Source: Armatimonadota bacterium
GTDB lineage: Bacteria; Sysuimicrobiota; Sysuimicrobiia; Sysuimicrobiales; Kaftiobacteriaceae
NCBI GenBank assembly: GCA_020028535.1
Contig: JAIBHM010000001.1
Location: forward strand, 1-53,681
Length of the DNA: 53,681 bases
Direction: 5' to 3'
Made by a program: the position numbers and the translations under genes. The notes below the pieces were generated by a model. That model did no database searches and had not been told where the DNA came from. It saw nothing but the letters and a program-made list of their open reading frames with translations. This document shows positions 1-53,681 of this stretch, piece after piece; within the stretch, counting starts at the first letter, position 1, and each line of letters opens with the position of its first letter.

Positions 1-1049
1 CCGTCTTTGCCGGAGAGCGCATCGGCGCCGCGGGGGGCGCCTCGGGTGAGGTCGTCTTCACCACGAGCATGACCGGGTATCAGGAGGTCCTCAGCGACCC
101 CAGCTACCGCGGGCAGATCGTCGCGATGGCGTACCCGTTGATCGGAAACTATGGGTTCAGCGAGGAGGCATGGGAGGCTGAACGGGCGCATGTTGCCGGG
201 TTCGTCGTCCGCGAGAGCTCACCGGTCGCCTCGCACCATCTATCCCGTGAGCGGCTCGACGCCTTTCTCGCCGCGCACGGCGTTTGTGGTCTCGCCGGCG
301 TCGACACACGCCGCCTGGTCCGCCATCTGCGCACGCACGGCTTGAAGCGCGGGGTCATCGTCGACGAGGCCGGTCCTGATGCGGTGTCCCTGGCCCTCGC
401 GGTTCCACTCACCGAGCGGCAAGACCTCGTCGGTCAGGTGTCGCGGGAGGAGCCGCACGTCTTGCCCGGTCCCGGCCCGCGGATCGCTGTCGTGGACTGC
501 GGCGTGAAGGCGGGGATCGTGGACGCGCTGCGGCGGAGGGGCTGTGAGATCGTCCTGCTGCCGTATCTCGCCTCCGCGGACTTCGTGGCCGAGTTTCATC
601 CCGACGGGGTGCTGATCTCGAACGGGCCGGGCGATCCCGCCGTCCTCTCCGCGACCATCCGAACGGTACGGCAGCTGCTGGGATCCTATCCATTGATGGG
701 TGTTTGCCTGGGGCATCAACTCCTCGCGCTGGCCGTCGGCGGGCGCACGTACAAGATGAAGTTCGGACACCGCGGGAGCAATCAGCCGGTCCTGGAGACG
801 CGGACCGGCGGGGTAATGATCACCACCCAAAATCATGGCTATGCCGTTGACCCCGACGTTCCACCGGAGGTCGAGGTCACGCACATCAACCTCAACGACG
901 GCACGGTGGAAGGTCTCCGCCATTCGCGGGTGCCGGCGTTCTCGGTGCAGTTTCACCCTGAGGGCCGGCCGGGCCCGACCGACGCCGAGGTCCTCTACGA
1001 TCGGTTTCTCGCAATGGTCAGCCAGGAGCGCCATGCCGCGGCGCGCTGA
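1..1049 (+). CDS. carA: carbamoyl-phosphate synthase small (glutamine amidotransferase) subunit, 5' partial; the frame continues upstream of the first ATG at 69
   Basis: The translation [18 protein letters not shown]...GVCLGHQLL...FSVQFHPE carries the class-I GATase Cys-His motifs. The frame is open from nt 3 and reads GEVVFTTS before the M, as in CarA. It overlaps the carB start by 17 nt. Confidence 0.95.
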
Positions 1050-4000
1050 TCTCCGCAAGGTCCTGGTCATCGGCTCCGGCCCAATCATCATCGGCCAGGC
1101 GGCGGAGTTCGACTATTCCGGTACACAGGCGTGCCGCGCCCTCTCCGAGGAAGGCATCGAGGTCGTCCTGGTCAACAGCAATCCGGCCACGATCATGACC
1201 GACGTGGAGGTGGCGGACCGCGTGTACGTAGAGCCGCTCACCCCGGAGTTCGTCGCGCGGATCATCGACCGGGAGCGGCCCGACGGCCTGCTGGCCACAC
1301 TCGGCGGGCAGACCGGCCTCAACCTCGCTCTCGCGCTCTCCGAGCGGGGGACGCTCGCCGCCTGCGGAGTCGAGCTGCTGGGCACACCGCTGCAGGCCAT
1401 CCGCAACGCTGAGGATCGCGAGCTGTTCCGAGCCACGATGGTGCGATTGCGCCAACCTGTCCCCGAGAGCGGCACGGCGTCCACGGTGTCCGAGGCGATG
1501 GAGGCCGCCCGTGCGATCGGCTTCCCCGTCGTCGTGCGCCCCGCGTTCACACTGGGCGGCACCGGGGGCGGCATCGCGGCCGGTGCGGAGGAACTGGCGG
1601 AGGTGTCGCGGCGGGGGCTGCTCAGTAGTCCGATTCAGCAGGTACTGGTCGAGCGGTGCGTGCTCGGCTGGAAGGAGATCGAGTACGAAGTCATGCGCGA
1701 CGCTGCCGGCACGGCAATCACCGTCTGCAACATGGAAAACGTCGATCCAATGGGCGTGCACACCGGTGACAGCATCGTCGTGGCGCCCTCGCAGACCTTG
1801 AGCGATCGCGATTACCAGCGGCTGCGCACCGCGGCCCGGCAGATCATCGAGGGGCTCGGCATCGCCGGTGGCTGTAACATTCAGTTCGCGCTCGACCCGC
1901 ACAGCGACGCGTACTACGTGATCGAGGTCAACCCACGGGTCTCGCGGTCCTCCGCGCTGGCGAGCAAAGCCACGGGCTATCCGATTGCCCGCGTCGCGGC
2001 GAAGATCGCGATCGGCCTGCGGCTGGACGAGATCGAGAACCGGGTCACCGGCGCGACCCGCGCTGCGTTCGAGCCTGCTCTGGACTACGTCGTCGTGAAG
2101 ATTCCGCGCTGGCCGTTCGACAAGTTCGCCTCGATGGACCGGCGTCTGGGGACGCAGATGAAGGCCACGGGCGAGGTCATGGCCATCGGGCGCACGTTCC
2201 CCGAGGCGCTGTTGAAAGCGCTGCGGTCCCTCGATGCGGGGGCGCCCGGTTTGTCGATTCCCGAGGCGGAGCACTGGACCCCCCAGGAGCTCGATCGCCT
2301 CATCGTGGAGCCGACCGACCTGCGCGTGTTCGCGATCGCCGAGGCGCTGCGCCGGGGCATCTCGGTCGACGCGATCGGGTGCGCGTCCCGGATCGATCGC
2401 TACTTCATCGAGCAGATGCTGAGGATTGTGGCGTGCACACGCGGGCTGGGCGAGGGTGAGGGAACCTGGGGCCTTCGGAACGCGAAATCGCTGGGCATCT
2501 CCGATGCTGCCGTCGCCGCGGCGATAGGGATCACCGAAGACGAGGTCAGGAACCGCAGGCGCGCGGAGGGGATCGGGCCGGTCTTCAAAGTCGTGGATAC
2601 CTGCGCCGGCGAGTTCCCGGCGCAGACGCCCTACTATTACTCGACGTACGAAGAGGAAGACGAAATGCCGGACTCCGCCCGGCAGGGCATTCTCGTGCTG
2701 GGGTCCGGACCGATCCGCATCGGGCAGGGGATCGAATTCGACTACTCCACCGTCCACGCTGTCCGGGCCCTGCGCGAGGCCGGATACGACGCCGTCATCA
2801 TCAACAACAATCCGGAGACAGTGAGCACCGACTTCGACATCTCCGATCGGCTCTACTTCGAGCCGCTGACGTTGGAGGATGTGCTCAACGTCGTGGAGCG
2901 GGAACGGCCCCGGGGTGTGCTGGTGCAGTTCGGGGGGCAAACCGCGATCAACCTGGCCGGCCCCCTGGCACGCGAGGGCGTCCCGATCCTGGGGACATCC
3001 GTCGAGTCCCTCGACATCTCAGAGGACCGGGAGAAGTTCTACGCGCTCCTCAAGCAGCTCGACGTGGACTGCCCGGAAGGCGGCGCCGTGACTTCAGTCG
3101 AGAATGCCCGGGCGCTCATCGCACAGCTCGGGGTACCCGTGCTGGTGCGGCCCTCGTACGTGCTGGGAGGCCGGGGCATGCGGGTTGCGGAGACAGAAGC
3201 ACAGGCGCTCTCCGCGGTCCGAGAGGGGCTGCGTGCCGCACCCGGTTACCCGGTGCTCATCGACCGCTACCTGGATGGCGTTGAGCTCGAGATCGACGCG
3301 GTCTCCGACGGCCGGTCGGTGCTCTCACCCGGCATCATGGAGCACGTGGAGCGCGCCGGAGTGCACTCAGGCGACAGTATCGCGATCTTTCCCGCCCAAA
3401 CGCTGCCCGAGGCGGTCATAGAACGTGCGACCGACATCGCGGCGCTGATCGCGCGGGCGCTGCGAGTGCGGGGATTCCTGAACGTCCAATTTGTCTACCA
3501 CCAGGGCCGCCTCTTCGTGCTCGAGGCCAACCTGCGCAGCAGCCGCACCGTGCCGTTTGTGAGTAAGGCCGTAGGCGTTTCCCTCGTCCAGATCGCGACG
3601 CGCGTGATGCTGGGCGACTCCCTCGACGACCTGGGGTTTCCTGGCGTCCACCGGCTGCCGGCACCGCCGCGCGTGGCGGTGAAAGCCCCGGTCTTCTCCA
3701 TGGAGAAGCTCGCCCGGGCCGAGGCGGCGGTGGGCCCGGAGATGAAATCCACGGGCGAAGTGATGGGTCTCGACGCCGATCCCGCGGCGGCCATGTTCAA
3801 AGCGCTCGTCGCCGCCGGATTCTCTCTGCGCGGACAGGCGGTGCTGGTGTCGCTGGCCGACCGGGACAAGCCCGGCGGCGCGGATGTGGTCAGTGCGTAC
3901 GCGCGCGCCGGATTCCGGATCCTGGCCACGCAGGAGACGGCGGCCTGGCTTCAGGCGGCGGGCGTCGATGCCATCGCCGTGGATCCCGACGCGGCGCTGA

Positions 4001-4206
4001 TCGACGAACACGTGGGCCTGGTGGTCAACACGCCGACGCGCGGCGGGGATCCATCGCGTGCCGGCTTCCGCCTGCGGCGGTCCGCCCTGGAGCGCCGCAT
4101 CCCCTGCGTCACCTCCCTTGAGACCGCGCGCGCGATCGCCTCCGTCCTGCACCACTCCGCCGACGCCGTGTCGGTGGAACCCCTCGCCGGCGTCCCGCTC
4201 GACTAG
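1033..4206 (+). CDS. carB: carbamoyl-phosphate synthase large subunit
   Basis: The ATG at 1033 gives [30 protein letters not shown]. There is a second ATP-grasp half ([20 protein letters not shown]) and an MGS-like C-terminus. The track ORF starting at 835 is an upstream extension inside carA. Confidence 0.97.
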
Positions 4207-4214
4207 CCCCGGGT

Positions 4215-4250
4215 ATTGCATCTTTATTCACAAATCGGGTATGATTATGC
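4215..4250 (+). promoter_or_regulatory. ARG box (ArgR operator) overlapping a sigma-A-type promoter upstream of argC
   Basis: This is an AT-rich island in a GC-rich context. The reverse complement of 4215-4232 is TGTGAATAAAGATGCAAT, matching 14 of 16 defined positions of the ARG-box consensus TNTGAATWWWWATTCANW. A weaker second half-match follows (GGTATGATTATGCGC). TTGCAT (4216-4221) and TATGAT (4240-4245) are spaced 18 nt apart. argR is encoded in the same cluster. Confidence 0.55.
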
Positions 4251-4280
4251 GCACCGATCTTCGTGCGCTGAGGGAGAGAC

Positions 4281-5318
4281 GTGTCGGTCAAAGTCAGCAT
4301 CATCGGAGCATCCGGGTACGGCGGGGGTGAGCTGGCCCGGCTGCTCGCCGGACATCCGGAGGTGGAACTCGTCCACCTCACCGCGGAGACACGCGCCGGC
4401 GAGGCCATGGCCGACCTCTACCCGAACCTCCGCAGCTTCACCGACCTGATCACCACCGCGGCCGATCCCGACCGGATCGCGCGCGACTCCGACCTGGTCT
4501 TCATCGCGTTGCCCAACAGCAAGGCGATGGAGTTCGCGCCGCAGATTGCGCCGCACGCGCGCATCGTCGACCTCGGCGCGGACTTCCGGTTCAAGGATCC
4601 GCTGGTGTACGAGCAGTGGTACAAGACTGCGCATGCCTGCCCGCTGCTGCTTGACGACTCCGCCTACGGCTTGACGGAGTTCCGGCGCTCCGAGATCCGC
4701 AGCTCGCGCATCGTCGGCAACCCCGGCTGCTATCCCACCGCGGCCCTGCTGGCGATCCTGCCCTTCCTGCAGGCAGGGCAGGGGAGCGCCGGGGGCATCG
4801 TCATCGACGCCAAATCGGGGATTTCCGGTGCCGGGCGTACGCCGTCGATGGGCACGCACTTCTCCGAGGTCAACGAGAACGTGATGCCGTACAACGTGGG
4901 TTCGCATCGGCACACGCCGGAGATCGAGCAGGAACTCTCCCGGCTCGGGGACAGCCCGGTGGCCGTGACCTTCACGCCGCACCTCATCCCGATGACCCGG
5001 GGGATTCTGGTCACGGCCTACGTGCCGGTCCACAATGGGCTCACCACCGATGATGCGACGGCCATCCTGCAGGAGTCGTACGCCGCTGAGCCGTTTGTGC
5101 GCGTCCTCGCCGACGGCCTGCCGCAGACGAAGGCCACCACCGGCTCGAACTTCTGCGACGTCGCGGCGCGGGTGGATCGCCACAGCCGGATGCTGATCGC
5201 GATGGCCGCCCTCGACAACATGGTCAAGGGCGCCAGCGGCCAGGCTGTGCAAAACATGAACGTCATGCTCGGATTTCCCGAGGAGCTAGGTCTGCGCTCC
5301 CCGGGTCTGTATCCCTGA
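4281..5318 (+). CDS. argC: N-acetyl-gamma-glutamyl-phosphate reductase
   Basis: MSVKVSIIGASGYGGGEL is a Rossmann N-terminus, and GNPGCYPTA holds the active-site Cys. GTG start with a GAGGGAGAG RBS. Confidence 0.95.
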   Translation: MSVKVSIIGASGYGGGELARLLAGHPEVELVHLTAETRAGEAMADLYPNLRSFTDLITTAADPDRIARDSDLVFIALPNSKAMEFAPQIAPHARIVDLGADFRFKDPLVYEQWYKTAHACPLLLDDSAYGLTEFRRSEIRSSRIVGNPGCYPTAALLAILPFLQAGQGSAGGIVIDAKSGISGAGRTPSMGTHFSEVNENVMPYNVGSHRHTPEIEQELSRLGDSPVAVTFTPHLIPMTRGILVTAYVPVHNGLTTDDATAILQESYAAEPFVRVLADGLPQTKATTGSNFCDVAARVDRHSRMLIAMAALDNMVKGASGQAVQNMNVMLGFPEELGLRSPGLYP

Positions 5319-5342
5319 CGCGTATTTGAGGAGGGAACGTCG

Positions 5343-6566
5343 ATGGCCATCACGGTGAAGCCGGACCAGTGGCAGCGCATTGAGGGTGGGATCACCGCCG
5401 CGAAGGGCTTTCGCGCCGCCGGCGTGCACTGCGGTGTCAAGTCGGATCGGCATGACCTGGCCTTGATCGTCTCAGACACGCTCGCCTCCGCCGCGGCGAT
5501 GTTCACCACCAACGCCGTCAAGGCCGCGCCGGTCCTGGTCAGCCAGGAAAAGGTCCAGTCGGGCGCGGCGCAGGCGATCATCGTGAACAGCGGCAACGCC
5601 AACGCATGCACAGGCGAGCGGGGTCTGGCCGACGCGTGGGAGATGGGCCAGCTGGCAGCTACGACGCTCGGCATCGCCGAGGAATTCGTGCTGGTCGCAA
5701 GCACTGGGGTCATCGGCATCCCGCTGCCGATGGACGCGATTCGCGCCGGGGTCCGCCACCTGCCGGCCGCCCTGGACCGCGATGGGGCGGCCGCGGCGGA
5801 GGCGATTCTCACGACGGATGCTTTCCCCAAGACGGCGGCCGTGCAGCTGCAGGTCAAGGGGAAGAGAGTGACCATCGGCGGGATCGCCAAGGGCGCGGGC
5901 ATGATCCATCCCAACATGGCCACGACACTCTGCTTCCTGACGACCGATGCCTCGGTGCCGGCGCCGGTCCTCCGGGGGGCGCTGCGCAGCGCCATCGATC
6001 AATCCTTCAACTGCATTTCAGTGGATGGAGACACCAGTACGAACGACACGGTATTTCTACTGGCCAACGGGGCTGCAGGAGCGAGCCCGCTGCTTGAGGA
6101 CGACGACGAGTTTGCTCGCTTCACGTCTGCCCTGACAGCGCTGACGACGGATTTGGCCCGCATGGTTGTTAGAGATGGCGAGGGGGCGAGCAAACTCGTC
6201 AGCATCACGCTGCGCGGCGCAAGAACGCCGGGTGATGCGCGGCGCGCCGCCCAGGCCGTCATGACGTCTCCGCTGGTGAAGACGGCGATCTATGGAGGCG
6301 AACCCAACTGGGGCCGTGTGCTGGCCGCCGTAGGCCGGTCAGGCGCGGCAGTCGCATCCGACGTGGCCGAGATCTGGATCGGTGGCGTTCAGGTCGTCCG
6401 CCACGGCGCAGGCATTCCGGACGAGCTGCCGGCCGCCGCGGAGGCGATGAAGCAGCCGGAGTATGAGATTGTGGTCGACCTGCACCTGGGCGAGGCATCG
6501 TTCACGGGGTGGACGTGCGACTTGAACGAGGGCTACGTGAAGATCAACGCAGGTTACATGACGTGA
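5343..6566 (+). CDS. argJ: bifunctional glutamate N-acetyltransferase / amino-acid acetyltransferase
   Basis: KGFRAAGVHCGVK... and the autoprocessing motif GMIHPNMATTLCF (ATML-type). GAGGAGGG RBS. Confidence 0.95.
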   Translation: MAITVKPDQWQRIEGGITAAKGFRAAGVHCGVKSDRHDLALIVSDTLASAAAMFTTNAVKAAPVLVSQEKVQSGAAQAIIVNSGNANACTGERGLADAWEMGQLAATTLGIAEEFVLVASTGVIGIPLPMDAIRAGVRHLPAALDRDGAAAAEAILTTDAFPKTAAVQLQVKGKRVTIGGIAKGAGMIHPNMATTLCFLTTDASVPAPVLRGALRSAIDQSFNCISVDGDTSTNDTVFLLANGAAGASPLLEDDDEFARFTSALTALTTDLARMVVRDGEGASKLVSITLRGARTPGDARRAAQAVMTSPLVKTAIYGGEPNWGRVLAAVGRSGAAVASDVAEIWIGGVQVVRHGAGIPDELPAAAEAMKQPEYEIVVDLHLGEASFTGWTCDLNEGYVKINAGYMT

Positions 6567-6576
6567 GGGAGTACTG

Positions 6577-7458
6577 ATGGCCCTGCAGACCCACGAGGTC
6601 ATCGACCTGGGCAGCTCGCTGGCGAAAGCGCTCCAGTACGTCAACGCCTGGAAGAGGAAGCCTGTCGTCGTGAAACTCGGCGGCAGCGTGCTGGCGGGTG
6701 AAGACCAGGGAACCCTCATCGAGGACCTGGTGCTGCTCAAGGGAGTGGGTGTCGATCCGGTCCTGGTCCACGGCGGCGGGCCGGAGATCACCCGGATCCT
6801 TGAGCGTTTCGGCAAGGAGAGCCGCTTCGTCAACGGCCTCCGCGTCACGGACGACGAGACGATGGAAGTCGTGGAGATGGTGCTGGCGGGAAGAGCCAAC
6901 AAGGCGATCGTTTCGATGATTGCCCGCGCCGGCGGCACGGCCGTCGGGATCAGCGGCAAGGACGGGAAGGTCTTTCAGGCACATCGCCTCGCGCCGGAGC
7001 TCGGCCAGGTCGGCGAGATCGATATCGTCGATACCTCCCTCCTCACGCTCCTGTCAAGCGGGGGATACATTCCCGTCGTGGCGTCCATCGGGATCGGCGA
7101 AGAGGGTGAGAGCTACAATCTGAACGCCGATACGGCGGCGGGGGCGCTGGCGGCCGGATTGGGCGCGAGCAAGTTCATCCTGATGACCGACGTGCGGGGC
7201 GTGTACCGGGGTGGGAACGACAACAAAGCGCTCGTCTCAGTCCTGCGGATGGGGGAGGCGAAGGAGCTGATCAGGCAGGGTGTGATCTCGCGCGGCATGA
7301 TCCCTAAGGTGGAGGCCTGCCTGGAAGCGATCGACGCCGGGGTACCCACCGCCCATATCATCAGCGGGACGATCCCGCACGCCCTGCTCGTGGAGCTGTT
7401 CACTGAAGAGGGTGTCGGGACGATGATCGTCCGCGATGATGTCCACGCGAACGCGTAA
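6577..7458 (+). CDS. argB: acetylglutamate kinase
   Basis: VVVKLGGS...LVHGGGPEI...YNLNADTAAGALA are amino-acid kinase family motifs. Confidence 0.95.
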   Translation: MALQTHEVIDLGSSLAKALQYVNAWKRKPVVVKLGGSVLAGEDQGTLIEDLVLLKGVGVDPVLVHGGGPEITRILERFGKESRFVNGLRVTDDETMEVVEMVLAGRANKAIVSMIARAGGTAVGISGKDGKVFQAHRLAPELGQVGEIDIVDTSLLTLLSSGGYIPVVASIGIGEEGESYNLNADTAAGALAAGLGASKFILMTDVRGVYRGGNDNKALVSVLRMGEAKELIRQGVISRGMIPKVEACLEAIDAGVPTAHIISGTIPHALLVELFTEEGVGTMIVRDDVHANA

Positions 7459-7487
7459 GCGTGAGCGTGAGAGGTTGGGAGGATGGA

Positions 7488-8699
7488 ATGGATACACAGA
7501 CGACTGCAGCGCTGACAGAGAAGTATTTGATGAATACCTACAAGCGAGCCCCCGTGGCCTTCGCTTCGGGCGGCGGTGTGTGGTTGATCGACGTGGAGGG
7601 ACGTCCCTACCTCGATTTCATCGCCGGTATCGCGGTGTGCGCGCTGGGTCACAACCATCCGGTGCTCACCGCCTCCATCCAGGCGCAGGCGGCTCGACTC
7701 CTCCACGTCAGCAACCTCTACCTGATCCCCGAGCAGGCGCGGCTCGGCCAGTGGCTCGTCGAACATTCGGCTCTCGACCGTGCCTTCTTCTGCAATAGCG
7801 GCGCCGAAGCGAACGAGGCCGCGATCAAGCTGGCCCGGAAGTACTGGCACGCGAAGGGCGACCAGCGCTTCGAGATTATCGTCGCCAACCAGTCCTTCCA
7901 CGGCCGCACCCTGGCCACATTGGCGGCCACGGCCCAGCCGAAGTACCAGAAGGGCTTCGACCCGCTTCCCGCGGGGTTCACTCCGGTGCCGTTCGACGAC
8001 ATCGATGCTCTGCAGCAGGCTGTAAGGCGCCAAACTGCTGCGGTGATGCTCGAGGTGGTGCAGGGTGAGGGCGGGTACCGCTTCCCGTCACCGGCTTACC
8101 TCCCGTCGGTGCGGCGCGTGTGCGACGAAGGCGGGTTGCTGCTGATTCTCGATGAGGTGCAAACCGGCATCGGCCGGACAGGACGCTGGTTTGCCTACGA
8201 GCACTACGGCATCACCCCCGACATCATGACTCTGGCCAAGGGACTCGGCGGCGGCGTGCCGGTCGGCGCGATGCTGGCGACCGAGGCAGTCTCCTCCGCG
8301 TTTCAGCCGGGCGACCACGGCGCCACCTTCGGCGGAAATCCGCTGGCGTGCGTGGCAGCGCTGGCGGTGGTGGAGACGCTGGAAGATGAGGGTCTGCCCG
8401 CTCGGGCGGCGGAGGTTGGCGCATATTTCGTCGACCAGCTGCGCGCGCTGGCCAGACGGCACTCCGTGATCACGGAGGTGCGCGGGCTCGGACTGCTGGT
8501 GGCCGTGGATCTTTCAATGGAAGCTGCCGGTGCTGTCACCGCCTGCCGGGAGCGCGGGCTGCTCATCAATGCCGTACAGCCGAAGACCCTGCGCTTTGCC
8601 CCGCCGCTCATCGTGACGAACGCGGAGGTCGATCAGGCCGTGACGATTCTGGATGCCGCGCTGGCTGCGATCGTGGAACCCGCGGCCGCGCCCGCATAG
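7488..8699 (+). CDS. argD: acetylornithine aminotransferase (class III PLP)
   Basis: LMNTYKRAPVAF...FCNSGAEANEAAIKLARK...LDEVQTGIGRTG...TLAKGLGGG. I prefer the ATG at 7488 (GGGAGG 5 nt upstream) over the GTG at 7461. Confidence 0.9.
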   Translation: MDTQTTAALTEKYLMNTYKRAPVAFASGGGVWLIDVEGRPYLDFIAGIAVCALGHNHPVLTASIQAQAARLLHVSNLYLIPEQARLGQWLVEHSALDRAFFCNSGAEANEAAIKLARKYWHAKGDQRFEIIVANQSFHGRTLATLAATAQPKYQKGFDPLPAGFTPVPFDDIDALQQAVRRQTAAVMLEVVQGEGGYRFPSPAYLPSVRRVCDEGGLLLILDEVQTGIGRTGRWFAYEHYGITPDIMTLAKGLGGGVPVGAMLATEAVSSAFQPGDHGATFGGNPLACVAALAVVETLEDEGLPARAAEVGAYFVDQLRALARRHSVITEVRGLGLLVAVDLSMEAAGAVTACRERGLLINAVQPKTLRFAPPLIVTNAEVDQAVTILDAALAAIVEPAAAPA

Positions 8700-8709
8700 G
8701 AGGAAGACT

Positions 8710-9945
8710 ATGGAACGGATTGCGAAAGTTGCGCTCGCCTACAGCGGCGGTCTCGACACCTCGGTCATCATCCCCTGGCTCCGGGAGCAGTACGGCGTCA
8801 AGGTCATCGCGGTCATCGTCGACGTGGGGCAACCTGAAGACATCCCGGCGATCCGTCAGAAAGCCCTGGCCAGCGGGGCCGACGCTGCCGTCGTCGTTGA
8901 TGCGAAAGAAGAATTTATTGCCGAGTACTGTTTCCCGGCGCTGCGCGCGAACGCCATCTACGAGGGGCAGTACCTGCTGGGCACCGCGCTCGCGCGTCCG
9001 GTCATCGCCAAGGCCCAGGTGGAAGTTGCGCTCGCCGAGGGCGCGGACGCGGTGGCGCACGGCTGCACCGGGAAGGGCAACGACCAGGTGCGCTTCGAGC
9101 TCGGCTACAAGGCCCTGGCCCCGCAGTTGAAAATCATCGCCCCCTGGCGGGAGTGGAACCTCGTTTCCCGCGAGGACGAGATCGAGTACGCCGCCGCGCA
9201 CGGCATTCCCGTCCCCGCGACGCGGGAGAAACCCTACAGCGTGGATCAGAACCTATGGCACCGCAGCGCGGAGGCCGGCATCCTCGAAGATCCCTGGCTC
9301 GAGCCACCGGATCACGTGTACGCGCTCACCTCCGCTCCCTCCGAGGCGCCGGATGAGCCCGCGTACGTCGAGATCGCATTCGAGCGCGGAGTGCCGGTGG
9401 CGGTCAACGCGCAGGCGCTGGGGCCCGCGGAGCTGCTCAACGTGTTGAACCGGCTGGGCGGGATGCACGGCGTCGGACGCGCCGACATGGTGGAGAATCG
9501 CCTGGTAGGGATCAAGTCGCGCGGCGTGTACGAGACCCCCGGCGGGACGATCCTGGCCACGGCCCACCGCGACCTCGAGACGATCACCCTCGACCGCGAC
9601 ACGCAGCATTACGCCATGCTGATCGCGCCGCGCTATGCGGAGATCGTGTACTACGGCCAGTGGTTCTCTCCCCTGCGCCAGGCATTCGATGGCTTCATTG
9701 CCGCCGCGCAGCAGACCGTCACCGGCACCGTGAGGGTCAAGCTCTTCAAAGGCACGTGCACCGCGGTGGGGCGCCAGTCCCCGAACTCACTGTACCGGCA
9801 GGACCTGGCGACCTTCAGCAAGGACACCGTCTACAACCAGAAGGACGCCGAGGGCTTCATCAACCTCTGGTCGCTGCCGACGCAGGTATTCGCCGGCGCC
9901 AATCCGGAGCTGATCCGCCGTGGGCTGCGCCATCCGGTCAAATAA
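8710..9945 (+). CDS. argG: argininosuccinate synthase
   Basis: The ATG at 8710 gives MERIAKVALAYSGGLDTSV. Also GCTGKGNDQVRFE and ENRLVGIKSRGVYETPGG. Confidence 0.95.
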   Translation: MERIAKVALAYSGGLDTSVIIPWLREQYGVKVIAVIVDVGQPEDIPAIRQKALASGADAAVVVDAKEEFIAEYCFPALRANAIYEGQYLLGTALARPVIAKAQVEVALAEGADAVAHGCTGKGNDQVRFELGYKALAPQLKIIAPWREWNLVSREDEIEYAAAHGIPVPATREKPYSVDQNLWHRSAEAGILEDPWLEPPDHVYALTSAPSEAPDEPAYVEIAFERGVPVAVNAQALGPAELLNVLNRLGGMHGVGRADMVENRLVGIKSRGVYETPGGTILATAHRDLETITLDRDTQHYAMLIAPRYAEIVYYGQWFSPLRQAFDGFIAAAQQTVTGTVRVKLFKGTCTAVGRQSPNSLYRQDLATFSKDTVYNQKDAEGFINLWSLPTQVFAGANPELIRRGLRHPVK

Positions 9946-9977
9946 GGCGCGTGGCTGAACGGAGCGCCGCGCATACG

Positions 9978-11408
9978 ATGTGGGGCGGCCGCTTCGCGGA
10001 ACCGCTCGATCCCGATCTGCTGGCTTTTACGTCCTCGTTCGATGGCGATCGCCGCTTGCTGCGCTGGGACGTGCTCGCCAGTATTGCGCACGCGACCGCG
10101 CTGGGCGAGGCGGGTGTTGTGGCGAGAGGCGACGCTGAGGCGATCGTGGCGGGGTTGCGCCGTCTGCTCGCGGATCTCCAGGCTGGGACGCTCGCCATCC
10201 AGGGCGACTATGAGGACGTCCATTCCTTCCTCGAGGGGGCCCTCTACGAGCGAATCGGAGTCCCGGCCGGCCGGCTGCACACCGCACGGAGCCGCAACGA
10301 CCAGGTCGCCACCGCATTCCGCCTGTTTGTGAAGGACCAGACCGCGGCCCTCGTTTCGGAGATTCGCGCGCTGATCGCCGCCCTGGCTGAACGAGCCGCT
10401 CAGTCCATCGACGTCATCCTGCCGGGCTTCACGCATCTGCAGCATGCCCAACCTGTCCGCCTCGCGCACCATCTGCTGGCGTACGTTTGGATGCTGGGGC
10501 GGGACGCCGACCGGCTGATCGATGCGTACAGGCGGGTCGACGTTCTTCCATTGGGATCGGGGGCGATCGCGGGAATCGCGTTTCCGGTCGACCGCAAGCG
10601 TGTGGCCGAGATGCTCGGATTCTCGCGAATCAGCGAGAACAGTATCGATGCCACAGGTGACCGGGACTTCGCGGTGGAGACCGTGTCCGCGGCGGCGCTG
10701 GTGGCGATCCATCTCTCTCGATGGGCCGAGGAGATCGTGCTCTGGACGACCGATGAATTCGGATTTGTAGCGCTTGCCGACCGGGTCGCGACCGGAAGCA
10801 GCCTCATGCCCCAGAAGAAAAACCCCGATCCGGCCGAGCTCATCCGCGGCCGGGCGCCCCGTGTCATGGGGAACCTGGTGGCGCTGCTCGGCATGCTGAA
10901 AGGCCTCCCGGCCGGGTATCATCGCGATCTCCAGGAAGACAAGCCCGCGACCTTTGACGCGCTGGATACAGTGCGGGCGTGCACGCGGGCGATGCGAATG
11001 CTTCTTGACGGCGTGCAGTTCGTGCCCAAGAAGATGGAAGCTGCGGCGGGACGGGGCTGGACGACCGCCACGGACGTGGCCGATTATCTGGTGCGCAAAG
11101 GCGTCCCCTTCCGAGAGGCGCACGAGCAGGCAGGACGGATCGTGCAGCGGGCCGCCGCGAAGGACGTCGCCCTGTGGGAGCTTTCTCTCAATGAGTATCG
11201 CGCCGTCAGCCCAAAGTTCGACGCGGACGTCATTCAGGCCGTCTCCGTAGAGGCCGCGGTGGAATCGAAGGACTCACCGGGCGGCACTTCTCGTCGGGCG
11301 GTGCAGGCTCAGCTCACGGCTGTGGGCGAGAGAATCCGCGCCGTCGACGACTGGCTCACGGCCTCCGCTCGAGCGCTGCGCGTTCCCGAGGGGCTCGCCG
11401 CGGGGTAG
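9978..11408 (+). CDS. argH: argininosuccinate lyase
   Basis: MWGGRFAEP..., HTARSRNDQV, and the GSSLMPQKKNPD signature. The alternative GTG start at 9951 cannot be excluded. Confidence 0.93.
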   Translation: MWGGRFAEPLDPDLLAFTSSFDGDRRLLRWDVLASIAHATALGEAGVVARGDAEAIVAGLRRLLADLQAGTLAIQGDYEDVHSFLEGALYERIGVPAGRLHTARSRNDQVATAFRLFVKDQTAALVSEIRALIAALAERAAQSIDVILPGFTHLQHAQPVRLAHHLLAYVWMLGRDADRLIDAYRRVDVLPLGSGAIAGIAFPVDRKRVAEMLGFSRISENSIDATGDRDFAVETVSAAALVAIHLSRWAEEIVLWTTDEFGFVALADRVATGSSLMPQKKNPDPAELIRGRAPRVMGNLVALLGMLKGLPAGYHRDLQEDKPATFDALDTVRACTRAMRMLLDGVQFVPKKMEAAAGRGWTTATDVADYLVRKGVPFREAHEQAGRIVQRAAAKDVALWELSLNEYRAVSPKFDADVIQAVSVEAAVESKDSPGGTSRRAVQAQLTAVGERIRAVDDWLTASARALRVPEGLAAG

Positions 11409-11410
11409 AT

Positions 11411-11878
11411 GTGATGGCGCAGGCGGGCAATCGCACCCAGCTGATCCGCACGATCATCCGGGACGAGCGGATCGGGACCCAGCACGACCTGGTCCGAGCG
11501 CTACGCCGCCGGGGGGTCGACGTCACGCAGGCCACGGTCAGCCGCGACATCAAGCGGATGCGCCTGGCGAAGGTCCCGGCGGGCGACGGGCGATACCGTT
11601 ACGCCCTCCCGGATGCCTCTCAACCGGCTCCCCCAGACGCTGAGCATTTCCGCGCCGTCGCCGAGGAGTTTGCCAGGGAGGTTGTCGTGGCGTTGGATCT
11701 GGTTCTTGTGAAGACGGTCCCAGGCGGTGCAGCGCCTGTGGCTCAGGCGATCGATGACATGCGCTGGCCGGACATCGCCGGCACGCTCGCCGGCGAGGAC
11801 ACGATCATTGTCGTCCCGCGGACTCGGACCGGGTCACAGTCCGTGGCCCGCCGGCTCCGCGCGATGCTTCCCACCTAG
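11411..11878 (+). CDS. argR: arginine repressor
   Basis: RTQLIRTIIRDERIGTQHDLVRALRRRGVDVTQATVSRDIKRMRL is the winged-helix part. The C-terminal GTLAGEDTIIVV is the arginine-binding/oligomerisation motif. Confidence 0.9.
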   Translation: MMAQAGNRTQLIRTIIRDERIGTQHDLVRALRRRGVDVTQATVSRDIKRMRLAKVPAGDGRYRYALPDASQPAPPDAEHFRAVAEEFAREVVVALDLVLVKTVPGGAAPVAQAIDDMRWPDIAGTLAGEDTIIVVPRTRTGSQSVARRLRAMLPT

Positions 11879-11926
11879 CCTCTCCGCACTCCCGGCAGGC
11901 GTTATTTGTTAGTATGTGTATACTGC

Positions 11927-14035
11927 ATGGACGGCATCCGCCCGAAATGGATGGAGTTCCTGCTGACCCTTGCCCGCTCGTCCTTGTCGCGGCGGCTGGC
12001 GATCGGGGTTGGGACGTTCATCGCCCTCACGCTCTTCACCGGCGTTCAATATCTGCGTCCAAGAAACGAACTTGCGGCAGGGCAGGTGAGCCCGCGCGAC
12101 GTGGAAGCGCCGCGCACGGTCGATTTCATCGATCATGTACGGACTGAGGAACTGCGTCAGCGCGCCGCCCGAGATATTCAACCGGTCTACACGCAGTCCG
12201 CTCAGGTCAACGAGCAGGCCCGTCAGGTGGTCCTCAACACGTTCGCCACGATCGCACGCGCCCGTGCCGTCACGAGTTCAGATCAGGCGGCGCGGGCCGC
12301 CGTCCTCCGGCGTGAATCACCCGTGTCCCTGGATAATCCGGCCGTGCTGGCCGCGCTGACGCTCGATCCGCAGCCGTTGGAGGTCGCCAAGAATACGGCC
12401 CTCTCCGTCGTCGAACGGGCGATGGCCGAAGGGATCCGTTCGGGTGACGTCCCGAGGGCGCAGGCCGGGGTGCGCGTGTACATCCGCTCGCTGCCGATCG
12501 CCGGCCGCGTGATGTCGCTGGTCAGCGCCGTGAGCGAGGGGGGGCTGCAGCCGAATCTGATCGTCGACCAGACCGCCACCCAGCTTCAGCGCCGGCGCGC
12601 GATGGAGGCCGTGAACCCGGTGCGCTCCCGCGTCCTGAGGGGGGAGATTCTCGTCCGCCGCGGTGAGGTGGTCACCGAAGCGCACATGCAGAAGCTCGGG
12701 GCGGTCGGGCTGGTCGCGCAACCATTTTCGTGGGTCCGCTTTGCCGGTATGGCGCTCATCTCGCTGCTGCTGTTAATGGTGTCGTCCTTCTACATGCGTC
12801 AGTACCAACCGGAGATTTGGGCGGCTGACAAGCTCTTGCTGGTCTGGAGCCTCGGGGTCGTCCTGACCACCGCACTGGCGCGGATCGTGGTGACCCGCTT
12901 CAATCCGTACCTGCTGCCGGCCGCGGCCGGGACGATGTTGATCGCGGTGCTGCTGCGTCCCCGGCTGGCCCTGTTCACCGCCGCGGTCCTGAGCCTGCTC
13001 GCCGCGCTGGTCGCCGGCGGTGACGTGCGCCTGGCCCTGGTGACGTTCATCGGCTCGACCGTGGGAGTCTACGCCACCAAACGCATCAGCCACCGGACCG
13101 ACCTCGTCGTCGCCGGGCTTCGCGTGGGCGCCGCCACCGCGCTGGCGGTCACGGCCGTGGGGCTGCTCGATCAGCTCCCGTGGTACCCGCACCTGCTGAG
13201 CGACATGGCCTTCGGCCTCGGCAGCGGCGTTCTGGTGGGCGTGATCGCCATCGGCGTGCTGCCATATCTGGAAAACCTCTTCGGGCTGGTGACGCCGATC
13301 AAGCTGTTGGAGTTAAGCGACCCGGGGCATCCCATGCTGCGCCGCCTCCAGATGGAAGCCCCCGGCACCTACCACCACAGCATCATGGTGGCGAACCTGG
13401 CGGAGGCCGCGGCGGACGCGATCGGCGCGGACGGCCTGCTGGTGCGCGTCGGGACCTACTACCACGACGTTGGGAAGCTCCGGCGCCCGGCCTTCTTCGC
13501 CGAGAACCAGGCGGGCATCGAGAATCCGCACGACAAGATGGCGCCGAGCCTCTCCGCGCTGACCGTGCTCGCCCACGTGCGTGACGGGCTGGAGTACGCG
13601 CGGGAGCACAAACTGCCTGAGTCCGTGGCCGATTTCATTCCCGAGCATCACGGGACAAGCCTGATCACGTACTTCTACCATCAAGCGAAAGAACGCGGCG
13701 ACACGGTCGATGAGGACGGGTTCCGGTACGAGGGGCCACGGCCTCAGAGCAGGGAGACGGCGATCGTGATGCTGGCCGACGCCGTGGAGGGCGCGGTCCG
13801 GGCGCTGAAGCAGCCCACGCCCGATCGCATCGAGCAGGTCGTCCGCCGGATCATTCGCGAGAAACTGGAAGACGGCCAGCTCGATGAGTGTGATCTGACC
13901 TTCCGCGATCTGGACACTATCGCTGCGACCTTCACGCGGCTCCTGGCCAGCATGTTTCATCCCCGCGTCGAATACCCCGATCTCGAGCGCGACTTCCCGC
14001 GACGACGCGTCACCAGGCCCGCCCCCGTCAGGTAA
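11927..14035 (+). CDS. pgpH: 7TM-HD membrane phosphohydrolase (PgpH/YqfF-type, candidate c-di-AMP phosphodiesterase)
   Basis: It has an N-terminal extracellular region, about seven TM helices, then HD-domain motifs (YHHSIMVANLAE...YYHDVGK...PEHHG). It sits directly upstream of ybeY-dgkA, as in Bacillota. The start is uncertain (11906 or 11927). Confidence 0.85.
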   Translation: MDGIRPKWMEFLLTLARSSLSRRLAIGVGTFIALTLFTGVQYLRPRNELAAGQVSPRDVEAPRTVDFIDHVRTEELRQRAARDIQPVYTQSAQVNEQARQVVLNTFATIARARAVTSSDQAARAAVLRRESPVSLDNPAVLAALTLDPQPLEVAKNTALSVVERAMAEGIRSGDVPRAQAGVRVYIRSLPIAGRVMSLVSAVSEGGLQPNLIVDQTATQLQRRRAMEAVNPVRSRVLRGEILVRRGEVVTEAHMQKLGAVGLVAQPFSWVRFAGMALISLLLLMVSSFYMRQYQPEIWAADKLLLVWSLGVVLTTALARIVVTRFNPYLLPAAAGTMLIAVLLRPRLALFTAAVLSLLAALVAGGDVRLALVTFIGSTVGVYATKRISHRTDLVVAGLRVGAATALAVTAVGLLDQLPWYPHLLSDMAFGLGSGVLVGVIAIGVLPYLENLFGLVTPIKLLELSDPGHPMLRRLQMEAPGTYHHSIMVANLAEAAADAIGADGLLVRVGTYYHDVGKLRRPAFFAENQAGIENPHDKMAPSLSALTVLAHVRDGLEYAREHKLPESVADFIPEHHGTSLITYFYHQAKERGDTVDEDGFRYEGPRPQSRETAIVMLADAVEGAVRALKQPTPDRIEQVVRRIIREKLEDGQLDECDLTFRDLDTIAATFTRLLASMFHPRVEYPDLERDFPRRRVTRPAPVR

Positions 14036-14463
14036 TGCCGGCCGTCGTGCTGGCCAAGGTCCGCCGTCCGGGGATCGCCCCGCGGCGGTTGCGCCGCGTG
14101 CTGGCGCACGTCCTCCGCCGCCACCGCGCGCCGGCCCGCGCCCAGGTCACCGTCGTGCTGGTCTCGGACCGTGCGATCCGCGTCCTCAACCGCAGGTTTC
14201 TGCGGAAGGACCGGTCCACCGACGTGCTGGCATTCCCGGGCGGAGACCGGTCGTTTCTGGGGGAGGTGGTCGTGTCGGTCGACCGTGCGCGTGCGCAGGC
14301 GAAGGCGGCCGGCCACGACCCGGCCACAGAGATCGCCTTGCTCGCCGCGCACGGACTGCTCCACCTGTTAGGGTACAGCGATCGAACCGCCGCCCGGCGT
14401 GCCTGGATGATGCGCAGGCAGCGGAGGCTCCTCCACGAACTGGGTATCGAGGTGCGGGGATGA
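14035..14463 (+). CDS. ybeY: rRNA maturation endoribonuclease YbeY
   Basis: HGLLHLLGYSD is the zinc-binding motif. About 140 aa. TAATG overlap with the upstream gene. Confidence 0.9.
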   Translation: MPAVVLAKVRRPGIAPRRLRRVLAHVLRRHRAPARAQVTVVLVSDRAIRVLNRRFLRKDRSTDVLAFPGGDRSFLGEVVVSVDRARAQAKAAGHDPATEIALLAAHGLLHLLGYSDRTAARRAWMMRRQRRLLHELGIEVRG

Positions 14464-15002
14464 AGCGTACGACGGGGAGGTGGGCCGGATTCGCGCAGGC
14501 GCTCGGGTACGCGCTCGCCGGCCTGCACTACGCGCTGCGCACACAGCGGAACTTTCGCATCCAGCTGGCCGCTGCGGCCGGAATCGCCGTCCTCACGATC
14601 TGGCTGCGGCTGGCGGCCCTTGAGGCCGCGGTCGTCGCGCTGGCGATGTTCATGGTGCTTGCCGCTGAGCTCATCAACACCGGGGTTGAGGCGATCGTGG
14701 ACATGCTGGTAGAGCAGCACCACCATCGTCTGGCACAGCTCGCCAAAGACATCGCCGCCGCGGCGGTGGTTATTAGCGTCGTCGGCGCCATCCTCGCGGG
14801 CGGCCTCGTGCTCGGTCCGCCGCTGGCCCTGCGTCTGGGCGTCACGCCGGACCGGGCCATCTGGTTGGCCTGGGCCGGTGCGCTCGTGGTGGTGATCGGC
14901 GGCGCGCTGGGTCTGGTTGGACTGTTGCGCCGGCCGGCAACCGGAGAGCGCACGGACGCGGGTCCCCACGCCAAGGCGGGCGCCGGCACTCCTCGCGGGT
15001 GA
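14460..15002 (+). CDS. dgkA: diacylglycerol/undecaprenol kinase family protein with a C-terminal TM extension
   Basis: ALRTQRNFRIQL...AELINTGVEAIVD is the DAGK_prokar motif. ATGA overlap with ybeY. Confidence 0.85.
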   Translation: MKRTTGRWAGFAQALGYALAGLHYALRTQRNFRIQLAAAAGIAVLTIWLRLAALEAAVVALAMFMVLAAELINTGVEAIVDMLVEQHHHRLAQLAKDIAAAAVVISVVGAILAGGLVLGPPLALRLGVTPDRAIWLAWAGALVVVIGGALGLVGLLRRPATGERTDAGPHAKAGAGTPRG

Positions 15003-15080
15003 TCCGCAAGGAGGCGGACCGTCCGCGTCGTAACCATTCCGATACATCATCCGCTGGACAAGCCAACAACCTCATGGGAG

Positions 15081-16103
15081 GTGGGGATCTTGCGCAAGAC
15101 GCTGGTGTATGCGTTCGCGGTCGCGCTTACTGTGGCGACCGTATCGTACACGGTCGTGGCACAGCAGCCGCGGAGCCGGCTTGATGCAGTCCGCGCGCGC
15201 GGACGATTGATCTGCGGCGTGGAGGGCGCGACCGCAGGATTCAGCTTCCCGGATCCCACTTCGGGTCGCACGATCGGGTTTGACGCCGACTTCTGTCACG
15301 CCGTCGCTGCGTTCCTGGACGTCCCGGAGGTCGAGTTCGTCAGACTCACAGGGGCCACCCGGCTCCCCGCCGTGGCTTCCGGGTCCGTGGACGTGGTGTT
15401 CCGAACGACCACGCAGACGATCAGCCGCGACGACCAGGTGGACTTCGGTCCGGTGACGTTTTACGACGGGCAGCGCCTTCTCGTACGCACAGACTCGAGG
15501 ATCCGCGGGCTGAATGATCTCAACGGCGCGCGCGTCTGCTCGCAGACCGGGACCACAAGTGAGCGAAACATTACGGACCAGATGCGGCAGAGGAATTTTC
15601 GCTTCCAACTGATTACCTTTGCCACGCCGAAAGAAGCCTTTGATGGACTGGCAGCCGGACGCTGCGACGTCTGGACGACCGATGCCAGCCAGCTCACCGC
15701 GTTTCGCGCGACGGCGCCGAACCCGGGGGAGTTTCAGGTCGTGGGCAGAGAGTTCAGCGATGAGCCGTTGACACCGATCTACCAGGAGAACGACTCCAAG
15801 TGGGCTGACGTCGTGAACTACACCGTCTGGGGGATGATCCTGGCGGAGGAACTCGGCATCACCCTCGACATCGCCCGCAATCCCGGTCGGTTGAACGAGA
15901 TGGCATCCAGGGATCCTATCGTCAAGAACTACATTGAGATGAAAGGTGGGGCCATGGTTCGGTCGCTCCGCCTTGTCGGTAATTACGGTGAAGTCTACAA
16001 CCGATACTTCGGCCCGCGCTCCAGGACGGCGATCACGCGGAACGGCACGCGCAACGAGCTGTCACGCGACGGCGGCGCCATGACGTCGCGGCCCTTCCGG
16101 TAA
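15081..16103 (+). CDS. amino-acid ABC transporter substrate-binding protein (AapJ/BztA-like, ~340 aa)
   Basis: It has a signal peptide (LVYAFAVALTVATVSYTVVAQQ), then a type-3 SBP fold (GRLICGV...GFDADFC...DVVFRTTT). The start may be the TTG at 15090, given the GGGAGG at 15076-15081. Confidence 0.85.
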   Translation: MGILRKTLVYAFAVALTVATVSYTVVAQQPRSRLDAVRARGRLICGVEGATAGFSFPDPTSGRTIGFDADFCHAVAAFLDVPEVEFVRLTGATRLPAVASGSVDVVFRTTTQTISRDDQVDFGPVTFYDGQRLLVRTDSRIRGLNDLNGARVCSQTGTTSERNITDQMRQRNFRFQLITFATPKEAFDGLAAGRCDVWTTDASQLTAFRATAPNPGEFQVVGREFSDEPLTPIYQENDSKWADVVNYTVWGMILAEELGITLDIARNPGRLNEMASRDPIVKNYIEMKGGAMVRSLRLVGNYGEVYNRYFGPRSRTAITRNGTRNELSRDGGAMTSRPFR

Positions 16104-16199
16104 GGGGGTTTGCGCGCGTTCACAAGTTGAGGTTGGTCACGGCGAGCGGTGAGCCCTGGTGTGGCTCATCGCTCGCTGTCCGCACGCGATGAACTAACC

Positions 16200-17219
16200 A
16201 TGGACGTTCACCGCCGGTCCGCACCCCCGTTCTGGCGAGACGAACGGCGGCTCGCCATCCTGGCGCAAGTCCTCTTCATCCTCCTTGTCCTTGCGGCGCT
16301 GTGGGCGGCGGGTGAGGCTCTTCGGGACAGTTTTCAGCGCAGGAACATCCGGCTCGACTGGTCCTTCTGGCGTCAGAACGCCGGGTTCGAGCTCAGCGCG
16401 CTCTCCTGGACGATCGATCTCGAGACACTCAGCCTCAAGCGCTACGATCCCGGGGACTCGACCGGCGAAGCGATGATCGCCGGCCTCTTCAATACGATCA
16501 AGGTGGCGGTGCTTGGCATCAGCCTGGCGACCTTCCTGGGGATCGTCGCCGGCGTTGCGCGACTGTCGCGGAACTGGCTGGTTAGCCGGCTGGCGCTCGG
16601 CTACGTCGAGGTTTTTCGCAACACTCCGCTGCTCGTGCAGTTGTTCTTCTGGTACTTCGCGGTGATCCTGCAACTCCCGAACGGTTCCCCCGGGCAGCCC
16701 CCGCTGCGTCTCTTCGGGGACGCGATCGTGCTGACCAACTCAGGCCTGGCCTTCGGGGGGACGGTCGTGGACCGCTTTGGTCGCCTGGTGGTAGACGGGG
16801 GTTTCCAGCTCACCCCGGAGTTCGCGGCTCTTGTCATCGGGCTGGCAGCATATACCTCGGCCTTCATCGCCGAAATCATCCGCGGCGGGATTCTCGCCGT
16901 CTCCCGGGGGCAGATGGAGGCTGCCCGCAGCGTCGGCCTGTCGTACGGTAAGAGCCTCCGGTTGATCATCCTGCCGCAGGCGCTCCGCATCGTCATCCCG
17001 CCGCTCGGCAACCAGTTCCTCAACCTGACAAAGAACAGCAGCCTGGCGATCGGCATTGGCTTCGCGGAGTTCCTGACCGCCGCCAGTACTGTCAGTAGCC
17101 AGACGTTCCGTTCGCTGGAGGCGTACACCGTGGTCACGCTGGGTTACCTGATGCTCTCGCTGACAATCTCAGCCCTTCTCAACCTCGTGCGCTCGCGCCT
17201 GGCCCTGCCGGGGCATTGA
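16200..17219 (+). CDS. amino-acid ABC transporter permease (AapQ-like)
   Basis: Multi-TM protein. FRNTPLLVQLFFWYF and the EAA-like loop EIIRGGILAVSRGQMEAARSVGLS. I prefer the ATG at 16200. Confidence 0.85.
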   Translation: MDVHRRSAPPFWRDERRLAILAQVLFILLVLAALWAAGEALRDSFQRRNIRLDWSFWRQNAGFELSALSWTIDLETLSLKRYDPGDSTGEAMIAGLFNTIKVAVLGISLATFLGIVAGVARLSRNWLVSRLALGYVEVFRNTPLLVQLFFWYFAVILQLPNGSPGQPPLRLFGDAIVLTNSGLAFGGTVVDRFGRLVVDGGFQLTPEFAALVIGLAAYTSAFIAEIIRGGILAVSRGQMEAARSVGLSYGKSLRLIILPQALRIVIPPLGNQFLNLTKNSSLAIGIGFAEFLTAASTVSSQTFRSLEAYTVVTLGYLMLSLTISALLNLVRSRLALPGH

Positions 17220-17222
17220 TCT

Positions 17223-18239
17223 ATGGCCACGCGTATCGAGGTGCTTGCCCCGCCCGAGGAACGGCAGACTGCCTGGCAGTGGGCGCAGCACAACCTCTTC
17301 GGCGGGCTCTGGAACTCGCTGCTCACCGTCGTCATCGCCGCGGCGCTCGCCTCTGCTGTCTCGCGCATCGCCGGCTGGGCAGCAAAGGCGCACTGGGACG
17401 TCGTCCTGAACAATCCCAGGTTCTGGCTGGTTGGACTGATGCCGGTGGAGTTTGCGCTGCGGGCGTACTGGGCGGGAGGATTGGTGGTCATCGCCGCCCT
17501 TCTGACCCTCCTCGGGATCCGGGCGAGGGTTCGCCCCCGCGTCCTGGTCGCGCTGTGGGGCGGAATCATCATCGGGGCGATCTGGATCATGTCCCCTGTC
17601 CGGCTCGACCAGATCGGCGGATTGTACCTGACCCTGCTGCTGGCGGTCGTCGCCATCACCGCATCCTTCCCGATGGGGGTGCTCGTGGGGATGGGGCGGG
17701 TCAGTCGCCTCCCTGCCATCCGCGCCTTTTCCATCCTCTATATTGAGGTGATCCGCGGGATCCCATTCATCACCGTCCTGCTCTGGTTCTCCGTCTTCGT
17801 CACCCTGCTGAGCGGTGACGCGCTGGGCCGGGTGCAGCGGGCGATGATCGCCATGACCATCTTCAGCTCCGCTTACGTTGGAGAGATCGTGCGGGCGGGG
17901 ATTCAGTCCGTGCCGCGGGGGCAGGTGGAGGCGGCGCGGGCCGTGGGTCTTTCGCCGGTGCAAACCATGTGGCATATCGTGCTGCCCCAGGCGATCAAGA
18001 ATATGATCCCGGCGCTGGTCGGGCAGTTCATCAGTTTATTCAAGGATACGTCGCTCGCCGTGATCATTGGGTTGAGCGAGCTCGTCGGCACAGGGCGCGC
18101 GCTGCTGGCGATCACGCAATATCTGCACGATGTACGCGAGGTCTATGTGTTTCTACTCGTGGTATACTTTGTGTTCTCGTACGCGATGTCAAGTGCGAGC
18201 CGGCGCTTAGAGCGCCGGCTGGGGTTGGGAGAACGGTGA
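17223..18239 (+). CDS. amino-acid ABC transporter permease (AapM-like)
   Basis: EVIRGIPFITVL... and the EAA loop EIVRAGIQSVPRGQVEAARAVGLS. Confidence 0.85.
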   Translation: MATRIEVLAPPEERQTAWQWAQHNLFGGLWNSLLTVVIAAALASAVSRIAGWAAKAHWDVVLNNPRFWLVGLMPVEFALRAYWAGGLVVIAALLTLLGIRARVRPRVLVALWGGIIIGAIWIMSPVRLDQIGGLYLTLLLAVVAITASFPMGVLVGMGRVSRLPAIRAFSILYIEVIRGIPFITVLLWFSVFVTLLSGDALGRVQRAMIAMTIFSSAYVGEIVRAGIQSVPRGQVEAARAVGLSPVQTMWHIVLPQAIKNMIPALVGQFISLFKDTSLAVIIGLSELVGTGRALLAITQYLHDVREVYVFLLVVYFVFSYAMSSASRRLERRLGLGER

Positions 18240-18251
18240 GGATGGTGGATC

Positions 18252-19046
18252 ATGGCTGAAACGCAGGTGCGGGAGCGCACGCACACACAGGCCCCCGCCC
18301 GGGACGGCGAGCCGATCATCCTGCTGGACGACGTCCACAAGTGGTTCGGCAAGCTGCACGTTCTGCAGGGCATCCACCTTCGCGTCTTCCCCGGCGAAGT
18401 CGTCGTGGTAGCGGGTCCCTCGGGCTCAGGGAAGTCCACCATGATCCGCTGTATCAATCGCCTGGAGAGCCATCAGCGCGGGCGGATCATCGTGGACGGC
18501 ATTGAGCTCACCGATGACATCCGCAATATCGACGCGGTGCGTAGCGAGGTGGGCATGGTGTTCCAGTCGTTCAACCTCTTCCCCCACCTCACCGCCCTGC
18601 AGAACGTCTCCCTGGCTCCGATCAAGGTTCGCAAGTGGCCCAGGGGCAAGGCCGAGCGCGTCGCCATGGAGCTGCTCGACCGCGTCGGCATGCCGGAGAA
18701 AGCCCACATTTATCCCGGTCAGCTGTCCGGCGGCCAGCAGCAGCGTGTGGCCATCGCCCGGGCGCTCGCCATGCAGCCCAAGATCATGCTGTTCGACGAA
18801 CCCACCTCGGCGCTCGATCCGGAGATGATCCAGGAGGTGCTGGACGTCATGCGCGGCCTCGCGACCGACGCAGGCATGACGATGATGGTGGTCACCCACG
18901 AGATGGGGTTCGCGCGTGAGGTGGCCGACCGCATCATCTTCATGGACGGGGGCGTCATCGTCGAGGAAGGCGCTCCCGAACACTTCTTCACGAATCCCAC
19001 CCATCCGCGAACCAAGCTGTTCCTGTCGAAGATCCTGCATCAGTGA
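18252..19046 (+). CDS. amino-acid ABC transporter ATP-binding protein
   Basis: Walker [10 protein letters not shown], signature [15 protein letters not shown], Walker [12 protein letters not shown]. Confidence 0.92.
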
Positions 19047-19071
19047 GCCCCAAAGTTCCATGGTTCTTGCG

Positions 19072-19080
19072 TGGTATAAT
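19072..19080 (+). promoter_or_regulatory. extended -10 promoter element (TGgTATAAT)
   Basis: TGGTATAAT lies in the 81-nt gap upstream of the CorC/TlyC-like gene. No good -35 element is present. Confidence 0.4.
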
Positions 19081-19127
19081 AGCCTCCGTTACACCGGCAA
19101 GTCCTGAAAGGGTGGTAGAGTCCCCCG

Positions 19128-20408
19128 TTGGACGCTTCAGGTAGTTCGCTGAATTACGTTCTTTTGATGCTGTTGCTCCTGCTGTCCGCCTTCTTCTCCG
19201 GTTCTGAGACGGCGCTGCTGGCGGCCAACAAGCTCCGCCTGCGGCATATGGATGAGGAGGGCAACCGGCGGGCCGGCATCGTGAGGCGCCTGCTGGAGGA
19301 GCCCGGCCGGGTGCTCACCGCGCTGCTCGTGGGCAATAACATCGTCAATGTGGCGGCGACCGTGTTTGCCACGGCGATCGCGGTGCAGCTGTGGGGCCCG
19401 CAGCGCGGACCCCTCTATGCCCTCGTCGGCATGACCCTCCTCCTGCTGATCGTGGGGGAGATCACCCCCAAGACCTTCGCCGCCAAGTACGCCGACCGGG
19501 TGGCGGTGTGGGTGGCGCGTCCTATCTCGTGGTTCACCGTCCTGCTGGCGCCGATCATCCGGGTGGTGTCCCTGCTCAGCAACCTGTTGCTGCGCCCGCT
19601 TGGCGGCAGGGTAAACCTTGCTTCTCCGCTCGTCACTGAAGAGGAGATCCGCCTGCTGGTGAAGATGGGGGAAGAGGAGGGGGTCATCCAGGAAGACGAG
19701 CGGGAGATGATCCACTCCATCTTCGAGTTCGGCGACACCGTGGTGCGCGAGGTCATGGTCCCGCGCATCGACATGGTATGTGTGGCGGATACCGATACGG
19801 TGGCGGACGCCCTGCGGGTGGTGCGGGAAGAGGGTCACTCCCGCCTCCCGGTCTACCACGAGTCGATCGACCAGATCGTCGGCACCGTGCACGTGAAAGA
19901 CCTGATCACCTACGTCCAGGACCGGCGCGAGTCCGCGCCGGTCAAGGAGGCGGTGCGTCCGGCCTACTTCATTCCGGAGAGCAAGCCGCTGGACAGCCTC
20001 TTCCGCGAAATGCGTCGCAAGAAGGTGCACATGGCCATCGTCGTGGACGAATACGGCGGCACCGCGGGGCTCGTGACGATCGAGGACCTCCTGGAGGAGA
20101 TCGTGGGACCGATCCTCGACGAATATGATGTCGAAGAGAAGCTCCTGGAAGTGGTGAACGAGAACGTCGCCGTCGTGGACGGGCGCCTCAGCCTGGAAGA
20201 GGTGAACGAGCAGCTGGGTCTGGATCTGCCGGTCGGCCAGGTGGATACCATCGGGGGCTTCGTCTACTCCCTGCTCGGCCACGTGCCGTCCCAGGGTGAA
20301 ACCGTCACCTACGACGGCGTCGAGCTCTTCGTCGAGCGTCTCGAAGGCCACCGCGTCGCGCGGGTGCGGATCACGAAGCGGGTTCCCACCGAGCAGCTCC
20401 GCTCCTAA
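19128..20408 (+). CDS. hemolysin-family protein (DUF21 membrane domain, CBS pair, CorC_HlyC)
   Basis: SAFFSGSETALLA is DUF21; there is a CBS pair; the C-terminus GGFVYSLLGHVPSQGETV...V is CorC_HlyC. TTG start. Confidence 0.88.
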   Translation: MDASGSSLNYVLLMLLLLLSAFFSGSETALLAANKLRLRHMDEEGNRRAGIVRRLLEEPGRVLTALLVGNNIVNVAATVFATAIAVQLWGPQRGPLYALVGMTLLLLIVGEITPKTFAAKYADRVAVWVARPISWFTVLLAPIIRVVSLLSNLLLRPLGGRVNLASPLVTEEEIRLLVKMGEEEGVIQEDEREMIHSIFEFGDTVVREVMVPRIDMVCVADTDTVADALRVVREEGHSRLPVYHESIDQIVGTVHVKDLITYVQDRRESAPVKEAVRPAYFIPESKPLDSLFREMRRKKVHMAIVVDEYGGTAGLVTIEDLLEEIVGPILDEYDVEEKLLEVVNENVAVVDGRLSLEEVNEQLGLDLPVGQVDTIGGFVYSLLGHVPSQGETVTYDGVELFVERLEGHRVARVRITKRVPTEQLRS

Positions 20409-21038
20409 ATGCGCGCGCGGCTGCGCACGTACTTCATCGCAGGACTCATCGTCTTTCTTCCCGTCGCCATCACGTTCAGCATCATCGTCTGGTTGTTCCG
20501 CATCGTGGACAGCTTTCTGGGATGGGCCCTCCCGCCGCTGTTTGGCTGGGCGTTTCCGGGGTTGGGTCTGGCGCTGTCCATCCTGGTCATCCTCGTGATC
20601 GGGGCGCTGGCCACCAACGTCCTGGGCCGCCGCGTGGTCGGGTTCTTCGAGCGCCTGATGCTGCGCATTCCGCTGGCACGGAGCATCTACTCAGCGACGA
20701 AATCTATCAGCGACAGCCTGTTCCTGCACCGGCGGGCGGCGTTCCGGACACCTGTGCTCATCGAATGGCCGCGCAAGGGAGGAATCTACCGGCTCGGCTT
20801 CGTGACAGGGGAGATCTCCGGCGTGCCCGAGGGCAGGGCGGTGAGTGTGTTCATTGTCGCGACCCCCAACCCGACCACCGGGTTCCTCGTCTTCGTGCCG
20901 CAGGCGGAGGCGAAGCCGCTCGACATGAGCGTGGAAGACGCGCTGAAAATCGTCATCTCCGGCGGCATCGTTGCGACCGACCTGCGCGTCGTCCCCGCAC
21001 CCGGTCCCGTCCGCACGGCTGCGGGGGAGGACCGCTGA
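20409..21038 (+). CDS. DUF502 family membrane protein
   Basis: Two N-terminal TM helices, then IPLARSIYSATKSISDS...GFVTGE...TPNPTTGF, which is typical of DUF502. Confidence 0.8.
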   Translation: MRARLRTYFIAGLIVFLPVAITFSIIVWLFRIVDSFLGWALPPLFGWAFPGLGLALSILVILVIGALATNVLGRRVVGFFERLMLRIPLARSIYSATKSISDSLFLHRRAAFRTPVLIEWPRKGGIYRLGFVTGEISGVPEGRAVSVFIVATPNPTTGFLVFVPQAEAKPLDMSVEDALKIVISGGIVATDLRVVPAPGPVRTAAGEDR

Positions 21039-21455
21039 GTGAGGAGCCGCTCAGGCGATGAGCGACTTGTCCGGGCGGCGGCGCAGGCGCGAAGAAACGC
21101 CTATGCGCCGTACTCGCGCTTCCGGGTGGGCGCGGCGGTCCTCACGCAGGATGGGTCGGTCTTTACGGGCGCGAACGTCGAGAACGCGTCGTATGGTCTC
21201 TCCCACTGCGCCGAGCGGGTGGCGATCCACAAGGCGGTCTCTGAGGGACACCGCACGATCACGACCGTGGCTGTGGTCGTCGTTGGGGAGGAGCCGGCCA
21301 TGCCGTGCGGCGCCTGCCGGCAAGTGATGGCCGAGTTCGGCGTACACCGGGTGATCGTCGCCACCCCGAGCGCCGTTCGACGGGTGCGGACCCTGAAGCA
21401 GCTCCTCGCAGAGCCGTTCTTGCCGGAGCGCCTGCTGGGGAAGAGACCCAGGTAG
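21039..21455 (+). CDS. cdd: cytidine deaminase
   Basis: AYAPYSRFRVGAAV...HCAERVAI...PCGACRQVMAEF are the zinc-ligand motifs. Confidence 0.9.
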   Translation: MRSRSGDERLVRAAAQARRNAYAPYSRFRVGAAVLTQDGSVFTGANVENASYGLSHCAERVAIHKAVSEGHRTITTVAVVVVGEEPAMPCGACRQVMAEFGVHRVIVATPSAVRRVRTLKQLLAEPFLPERLLGKRPR

Positions 21456-21456
21456 G

Positions 21457-22353
21457 ATGGCGCGGAGCGGCTTCGTTGCCCTCGCCGGCCGTTCCAACGT
21501 CGGGAAGTCCGCGCTGCTCAACCGCCTCGTCGGCGCCAAGGTCGCCATCACGGCCGCGGCGCCTCAGACCACCCGGACGCGTGTCCAGGGCGTCCTCACA
21601 CGTCCCGACGCCCAGATCATCTTCATCGACACGCCCGGCATCCACGACCCGCGGCACCGGTTGGGCGAGCGGATGGTGGCGCAGGCGCGGGAAGCGCTCA
21701 AAGACGCCGACGTCATCCTCGCAGTGTTCGACGCGTCCGTCCCTCTCACCGAGGAGGATCGTCTCACCGGAAGCCTGATCCGCCAGGCCGGCAAGCCGGC
21801 GGTGGCCGCCCTCAACAAGATCGACAAGATCGACCGCGTAAATCGCGATGAGGCAGAAGCGCGCAGGCGGGAGGTGCGCGATCTCGCGCCGTTTTCGTCG
21901 GTCGTCCCAGTGTCCGCGACGCGAGGGGGCGGAATCGATGGCCTGATCGAGGCTCTCGTTGCCCTTGTGCCTGAGGGGCCGCAGTACTTTCCTCCCGACA
22001 TGGTGACGGACCAGCCTGAGCAGTTTCTCGTGCGGGAGTTCATCCGCGAGCAGGCGATCGCCCTGACCCGCGAGGAGCTCCCCCACAGCGTGGCGGTGGA
22101 AATCGAGGAGTTCGAGGAACGTTCTGCCGACCTCGTGTACATCCGCGCCACCATCCACGTCGAGCGGGAATCGCACAAGAAGATGCTGATCGGGCGAGGG
22201 GGCCGGATGCTCAAGGAGATTGGCCGGCGGGCGAGAGCGGAGATCGAAGCCCTGCTCGGCCGACGCGTCTATCTCGACCTCTGGGTGAAGACGTCCAAGG
22301 ACTGGCGCGAGCGGGACGAGATGATTCGCGCCTTCTATCCGGAGCACCGCTGA
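21457..22353 (+). CDS. era: GTPase Era
   Basis: G1 GRSNVGKSALLN, G3 DTPG, G4 NKID, and a KH-domain C-terminus (LIGRGGRMLKEIG). Confidence 0.95.
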   Translation: MARSGFVALAGRSNVGKSALLNRLVGAKVAITAAAPQTTRTRVQGVLTRPDAQIIFIDTPGIHDPRHRLGERMVAQAREALKDADVILAVFDASVPLTEEDRLTGSLIRQAGKPAVAALNKIDKIDRVNRDEAEARRREVRDLAPFSSVVPVSATRGGGIDGLIEALVALVPEGPQYFPPDMVTDQPEQFLVREFIREQAIALTREELPHSVAVEIEEFEERSADLVYIRATIHVERESHKKMLIGRGGRMLKEIGRRARAEIEALLGRRVYLDLWVKTSKDWRERDEMIRAFYPEHR

Positions 22354-22414
22354 CAAGGGAAATCCCCACGAGCCGTGGAAAGCCGTGCGGGGCTTACGCC
22401 CCCGACACACGCGC

Positions 22415-23704
22415 ATGATCTACCTGAGCCGTCTCATCAACGCTGCGATCGTCGATGCCGAAGGCGTGCGTCTCGGCGCCCTCGGCGACATTGCCGTTGA
22501 CATTCGCGAGCCGCTGCCGCGCGTCACCGGATTGTGGCTGCGCGGCGATCGCAGCAAACTGGCGATTATCCCCTGGGACTTCGTCGCCGGGGTTCACGAC
22601 TCGGAAATCCGGCTTCGCGTCGCCCGCCATCACCTCCAGCCCCGTCCCCTGCAGCCTGAAGAGTTGCTCCTGGCAGGCGTCCTGGACACGCAGGTGGTGG
22701 ACACCGACGGTGTGAAAGTCGTGCGCGTCAACGACCTGCATCTGATGCCGGCGAACGGGGACGTGCGTCTCATCGCGGTGGACGTGGGCACCATGGGCCT
22801 GCTGCGCCGCCTGAACCTCGACCGGCCCGTGGACTGGCTGGCGCGCATGTTCAGCGGCCCGCTGCCCGACCGGGTCATCCCCTGGAAAATCGTCGCCGCG
22901 TTCGGGGGGCCGATGACTCCGGTCAAGCTGAGCGTCTCGCGGGAACGGCTGCGGGAGATCCACCCGGCAGACCTGGGTCAGTTGATGGAGGATCTGGACC
23001 GGGACGAGCGTGTCGAGGTGATGACCGTCCTGGAACACGAGGACGCGGCGGATGCGCTGGCCGAGGCCGACCCCGATGTCCAGTCGGACGTGATGAAGAG
23101 CCTGCCGAGCGAACTGGCCGCCGACATTCTCGAAGAGATGTCGCCTGACGACGCCACCGATGTCCTCACCGACCTGCCCGCAGCACGCGCCGAGGAGCTC
23201 ATCGGGCTGATGGGCCCCGAAGAAGCGGCCGATGTCAAAGAACTGCTGAAGTATCCGGAGGGGACGGCGGGGAGCGTGATGACGACGGAGTTCATCGCGC
23301 TGCCCGAAGGTCTCACCGCGGACCAGACGCTGGCGCGCCTGCGCGATCTCGCGCCGACCTCCGAGCACATTTACTACTTCTATGTGGTCGACGGGCAGCA
23401 CCGGCTGGCCGGCGTCCTTCCGCTGCGGGCGTTGATCGTCGCCCGGGCCGATCAGCCGATCGCCGGGATCATCACGCGCGACGTCATTTCCATCTTCGCC
23501 TACGATGAGGTGGAGAACGTCGCCGCCGCGCTGATCAAGTACGACCTCCTGGCGCTCCCGGTGGTGGACGAGATCAACCGGCTGGTCGGCGTCATCACCC
23601 TGGACGACATCATCGACGTCGTGGTGCGCAAGGGGCGCCGGCGGATTCCGATGCGCTTCAGGCGCAGGGCCGCCTCGACGCACGCGAGGGCCGTGACGCG
23701 CTGA
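22415..23704 (+). CDS. soluble PRC-barrel(x2) / MgtE_N / CBS-pair protein: an MgtE cytoplasmic module without the MgtE membrane domain
   Basis: N-terminal PRC-barrel-like repeats (AIVDAEGVRLG...; VVDTDGVKVVRVNDL). An acidic MgtE_N helical domain (IHPADLGQLMEDLDRDERV...EEMSPDDATDVL). A CBS pair (GSVMTTEF...VVDGQHRLAGVL...LPVVDEINRLVGVITLDDI). It ends just after the CBS pair with no TM segment. TGATG overlap with the next gene. Confidence 0.85.
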   Translation: MIYLSRLINAAIVDAEGVRLGALGDIAVDIREPLPRVTGLWLRGDRSKLAIIPWDFVAGVHDSEIRLRVARHHLQPRPLQPEELLLAGVLDTQVVDTDGVKVVRVNDLHLMPANGDVRLIAVDVGTMGLLRRLNLDRPVDWLARMFSGPLPDRVIPWKIVAAFGGPMTPVKLSVSRERLREIHPADLGQLMEDLDRDERVEVMTVLEHEDAADALAEADPDVQSDVMKSLPSELAADILEEMSPDDATDVLTDLPAARAEELIGLMGPEEAADVKELLKYPEGTAGSVMTTEFIALPEGLTADQTLARLRDLAPTSEHIYYFYVVDGQHRLAGVLPLRALIVARADQPIAGIITRDVISIFAYDEVENVAAALIKYDLLALPVVDEINRLVGVITLDDIIDVVVRKGRRRIPMRFRRRAASTHARAVTR

Positions 23705-24948
23705 TGGGGGGGTGGCTACGGCAGCGCTGGGCCCGCCTGGCGATTTTCCTCGCGGTGATGGGCCCCGGAATCATCACGGGCAACGTCGACAACGACGCGA
23801 ACGGCATCGCCACCTACTCTGTTGCCGGCGCGCACTTCGGCTACGGCCTGCTGTGGACCCTCGTGCTCTCCACCGTCGCCCTCGCGCTCGTCCAGGAGAT
23901 GGTGGCGCGTATGGGCGCCGTCACCGGCAAAGGACTGGCCGATCTCATCCGCGAGCGATTCCGCGCGCGGCTCACCGTCTTCGTGATGGTGGTGCTGGTG
24001 CTGGCCAACTGGGCCAACACGATCGGCGACTTCGCCGGCGTGGCGGGGGCCATGGAGATTTTCGGGGTCAGCCGCTATTTCGCGCTGCCGCTCGCGGCGC
24101 TCTTCGTGTGGCTGCTCGTCGTGCGCGGGAGCTTACGGCTGGTGGAACGGGTCTTTCTGGGGGCGACCCTGATCTACGTCACGTACGTCGTCTCCGCGAT
24201 TCTGGCCCGGCCCCCGTGGGGGGAGGTGCTGCGGGCCGTGGTCACACCGACCTGGCAGTTCGACCGGCCCTACGTCGCCCTGGTGATCGGGTTGATCGGC
24301 ACCACCATTGCGCCGTGGATGCAGTTCTACCAGCAGGCGGCGGTGGTGGACAAGGGCATTCGGGAGCAGGACTACGGCTACGCCAGACTGGACACGTATC
24401 TCGGCGTCATCTCGCTCAACGTCGTGGCGTTTTTCATTGTCGTGGCCTGCGGCGCCACGCTCTTCGCGCGCGGCGTGACGATCCAGGATGCCGCCGACGC
24501 CGCGGTGGCCCTCAGACCGCTCGCCGGTCCCTATGCCGCCGGGCTGTTTGCGATCGGATTACTCAACGCCGGGTTGTTCTCGGTCGCGATCATCCCGCTG
24601 TCCACCGCCTATGCCGTGTGTGAGGCGTTCGGATGGGAAGCCGGATTGGACCGCAGCCCGCGGGAGGCGCCGGTCTTCGTGGGATTGTTCACGGGACTGA
24701 TCGTGGCCTCGGCGCTGGTGATCCTCATCCCCGGCATTCCGCTCATCCCGGTCATGCTCTTCTCGCAGGTCCTCAACGGGATGCTCCTGCCGTTTGTGCT
24801 GTTCTTCATCATCCTGCTCACCAGCGATCGCGAACTCATGGGCCGATATCGCAACACACCAGTGTTCTCGCTGATTTCTTGGGTGCTGGTGATGGTGCTG
24901 GCAGCGCTCAGCCTGCTCCTCATCGTCGTGACGCTCTTCGGCGCCTGA
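23704..24948 (+). CDS. NRAMP-related transporter with a non-canonical metal-binding site (NRMT-like)
   Basis: About 11 TM helices. The TM1 region GPGIITGNVDNDANGIATYS has D-A-N-G where NRAMPs have D-P-G-N. The TM6 region GTTIAPWMQFYQQ has A-P-W where NRAMPs have M-P-H. Confidence 0.85.
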   Translation: MGGWLRQRWARLAIFLAVMGPGIITGNVDNDANGIATYSVAGAHFGYGLLWTLVLSTVALALVQEMVARMGAVTGKGLADLIRERFRARLTVFVMVVLVLANWANTIGDFAGVAGAMEIFGVSRYFALPLAALFVWLLVVRGSLRLVERVFLGATLIYVTYVVSAILARPPWGEVLRAVVTPTWQFDRPYVALVIGLIGTTIAPWMQFYQQAAVVDKGIREQDYGYARLDTYLGVISLNVVAFFIVVACGATLFARGVTIQDAADAAVALRPLAGPYAAGLFAIGLLNAGLFSVAIIPLSTAYAVCEAFGWEAGLDRSPREAPVFVGLFTGLIVASALVILIPGIPLIPVMLFSQVLNGMLLPFVLFFIILLTSDRELMGRYRNTPVFSLISWVLVMVLAALSLLLIVVTLFGA

Positions 24949-24950
24949 TA

Positions 24951-25697
24951 ATGCCCGTCTACAAAACCGAGGCCATCGTGATCCGGCGGGCCAATCTCGG
25001 CGAGGCCGACCGCATTCTGACGCTGTTCACCAGGGAGTATGGGAAACTCGCCGCCGTGGCAAAGGGCGCGCGCAAACCCCGCAGCCGGTTCGCCGGGCGC
25101 CTGGAACTGTTCACGCAGTTGCGCGCACTGCTGGCCCGGGGCCGCACGCTGGATGTGGTCTCGCAGGTGGACGTGATCGATCCGTTCGCCGCGCTCCGCG
25201 CGGATCTCGCTCGGATGGGTGCGGCCTCGTTCGTCGCCGAGGTCACCGACAAGGCGACACCCGACCGCGAAGCGCAGCCCGCGATCTATTCCGTCCTCCG
25301 CCAGGGGCTCCGGATGATCGCGGCAAGCGACCCCGGGATGGCCGTGATGTGGTACGCGGCGCAGATCCTCAGCCTCTCTGGTTACGGGCCGGTCGTAGAT
25401 CGATGCGTGGTCTGTGGGAAGATGGTCGCCGGCCCGGGGGCGTTCAGCTTCTCCCTGGGGGGGAGTGTGTGCGGGGCCGACCGCGGACGAGACCCCGAGG
25501 CCGTGCCGGCTTCGGCAGTCGCGCTCGCAGCGATCGGGTTCCTGCGCGAAGCCTCTGCGGCTGCGCTGTCGCGCATCTCGTTGCAGCGGCGGCAGCGCGC
25601 CGAAGTGGAAGGTTTGCTGCGCCGCTATCTCGAGTACCGTCTGGAAGCGAAGCTCCGGAGCCCACCGGTGATCGAGCGGCTGAGCCGCCCGACCTGA
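24951..25697 (+). CDS. recO: DNA repair protein RecO
   Basis: The ATG at 24951 gives MPVYKTEAIVIRRANLGEADRILTLFT (OB fold). CVVCG... is the zinc-finger-like region. The track ORF from 24633 is an upstream extension. Confidence 0.9.
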   Translation: MPVYKTEAIVIRRANLGEADRILTLFTREYGKLAAVAKGARKPRSRFAGRLELFTQLRALLARGRTLDVVSQVDVIDPFAALRADLARMGAASFVAEVTDKATPDREAQPAIYSVLRQGLRMIAASDPGMAVMWYAAQILSLSGYGPVVDRCVVCGKMVAGPGAFSFSLGGSVCGADRGRDPEAVPASAVALAAIGFLREASAAALSRISLQRRQRAEVEGLLRRYLEYRLEAKLRSPPVIERLSRPT

Positions 25698-25703
25698 TCC
25701 CCG

Positions 25704-25964
25704 CTAGTCGTCCTTGACGACGGTGGTGCTGCTTCCCCCACCCGAGGCCGCGATGGCGATCACGGCGATCAAGACGACCAGCGCGAGGATGAGGACGAGC
25801 GTTGTGCTCATGCCGCCGCCACGACCGTCAGGTGCGGAGGGCGCGGGTGCTAACGGGGCGGGTGTTCCACCGCCGGGCGGATTGGGCTGGGTTTCCTGCG
25901 CCAGAACCGCGCCGAAAGATACGAAGGTCAGAAGCAGGGTCAAGACAACGGCCAGTGCTCGCAT
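25704..25964 (-). CDS. hypothetical small secreted/membrane-anchored protein
   Basis: Signal peptide MRALAVVLTLLLTFVSFGAVLAQ, a Pro/Gly-rich linker and a C-terminal TM helix. GGAGG sits 8 nt upstream of the ATG at 25964. No family recognised. Confidence 0.5.
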   Translation of the reverse strand: MRALAVVLTLLLTFVSFGAVLAQETQPNPPGGGTPAPLAPAPSAPDGRGGGMSTTLVLILALVVLIAVIAIAASGGGSSTTVVKDD

Positions 25965-26018
25965 CAGCAAAACCTCCGTGAACTAGATTGAAAACAATTT
26001 TCCCGCAGGGCGTCGGGG

Positions 26019-26056
26019 GGTAACCTAGGGGGTAACCTATAGGTACGTGGTATAGT
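26019..26056 (+). promoter_or_regulatory. direct repeats plus a palindrome overlapping an extended -10 promoter
   Basis: GGTAACCTA occurs at 26019-26027 and again at 26031-26039 (12-bp period). ACCTATAGGT at 26035-26044 is a perfect 10-bp palindrome. TGgTATAGT lies at 26048-26056. Confidence 0.3.
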
Positions 26057-26068
26057 AAATTTACGGAG

Positions 26069-26335
26069 GTGAGTGTCGTGGACATCGACCTGGAGCGGGC
26101 GCGCCGTGCGCTGACGCAGCTGGGGACAGCGCTTGAGGAGGCCCGCGGCGTCATGCGGTTCGGTCCTGAGGGCACGGTACGCATCAAAACGGATGACAGA
26201 GTGATCAATCTGCCCGTCTCGTGGGCGGTGGCGGGTGCCGTCGCGTTCCTCGTCGCCGCGATCCTGTCCACGGTACCCACGCCGTCGATCCGGCGGCGTC
26301 GAGATCGTGAAGAGGAGCCGCTCGGGATCGGATAG
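26069..26335 (+). CDS. hypothetical small membrane protein
   Basis: A GGAGG RBS is present. The likely start is the GTG at 26078. There is one C-terminal TM helix (WAVAGAVAFLVAAILSTV) followed by a basic tail. No family recognised. Confidence 0.45.
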   Translation: MSVVDIDLERARRALTQLGTALEEARGVMRFGPEGTVRIKTDDRVINLPVSWAVAGAVAFLVAAILSTVPTPSIRRRRDREEEPLGIG

Positions 26336-26404
26336 GCGCGCAGCCGCTTTTTGGCCGTTGCGCGATGCCGCAACGGCAGTGTAGACTGGCCACGTATTAC
26401 GAGA

Positions 26405-26566
26405 GTATTGCGCGAAGAGGGAGAGGGCACTCCTGAGCGCGACGGCCCGCCACCGTGATCGGGCGGAGAGGTGCAGTCCCGGTCGCACGCACGCGCCGGG
26501 ATCTGAATCAGGGTGGAACCGCGGAGCCCTCCGTCCCTGGGGACGGATGGGCATCGTTGTTTTTAG
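26405..26566 (+). promoter_or_regulatory. T-box riboswitch leader (glycine) with intrinsic terminator
   Basis: The T-box sequence AATCAGGGTGGAACCGCG lies at 26506-26523. The terminator hairpin is GCCCTCCGTCC/GGACGGATGGGC at 26526-26552, followed by a T-tract (TTGTTTTT) ending at 26564. Stem-I-like elements (GAAGAGGGAGAG, AGCGCGA, GTGA loop) lie upstream. It is directly upstream of glyQS. Confidence 0.8.
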
Positions 26567-26580
26567 GGGGAGGCGGCGGC

Positions 26581-27513
26581 ATGACGTTCCAGGACGTAAT
26601 CTTCGCCCTCCAGCGATACTGGGCGGCGCGGGGCTGCGTGATCGAGCAGCCATACGACGCCGAGGTCGGCGCCGGCACAATGCACCCGGCCACCTTTCTC
26701 CGCGCCCTCGGTCCTGAGCCGTGGCGTGTGGGATACGTGCAGCCCTCCCGGCGGCCGGCAGACGGCCGCTACGGCGAGAATCCCAACCGCCTGTTCAAGC
26801 ACTATCAATACCAGGTCGTCCTCAAGCCGTCTCCGGATGACGTCCAGGACGTGTACCTGGCGAGCCTTCGCGAGCTCGGCATCAACCCCCGCGAGCACGA
26901 CATCCGCTTCCTCGAGGACGATTGGGAGGCGCCCATGCTCGGGGCTTCGGGGCTGGGGTGGCAGGTGTTCCTGGATGGACAGGAGATCACGCAGTATACG
27001 TACTTTCAGCAGATGGGCGGGATGGAGACGCGTCCGGTCTCGGTGGAGATCACCTACGGCGTGGAGCGCATCACGATGTTCCTCCAGCGCAAGGCCAGCG
27101 TGTTCGAGATCGAGTGGGCGCCCGGAATTACCTACGGTGAGATCCGCCTTCAGGATGAGGCGGAGCAGTCGCGTTACGGCTTCGACGAAGCCGACGTGGC
27201 GATGGTGCGCACGTGGTTCGAGGGAAGCGAAGCTGAGGCGCACCGGCTTCTGGACAGACAGCTCGTCATGCCGGCCTACGACTACGTGCTGAAATGCTCG
27301 CACCTCTTCAACCTCCTCGAGGCGCGAGGGGCCGTAGGCGTCGCCGAGCGGACGACCCTAATGGCCCGCACCCGGCAGCTTGCGCGGCGCTGCGCGGAAC
27401 GATATGTCGCACGGCGGGAAGAGTTGGGGTTTCCGCTGAGGGAGAGAACGGCCGCGCAGACACCTACGGCCAAGCGGAGGAAGCCTGCGCGGCGGAATAG
27501 CGGGCGTGGCTGA
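26581..27513 (+). CDS. glyQ: glycine--tRNA ligase alpha subunit
   Basis: The ATG at 26581 gives [37 protein letters not shown]. The track ORF from 26455 runs through the T-box leader. Confidence 0.95.
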
Positions 27514-29641
27514 TCTCCTTCTGGAAGTCGGGACAGAAGAGCTTCCTCCGGGCGATATCGGTCCCGCGATGGCCCAGCTGGGCGACGCGATCGCTGCCGC
27601 GCTCAAGGAACTACGCCTCGAATCAGGTGCCCTCACCACCTATGCCACCCCCCGGCGCCTTGCGGTGCACGTGAAGGACGTGGCAGACCGTCAGCGTCCC
27701 GACGAGCGTCGGGTGCGCGGCCCGGCGGCAACTGCCGCGTTCGATTCCCAGGGACGGCCGACCCCGGCTGCGCAGGGGTTTGCCCGCAGCCAGGGCGTGC
27801 CCGTCGAGAGTCTCGAGATGGTGGAAGAGACCGGTGGACGCCGGTATGTCGTCGCCGTGAAGAAAGAGCAGGGCAACCACGCGACCGATGTGCTGCCCGG
27901 TCCCATAGCGGCCGCGATCACCAATCTGACATTCACGAAGACTATGCGCTGGGGAAGTGGAGACACGAGATTTGCCCGTCCCATCCGCTGGCTGATCGCG
28001 CTGTTGGGCACGCAGGTCCTGCCGCTGGAAGTCGCCGGCGTTCGCGCAGGCCGGACCACATACGGACACCGCGCCCTCGCCCCGGGGCCTCGTCCGATCC
28101 GCCGTCCGGACGACTATGTCGCTGCGCTCGCTGCGGCGAAAGTGATGGTGGATCCCGCGCAGCGCCGGAAGAGCATTCAGCAGCAGGCACTGCGGCTCGA
28201 GGAGCAGGTCAAAGGGCGTGTCCTGCTCGACCCCCGCCTCCTCCAGGAAACAGTGATGAGCGTGGAATACCCGTACGCGCTGCGGGGCGCGTTCGATCGC
28301 GGGTTCCTGTCGCTTCCTCGCGAAGTGCTCGTCACCGTGATGCAGCACCACCAGAAATACTTTCCGGTCGAAGATGCACAGGTGAGACTGCTGCCGGTGT
28401 TCATCGCGGTGCGGGATGGCGGCGCAACGCATGCCGCGACGGTGCGCCAGGGGCACGAGTGGGTGCTGGCTGCCCGGCTGGCTGATGCGAAGTTTTTCTT
28501 TCAGGAAGACCGCAAGAAACGCTTGGAAGAGTACGTGCCGTGGCTCGACGGGCTCGTCTTTCAGGCGCAGCTGGGGACGATCGGCGACAAGACCCGCCGC
28601 CTGGTCGCGCTGAGCAAAGCGCTGGCGTCGCTCGTCCCGCTGGACGGCCGGACGGCCGAATCGTTGGAGCGCGCCGCGTTCCTGTGCAAGGCGGATCTGG
28701 TGACGCGCCTGGTGGGGGAGTTTCCGGAGCTGCAGGGTACGATCGGCCAAATTTATGCCAGCCTCGACGGCGAAGCCACGGACGTGGCACGGGCAATCGG
28801 CGAGCACTACCGTCCGGTGGGCGCCGGCGACAGCGCTCCAAAAACCCACCTCGGCGCACTGCTCGGCCTGCTCGATAAGTCCGACACCCTGGTCGGTGCG
28901 ATCGGCGCCGGACTCATGCCGACCGGCTCTCAGGATCCGTACGGGCTGCGTCGGGCGGCCCAAGGGGTCGTCGAGATCGTGCTCATGCTCCGTTTGAGGT
29001 TGCACCTGCTCAAGTTTCTTGAGCAGGTGCGAACGCAATACACGCTGCAGAATCTTCCCGGCGACAAGGCCAGGCCGGCTGCCGGTCTCTCCGGTGCCCC
29101 GGAACAAGTCATCGAGTTGCTCCGCCAGCGGGTGCGTTCAACGCTGATCGAGCGCGGCATTCGATACGACGTGGCCGATGCGGCGCTTGCGGTCAGCGGC
29201 GACGACCTGCTCGGGGCGGCGTCGCGCGCCGAGGCGATCACCGCCATCGCCACGCGGCCGGAGTTCGCTTCACTCTACGTCGCCTACGACCGGGCCTCGC
29301 GCATCCTCGGCCGCGCCGCTGCCGACGGCATCGATCCCGCGCTGTTCGAGGCGCCGGTGGAGCGGACCCTGTACGAGACGGTGCAGAGGGTGGAGCAGCC
29401 TGTGGCGCAGGCCGCGGGCGGCGGCGACTACGGCGCGGCCCTGGAGCGCCTGCAGCCTCTCGTCCGGCCCGTGAACCAGATCTTCGACGACGTCCTTATC
29501 ATGGCGCCCGATCCGCGCGTGCGCGCCAACCGGCTGGCGCTGATGCGGTCCGTCGTGGACGTATTCAGGCATGTGGCCGATTTCTCGAAGATCGTGATGA
29601 GTGAAGACGAGAAGAAGGCCGGAATGAGGACTAGGGAATAA
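27506..29641 (+). CDS. glyS: glycine--tRNA ligase beta subunit
   Basis: [15 protein letters not shown]... GTG start overlapping the glyQ stop. Confidence 0.95.
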
Positions 29642-29705
29642 GAACGCGATTCGGTATGATGGTAGTTGTTTGTCCGCACGTCTAGATCCGCCGTTGAGGT
29701 GAGCG

Positions 29706-32446
<2,741 letters not shown>

Positions 32447-32450
<4 letters not shown>

Positions 32451-33505
32451 GGACGCCGCGCGAGGTCACGGAGCAGTGGGAGCGCGAGCGGCAGAATCCC
32501 CGCGGCGCCCTGGCGGCCACCTCGCGCGGACGTGAGACGCCGGAGCCTGAAGACGAACTGCGCACCTGCTTCCAGCGGGATCGGGACCGCGTCATCCACT
32601 GCAAGGCGTTCCGCCGGCTCAAGCACAAGACACAGGTCTTTATCGCTCCCGAAGGGGATCACTATCGCACCCGTCTCACCCACACGCTCGAGGTCGCACA
32701 GGTCGCCCGCACTGCGGCTCGGGCGCTGCGGCTGAACGAAGACCTCACCGAGGCCATCGCCCTCGCTCACGACCTCGGCCATCCGCCGTTTGGGCACGCC
32801 GGGGAGGCGGCGCTCGATCTGGCGATGCAGCCGGTGGGCGGGTTCAGACACTACGAGCAGAGCCTGCGTGTCGTGCGGCTGCTCGAGCGCCGTACCCGCT
32901 CCGACGGGACGACCGCGCGAGGGCTCAACCTGACGTGGGAAGTCCGTGACGGCATCGCCGGCCATTCGAAGGGGCTGCGCGACCTCGAAGCCGACCCAGG
33001 CGATGGAGGTCTCCCCACCACGCTGGAGGGCCAGGTCGTGCGCCTGGCTGACCGCATCGCTTACGTCCATCACGATACCGACGACGCCGTTCGCGCCGGT
33101 CTGATCGCGGAAGCCGACGTGCCGGACGAGGTGCGCGCGGTCCTCGGACGCACGCGCGGCCTGTGGATCGGCGTGATGGTTCGCGACCTGGTGCACAGCA
33201 GTGAGGGGCGTGACGGGGTCGGACTCAGCGACGGGGTTCGCGTCGCGCTCAACCGTCTCAAGGACTTCTTGACGGCGCGCGTGTACCAGGGACCGCACAC
33301 TGCGCCCGAACTGGCGAAGGGGCAGCGCCTGTTGCTGGCCCTCTACGACCGCTACCTGCACCATCCCGAGGAGATGTCGCCCGAGTACCGGGAACTGTTG
33401 GAGCGGGGGGAGCCGGTGGGCCGCATCGTCGGCGATTTCCTGGCAGGCATGACCGACCGGTACGCCCTCCGCCTCGGCGACACGCTGTTCGGCCCTAATC
33501 CATAA
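32447..33505 (+). CDS. dgt: dGTP triphosphohydrolase-like HD-domain protein
   Basis: FQRDRDRVIHCKAFRRLKHKTQVF...RTRLTHTLEV...AHDLGHPPFGH. GTG start overlapping the ppdK stop. Confidence 0.9.
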
Positions 33506-33609
33506 CCTGAAGAGAGCGTGTGCCGTCTGCGCCGGGAGCATCATCGTCTCCGCCGTTCCGGCAGTAGACTCTGGCCGGAGCGGCGAACGTGTTTTGGAGG
33601 GCGAGCCTT

Positions 33610-34194
33610 GTGACTCGAGTGAAGCGTCTGGAACCGTTGCACGTGATCGTGCAGGGGAAGCACATCGCCGTGACTCCCGCGCTCCGGGAATACGCGGAGG
33701 AGAAGCTGGGGCGGATCACGCGATACTTCGACCACGTGCAGGAGGCGCAGGTCGTGCTGAGCGTGGAGCGCCGGGGCAACCTCGGCAAGGCCCAGGTGGT
33801 GGAGGTCAGCGTGCGCGGCGACGGCGTGGTGCTGCGAGGGGAAGAAGCTTCTCCCGACATGTACGCGTCGATCGATCTCGTGGCGGAGAAGCTCAAGAAG
33901 CAGATCGAACGGTATCGCAGCAAGTTCATCGACCGCTGGCGGCATGAGGAGAGCCGCAAGAAAACCGAAGCGCTGGCCCGGGCCCGGCGGGCGCTGCGCG
34001 CCGGTCCCCAGGAGCCGCAGATCGTTCGAGTGAAACGATTCGCGATGAAGCCGATGACGGCGGAAGACGCGGCGCTGCACATGGAGTTGCTGGGGCACAG
34101 CTTCTTCGCCTTCAGGAACGCCAGCACGATGGAAGTGAACGTGGTGTACAGGCGGATCGATGGAAACTACGGCGTGATCGAGCCGGAGCGCTGA
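33610..34194 (+). CDS. hpf: ribosome hibernation-promoting factor (long form)
   Basis: GKHIAVTPALREYAEEKLGRITRYF is the S30AE domain. The C-terminal dimerisation domain is KRFAMKPMTAEDAALHMELLGHSFFAFRN. The GTG at 33610 is 7 nt after GGAGGG. Confidence 0.9.
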   Translation: MTRVKRLEPLHVIVQGKHIAVTPALREYAEEKLGRITRYFDHVQEAQVVLSVERRGNLGKAQVVEVSVRGDGVVLRGEEASPDMYASIDLVAEKLKKQIERYRSKFIDRWRHEESRKKTEALARARRALRAGPQEPQIVRVKRFAMKPMTAEDAALHMELLGHSFFAFRNASTMEVNVVYRRIDGNYGVIEPER

Positions 34195-34853
34195 TGTCGA
34201 ATCGCGACGGGCATACCCTGGCGGAGAGCGCCGAGGGGGTCATCCGGAAACTGCGCGGCGTGCAGGCCGTGCGGGTGGAGACCGGCGACACCGGCGAGAT
34301 CCGCCTCGTGCATGTCCTGGGCGGCCCCGACCGCAGCCCGAAGGTCATCGCCGTGGATGTCGTCTCCGCGCTGGCCGCGGAGCTCGGCGTGGAGCTGGAG
34401 CCCCGTCAGGTCCGCGTCGCCGCACAGCAGCGGGCCGATCGAGCCGCGCCGCCCGACCAGCTGCGGCTGAAGTTCGTCGGGCTGTCGGTGTCGGTGTTGC
34501 GCACGACCGCGGAAGTGAAAGTGCACCTCGAGAACCAGGGTCTGATCTACGAAGGGATCGCGTCAGGACCGTACGCGAGCCGGAACCGCTTCGACCTCAT
34601 GGGTGAAGCGACGCTCCGGGCGGTCGAGATTTTTCTGCGCACCGACGGGATGTTCTTGCTCGACGGCGTGAGCGTGGCCACCGTCGGCATGCACGAGGTC
34701 GCCGTGGCCGTCGTCTCCCTCCCCGGGCGGGCAGAAGAGACCCTGGTCGGCTCCGCCGTGGTGCGCGACGATCCTCGCGAAGCGGTCGTCCGCGCGGTGC
34801 TGGATGCGATCAACCGCCCCGTCTCGTGGCTGGTAGGACGGAAAGGACCCTGA
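34194..34853 (+). CDS. hypothetical protein (two alpha/beta-like modules), translationally coupled to hpf
   Basis: ATGA overlap with the hpf stop. Codon usage looks coherent. No family recognised with certainty. Confidence 0.6.
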   Translation: MSNRDGHTLAESAEGVIRKLRGVQAVRVETGDTGEIRLVHVLGGPDRSPKVIAVDVVSALAAELGVELEPRQVRVAAQQRADRAAPPDQLRLKFVGLSVSVLRTTAEVKVHLENQGLIYEGIASGPYASRNRFDLMGEATLRAVEIFLRTDGMFLLDGVSVATVGMHEVAVAVVSLPGRAEETLVGSAVVRDDPREAVVRAVLDAINRPVSWLVGRKGP

Positions 34854-34898
34854 TCGCCTTCATTCCCCGTTTGACGCCTCGGCTATAATAGGTCTGTT

Positions 34899-37520
34899 AT
34901 GGCCAACTTGCTCACGCGTTTATTCGGGGATTCTACCGCCCGCGAGATCCGGCGTCTGCAGCCGCTGGTCGACGAGGTCAACGCCGTGGACACGGAGTTC
35001 TCGGCGCTGACCGACGAGGCGCTCCGGCAGAAGACGGCCGAGTTCAAGACGCGCCTGGCGGCGGGAGAAACTCTTGATGATATCCTGCCTGAGGCGTTTG
35101 CGGTCGTTCGCGAGGCGAGCAAGCGCACGATCGGCCTGCGACACTTCGACGTCCAGCTCATCGGCGGCGCCGTCCTCCACCAGGGCAAGATCGCCGAGAT
35201 GAAGACCGGCGAGGGCAAGACGCTCGTCGCCACGCTGCCCATCTACCTGAATGCGCTCGCCGGGCGCGGCGTGCACCTCGTGACCGTGAACGATTACCTC
35301 TCCCGCCGCGACGCCGGCTGGATGGGCCCCATCTACCACTTCCTGGGTCTGTCGCTGGCCACGATCGGCCACGAGTTCAGCGGGGTATATGATCCTGCGT
35401 ACACCGACCCACAGCCGCACGCCGACGACCGGCTGAATCACTTCCGTCCGGTCTCCCGGCGGGAGGCCTACCATGCCGACATCACCTACGGCACCGTCAA
35501 CGAGTTCGGCTTCGATTACCTGCGCGACAACATGGCTCTGCGGGTGGAGGACCTGGTACAGCGCGACCTGGTCTACGCCATCGTGGACGAGGTGGACTTC
35601 ATCCTCATCGACGAGGCGCGCACCCCCCTCATCATCTCCGGCATGCTGGATGCCTCGACCAAGAAGTACAACGAGTTCGCGCGGCTGGTGACGCGGCTCT
35701 CGCAGGGGCGCGACTATACCGTCGACGAGAAGATCAAGACGGCGATGCTGACCGAAGAGGGCACCGGGCGGGTGGAGCACACCCTCGGCGTGACCAACAT
35801 CGCCGACATCGAGCACGTCGACCTGATGCACCATATCCAGCAATCGCTGCGCGCGCATGCCTGCTTCAAGAAGGATGTGGATTATGTCGTCAAGGACGGC
35901 CAGGTGATCATCGTCGATGAGTTCACCGGCCGGCTGATGTTCGGACGGCGCTACAGCGACGGGCTCCATCAGGCGATCGAGGCAAAGGAAAACGTCCGTA
36001 TCGAGCGCGAGAGCCAGACGCTGGCCAGCATCACGATCCAGAACTACTTCCGCATGTACGAGAAGCTGGCCGGAATGACCGGCACCGCCAAGACCGAGGA
36101 AGAAGAGCTCCAGAAAATCTACAATCTGCCCGTCGCCGTGATCCCGACGCACCGGCCGATGGTCCGCACGGATCATTCGGATCAGATCTACAAGACCGAG
36201 CGCGGGAAGTGGAAGGCGGTTGTGGCGGAGATCGAGTCGTGGTACAAGCAGGGCCGCCCGGTCCTCGTGGGTACGCGGTCCATCGAGAAGAACGAGCAGC
36301 TCAGCGAGATGCTGAGGCGGCGGGGCATCACCCACGAGGTCCTGAACGCGAAGCAGCACGAACGCGAGGCGGAGATCATCGCCCAGGCCGGCCGCCGGGG
36401 CGCGGTGACGATCGCCACCAACATGGCCGGCCGCGGTGTGGACATCATCCTGGGGGGGAATCCGCCGGATGCGGCGGGCGCGGACGCCGTGCGAGGGCTC
36501 GACGGCCTGCACGTCATCGGCACCGAGCGGCACGAAGCGCGGCGGATCGACAATCAGCTGCGCGGCCGCAGCGGGCGCCAGGGCGACGCGGGATCCTCGC
36601 GCTTCTACATCGCGCTGGAAGATGAGCTGATGCGCCTGTTCGCGGGACAGCGCATCGCCGGGATCATGGATCGCCTCGGCATCGACGAGGACACGCCCAT
36701 CGAGCACCCGCTGGTCACACGGCAGATCGAGTCGGCCCAGAAGAAGGTGGAGCAGTACCACTTCGACGTCCGCAAGCACGTGCTGGAATATGATGACGTC
36801 ATGAACGTGCAGCGGAAAGTCATCTACGGCGAGCGGCGCAAGGTTCTCTTCGGCGACAACATCCGCGAGAACATTCTGGACATGATCGAGCGGTTGATCG
36901 GCGAGCTGGTCGACGCCCACTGCGCGCCCGATGCGGCGCGCGAGGAGTGGGACCTCGAAGGGCTGGGTGAGGCCGCGGCGCAGCTTGCGCCCGCCCTGGC
37001 CGACGTCAACCTGGCTGAGGCGAACTCACGTGACGACGTGAAGGCGGTCCTGACGCAGGCGGCCCTCGAGGCCTACGAACGCAAGGAGCAGGAGATCGGC
37101 CCCTCCATGCGCGAGATCGAGCGGATCGTGCTGCTGCAGACGATCGACCGCAAGTGGATCGACCACTTGTACAACATGGACTCGCTGCGCGATGGAATCG
37201 GCCTGCGCGCCTACGCGCAGGTGAGTCCCCTCATCGAGTACCAGCGGGAAGGATACGACCACTTCCAGCGGATGCTTGCGGATATCCAGGAGGAAGCGGT
37301 CACGGTGTTCTTCCGTCTGGCCGTCGAGGGCGCCGCCGTCCCGCGACCACGCGTCATGGCGCGGCCCGCGGTGCCGGCGCTGGCGGGGAAAAGTGCTCCC
37401 GTCTCCGCCGGGGTCGCGGCAACGCCTTCCGGTGACGGCAAGCGCAAGCTCGGGCGCAACGATCCGTGCTGGTGCGGCAGCGGCAAGAAATACAAGAAGT
37501 GTCACGGCAAAGACGAGTAA
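34899..37520 (+). CDS. secA: preprotein translocase ATPase SecA
   Basis: [10 protein letters not shown]..., MKTGEGKT (Walker A), [19 protein letters not shown], and a C-terminal zinc motif [14 protein letters not shown]. Confidence 0.97.
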
Positions 37521-39472
37521 CGCTGGCCGCCTCCGGCGGTCTGCTGCTCTTCGCGGCGTTCCCTCCGCTCGATCTCGGGTTCCTCGCCTGGTTCGCTCTC
37601 GTCCCTCTGCTTGCGGCGATTGAAGGGGAATCCCCGTCACGAGCCTTCGGCTTAGGCCTGCTGGCCGGCGGCGTGGCGTATCTCACCATCGTGTCGTGGA
37701 TGCTCGCGTTCGGGGTCCTGCCCTGGATTCTGCTGGCAGCCTACCTGAGCCTGTACGTCGGGATTTTTGCGGGGCTGTCGAGCTGGGTTGCCGCGCGGCG
37801 CCCCGCATGGGTCGCCGTATGGAGTGTCGCGCTGCTGTGGACCGCGCTGGAGTACCTGCGTTCTATTGGTGTCTTCGGCTTCCCGTGGGCGCTGCTCGGG
37901 CTGACGCAGCACCGCTACCCGCCGGTCATCCAGATCGCAAAGGTGACCGGAGTCTTCGGTGTGTCGTTCCTCGTGGCGCTGGGCGGGGCGGCTCTGGCCC
38001 GCGCGGTGATCTCACGGCGGCTCGGGCCCATGGTGGCGCCCGCGATGATTGTTGCGGCCGCGATTCTGTGGGGCGGACCGCAGGTCCAGGCGCAAAACAC
38101 CGGAAGCCTGCGAATTGCCGCCGTGCAGCCCAACGTCCCCGCGCGCGTGAAATTCGATCCGCTGCTCAGTCCCGGCCACATGGACACACTCAGACGGCTG
38201 GTCGGTGCGGCCGGCGGTCAGGGGGCAGAACTGATCGTGCTCCCGGAAACCGCCATCCCGTACAACATCTTCGGACCCTCCGGGGTTCTGCGCGAGGTGG
38301 GGCATTGGGCCGGGCGTGCAGGCGCCACGCTCATCGCCAGCAGCCTCGAGAACGGTGTCTCCAACATCGCCGTCGCCGTGGCGCCCTCGGGCCAGGCCGT
38401 CAGCCGGTACGACAAGGTGCGCCTCGTGGCGTTCGGGGAGTATGGGGTCCGGCCGGGGCAACGGCACGAGCCCTTGTGGACGCCGCCCGGGCAGGTCGGC
38501 ATCGCGATCTGCTTTGAGTCGATCTTCCCAGACGTCGGACGCGCGTTGGTGCGCAACGGCGCGGAACTCCTCGCGGTGATGACAAACGACGGCTGGTTTG
38601 ATGGAACGTCGGGCGTCGAGCAGCACGCAGCGCACTCGGTTTTGCGGGCCGTTGAGACGGGCCGGTGGGTTGTGCGCGCCGCGAATACCGGCGTAACGAT
38701 GGTCATCGACCCCGCGGGACGGGTGAGCAGCCGGTTGCAGCCGCGTACCGAAGCCGTGCTCGTGGACCGCGCCGCTTTCGTGCGATCGTCGACGTTTTAT
38801 GCCCGGCGCGGAGATGTGTTCGCGATCGCGACGCTTTTCGCGATCGCGGTTCTTGGTGTGCCCGCGATTCGGTCGGCGTTTTTGGGCAACGTCCGGACGC
38901 CCGCATTTCAGCAAATGGTCGCAGCGGCTCTCCTTCCCCTGGTCGCCGTCTGGCTCGTGCTCGGAAGCCCCTCCCGGGGCATCTGGCCGGGCGTGCTGCT
39001 CGCGTTCGTAATCGTGCTCTCCGCGCTGCGGCCGCTGACCGATTGGGGATTCCGGGTTCGCGGATTCGTCGCCTCGTTGCTTGCGGGGACGGCGGTCGTC
39101 GGAATCTTGTGGAGCGGTCTTGCCATCACGCTTCGTGCCTACGGTCTGCCCGCAGGGTTACCGGTTCCGGACGGAGGGTGGCTAGAGGGCATCGTGCGCC
39201 AGTTGGTTGTGGGGCTTGCCGTCGAGGGGTGGCTTCGCGGGATTGTGTTCACGCCGGCCACTCACTGGAAGGGATTGCCGACCGCGGTCGCCCTCGGTGC
39301 CGGGATGGGAATGCTGCTGCAGCGCGGGCTCACTGCCGAAGCGATCGCCTGGGCGATGGTGACCGGCGCAGGATTCGGCCTCATCCGGGCGAGGACGGGC
39401 AACGCGCTCGGGCTGGTGATCCCGCACGCGCTCGGCAACATACTCTTCTCAGTCGTGACTATGGTAAGGTAG
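37466..39472 (+). CDS. lnt: apolipoprotein N-acyltransferase fused to a C-terminal CPBP-like membrane domain
   Basis: N-terminal TM bundle ([22 protein letters not shown]). CN-hydrolase domain (LIVLPETA...CFESIFP...NDGWF). Then ~215 extra residues with TM helices carrying AVEGWLRG and [11 protein letters not shown]. The alternative GTG start at 37499 also overlaps the secA 3' end. Confidence 0.85.
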
Positions 39473-39493
39473 ACTCCGGAGATCTGAAGCGAA

Positions 39494-40588
39494 TGACGAT
39501 CGAGGAAGTGAAGACTCTGATCGAGCAGGACCGCGCCCGACTCCACGAAATCGGGAGGCATCTTTGACCTGCCCAGCAAGCAGGCGCGCATGCACACCCT
39601 TGAGACGCAGATGCAACGCTCCGACCTCTGGGCCAATCCCGAGCACGCCCGCAAGGTCAGCCAGGAACTGAGCGCGCTGCGCTCGCAGGTCGAAACCTTC
39701 GCCGGTCTGTCCCGTCAGGTGGAGGACCTCGCCGAACTTACTGCTCTCGCGGCCCAAGATCCCTCCGGCCTGAACGCGGATGAGCTTGCTTCGGAGGCGC
39801 GCTCCGCACACGAGCGGATGCAGCGGCTCGAGCTCCTCACGCTGCTCTCGGGCGAGCACGACGCAAGCAACGCCATCCTTTCGATCCACGCCGGGGCCGG
39901 CGGCACGGACTCCCAGGATTGGGCGCAGATCCTGATGCGGATGTACGTGCGCTGGGCGGAGCGCCGCGGGTTCTCGACCGAGGTCGCGGACCTGTCTCCC
40001 GGAGAAGAAGCCGGCCTGAAGAGCGCCACCGTGATCATCGCCGGACCGTACGCCTACGGCTATCTGAAGGCCGAGCGCGGCGTCCACCGCCTGGTGCGCC
40101 TCTCGCCGTTTGACGCCGCACATCGCCGGCATACCTCGTTCGCGCTCGTGGACGTGATCCCCGAAGTGGAGGAGGTCGAGGTCACCGTGCGCGACGACGA
40201 GCTGAAGATTGAGACCTACCGCGCCGGAGGCGCCGGCGGGCAGAACGTCAACAAGGTGGAGACGGCGGTCCGCATCACGCACCTCCCCACGGGGATTGTC
40301 GTGCAGTGCCAGAACGAGCGGTCACAGCACGCCAACAAGCTCACGGCGATGCGGCTCCTGCGCGCGAAGCTGGCTGAGGTGCAGGAGGAGAAGCACGCCC
40401 AGCGCCTGGCGGAGCTCCGCGGTGAGTACAAGGAGGCGGCCTGGGGGAACCAGATCCGTTCCTACATCCTGCATCCCTATACGCTGGTCAAGGATCACCG
40501 CACCGGGGTGGAGACCGGCGACGCAAATGCCGTGCTCGACGGCGATCTCGACCCGTTCATCGACGCCACGCTCCGCCACCACGCGTAG
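39494..40588 (+). CDS. prfB: peptide chain release factor 2, with programmed +1 frameshift (39494..39564 joined to 39566..40588)
   Basis: ORF0 is [24 protein letters not shown], ending at CTT TGA. The downstream frame continues ...[11 protein letters not shown]...SPF...[16 protein letters not shown] (the SPF and GGQ motifs). Confidence 0.93.
39553..39568 (+). other. RF2 autoregulatory +1 frameshift site
   Basis: GGGAGG-CA-T-CTT-TGA-C: an SD-like element lies 3 nt before the CTT slippery codon, followed by an in-frame TGA and then C. This is the same architecture as E. coli prfB. Confidence 0.85.
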
Positions 40589-40631
40589 CCAGAAGAGGGG
40601 CGTTCTTTCACCTCCACGAATTAGCAACGGC

Positions 40632-41303
40632 ATGTCACGTCTGGTCACGCTGCTCATCGTGGTCGCGATCATCGTCATTGCGCCGGCGGTGGTCATGTCC
40701 TGGCAGTTGTCCAACGGCGTCCAGCGCGACCTCCGGACGAGGGACGCCTCCGTGCGTGTGATGTCCGGTCCCATCGGCATTGTGACCGGGCGTATCTCCC
40801 GGCTCCGGCTGGATGCGGAACACGCGACGGTCGAGGGTGTCACCGTCAGCCAGATCCGCGTGACGCTTCGAGACGTCAACCTCGACACGCGGCGCGCGCT
40901 CCGCGGGCAGCTGGTGATACGCCGTACCGGAGGGGGATCGGCGTCCATTGTCGTGGACGAAGCAGCGCTGCAGCGCTACCTGGCCGAACAGCGAGAGGTG
41001 CGCAATGCGCGCGTGCACCTCGATGACGGGATCGCGACCATCACCGGCACGGTGAATGTCCTCAACTCGTCCTTAGAAGTAGGCTTGCGCGCGCGTCTTG
41101 AAGTCGCGCGCGGACGGGACATCGTACTGCGCGTGGAGCACATTGGGATCGGCGGCGTGGCGCTGCCTCCCGATCTCGGCAACGCGCTGGCGACGGCCGT
41201 GAACCCGCTGGTCACCGCCCCGCAGCAGCCTATTCCCATCCGGTTCACGAGCGTGGTCGTCGACAACGGCCGGGCAGTGATTGCGGGGGAGCCGGCGCGG
41301 TGA
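40632..41303 (+). CDS. DUF2993 (LmeA-like) family protein with an N-terminal membrane anchor
   Basis: The ATG at 40632 gives MSRLVTLLIVVAIIVIAPAVV (TM). Repeated beta-rich segments follow (GRISRLRLDAEHATVEGVTVSQIRVTLRDV...). The track ORF from 40209 overlaps prfB and is an extension. Confidence 0.8.
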   Translation: MSRLVTLLIVVAIIVIAPAVVMSWQLSNGVQRDLRTRDASVRVMSGPIGIVTGRISRLRLDAEHATVEGVTVSQIRVTLRDVNLDTRRALRGQLVIRRTGGGSASIVVDEAALQRYLAEQREVRNARVHLDDGIATITGTVNVLNSSLEVGLRARLEVARGRDIVLRVEHIGIGGVALPPDLGNALATAVNPLVTAPQQPIPIRFTSVVVDNGRAVIAGEPAR

Positions 41304-43297
41304 GGCGGCGCCGGGCGCGCTCGCTGCTCATCGCGATCGGCCTCGGGCTCGCCGCCGCACTGCTCATCCTCTGGTCCCGGTGGAACGTCGAATCCGGGTA
41401 TCGCACCGTCGAGATCGTCCTGGACGGCCGGGACTGGGAAGCCCTCGCTGTGCGGGAGGGACGCGACCCATGGGAGGTCCTCGCCGAAGCGGCCAGGCGC
41501 GGCGCCACGTCTGTTGCCGTCTACGAATGGACGCTCGAACGGCTTGCCGAGCGCGGCGAGATCGTCTATCGGAGTCGTGAGGAATTGCAGGCCGAATCTT
41601 ACCTGCGTACATTGTCTCCCCTGTTCAGCGCTTCGGCCGGCAATTCCGAACCTATTCCTTCGACCGTGTTTATCAGCGGGAACCGCGATACGCTCGCATT
41701 TGTGGAATCTTCTGTCATCGATATACTCGGCCGCGCGCGCGTTCGCCGCAGCGGCGACATCCTCGAAGTCCGGGGACTCCGTGCCGACCTCGAACAACTC
41801 GGTCTCGGCCTGCGGCGCCAGGATCTGGACCGGGTGCGGGCGGCGGGCCTGGCGCCGGCGTTGCGGCTGCGCAACTATCCGGGCCTGACGAAAGAGGGAC
41901 TGGCGGCAAAGGGCGCCGCGCTGCGCGAGCTCGGCGGCGGCTACCCCGTGGTGTTCGAGCTTAACGAAGTATTGGGATACGACCGCCTGCTTCCTGACAC
42001 GGCCCGGATCCTCCGTGCGGCCGGGGATCGGTACGGCCGGATCGAGGTATTCAGCGCGAGGCGCAAGCAGCGGGGCGAGGACCGCCTAGCGCGTGAGATG
42101 CGCCCGGAGATGATCCGGCTCTTCAGCCTGACACCGGAGGAGCTGCTCGTGCTCCCGATCGGCGAGGCCCGCGACAAGTTCGTGCGCTCTGCCCGGGAGC
42201 GGAATATCCGGCTGGTATACATTCGTCCGTTCATTCCCACGGCGGGTGTGGAGGGCACGACCGCGAACCTCGGGTTCGTCGCCGATGTGGCGCGCGACGT
42301 ACGCCGATTTGGCCTGCGCATCGGCCGCGCCGACCCGCTGCCCGAGGTCCGCATCCATCCCGCGCTTCGCCTGCTGACCGGATTGGGAGCTCTGGCGGCC
42401 ATGGGGCTGGCGCTGTTGGTGCTGGGCGACGCCGTCGGCGCCCCCGTACCGATCCGGTTCGTGTGGGCGCTCGTGATCCTCGGTCTCATCCTGACCGTGG
42501 CCATGAGGTTTTCCGGCCCGCTCATCCTGTGGCTGAAGCTCCTTGCGCTGGGAACGGCGGCCACACTGCCCGCCGTGTCGGTGGCGGCGGCGATGCCGCG
42601 CAGCAGACTCGAGGCGGCGCCGGCACTCGCGGGAGTGCGCGTCCTCTGGCTGGCGTCGGGCGGTTCCATCGTCGCGGGTCTGCTCGTCGCCGCACTGCTC
42701 ACGCGGTGGGAGTTCATGATGGCCGCCGATGTCTTCCTCGGCGTGAAGATCGCTCAGCTCATTCCCGTTGTGCTCGTCGTGCTGCTCCTGTGGGGCCACG
42801 ACAAGGCCGCGCAGTCCTGGCGCGAGACCGCCCGCGATCTGTGGGAGTGGTCGGGTCACCCGCTCTTGCTGCGGTATGCGGTTGCCGCTGTCGTGGTGGG
42901 TCTGGCCGCGGTCATCCTCCTCGCGCGCAGCGGCAACTTCGGTCTGCCGCTGCTCGCGGTCGAAGACCGGCTGCGCAACTTCATGGAGGATCTCCTGGTC
43001 GCGCGTCCGCGCACGAAAGAATATCTGATCGGCCATCCGGCCCTGGTCTTCGCGGGCGCGGCAGCGGCCGCAGGGTGGCGGCGCTGGGTGCTGCCCCTGG
43101 CGGCGCTGGGCGCAATCGGCCAGGCCGGCATCGTCAACAGTTTCTCGCACATCCACACGCCGCTGCTGTACACCGCGTGGCGTACGGTGAACGCCCTATG
43201 GCTCGGGACGCTCTTTGGGGCGGGCGGGGTGATCGTGATACAATTTCTTGCGTCCCGCCTCTCCCCTCCGCCGCGTCAGCGTCCTCGGACGCACTGA
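41300..43297 (+). CDS. DUF5693-like large membrane protein (N-terminal extracytoplasmic domain plus ~9 TM helices)
   Basis: An N-terminal TM helix, a ~330-aa soluble region and a polytopic C-terminus. GTGA overlap upstream and TGATG overlap with csaB downstream. The family call is from memory of csaB neighbourhoods. Confidence 0.7.
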   Translation: MRRRRARSLLIAIGLGLAAALLILWSRWNVESGYRTVEIVLDGRDWEALAVREGRDPWEVLAEAARRGATSVAVYEWTLERLAERGEIVYRSREELQAESYLRTLSPLFSASAGNSEPIPSTVFISGNRDTLAFVESSVIDILGRARVRRSGDILEVRGLRADLEQLGLGLRRQDLDRVRAAGLAPALRLRNYPGLTKEGLAAKGAALRELGGGYPVVFELNEVLGYDRLLPDTARILRAAGDRYGRIEVFSARRKQRGEDRLAREMRPEMIRLFSLTPEELLVLPIGEARDKFVRSARERNIRLVYIRPFIPTAGVEGTTANLGFVADVARDVRRFGLRIGRADPLPEVRIHPALRLLTGLGALAAMGLALLVLGDAVGAPVPIRFVWALVILGLILTVAMRFSGPLILWLKLLALGTAATLPAVSVAAAMPRSRLEAAPALAGVRVLWLASGGSIVAGLLVAALLTRWEFMMAADVFLGVKIAQLIPVVLVVLLLWGHDKAAQSWRETARDLWEWSGHPLLLRYAVAAVVVGLAAVILLARSGNFGLPLLAVEDRLRNFMEDLLVARPRTKEYLIGHPALVFAGAAAAAGWRRWVLPLAALGAIGQAGIVNSFSHIHTPLLYTAWRTVNALWLGTLFGAGGVIVIQFLASRLSPPPRQRPRTH

Positions 43298-44367
43298 TGC
43301 GTATCGTCGTCTCAGGCTACTACGGCTTCGGCAACGTTGGTGATGAAGCGGTGCTCGCGGCGATGCTCGGCGCCATTCGCGCGCGGCTCCCCGCGGCGCG
43401 GCTGACCGTCCTGTCCGCGAACCCCGCGCAGACCCGCCGGTTGCACAACGTGCACAGCATCCCCCGCACCGGCGCCGGCGTCATCCGCGCGCTGGCCGGC
43501 GCCGATCTCTTCCTCAGCGGTGGAGGAAGTCTCATTCAGGATGTGACGAGTGCCCGGAGCGCGCTGTATTACCTCGGACTCCTTGCACTGGCCGGATTTT
43601 TGTCCCGACGGACGATGATCTTTGCGCAGGGCATCGGACCGGTCCGGCGCCGCTGGATCCGCCGCCTGGCCCGGTTGGTGCTGAACCGCGTTCAGCTGAT
43701 CACCGTGCGCGACGAGGATTCAGTCCGCGCGGTCATGGAGCTCGGCGTCCGCCGCCCTGCTCACCTCGTCGCCGATCCGGTCTTCGCGCTCGACCCTGCG
43801 CCCGAGGAGCACGTGCGGGAATACGTGAGGCGCGCCGGAGGGGGCCCCCGAATCGGCGTAGCGTTGCGGCCATGGGGCGACGACGCATATGTGGCCAGCG
43901 TCATCGAGGCGCTCCGCGCCGTCGGGAGTGCGATCGGGGGAACGGTCATCATGTTCGCGTTTCACCCGGAGCGGGATCTCCGGCTGTCACGCGCAGCCGC
44001 CGAGGCGCTGGGCGCGCAGATGGCAGCCGATTTGCCCCCGCGCGAAACGATGGCGGCGATCGGCACGGTCGACGTCCTCGTGGGCGTGCGCCTGCACGCG
44101 CTGATTTGCGCCGTGGCGATGGGTGTCCCACCGGTGGGCCTGTCCTACGATCCCAAGGTGGACGGTCTGTTCCGCCGGATCGGGGTCGGCTACCTGCTGC
44201 CGGTCACCGGGCTGCAGCCGGGGCCGCTCCAGCAGGCGATCCAGTCGGCGTGGAATGCGCGCGAGGAGATCCGTCCCCGGCTGGTGCAGCTGGGCAAGTC
44301 ACTGCGGGAAGATGCGCTGCGGGCCGCGGACCTTGCCGAAGCGCTCGTGTCCACGGCACCCCGTTAA
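43297..44367 (+). CDS. csaB: polysaccharide pyruvyl transferase CsaB
   Basis: MRIVVSGYYGFGNVGDEAVLAAML...GGGSLIQDVTS...RLHALI. Confidence 0.88.
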   Translation: MRIVVSGYYGFGNVGDEAVLAAMLGAIRARLPAARLTVLSANPAQTRRLHNVHSIPRTGAGVIRALAGADLFLSGGGSLIQDVTSARSALYYLGLLALAGFLSRRTMIFAQGIGPVRRRWIRRLARLVLNRVQLITVRDEDSVRAVMELGVRRPAHLVADPVFALDPAPEEHVREYVRRAGGGPRIGVALRPWGDDAYVASVIEALRAVGSAIGGTVIMFAFHPERDLRLSRAAAEALGAQMAADLPPRETMAAIGTVDVLVGVRLHALICAVAMGVPPVGLSYDPKVDGLFRRIGVGYLLPVTGLQPGPLQQAIQSAWNAREEIRPRLVQLGKSLREDALRAADLAEALVSTAPR

Positions 44368-44464
44368 CGGGTATGGAGTTAAGGAGCAGGAGTAGTCCTG
44401 ACTCCTACGGAATAGGGTGGCGCTAATGGACGGACCCAGAGTCGCAGCATCGGAGCGCCCTGAA

Positions 44465-44728
44465 ATGCCGGAGGTGCTCAAGGTTTCTGCTGACTCAAAA
44501 CCAAAGGCCGTGGCAGGCGCGCTGGCCGCCGTGTTACGGGAAAGGGGTTCGGTCGAGCTCCAGGCGGTGGGTGCCGGGGCGGTCAATCAGGCCGTCAAAG
44601 CCATCGCCATCAGTCGGGGCTTCGTCGCGCCGAACGGCATCGACCTTGTCGCGATTCCCGCGTTTACAAAAGTGATCATCGAAGGCGAGGAACGCACGGC
44701 GATCAGGTTCCTCGTGGAAGCCCGCTGA
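44465..44728 (+). CDS. spoVS: SpoVS family protein
   Basis: MPEVLKVSADSKPKAVAGALAAVLRERGSVELQAVGAGAVNQAVKAIAISRGFVAPNGIDL...EERTAIRFLVEAR is near-colinear with 86-aa SpoVS. I prefer the ATG at 44465 over 44417. Confidence 0.88.
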   Translation: MPEVLKVSADSKPKAVAGALAAVLRERGSVELQAVGAGAVNQAVKAIAISRGFVAPNGIDLVAIPAFTKVIIEGEERTAIRFLVEAR

Positions 44729-44806
44729 GTTTCCCAGCCGCCTCGCGCACGTCTGCTGTTCCCTCGCGTCTGGACCGATTTCGTTTCGTGATAAGGTAAA
44801 GGAGCC

Positions 44807-45757
44807 ATGGAGAGCGGGTACGGCGGCCTCAAAGCGTTCTCCGGCACCGCGAACCGTGCGCTGGGCGAAGAGATCGCGAGTTACCTGAACATTGAGCTGG
44901 GCCGCGTGAACATCACGCGGTTCGCCGACGGCGAGATCTACGTCCGGTTCGAAGAGAACGCGCGCGGCGTGGACGCATTTGTGATCCAGCCAGTCTCGCA
45001 TCCCGTGAATGAGCATCTCATGGAGTTGCTCATCATGATCGACGCGCTGCGACGCGCCTCGGCCGGCCGGATCACGGCCGTCGTGCCCTACTACGGGTAC
45101 GCGCGCAAGGACAAGAAGGATGCGCCCCGCGAGCCCATCACGGGTCGACTCGTCGCGGATCTGTTGACCACCGCCGGCGCGAACCGCGTCCTCACGGTGG
45201 ACCTGCACGCGGGACAAATCGAAGGCTTCTTCAACATTCCGGTCGATCACCTGCGCGCGATGCCGTTGTTCGCCGATTACCTTCGGGAGAAGGATCTTCG
45301 GAACGCGGTCGTGGTGGCCGCCGACGACGGCGCGGTGAAACGCAGCAAACAGCTCGCCGACCGCCTGGACCTGCCGCTGGCGATCATCTTTCAGCGTCGG
45401 GTCGGGAAGGATGCGAAAGAACCGCTGCAGATCGTGGGCGAGGTAGAAGGCCGCACGCCGATCATGGTCGAGGACGTCATCGACACGGCCGGAACTCTGT
45501 CCGGTGCGGTGGAAGTCTTGATGGCGAAGGGTGCGCGCCCTGAAGTGTACATTTGCGCGACCCACGCCGTGTTTGCCCCCCCGGCCGTCCAGCGCTTGAG
45601 CCGTGAAGAGATCCGCGAAGTCATCGTCACCAACACGATTCCGCTTGAGGCGGAGAAGCGGTTGCCCAAGCTCAGCGTGCTCTCCGCCGCGCCCCTGCTG
45701 GCCGAGGCCATCCGCCGCATCCACCTGAACCAGTCCGTCAGCATTCTATTTACATGA
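44807..45757 (+). CDS. prs: ribose-phosphate pyrophosphokinase
   Basis: FSGTANRALGEEIA...RFADGEIYVRFEE...PYYGYARKDKK...VEDVIDTAGT. Confidence 0.95.
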   Translation: MESGYGGLKAFSGTANRALGEEIASYLNIELGRVNITRFADGEIYVRFEENARGVDAFVIQPVSHPVNEHLMELLIMIDALRRASAGRITAVVPYYGYARKDKKDAPREPITGRLVADLLTTAGANRVLTVDLHAGQIEGFFNIPVDHLRAMPLFADYLREKDLRNAVVVAADDGAVKRSKQLADRLDLPLAIIFQRRVGKDAKEPLQIVGEVEGRTPIMVEDVIDTAGTLSGAVEVLMAKGARPEVYICATHAVFAPPAVQRLSREEIREVIVTNTIPLEAEKRLPKLSVLSAAPLLAEAIRRIHLNQSVSILFT

Positions 45758-47195
45758 CGGTCCGCACGCGCTATGCGCCCAGCCCGACCGGATACCTGCA
45801 CATCGGCGGCGCGTGGATGGCGTTTTTCAACTGGCTGTTCGCGCGCAACCATGTCGGCGCGTTCGTGCTCCGCGTCGAAGACACGGACAGAACCCGGTCC
45901 AGCGAGGAGTACGAACGCGCCATCTTTGAAGATTTCAAGTGGCTCGGACTTGACTGGGATGAAGGGCCGGACGTCGGAGGGCCCTATGGACCCTACCGGC
46001 AAACCGAGCGGATGCATCTATATAGGAAGTACGCCGAGGAGCTCCTCGCGCGGGAGGCCGCCTACTATTGTTACTGCACTCCCGAAGAACTGGACGCCGA
46101 GCGTGCGCGTGCCCAGGCGGAGAAGCGGCCGTATCGGTATTCCGGCCGGTGCCGCGCGCTGACGGCGCAGCAGCGGGCGGAGTTCGAGCGCCAGGGCCGG
46201 CGGCCCACGATCCGGCTGCGCGTCCACGACTACGGTGAGACCATCGTGGTGGATGACCTGGTGCGCGGCCGAGTGGAGTTCGATCCGGAGCACCTCGATG
46301 ACTACATCATCGTGCGATCCGACGGCTCGCCCCTGTACAACTTTGCCAACGTCGTGGACGACCACACCATGGCGATCACCCACATCATCCGGGGCATCGA
46401 ACATCTTTCGAACACTCCCAAGCAGTGGGTAATGTACCGGGCGCTGGGGTGGGAGCCCCCCCAGGTCGCCCATCTCTCGAATATCCTCGGCAGCGACAAG
46501 AAGAAGCTCAGCAAACGGACCGGCGACACCGCCGTGCGTGACTATAAGAAGGAAGGATTCATCCCCGAGGCCCTGCTGAACTTCTTCGCGCTGATGGCCT
46601 GGTACCCTGAGGAGAATCGGGAGATTTTCTCCGTGCGGGAGCTGGTCGAGAAGTTCCGCATCGAGGACCTCGGCAAGGCCTCGCCGGTGTTCGACACGGC
46701 CAAGCTCACCTGGATGAACGGCGTCTACATGCGTGAGATGCTCAACCGGGAGCCTGAGCGCGTCGTGGAGGCCTGTCTCGAACCCCTGCGCAGCGCCGGA
46801 TTACTCGATGGGCAGGTCACACCCGAGACGCGGGACTACATCCGGCGCGTCATCGGGACTTCTTCTTCAAAGACGGGATTGAGTATGAGCCGGAGGCCGC
46901 CCGCCGCTACCTCAGCAATCCCGCCATCGGCCCGGTCCTGGCGGCCTTGCAGGAGCGGGTGACCCGCGCTCCGGCGTTGGGTTCGGCCGAAGCGGAGGCC
47001 GTTACTCGCGATCTGGCGGCGGAGCGGGGGATGGAGGCCCGCGAGATCGTCCATCCTACGCGCGTCGCGCTCACCGGCAAGACTGTCGGGCCGGGCCTCT
47101 TCGAGCTGATGGCGCTACTGGGCAAGGACCGGGTCGCCAGGCGTCTGGAGGCTGCCGTCGAGTACGTGCGGAAACACGGCGCCTCCAACCACTGA
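45754..47195 (+). pseudogene. gltX: glutamate--tRNA ligase, interrupted by a 1-nt frame change near 46850-46857 (true pseudogene or sequencing error)
   Basis: The N-terminal frame reads RTRYAPSPTGYLHIGG (HIGH) ...KLSKR (KMSKS) ...DYIRRVIG, then turns to nonsense. The adjacent frame reads DFFFKDGIEYEPEAARRYL...HPTRVALTGKTVGPGLFELMALLGKDRV, a typical GluRS C-terminus, through to 47195. Confidence 0.85.
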
Positions 47196-47363
47196 TTGCT
47201 GCCTCAGACTCCACTCACCGCCTTCGCGAGTCCATTCGAATGACTGTTGCGGCCCGTTAAGACCGAATTGCGGACGTCTGCACGAGCATAGTCTACCCTC
47301 TGTCCAACCCCGCCGCGCCACGCGCGGGCGCAACCGGGCGGGGACCTCAAGGGGGTAAGCGAG

Positions 47364-47633
47364 ATGATGAGGAAGGTCGCGTGTCTGTTGACGCTCGTCC
47401 TGTTGGTCGTGAACTTCTTCCAGCCGGTAGTGACGTTCTTCCCCCATCGCGGCGCGGAGTGGACGGCGCCGTGGCCTATGCGGATCGCGCAGGCGAGCAT
47501 CACCACGGCGTACCCCACAATGGAGGAATTGGAGCGCTGGGTGGCGTTTGCCATGCTCGCGTTCCTGTTCGAGCGGTTCGCCTTCAACCTGGAGCGTACA
47601 CTCGAATTGGTTCGCGAGATCATTGATAGATGA
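47364..47633 (+). CDS. hypothetical small membrane protein
   Basis: An AGGGGG RBS lies ~9 nt upstream. It has a hydrophobic N-terminal helix (VACLLTLVLLVVNFF) and a second one (WVAFAMLAFLF). No family recognised. Confidence 0.4.
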   Translation: MMRKVACLLTLVLLVVNFFQPVVTFFPHRGAEWTAPWPMRIAQASITTAYPTMEELERWVAFAMLAFLFERFAFNLERTLELVREIIDR

Positions 47634-47782
47634 AGGACAGCGCGCTCTACATGGCCCTGGGAGTTGCATCAGGACTGCTGCTGGCGCGGATCGTGCCGAA
47701 CGTTTGGTGGGCGAACCTGCTGACGGTCGGGTTGCTCCTGGCTATTTGGCTCTGCATAAAGTGGCGGCAGCGACACGCTTAG
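47630..47782 (+). CDS. hypothetical 50-aa two-TM peptide (below the ORF-track size cut-off)
   Basis: ATGA overlap with the previous ORF. My hand translation is MKDSALYMALGVASGLLLARIVPNVWWANLLTVGLLLAIWLCIKWRQRHA. Confidence 0.3.
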   Translation: MKDSALYMALGVASGLLLARIVPNVWWANLLTVGLLLAIWLCIKWRQRHA

Positions 47783-47789
47783 CCTTCCT

Positions 47790-48080
47790 GCCGCGTTGGA
47801 AACGGAGAGGGGGCCACGCGGGAAAAACTGCTCGCGATGGCCCCCGTCCTGATTGGAAACCTCGTGGTGGGTTTACCCGCACTGGTACATTCGCTTTCAC
47901 TCTCCAGGCGGCGTCCGCCTGGCGTTTGGCCGGCGCCGGCTGCAGGAGTGGGCGGATCACATTCTCAGCTTGATGCGGAATGCTGACGACGGCTGGGTCT
48001 ATTTCAACAACGACGCACAGGGCGCCCGCCATTCACGATGCAAAGACGCTGCAGGAGCTTCTCAACTCGGTCCGGACCTA
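47790..48080 (+). pseudogene. DUF72-family gene remnant (C-terminal part only, multiple frameshifts)
   Basis: One frame reads WYIRFHSPGG...LQEWADHILSL...DDGWVYFNNDAQG. A second frame continues AIHDAKTLQELLNSVRT*. Together these resemble the DUF72 C-terminus (YvRlHG...W...vyvyFNNd...A..nA..L..ll). No N-terminal half is present. Confidence 0.55.
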
Positions 48081-48134
48081 GTTCTGTTCGGTGATCAAAA
48101 CGGGTTAGGACTCCCCAAATGGCCCTGTCACTTC

Positions 48135-48140
48135 TATAAT
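48135..48140 (+). promoter_or_regulatory. candidate -10 box (TATAAT) for tRNA-Gln
   Basis: A perfect TATAAT lies 17 nt upstream of the tRNA 5' end. No convincing -35 element. Confidence 0.35.
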
Positions 48141-48157
48141 GAGGGATGGTCTTCCGC

Positions 48158-48231
48158 TGGGGGATCGTCTAGTGGTAGGACGGCGGGCTCTGGACCCGTT
48201 AGCGGGGGTTCGAATCCTCCTCCCCCAGCCA
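48158..48231 (+). tRNA. tRNA-Gln (anticodon CTG), CCA encoded
   Basis: Hand-folded. Acceptor stem TGGGGGA/TCCCCCA. D arm GTCT-AGTGGTA-GGAC. Anticodon arm GCGGG-CTCTGGA-CCCGT. T arm GGGGG-TTCGAAT-CCTCC. Discriminator G plus CCA. Confidence 0.92.
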
Positions 48232-48646
48232 TCGTGTATGACCCCTCACTTTTGCCAATACTTCAAACGGCGGAAACAGGTTCAGACGGGCGTTTCGGTC
48301 TTTCAATGTGGCGTTCGAAGCGACCAATTTCATGACCGCTAGCTTGCGCTCGTCGGTCCCCACTTCGTAGACCTGCCGCAGGCGACCGGCTAGCTGGAGC
48401 AGCAACTCGGCCTCCTCGAAAAACCGCTCTTGAGCTACCTCCAGGGCGTGGACCTCGGTCTCGATCACAAGCTGCTCTTCCTTGAGGGCGGCGTATTTGC
48501 GTTTGTACTCCTCGTCCGGGACTACGCCGGCGAGGTGACGGTCCAAGAGGACATCTTTCTTCTTCCGCACGTCGTCGTAACGGGTTCGGAGCGCCGCTAG
48601 GGCCGCTGCTCGGTACTCCCGCTCTTGCCCGTGTAAGTTGGTCAGC
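48232..48646 (-). pseudogene. large serine recombinase, C-terminal coiled-coil fragment only
   Basis: The minus-strand frame reads LTNLHGQEREYRAAALAALRTRYDDVRKKKDVLLDRHLAGVVPDEEYKRKYAALKEEQ...LLLQLAGRLRQVYEVGTDERKLAVMKLVASNATLKDRNARLNLFPPFEVLAK. It has no catalytic or zinc-ribbon domains and abuts the VOC gene stop. The track ORF's tail runs into the tRNA. Confidence 0.6.
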
Positions 48647-48979
48647 TTATTTTGGTGACTGCCTAAGACCTAGTACGTTGCCATTAGCATCTTTGACCTG
48701 TGCAATTAGCATGCCTCCTCCAACGTCTTTGATGTCTTGATGCGACGTCGCACCAGCGTCTAGTAGGGTCTTTAAATAACTTTTGATATCGGCAACATCT
48801 ATATAGCCAACTACTGCTTGGCCGTGGGGGTCTAGGCCAACTTCTAGGTCATTGAGCTTATACCCGACGTAATATGGCCCATCTACATAGGGCTTAACTC
48901 CGAAAAATTTGCCGTATAAAGTTTTTGCTCCTTCTAAGTCCTCTACTGGGTACACGATAAGTTTGATATTTTGAGTCAT
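48647..48979 (-). CDS. VOC (glyoxalase/bleomycin-resistance) family protein
   Basis: 110 aa. KLIVYPVEDLEGAKTLYGKFFGV...GGGMLIAQVKDANGNVLGLRQ. GGAGG RBS. Markedly lower GC than its surroundings. Confidence 0.85.
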   Translation of the reverse strand: MTQNIKLIVYPVEDLEGAKTLYGKFFGVKPYVDGPYYVGYKLNDLEVGLDPHGQAVVGYIDVADIKSYLKTLLDAGATSHQDIKDVGGGMLIAQVKDANGNVLGLRQSPK

Positions 48980-49233
48980 TAAGGGTCCTCCTATTGAAAT
49001 TGCTTCTTACGGAACATGGTCATAAACTAATTGTACACCCACGAATGTTCATAGTACTACCTAACACATGTCACGAACTTGAGTAGTAGTCTAAGAAGGT
49101 ATCGAGAATGCGGATTGGGCTGTACAAAGTGCGAAAAGGTTCCTGACCGGCATGCTCAGCCAAGTTCGAAGATCATCCACTGTCCCCGGGGCACAGTCAA
49201 CTCTCTCGAACTTAGTTTCTTCTAGGAGGCTTT

Positions 49234-49380
49234 ATGGCTAAAGTCATTTTGGGAATGACATTGTCACTGGACGGGTTTATCAACGATCGTACTGGCAAAG
49301 TGGGCGCGCTGTATCCTGATCTCTATGTATTGCGAAATACCGAGCCGATGCGGGAATCCATACAGAACACATCAAGCTGA
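49234..49380 (+). pseudogene. dihydrofolate-reductase/RibD_C family gene, N-terminal 48-codon fragment
   Basis: AGGAGG RBS. MAKVILGMTLSLDGFINDRTGKVGALYPD... matches the start of RibD_C-type proteins but stops after 48 aa. Confidence 0.5.
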
Positions 49381-49437
49381 ACGCAGACTCTCCTTGCTAC
49401 CACCGCGCTTGTCCGCCGATAGGGGTACGAGAGCTAA

Positions 49438-50250
49438 GTGGAGAAAAGTCATGAGCCGAATTTGGAAAACAATCTTGACATACCACAATACAGCTTGGAG
49501 AAAACCCTGTTGGTTTGGGCAGCTGCAACCATCCCCATGGGGATTTTGGGATGGCTTGTGGCTCCGGCCCTGGCACATGACCCACAGAAGCTAGATTCCC
49601 GACGGCTCGCCATGCTTACAGTCGGATTGGTATGGCAGTTTGTTCTGGTATTGATTTTACTCCACCAAGAAGCAGGCAACCTGCGTTGGTCAACGATCCG
49701 GCAGCGCCTCTGGCTGAATAGGCCGCGCTCTCCACAAACCATGAAACCACGTGGTCGTTTGTGGTGGTGGCTTGTTCCGCTCATTGTTCTGACGGCGATA
49801 TACGAGTTGCAGGTCGGCGGGATGTTGGACAAGCTTTGGACTTCAGTGTTTCCATTCCTTGCAGAACCGCAGGGACTTGCTTTGGGGAGTGCCCTCGAGT
49901 CGCCAGAAACTAGATCTCAAATGGTGGGGTCATGGGACTTCTTGGGCCTCTTTTTGCTGTCGGCACTATTCAATACGGTCTTAGGGGAGGAACTCTTGTT
50001 TCGCGGGTTATTGTTGCCTCGAATGGCTGGAGTATTTCGGAAATGGGATTGGGTGATGAATGGGTTGCTATTTGGTTTTTATCACGTGCACACACCTTGG
50101 AACATGCTCAGTAGTGCAATTGAGGGAATACTGCTCTTTGCTCTTCCGACCCGATATTTCCGCAGTTCATGGTTTGGAGTGATTCCCCATTCCGGGCAAA
50201 GCATATTCTTTGCCATCCTTCTCTTGCTCCTTGTACTTGGATTGGCGTAG
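49438..50250 (+). CDS. CPBP family intramembrane glutamic endopeptidase (CAAX protease/Abi-like)
   Basis: Multi-TM protein. Motif 1 GEELLFRG, motif 2 LLFGFYH, motif 3-like VIPHSGQSIFF. Low GC. Confidence 0.85.
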   Translation: MEKSHEPNLENNLDIPQYSLEKTLLVWAAATIPMGILGWLVAPALAHDPQKLDSRRLAMLTVGLVWQFVLVLILLHQEAGNLRWSTIRQRLWLNRPRSPQTMKPRGRLWWWLVPLIVLTAIYELQVGGMLDKLWTSVFPFLAEPQGLALGSALESPETRSQMVGSWDFLGLFLLSALFNTVLGEELLFRGLLLPRMAGVFRKWDWVMNGLLFGFYHVHTPWNMLSSAIEGILLFALPTRYFRSSWFGVIPHSGQSIFFAILLLLLVLGLA

Positions 50251-50449
50251 AGGAGGCTACACTGGGTTGCAGACGACAGCCACTGCGCGGTGCCGATGAC
50301 GTTGACCAGTTAGGCCGAAAGAGGGGCCCGTCATGATGAAACGGAGGGGTGAACGTTCAACTCGTCGGAGCCTGCGCTCCAGGACTTTTCGCTCTGTTAG
50401 GTGGCGAGTCGGACCTGTACACTGAGCGTCTGTACTTTCGAGAACGCGA

Positions 50450-50462
50450 CCTCCCCCAGCCA
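50450..50462 (+). repeat. direct repeat of the tRNA-Gln 3' end (candidate att remnant)
   Basis: Exact 13-mer CCTCCCCCAGCCA, identical to 48219-48231. Confidence 0.45.
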
Positions 50463-50537
50463 GATTTCGCCCTGCTCGCGGCAAGCGCAGGTAAACTCGA
50501 CACGCAGTGCGCGCTGGCGCGTTGGTGATGAGATGGG

Positions 50538-50987
50538 TCAGGCCGGAGTCGATGCGCCTCGCATCAGCGCGACATGAAGTTTGAGGTCGCCGGCACCGTC
50601 GCGCTTCAGGATATACGTTGACGCTTCTTCGCCCATCTCGTTGCCACGGCTGTCCAGGTACGGCCACCGCACATCGACGACCGCGATCCGATCCGTGGCC
50701 CACTCGAGCCTCTGGATGTCCGCGTGCGTGTCGGTAATGCCCCGGGCGTTGTATTGCTCTTTTGCGCCCGAGAAGAACCGTTCGACCTCATCGAGAGAGG
50801 TCACCGCTTTGATGTCATCGTCTCCTATCACTAAGGCCGGGACCGCCCACATCGATGCGACCGTGCGGCCGTCGCCGCGAGTGAGCGCGCCTGCCAGTCG
50901 ATCGAGGAACTCCTGCACGATGGCGTCTCCGCGGTCCGGTTTGGCTGCCGCGTTTTTCGGTCTGGTTGGGGTGCCGCGCTGGTCCAT
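50538..50987 (-). CDS. hypothetical protein, possibly NTF2-like (SnoaL/DUF4440-type) fold
   Basis: 149 aa. IVQEFLDRLAGALTRGDGRTVASMW...VVDVRWPYLD...YILKRDGAGDLKLHVAL has the pattern of NTF2-like small proteins. The assignment is tentative. Confidence 0.55.
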   Translation of the reverse strand: MDQRGTPTRPKNAAAKPDRGDAIVQEFLDRLAGALTRGDGRTVASMWAVPALVIGDDDIKAVTSLDEVERFFSGAKEQYNARGITDTHADIQRLEWATDRIAVVDVRWPYLDSRGNEMGEEASTYILKRDGAGDLKLHVALMRGASTPA

Positions 50988-51059
50988 GCGGTGTGCCTCC
51001 TCATACCTGGGTACACAAATCTTACCCTGACTCCACGCGGGCGGAAAGAGAGAGCCTCG

Positions 51060-51644
51060 ATGAAAGCCAGGTTTTTCAGATCACCATCCGACTTGCGGGC
51101 GTGGTTTGATGCGCACCACGGGACCGCCAAAGAGCTCTGGGTGGGATTCCGCAAGAAGAGTTCAGGGAAGCCCAGCATCACCTGGCCGGAGGCCGTGGAT
51201 AAAGCCCTGTCCGTGGGATGGATCGATGGCGTGCGCAAACGGATTGACGACGTCAGCTACACGATCCGGTTTACGCCGCGAAAATCGGGAAGTATCTGGA
51301 GCAATGTCAACGTCAAACGCGCGAAGGCACTCGCCAGGCTCGGGCGGATGCGGCCCGCGGGTATCAAAGCATATCAGGCAAGGAGCGAAAAGAAGTCAGG
51401 TGTGTATTCGTATGAACAGAAGCGTCAGGGGCTTAACCCCGCATACCTGAAGGGATTGAAGGCGAGCGGGGATGCGTGGCGGTTCTTCAACAGGCAGCCT
51501 CCCTGGTATCGGCGAGCCGCCGGCCATTGGGTATTGAGCGCGAAGAAAGAAGAGACCAGGCTCCGGCGCCTCGAGACGCTGATCAGCGATTCGCAGCGTG
51601 GGCGAACGGTTGCGCCGTTGACACGCCCCACCGGGGGACGATGA
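51060..51644 (+). CDS. YdeI/OmpD-associated family protein
   Basis: MKARFFRSPSDLRAWFDAHHGTAKELWVGFRKKSSGKPSITWPEAVDKALSVGWIDGVRKRIDD...SIWSNVN...W...EETRLRRLETLI. Confidence 0.8.
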   Translation: MKARFFRSPSDLRAWFDAHHGTAKELWVGFRKKSSGKPSITWPEAVDKALSVGWIDGVRKRIDDVSYTIRFTPRKSGSIWSNVNVKRAKALARLGRMRPAGIKAYQARSEKKSGVYSYEQKRQGLNPAYLKGLKASGDAWRFFNRQPPWYRRAAGHWVLSAKKEETRLRRLETLISDSQRGRTVAPLTRPTGGR

Positions 51645-52151
51645 TTACTTGAACTGCCACCGCGTTGCGGTGCCGGCCCATGCCTCGGCCGTCGAAACAA
51701 AACCGAACACCGTACGAGGGCGGACCGCATGGACAGGGAATTGCTCAGTATCGATCTCCTCTTCATATTTCTTCCGGTATGCCTGAGCAAAGCGTTTGAT
51801 CGCGGCGGCGTCGCTTACGGCCTGTGCCACGCCCTCCAGGATGACGGCTTCGTCGGCCCGCTCGGTGCACACCACACAATGCGGGTTGGTCCTAAGGTTA
51901 CGCGCCTTCCGTGAGTTCCGGGACGTGCCGAAGTAAAAGGCGTCTTCCAGCCAGACCCCCCAGACGATCATCACGTGCGGACTTCCGTCCGGCCGCGTGG
52001 TCGCAATCCAGTGGCCTCGCGATTTGGCGAGGCGGTGCGCCGCCCAACTCCAGGGAAGCAGGCCTTTGCCCTTTCGTGGACTGAGGATGCCGTATTCCGC
52101 CGGCATCCGGGGGCGCGTCGCTTGGCCTGCTGCCTGCCGGCGCTTTGCCAT
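51645..52151 (-). CDS. pyridoxamine 5'-phosphate oxidase family protein
   Basis: HWIATTRPDGSPHVMIVWGVWLEDAFYFGTSRNSRKARNLRTNPHCVV is the split-barrel FMN-binding signature. Confidence 0.8.
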   Translation of the reverse strand: MAKRRQAAGQATRPRMPAEYGILSPRKGKGLLPWSWAAHRLAKSRGHWIATTRPDGSPHVMIVWGVWLEDAFYFGTSRNSRKARNLRTNPHCVVCTERADEAVILEGVAQAVSDAAAIKRFAQAYRKKYEEEIDTEQFPVHAVRPRTVFGFVSTAEAWAGTATRWQFK

Positions 52152-52250
52152 GGTGTGCGTCCTCCCTCACCATTGCTCCCGAGGTGGTCTGTGAACAGTT
52201 CTCGAAATGCAGCAGGGAGTCCCGGACGAACGCGAAGCGGGGGTGGCGAG

Positions 52251-52733
52251 ATGCGGTGGGAAGAGTTTGTCTCGGCATGCCCCGAGCTGGGGAGCCTTGG
52301 GCAAGAGCGATTCACGCGAGACCAGCTGGTGTTCATGGGTACATTGCGCAAAGACGGCTGGCCGCGCATCAGCCCGTGCGAGGTGGATCTCGCCGCCGGG
52401 CACCTGTTCCTGAGCATGATGTGGCGCTCGGTCAAGGCGCTCGACCTGCTCCGGGACTCCCGCGTCGTCGTTCACTCGGTGACCTGTGACCGCGACGGAC
52501 GCGATGGCGATCTCAAACTCTACGGCCACGCGGTCGATATCCGCGACGCATCACTTCGACAGACCTTCCGTGAGGCGATGAAGGCCCGCATCGACTGGGC
52601 GCCTGATGAGCCGTCGTATCATCTCTTTTCGATCGACATCGACCGAGCCGCGTTCGTCAAGTTCGGCAACGGGCAGCAGATCATGGTTTGGGATCCCGCC
52701 CGCGGCCTTCGCACGCGACGCAAGCAACTCTGA
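52251..52733 (+). CDS. pyridoxamine 5'-phosphate oxidase-like (split-barrel) family protein
   Basis: The ATG at 52251 gives MRWEEFVSACPELG...VFMGTLRKDGWPRISPCEV...SVKALDLLRDSRVVVH. It is divergent from the other PNPOx-like gene. Confidence 0.75.
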   Translation: MRWEEFVSACPELGSLGQERFTRDQLVFMGTLRKDGWPRISPCEVDLAAGHLFLSMMWRSVKALDLLRDSRVVVHSVTCDRDGRDGDLKLYGHAVDIRDASLRQTFREAMKARIDWAPDEPSYHLFSIDIDRAAFVKFGNGQQIMVWDPARGLRTRRKQL

Positions 52734-52780
52734 GAACGCAGCGCCCGCCGTCCAAACACAGCGAAAGGTGAGGGGGTATC

Positions 52781-53551
52781 ATGCCGACAGCTAAGGAGCT
52801 CTTGCTCGAGCATCTCGAGTACACGTTTGAGAAGGAAGGATGGCAGCCGCCGTTGGGAATGGCTGTGGCCGGGCTCGCCGCCGAACAGGCTGCATGGAAG
52901 CCTGCTCCCGGCCGGCACTCCATCTGGCAGATCGTGCGGCACGTCCTGCATTGGAAACGCGGCGTGTTGTCCGCGTGGGTCGGAGACCCACGCGATTATC
53001 AGTGGATGAACGATAGTGACTGGCCTGAGGTCAGTGGCGATCAGGGAGCATGGGAACGGGACGTCAAGGAGCTTCACGATATGTCCAATGAGTTTCGGCA
53101 GCGGTTGGAAGAGATCAGTGATGAAGATCTCGATCAGGCGCGACCGTGGTACCGTGACGTGCCCCCGCGTGCGCTCGCCCAGCGATTGCTGCACATGTTC
53201 ACGCACGATGTCTATCACGCCGGGCAGGTCCAGTACCTGCGCGCGCTCCAGCAGGTGCCCGCGGATCGTTTCTTCAATGCAGCTGGCTGGAGGGGAGACG
53301 TGGCAGTGTTGCGCCAGGTGCTGGATGCGCATCCGGATCTCTTGAACGCCTTCGACCGCAGTGGGTGGACCGCTCTCCAACTGGCGGCATACACCGGGCA
53401 CGTGGAGGCGGTCCGCTTCCTGCTCGACCGCGGCGCGGATGTGCACGCGGTCTCCCGCAACGAGATTGCGGCGACTGCGCTCAAGAGCGCTGAAGTGGCC
53501 GGTCATGCGGCAATCGCGGAGGTCCTGCGCGCGAATGGCGCCTCACGGTAA
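52781..53551 (+). CDS. DinB-family domain fused to C-terminal ankyrin repeats
   Basis: The N-terminus has a DinB_2-like four-helix pattern (HSIWQIVRHVLHW...LLHMFTHDVYHAGQVQYL). The C-terminus has ankyrin-repeat motifs (GWTALQLAAYTGHVEAVRFLLDRGADVHA...). Confidence 0.8.
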   Translation: MPTAKELLLEHLEYTFEKEGWQPPLGMAVAGLAAEQAAWKPAPGRHSIWQIVRHVLHWKRGVLSAWVGDPRDYQWMNDSDWPEVSGDQGAWERDVKELHDMSNEFRQRLEEISDEDLDQARPWYRDVPPRALAQRLLHMFTHDVYHAGQVQYLRALQQVPADRFFNAAGWRGDVAVLRQVLDAHPDLLNAFDRSGWTALQLAAYTGHVEAVRFLLDRGADVHAVSRNEIAATALKSAEVAGHAAIAEVLRANGASR

Positions 53552-53681
53552 TGAGCGAAGGCCAGACCGGATATCCACACCCCGTTCTCGAACATTCGTC
53601 TTCTCATCAGCCCGCGTCGGACAGGCCAGTTTGGTCAGATTAGCCTTCATGGGAAGGAGCAGAAGTGAGAATTGAGGAAAG

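Follow-up and report, generated by a model that had tools for sequence, protein, structure and literature searches.

A gene for a pore-less MgtE-like protein is translationally coupled to an NRMT-clade transporter gene in the era-recO operon of an Armatimonadota bacterium and may encode its Mg2+-feedback subunit

Genes at the era-recO locus and the domains of ORF A

In the window (the whole stretch of 53,681 nucleotides that was analysed), two co-directional genes, ORF A and ORF B, lie between era and recO (Table 1). The TGA of ORF A (23702-23704) has its A in common with the ATG of ORF B (23704-23706), as an earlier note on this DNA had read the junction with the 414-aa NRAMP-fold gene, and a candidate Shine-Dalgarno sequence for ORF B (GAGGG) is located at 23686-23690. 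An alternative GTG start is present upstream of ORF A at 22385; we set the start at 22415 because homologues begin with M-x-YLS, which fits this position rather than the GTG. ORF A and ORF B thereby constitute a translationally coupled two-gene module within a co-directional cdd-era-[A-B]-recO operon. Scanning the era-ORF A and ORF B-recO gaps for promoters and terminators gave nothing informative, with no consensus between era and ORF A, and no match to the M-box riboswitch (RF00380) was found in the whole window, where the era-ORF A spacer is just 61 nt. The earlier note had placed the pair correctly but had called it an insertion; since the GC content of the pair is that of its flanks, across which it is flat, and relatives throughout the clade, with partners of 48-99% identity, share the era-pair-recO order, a recent insertion or a horizontally acquired island was rejected. 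In other phyla, too, era or recO recurs near the pair.

Table 1. Features of the ORF A-ORF B locus (positions in the window)
Feature	Position	Strand	Description	Basis
era	21457..22353	+	GTPase + KH domain; ends 61 nt 5' of ORF A	
ORF A	22415..23704	+	429 aa, ATG start; soluble PRC-PRC-MgtE_N-CBS-CBS protein, the 'MgtE-like fragment' partner of NRMT	
PRC-barrel-like repeats	22415..22909	+	two repeats, residues 1-80 and 81-165, then disordered linker to ~175	Pfam, hhalign, AF2
MgtE_N helical domain	22958..23263	+	residues 182-283	Pfam, PDB match, alignment
CBS pair	23270..23629	+	residues 286-405	Pfam, PDB match, alignment
Basic C-terminal tail	23630..23701	+	KGRRRIPMRFRRRAASTHARAVTR, net charge +10	alignment, composition
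TGATG stop/start overlap	23702..23706	+	1 nt	read directly from sequence
ORF B	23704..24948	+	414 aa; NRMT-clade SLC11/NRAMP-fold transporter	
TM1 metal-site motif	23794..23805	+	D31-A32-N33-G34; canonical NRAMP D-P-G-N, Asn to Gly	alignment
TM6 motif	24301..24333	+	T200-T-I-A203-P-W205...Q210; canonical A-x-x-M-P-H...H	alignment
recO	24951..25697	+	begins 2 nt past ORF B stop	

Pfam assigned PRC to residues 1-62 of ORF A (1.5e-9), MgtE_N to residues 182-283 (3.6e-28) and two CBS domains (4.3e-15), and gave no match to the MgtE TM domain (PF01769). Against TIGR00400 (mgtE), ORF A scored 194.8, under the cut-off of 232.75, and covered profile positions 20-258 of 450 only. No TM-like segment was detected, the maximum Kyte-Doolittle value over 19-residue windows being 1.52. 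Foldseek with the full model was uninformative on the PRC part because CBS/MgtE matches dominated; the second PRC repeat was instead shown by profile-profile comparison with hhalign (residues 2-41 versus 84-123, probability 93.9%, E 1.6e-7). The PRC region is beta-rich in the AF2 model (pLDDT 80.8) and contains the highly conserved motifs PRPLQPEE and KVVRVNDL, while residues 173-285 are strongly acidic (net charge -23). In the PDB, ORF A matched the cytosolic domain of Thermus thermophilus MgtE (TtMgtE; 2YVY, E 3.5e-44, about 41% identity), and the AF2 model superposes on this Mg2+-bound domain with TMt 0.78. The Pfam scan, TIGR00400, hydropathy and hhalign agree with the domain order proposed earlier (PRC repeats, MgtE_N and a CBS pair without a TM domain) and identify the predicted product of ORF A as the whole cytoplasmic Mg2+-sensing part of MgtE, without the pore, preceded by two PRC barrels.

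ORF A ends exactly where the TM domain of MgtE would start, as a truncated mgtE pseudogene would after pore loss, an origin that the earlier note had raised as an objection to its own reading. However, when the whole window was searched by tblastn for three MgtE TM domains, no match reached E ≤ 0.04 and none lay at 23600-25000. Furthermore, the MgtE TM domain is absent from all of the best 120 of 4673 ORF A homologues, which are 336-465 aa long (most 408-465; the two shortest, 336-337 aa long, are on short contigs), and ORF A is conserved over its full length in alignments of 63-87 sequences. The complete arrangement, at ~410-450 aa, is found again in thousands of homologues. A pseudogene is thus extremely improbable and was rejected; proteins of the ORF A type form a separate subfamily, which has a basic tail of its own.

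Metal site of the ORF B transporter

ORF B matches the Pfam Nramp family (PF01566) at profile positions 1-356 of 357 (6.5e-102). Its best match among solved structures was EleNRMT of Eggerthella lenta (7QIA; E 5.3e-117, 394.5 bits), with a gap-free alignment over residues 11-413 (403 residues) and 48% identity, whereas canonical MntH/DMT structures gave 1e-28 to 1e-22 and no MntH, DMT or NRAT structure exceeded 101 bits. In addition, ORF B scored under the cut-offs of the NCBIfam MntH models NF001923 and TIGR01197. Compared with canonical NRAMP, TM6 of ORF B has gained a Thr ligand and lost the Met as well as both proton-pathway His residues. The alignment pairs D31, G34, T200 and A203 of ORF B with D55, G58, T224 and A227 of EleNRMT, Q355 with Q379, and the acidic D109 with E133; the stretch IGTTIAPWM is identical in the two proteins. 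The two differ in TM1, which reads D-A-G-G in EleNRMT and D-A-N-G in ORF B, and at the second of the two helix 6b His positions, where W205 and Q210 of ORF B face W and N. The NRMT site residues were near-invariant in 145 NRMTs, with the TM1 Gly in 145/145. For EleNRMT (7QIA/7QIC/7QJI/7QJJ), T224, G58, A227, Q379 and D55 were shown experimentally to define NRMT function, and the protein carries both Mg2+ and Mn2+ (Ramanadane et al., 2022, PMC8806188).

The motifs DANG and TTIAPW noticed earlier were thus borne out by the alignment, in which intact DPGN and MPH are absent, as was the placement in the NRMT clade from the Asn-to-Gly and Met-to-Ala replacements. On sequence grounds, ORF B is assigned to the NRMT clade of SLC11 transporters and not to canonical NRAMP/MntH. 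By homology to EleNRMT, it would carry hydrated Mg2+, and Mn2+ too, as a uniporter not coupled to H+, with a widened site probably built from D31, G34, T200 and A203; its substrate may include or favour Mn2+.

Pairing of the two families and fusions of the module

The earlier note knew of no described coupling of these two families, but one has been in print since 2014: in the passages considered here, Shin et al. (2014, PLoS Genet, PMC4072509) reported that most NrmT genes adjoin a gene for MgtE's N-terminal cytoplasmic domain and speculated that this MgtE-like fragment exerts cytoplasmic feedback regulation. The nrmT operons given there (Clostridium acetobutylicum Ca_c0685; Acidobacterium capsulatum Acp2976/Acp2977) have the same fragment-gene-then-NrmT architecture, and the locus described here adds a further case from an uncultured lineage of high GC content. 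In contrast to those operons, it has no M-box and lies inside the era-recO housekeeping operon, and the partner, which is split in C. acetobutylicum, is a single gene. The same passages make no mention of the two N-terminal PRC barrels or the basic tail, nor are these features of the partner described in the literature that we searched, outside which most subscription journals lie. Searches of this literature on NRMT with CBS, PRC barrel with MgtE, or MgtE_N returned nothing relevant, an absence that is no proof.

An enrichment of this adjacency across genomes, on which the earlier note had staked its reading, proved strong in both directions. An intact partner gene lay directly upstream on the same strand at 61/80 NRMT loci, spread over many phyla of bacteria and archaea, a partner was found at most 6 kb away in 71/77 assessable NRMT loci, and an NRMT gene followed directly downstream of 70/71 assessable stand-alone partners. 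The partner is thus nearly obligatory for NRMT across phyla. In the EleNRMT lineage, too, a 92%-identical transporter has a partner gene 3 nt upstream; the loci of this lineage are uncultured metagenome contigs, with relatives labelled Gordonibacter, Paraeggerthella and Raoultibacter. An M-box precedes the pair, or NRMT alone, at 8 related loci from several phyla. Six NRMT loci had no partner within 6 kb, and a comparison of partner-less with partner-associated NRMTs for a possible docking site yielded just one conservative D/E column and no signal. Neither 160 loci nor three lists of the best 120 matches contained a fusion of partner and NRMT. A single stand-alone partner, L125, has no NRMT nearby.

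The module was also found attached to other Mg2+ transporters. At least 22 of the best 150 representatives were proteins of 593-656 aa with a PRC di-domain, MgtE_N and CBS; the MgtE pore domain PF01769 scored above its cut-off in three of the long proteins tested (L123, P0363 and P0374), of which P0363 passes TIGR00400, and was not found by Pfam in three others (P0401, P0375 and P0377). One protein, P0416, joins the module to a Mg2+ P-type ATPase of the MgtA type (TIGR01524, 1119.8 bits versus a cut-off of 610.75). Over 410 aa its module shares 38% identity with ORF A, and an M-box lies upstream of the gene; this MgtA fusion was seen once. The fused modules of P0363, P0374, L123 and P0416, all uncharacterised metagenomic proteins, are 35-42% identical to ORF A and have the same N-terminal PRC di-domain, MgtE_N and CBS, but they are covalently joined to a pore or pump, whereas ORF A is a separate polypeptide beside an unrelated carrier fold.

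The position between era and recO, one or other of which is also met near the pair in other phyla, and the existence of L125 would suit a partner with a role of its own that is merely co-transcribed with the transporter; it might, for instance, respond to Mg2+ by regulating other targets, such as ribosome-assembly factors encoded nearby. We regard this as very unlikely, because the adjacency persists in widely differing genomic surroundings, from phylum to phylum and also in archaea, and because the module is elsewhere attached only to Mg2+ transporters. A tentative reading, to which we give slightly less than an even chance, is that PRC-PRC-MgtE_N-CBS is a portable Mg2+-feedback module that acts in cis on the MgtE channel and the MgtA ATPase and in trans on NRMT, with ORF A physically gating an SLC11-fold transporter on which its PRC barrels and basic tail dock.

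Proposed Mg2+ feedback and alternative readings

The N domain and CBS pair of ORF A are homologous to those of TtMgtE (2YVX/2YVY/2ZY9), and the residues mutated there to define sites Mg4-Mg7 (PMC5882242) have acidic counterparts throughout. E59, D91 and D95 of TtMgtE correspond to D213, D245 and D249 in MgtE_N of ORF A, and D226, D247 and D250 to D377, D398 and D401 in its CBS pair. Among 87 partners, D95 is conserved in 84, D91 in 69 and D247 in 67, and 66/87 have D or E at E59, and as many at D250; D226, of site Mg5, varies, being D in 27/87 and N in 35/87. Two additional PRC barrels precede these domains in ORF A, and the plug helix and 5-TM pore of TtMgtE are missing. The pore-facing Mg2 and Mg3 ligands E258 and D259 are replaced by R409 and R410, and the basic tail, for which the AF2 model has a helix of low confidence at residues 413-424, takes the place of the acidic residues E255, E258 and D259 with which the plug helix starts. 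In the ATP pocket of TtMgtE (Y170, R187, D188, N203, F227), ORF A keeps Y321 and R338 but has A339, T354 and L378 at the last three positions, and the F227 equivalent is Leu in 62/87 partners. F227A abolishes ATP binding in TtMgtE; since this ATP-stacking Phe is replaced by Leu, ATP sensing by ORF A appears doubtful. The earlier designation as a Mg2+/ATP sensor therefore keeps its Mg2+ half, as far as the acidic ligand positions suggest, and is weak in its ATP half.

We propose that protein A forms an MgtE-like dimer that would bind cytosolic Mg2+ at the acidic N-CBS interdomain sites Mg4 (D245/D398), Mg5 (D377/D401), Mg6 (D249) and Mg7 (D213) and, as in MgtE, would close upon binding. Closed protein A would then dock on the cytoplasmic face of transporter B, maybe through the basic tail and/or the PRC barrels, and turn uptake off when the cell is Mg2+ replete. 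The outcome would be post-translational feedback, in an organism without an M-box here, on a carrier whose transport otherwise goes downhill, following the membrane potential. The results above establish to which families the two proteins belong and that their genes are linked; Mg2+ binding by ORF A, its physical interaction with ORF B and the direction of regulation are what we infer from this, and we consider the overall model, in which a soluble MgtE-like protein senses Mg2+ and shuts an NRMT transporter, reasonably probable. A functional analogy is offered by KtrA and TrkA, whose RCK rings are separately encoded cytosolic gating subunits of KtrB and TrkH. There, too, a soluble ligand sensor is encoded beside the membrane subunit, with gating from the cytoplasmic side proposed here; the folds are unrelated, and the interaction has been established experimentally for those systems whereas it is deduced for ORF A and ORF B.

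Previous work showed that NRMTs can function by themselves. EleNRMT, which was characterised without its partner, transports alone in proteoliposomes (PMC8806188), and, in the passages of Shin et al. considered, Ca_c0685 and Ca_c3329 needed no partner to complement a Mg2+-transport mutant (PMC4072509). According to the same passages, the riboswitch-less NrmT of A. capsulatum, which has a partner, fully rescued a Mn2+-transport mutant and Mg2+ transport partly, behaving mainly as a Mn2+ importer, and co-expression of the partner left rescue unchanged; this last test is weak, because better rescue is not what one would expect from a gate that inhibits. These observations count against the feedback model, as do the variable D226, the ATP-site residues not kept, the missing partner-NRMT fusion, the partner-less NRMT loci and the window without an M-box.

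The A. capsulatum result, the Mn2+ transport of EleNRMT and the lack of an M-box, an element that for Shin et al. is frequent, non-obligatory and a marker of Mg2+ specificity (PMC4072509, passages considered), could also mean that the pair serves chiefly for uptake of Mn2+ as a transition metal, with a partner that senses Mn2+ or another signal rather than Mg2+. However, ORF B and the Mg2+-transporting EleNRMT have the same site residues, the partner retains the Mg2+ ligands of MgtE, two dedicated Mg2+ importers, MgtE and an M-box-controlled MgtA, carry the module as a fusion, and M-boxes stand ahead of pairs in several phyla; we therefore judge a Mn2+ system unlikely, if less so than the other alternatives. 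In other proteins, PRC barrels serve as modules that bind protein or RNA, and this role, together with the very acidic N domain (net -23), would be consistent with a partner that is no gate and instead acts as a cytosolic metal acceptor or chaperone, or as a scaffold, taking Mg2+/Mn2+ from the transporter or localising it. Because free Mg2+ is present at mM concentrations, Mg2+ would need no chaperone. Chaperone activity was raised as an alternative by Shin et al. (PMC4072509, passages considered), but the conserved residues mediate domain closure in MgtE gating (PMC5882242) and the module sits at the place of the regulatory domain in the cis fusions, which makes such a role quite unlikely.

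What is new here is that the partner keeps acidic residues at the Mg4-Mg7 gating-ligand positions of MgtE while its pore-facing end is swapped for a basic tail and its ATP-stacking Phe is Leu, that a partner occurs in the EleNRMT lineage, for which a structure and a working transport assay exist, that the module is also present on MgtE and MgtA, and that the era-pair-recO arrangement is clade-wide. The function of the partner in Mg2+ feedback matters because NRMTs are uniporters without H+ coupling and their ion is kept at mM concentrations, so that they would over-accumulate Mg2+ if uncontrolled. If the module is indeed portable in the sense proposed, NRMTs, including the structurally solved EleNRMT, would so far have been studied without their physiological regulatory subunit.

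The overlapping gene pair and its transporter

The earlier note described the two open reading frames accurately, and their overlap was confirmed by reading the sequence. ORF A (a soluble MgtE-like protein without a pore, here the partner) and ORF B (a transporter) are translationally coupled, with one base common to the stop codon TGA of the first and the start codon ATG of the second. Pfam scans of the pair found PRC, MgtE_N and CBS-pair domains in ORF A and an Nramp domain in ORF B (6.5e-102).

The closest solved structure to ORF B was EleNRMT, the NRAMP-related Mg2+ transporter (NRMT) of Eggerthella lenta (PDB 7QIA), which aligned with residues 11-413 without gaps (E 5.3e-117); the canonical MntH, DMT and NRAT structures each scored at most 101 bits. 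With a constant numbering offset of 24, D31, G34, T200, A203, W205 and Q355 of ORF B correspond to D55, G58, T224, A227, W229 and Q379 of EleNRMT, whereas Q210 and D109 replace N234 and E133. This alignment bears out the site substitutions that the note had reported (D31/G34 and T200/A203/W205). In EleNRMT, these residues make the site wider, so that it takes Mg2+ with most of its hydration shell, and the protein transports Mg2+ and Mn2+ but not Ca2+, without H+ coupling (PMC8806188). Because ORF B matches 7QIA, has these mapped residues, and the site is near-invariant across the 145 NRMTs collected, ORF B belongs to the NRMT clade on all sequence criteria.

A sub-clade from soil metagenomes (L129, L130, L134, L136, L138-L140, L143, L146, L148, L150 and L157) has the variant site E/G/T/T/Y, with Glu for Asp in TM1, Thr for Ala at the Met position and Tyr for Trp; its NRMTs still have the partner gene upstream. 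At 17 further NRMT loci, Thr at the Ala position was the only change.

Coordinates of the gene pair, its surroundings and loci in other genomes
Feature	Location	Coordinates	Strand	Remarks
7TM-HD receptor/hydrolase gene	window	11906-14035		
Amino-acid ABC transporter operon	window	15081-19046		solute-binding protein, two permeases, ATPase
CNNM/CorC-type protein	window	19128-20408	+	CNNM TM domain, CBS pair, CorC_HlyC
DUF502 membrane protein	window	20409-21038	+	no gap after CNNM/CorC gene
era	window	21457-22353		flank of pair
ORF A	window	22415-23704	+	429 aa
ORF B	window	23704-24948	+	414 aa
recO	window	24951-25697		flank of pair
Gly/Pro/Ala-rich ORF	window	25704-25970	-	88 aa, hydrophobic ends
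Sigma-70-like promoter match	window	25943-25916	-	
tRNA	window	48158-48228		
PRC-bearing MgtE-like protein	L123	3190-5046		
PRC-bearing MgtE-like protein	L124	3432-5288		
M-box and P0416 gene	L164	1423-5884		M-box 1423-1666, 125 bits
P0416 gene	L165	462-4406		
M-box	L046	5569-5735		directly upstream of NRMT
NRMT	L046	~6007-7257		
Broken partner gene	L059	4420-5974		Spirochaetota MAG

Domains and predicted ligand sites of the soluble partner

In ORF A, the PRC and MgtE_N domains span residues 1-62 and 182-283, respectively, and profile-profile comparison matched residues 84-123 to residues 2-41 as a second PRC-like repeat (93.9% probability). ORF A matched the cytosolic domain of TtMgtE, the Thermus thermophilus MgtE channel (E 3.5e-44), and it covered only profile positions 20-258 of 450 of the NCBIfam mgtE equivalog, below the cut-off. 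A hydropathy scan found no TM-like hydrophobic window. The AlphaFold2 model, built from 63 sequences (pLDDT 80.8), consists of a beta-rich part (1-163), a disordered linker, a helical N domain, the CBS pair and a low-confidence tail, and it superposed on the Mg2+-bound MgtE cytosolic domain (2YVY) with a TMt of 0.78. The last 24 residues carry a net charge of +10. The earlier note had also considered that ORF A could be a truncated mgtE pseudogene; we looked for an MgtE pore remnant across the window and found none, and this reading was therefore rejected.

Published mutants assign the sites of TtMgtE to E258 (Mg2), D259 (Mg3), D91/D247 (Mg4), D226/D250 (Mg5), D95 (Mg6) and E59 (Mg7) (PMC5882242). 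When 87 partners were aligned to the T. thermophilus sequence, ORF A was acidic at all Mg4-Mg7 positions (D245/D398, D377/D401, D249 and D213), and among the partners D95 was conserved in 84 of 87, D91, D247, E59 and D250 were also highly conserved, and D226 less so. In MgtE, the Mg2 and Mg3 ligands are among the first residues of the plug helix and point towards the pore domain, whereas ORF A has Arg at both positions (R409 and R410) and most partners have K or R. The ATP pocket of TtMgtE comprises Y170, R187, D188, N203 and F227, and the F227A mutation abolishes ATP binding (PMC5529423); only the Y and R equivalents are kept in ORF A, and F227 is replaced by Leu in ORF A and in 62 of the 87 partners. 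Judged by these residues, ORF A looks to have retained the Mg2+-dependent N/CBS clamp and to have had its output end rewired relative to MgtE, and ATP sensing is doubtful, so that the ATP half of the Mg2+/ATP sensor suggested in the earlier note is weakened.

Conservation and neighbourhood of the pair

Genomes scanned with peptide patterns specific to NRMT gave at least 598 loci, and the best 80, from many bacterial phyla and archaea, were scanned with custom HMMs. In this set, which holds the best matches to the protein of the window and is not a random family sample, an intact partner lay immediately upstream on the same strand at 61 loci. At the others, the partner was cut by a contig end (3), frameshifted (1), upstream but more distant (3), downstream on the same strand (1), convergent (3) or absent within 6 kb (6, of 77 assessable), and 2 loci had no upstream sequence (3 if L065 is counted here). 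The reverse scan of metagenome contigs, with the 80 best partner matches chosen in the same way, found NRMT immediately downstream at 70 loci; 7 had too little downstream sequence to judge, and the 3 without NRMT were two full-length PRC-MgtE channels and one lone partner. In the lineage of EleNRMT (transporter 92% identical), a 450-aa PRC/MgtE_N/CBS gene ends 3 nt before the transporter; in the Eggerthellaceae pair at L161, the two genes occupy 3645-4997 and 5001-6416. Adjacency of partner and NRMT is thus conserved, and ~130 pairs were collected in all. No residues distinguishing the transporters of the six partner-less loci from the others were found. At L046 (Peptococcaceae bacterium CEB3), an M-box precedes NRMT and no partner lies within 6 kb. 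The frameshifted partner of L059 is split over three ORFs that overlap in different reading frames and encode PRC, MgtE_N and CBS, respectively; either the gene is decaying or the frameshift comes from the assembly.

The pair had been taken for an insertion between era and recO. However, relatives with partners of 48-99% identity share the era-pair-recO order and GC is uniform across the pair region, so a recent insertion was rejected in favour of a clade-wide arrangement. The neighbourhood also recurs outside the clade of the window: in Omnitrophota (L015, L069), the pair has era ~0.8-1.4 kb upstream, on the same strand, and in Syntrophales and relatives (L002, L006, L008, L014, L020, L023, L036, L040, L041, L051) it has recO ~1.5-3.5 kb upstream, on the opposite one.

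No M-box was found anywhere in the window, and no promoter or terminator consensus was found between era and ORF A (61 nt apart) or between ORF B and recO. If the pair is regulated here at all, this has to happen after transcription, in keeping with a protein sensor. The missing M-box also suits a reading of the pair as a Mn2+ system, since the riboswitch-less Acidobacterium capsulatum transporter behaves mainly as a Mn2+ importer according to Shin et al. (2014; PMC4072509). An M-box precedes the pair or a partner-less NRMT at 8 related loci (in Geobacterales, Bacillota, Armatimonadota and Terriglobia), which reproduces the Mg2+ link set out in that paper.

Three genes upstream of the pair, in the same co-directional cluster, lies a CNNM/CorC gene whose family has been linked to Mg2+ export, so that the cluster holds both a candidate Mg2+ exporter and the NRMT importer. 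The CNNM-DUF502-cdd-era block is preceded by the 7TM-HD gene and the ABC operon (11906-19046). Between recO and glyQ, the minus-strand 88-aa ORF breaks the otherwise co-directional gene row; the sole sigma-70-like promoter match in the 9-kb region falls just within the 5' end of this ORF, past the listed TTG start. Further along are glyQ/glyS, ppdK, secA, lnt, a gene for a DUF5693 protein and a tRNA.

Other carriers of the module and the proposed role of the partner

The PRC di-domain alone (ORF A residues 1-172), searched against 1.84 billion representative proteins, gave 1266 matches, with the domain N-terminal in all. Two length classes stood out, ~405-457 aa for the stand-alone partners and 593-656 aa, the latter with at least 22 of the top 150. 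Three of six longer proteins tested with Pfam (L123, P0363 and P0374) have the order PRC-MgtE_N-CBS-MgtE(TM), and P0363 passes TIGR00400; the C-terminal ~200 aa of P0401, P0375 and P0377 (~620-650 aa) gave no significant MgtE TM match, so that these have a divergent pore or a different one. L123, L124, P0363, P0374 and ~20 other representatives of 593-656 aa look like full-length MgtE channels that carry two additional PRC barrels at the N-terminus. Among cis-fused proteins, they are the nearest relatives of the stand-alone partner. In addition, P0416 (1314 aa), present on two contigs, carries the module fused to a complete Mg2+ P-type ATPase of the MgtA type, and an M-box lies upstream of its gene. 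Its module shares 38% identity with ORF A across 410 aa (E 1e-80), and the protein reaches 1119.8 bits on TIGR01524, where the cut-off is 610.75. The gene that follows that of P0416 encodes 621 aa, the same module with a divergent MgtE-like TM region whose match to PF01769 is weak (18.2 bits, below the 27.6 cut-off). No description of a PRC-MgtE_N-CBS-MgtA fusion was found in the literature searched. A 331-aa protein, P0371, joins PRC and a partial MgtE_N to an ABC_sub_bind fragment; the gene call is probably chimeric or truncated, but this could be a further architecture.

The module is thus found with three Mg2+ importers that are mechanistically unrelated, as expected of a regulatory Mg2+ sensor, which argues against ORF A being an independent regulator with a role unrelated to transport. 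We propose that ORF A would act as a Mg2+-sensing regulatory subunit that inhibits ORF B at high cytosolic Mg2+, with its basic tail and PRC barrels as candidate docking surfaces. Less likely readings are that the pair is a Mn2+ uptake system, that the partner acts as a chaperone, or that it is a regulator working independently of the transporter.

The pairing had been put forward as an undescribed functional coupling, and this central claim of novelty fails: Shin et al. (2014) reported nrmT operons with an MgtE-like fragment gene, which a specialist would recognise in this pair. In that paper (PMC4072509), the partner was speculated to give cytoplasmic feedback regulation or to act as a chaperone. 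There, NrmT complemented with no need for the partner, and rescue became no better when the A. capsulatum partner was co-expressed. The 2022 structural paper on EleNRMT does not mention the partner (PMC8806188), and no later work on it was found in the literature searched, which left most subscription journals outside its scope. The remaining value of the present analysis is a sharper, directly testable hypothesis on the role of the partner.
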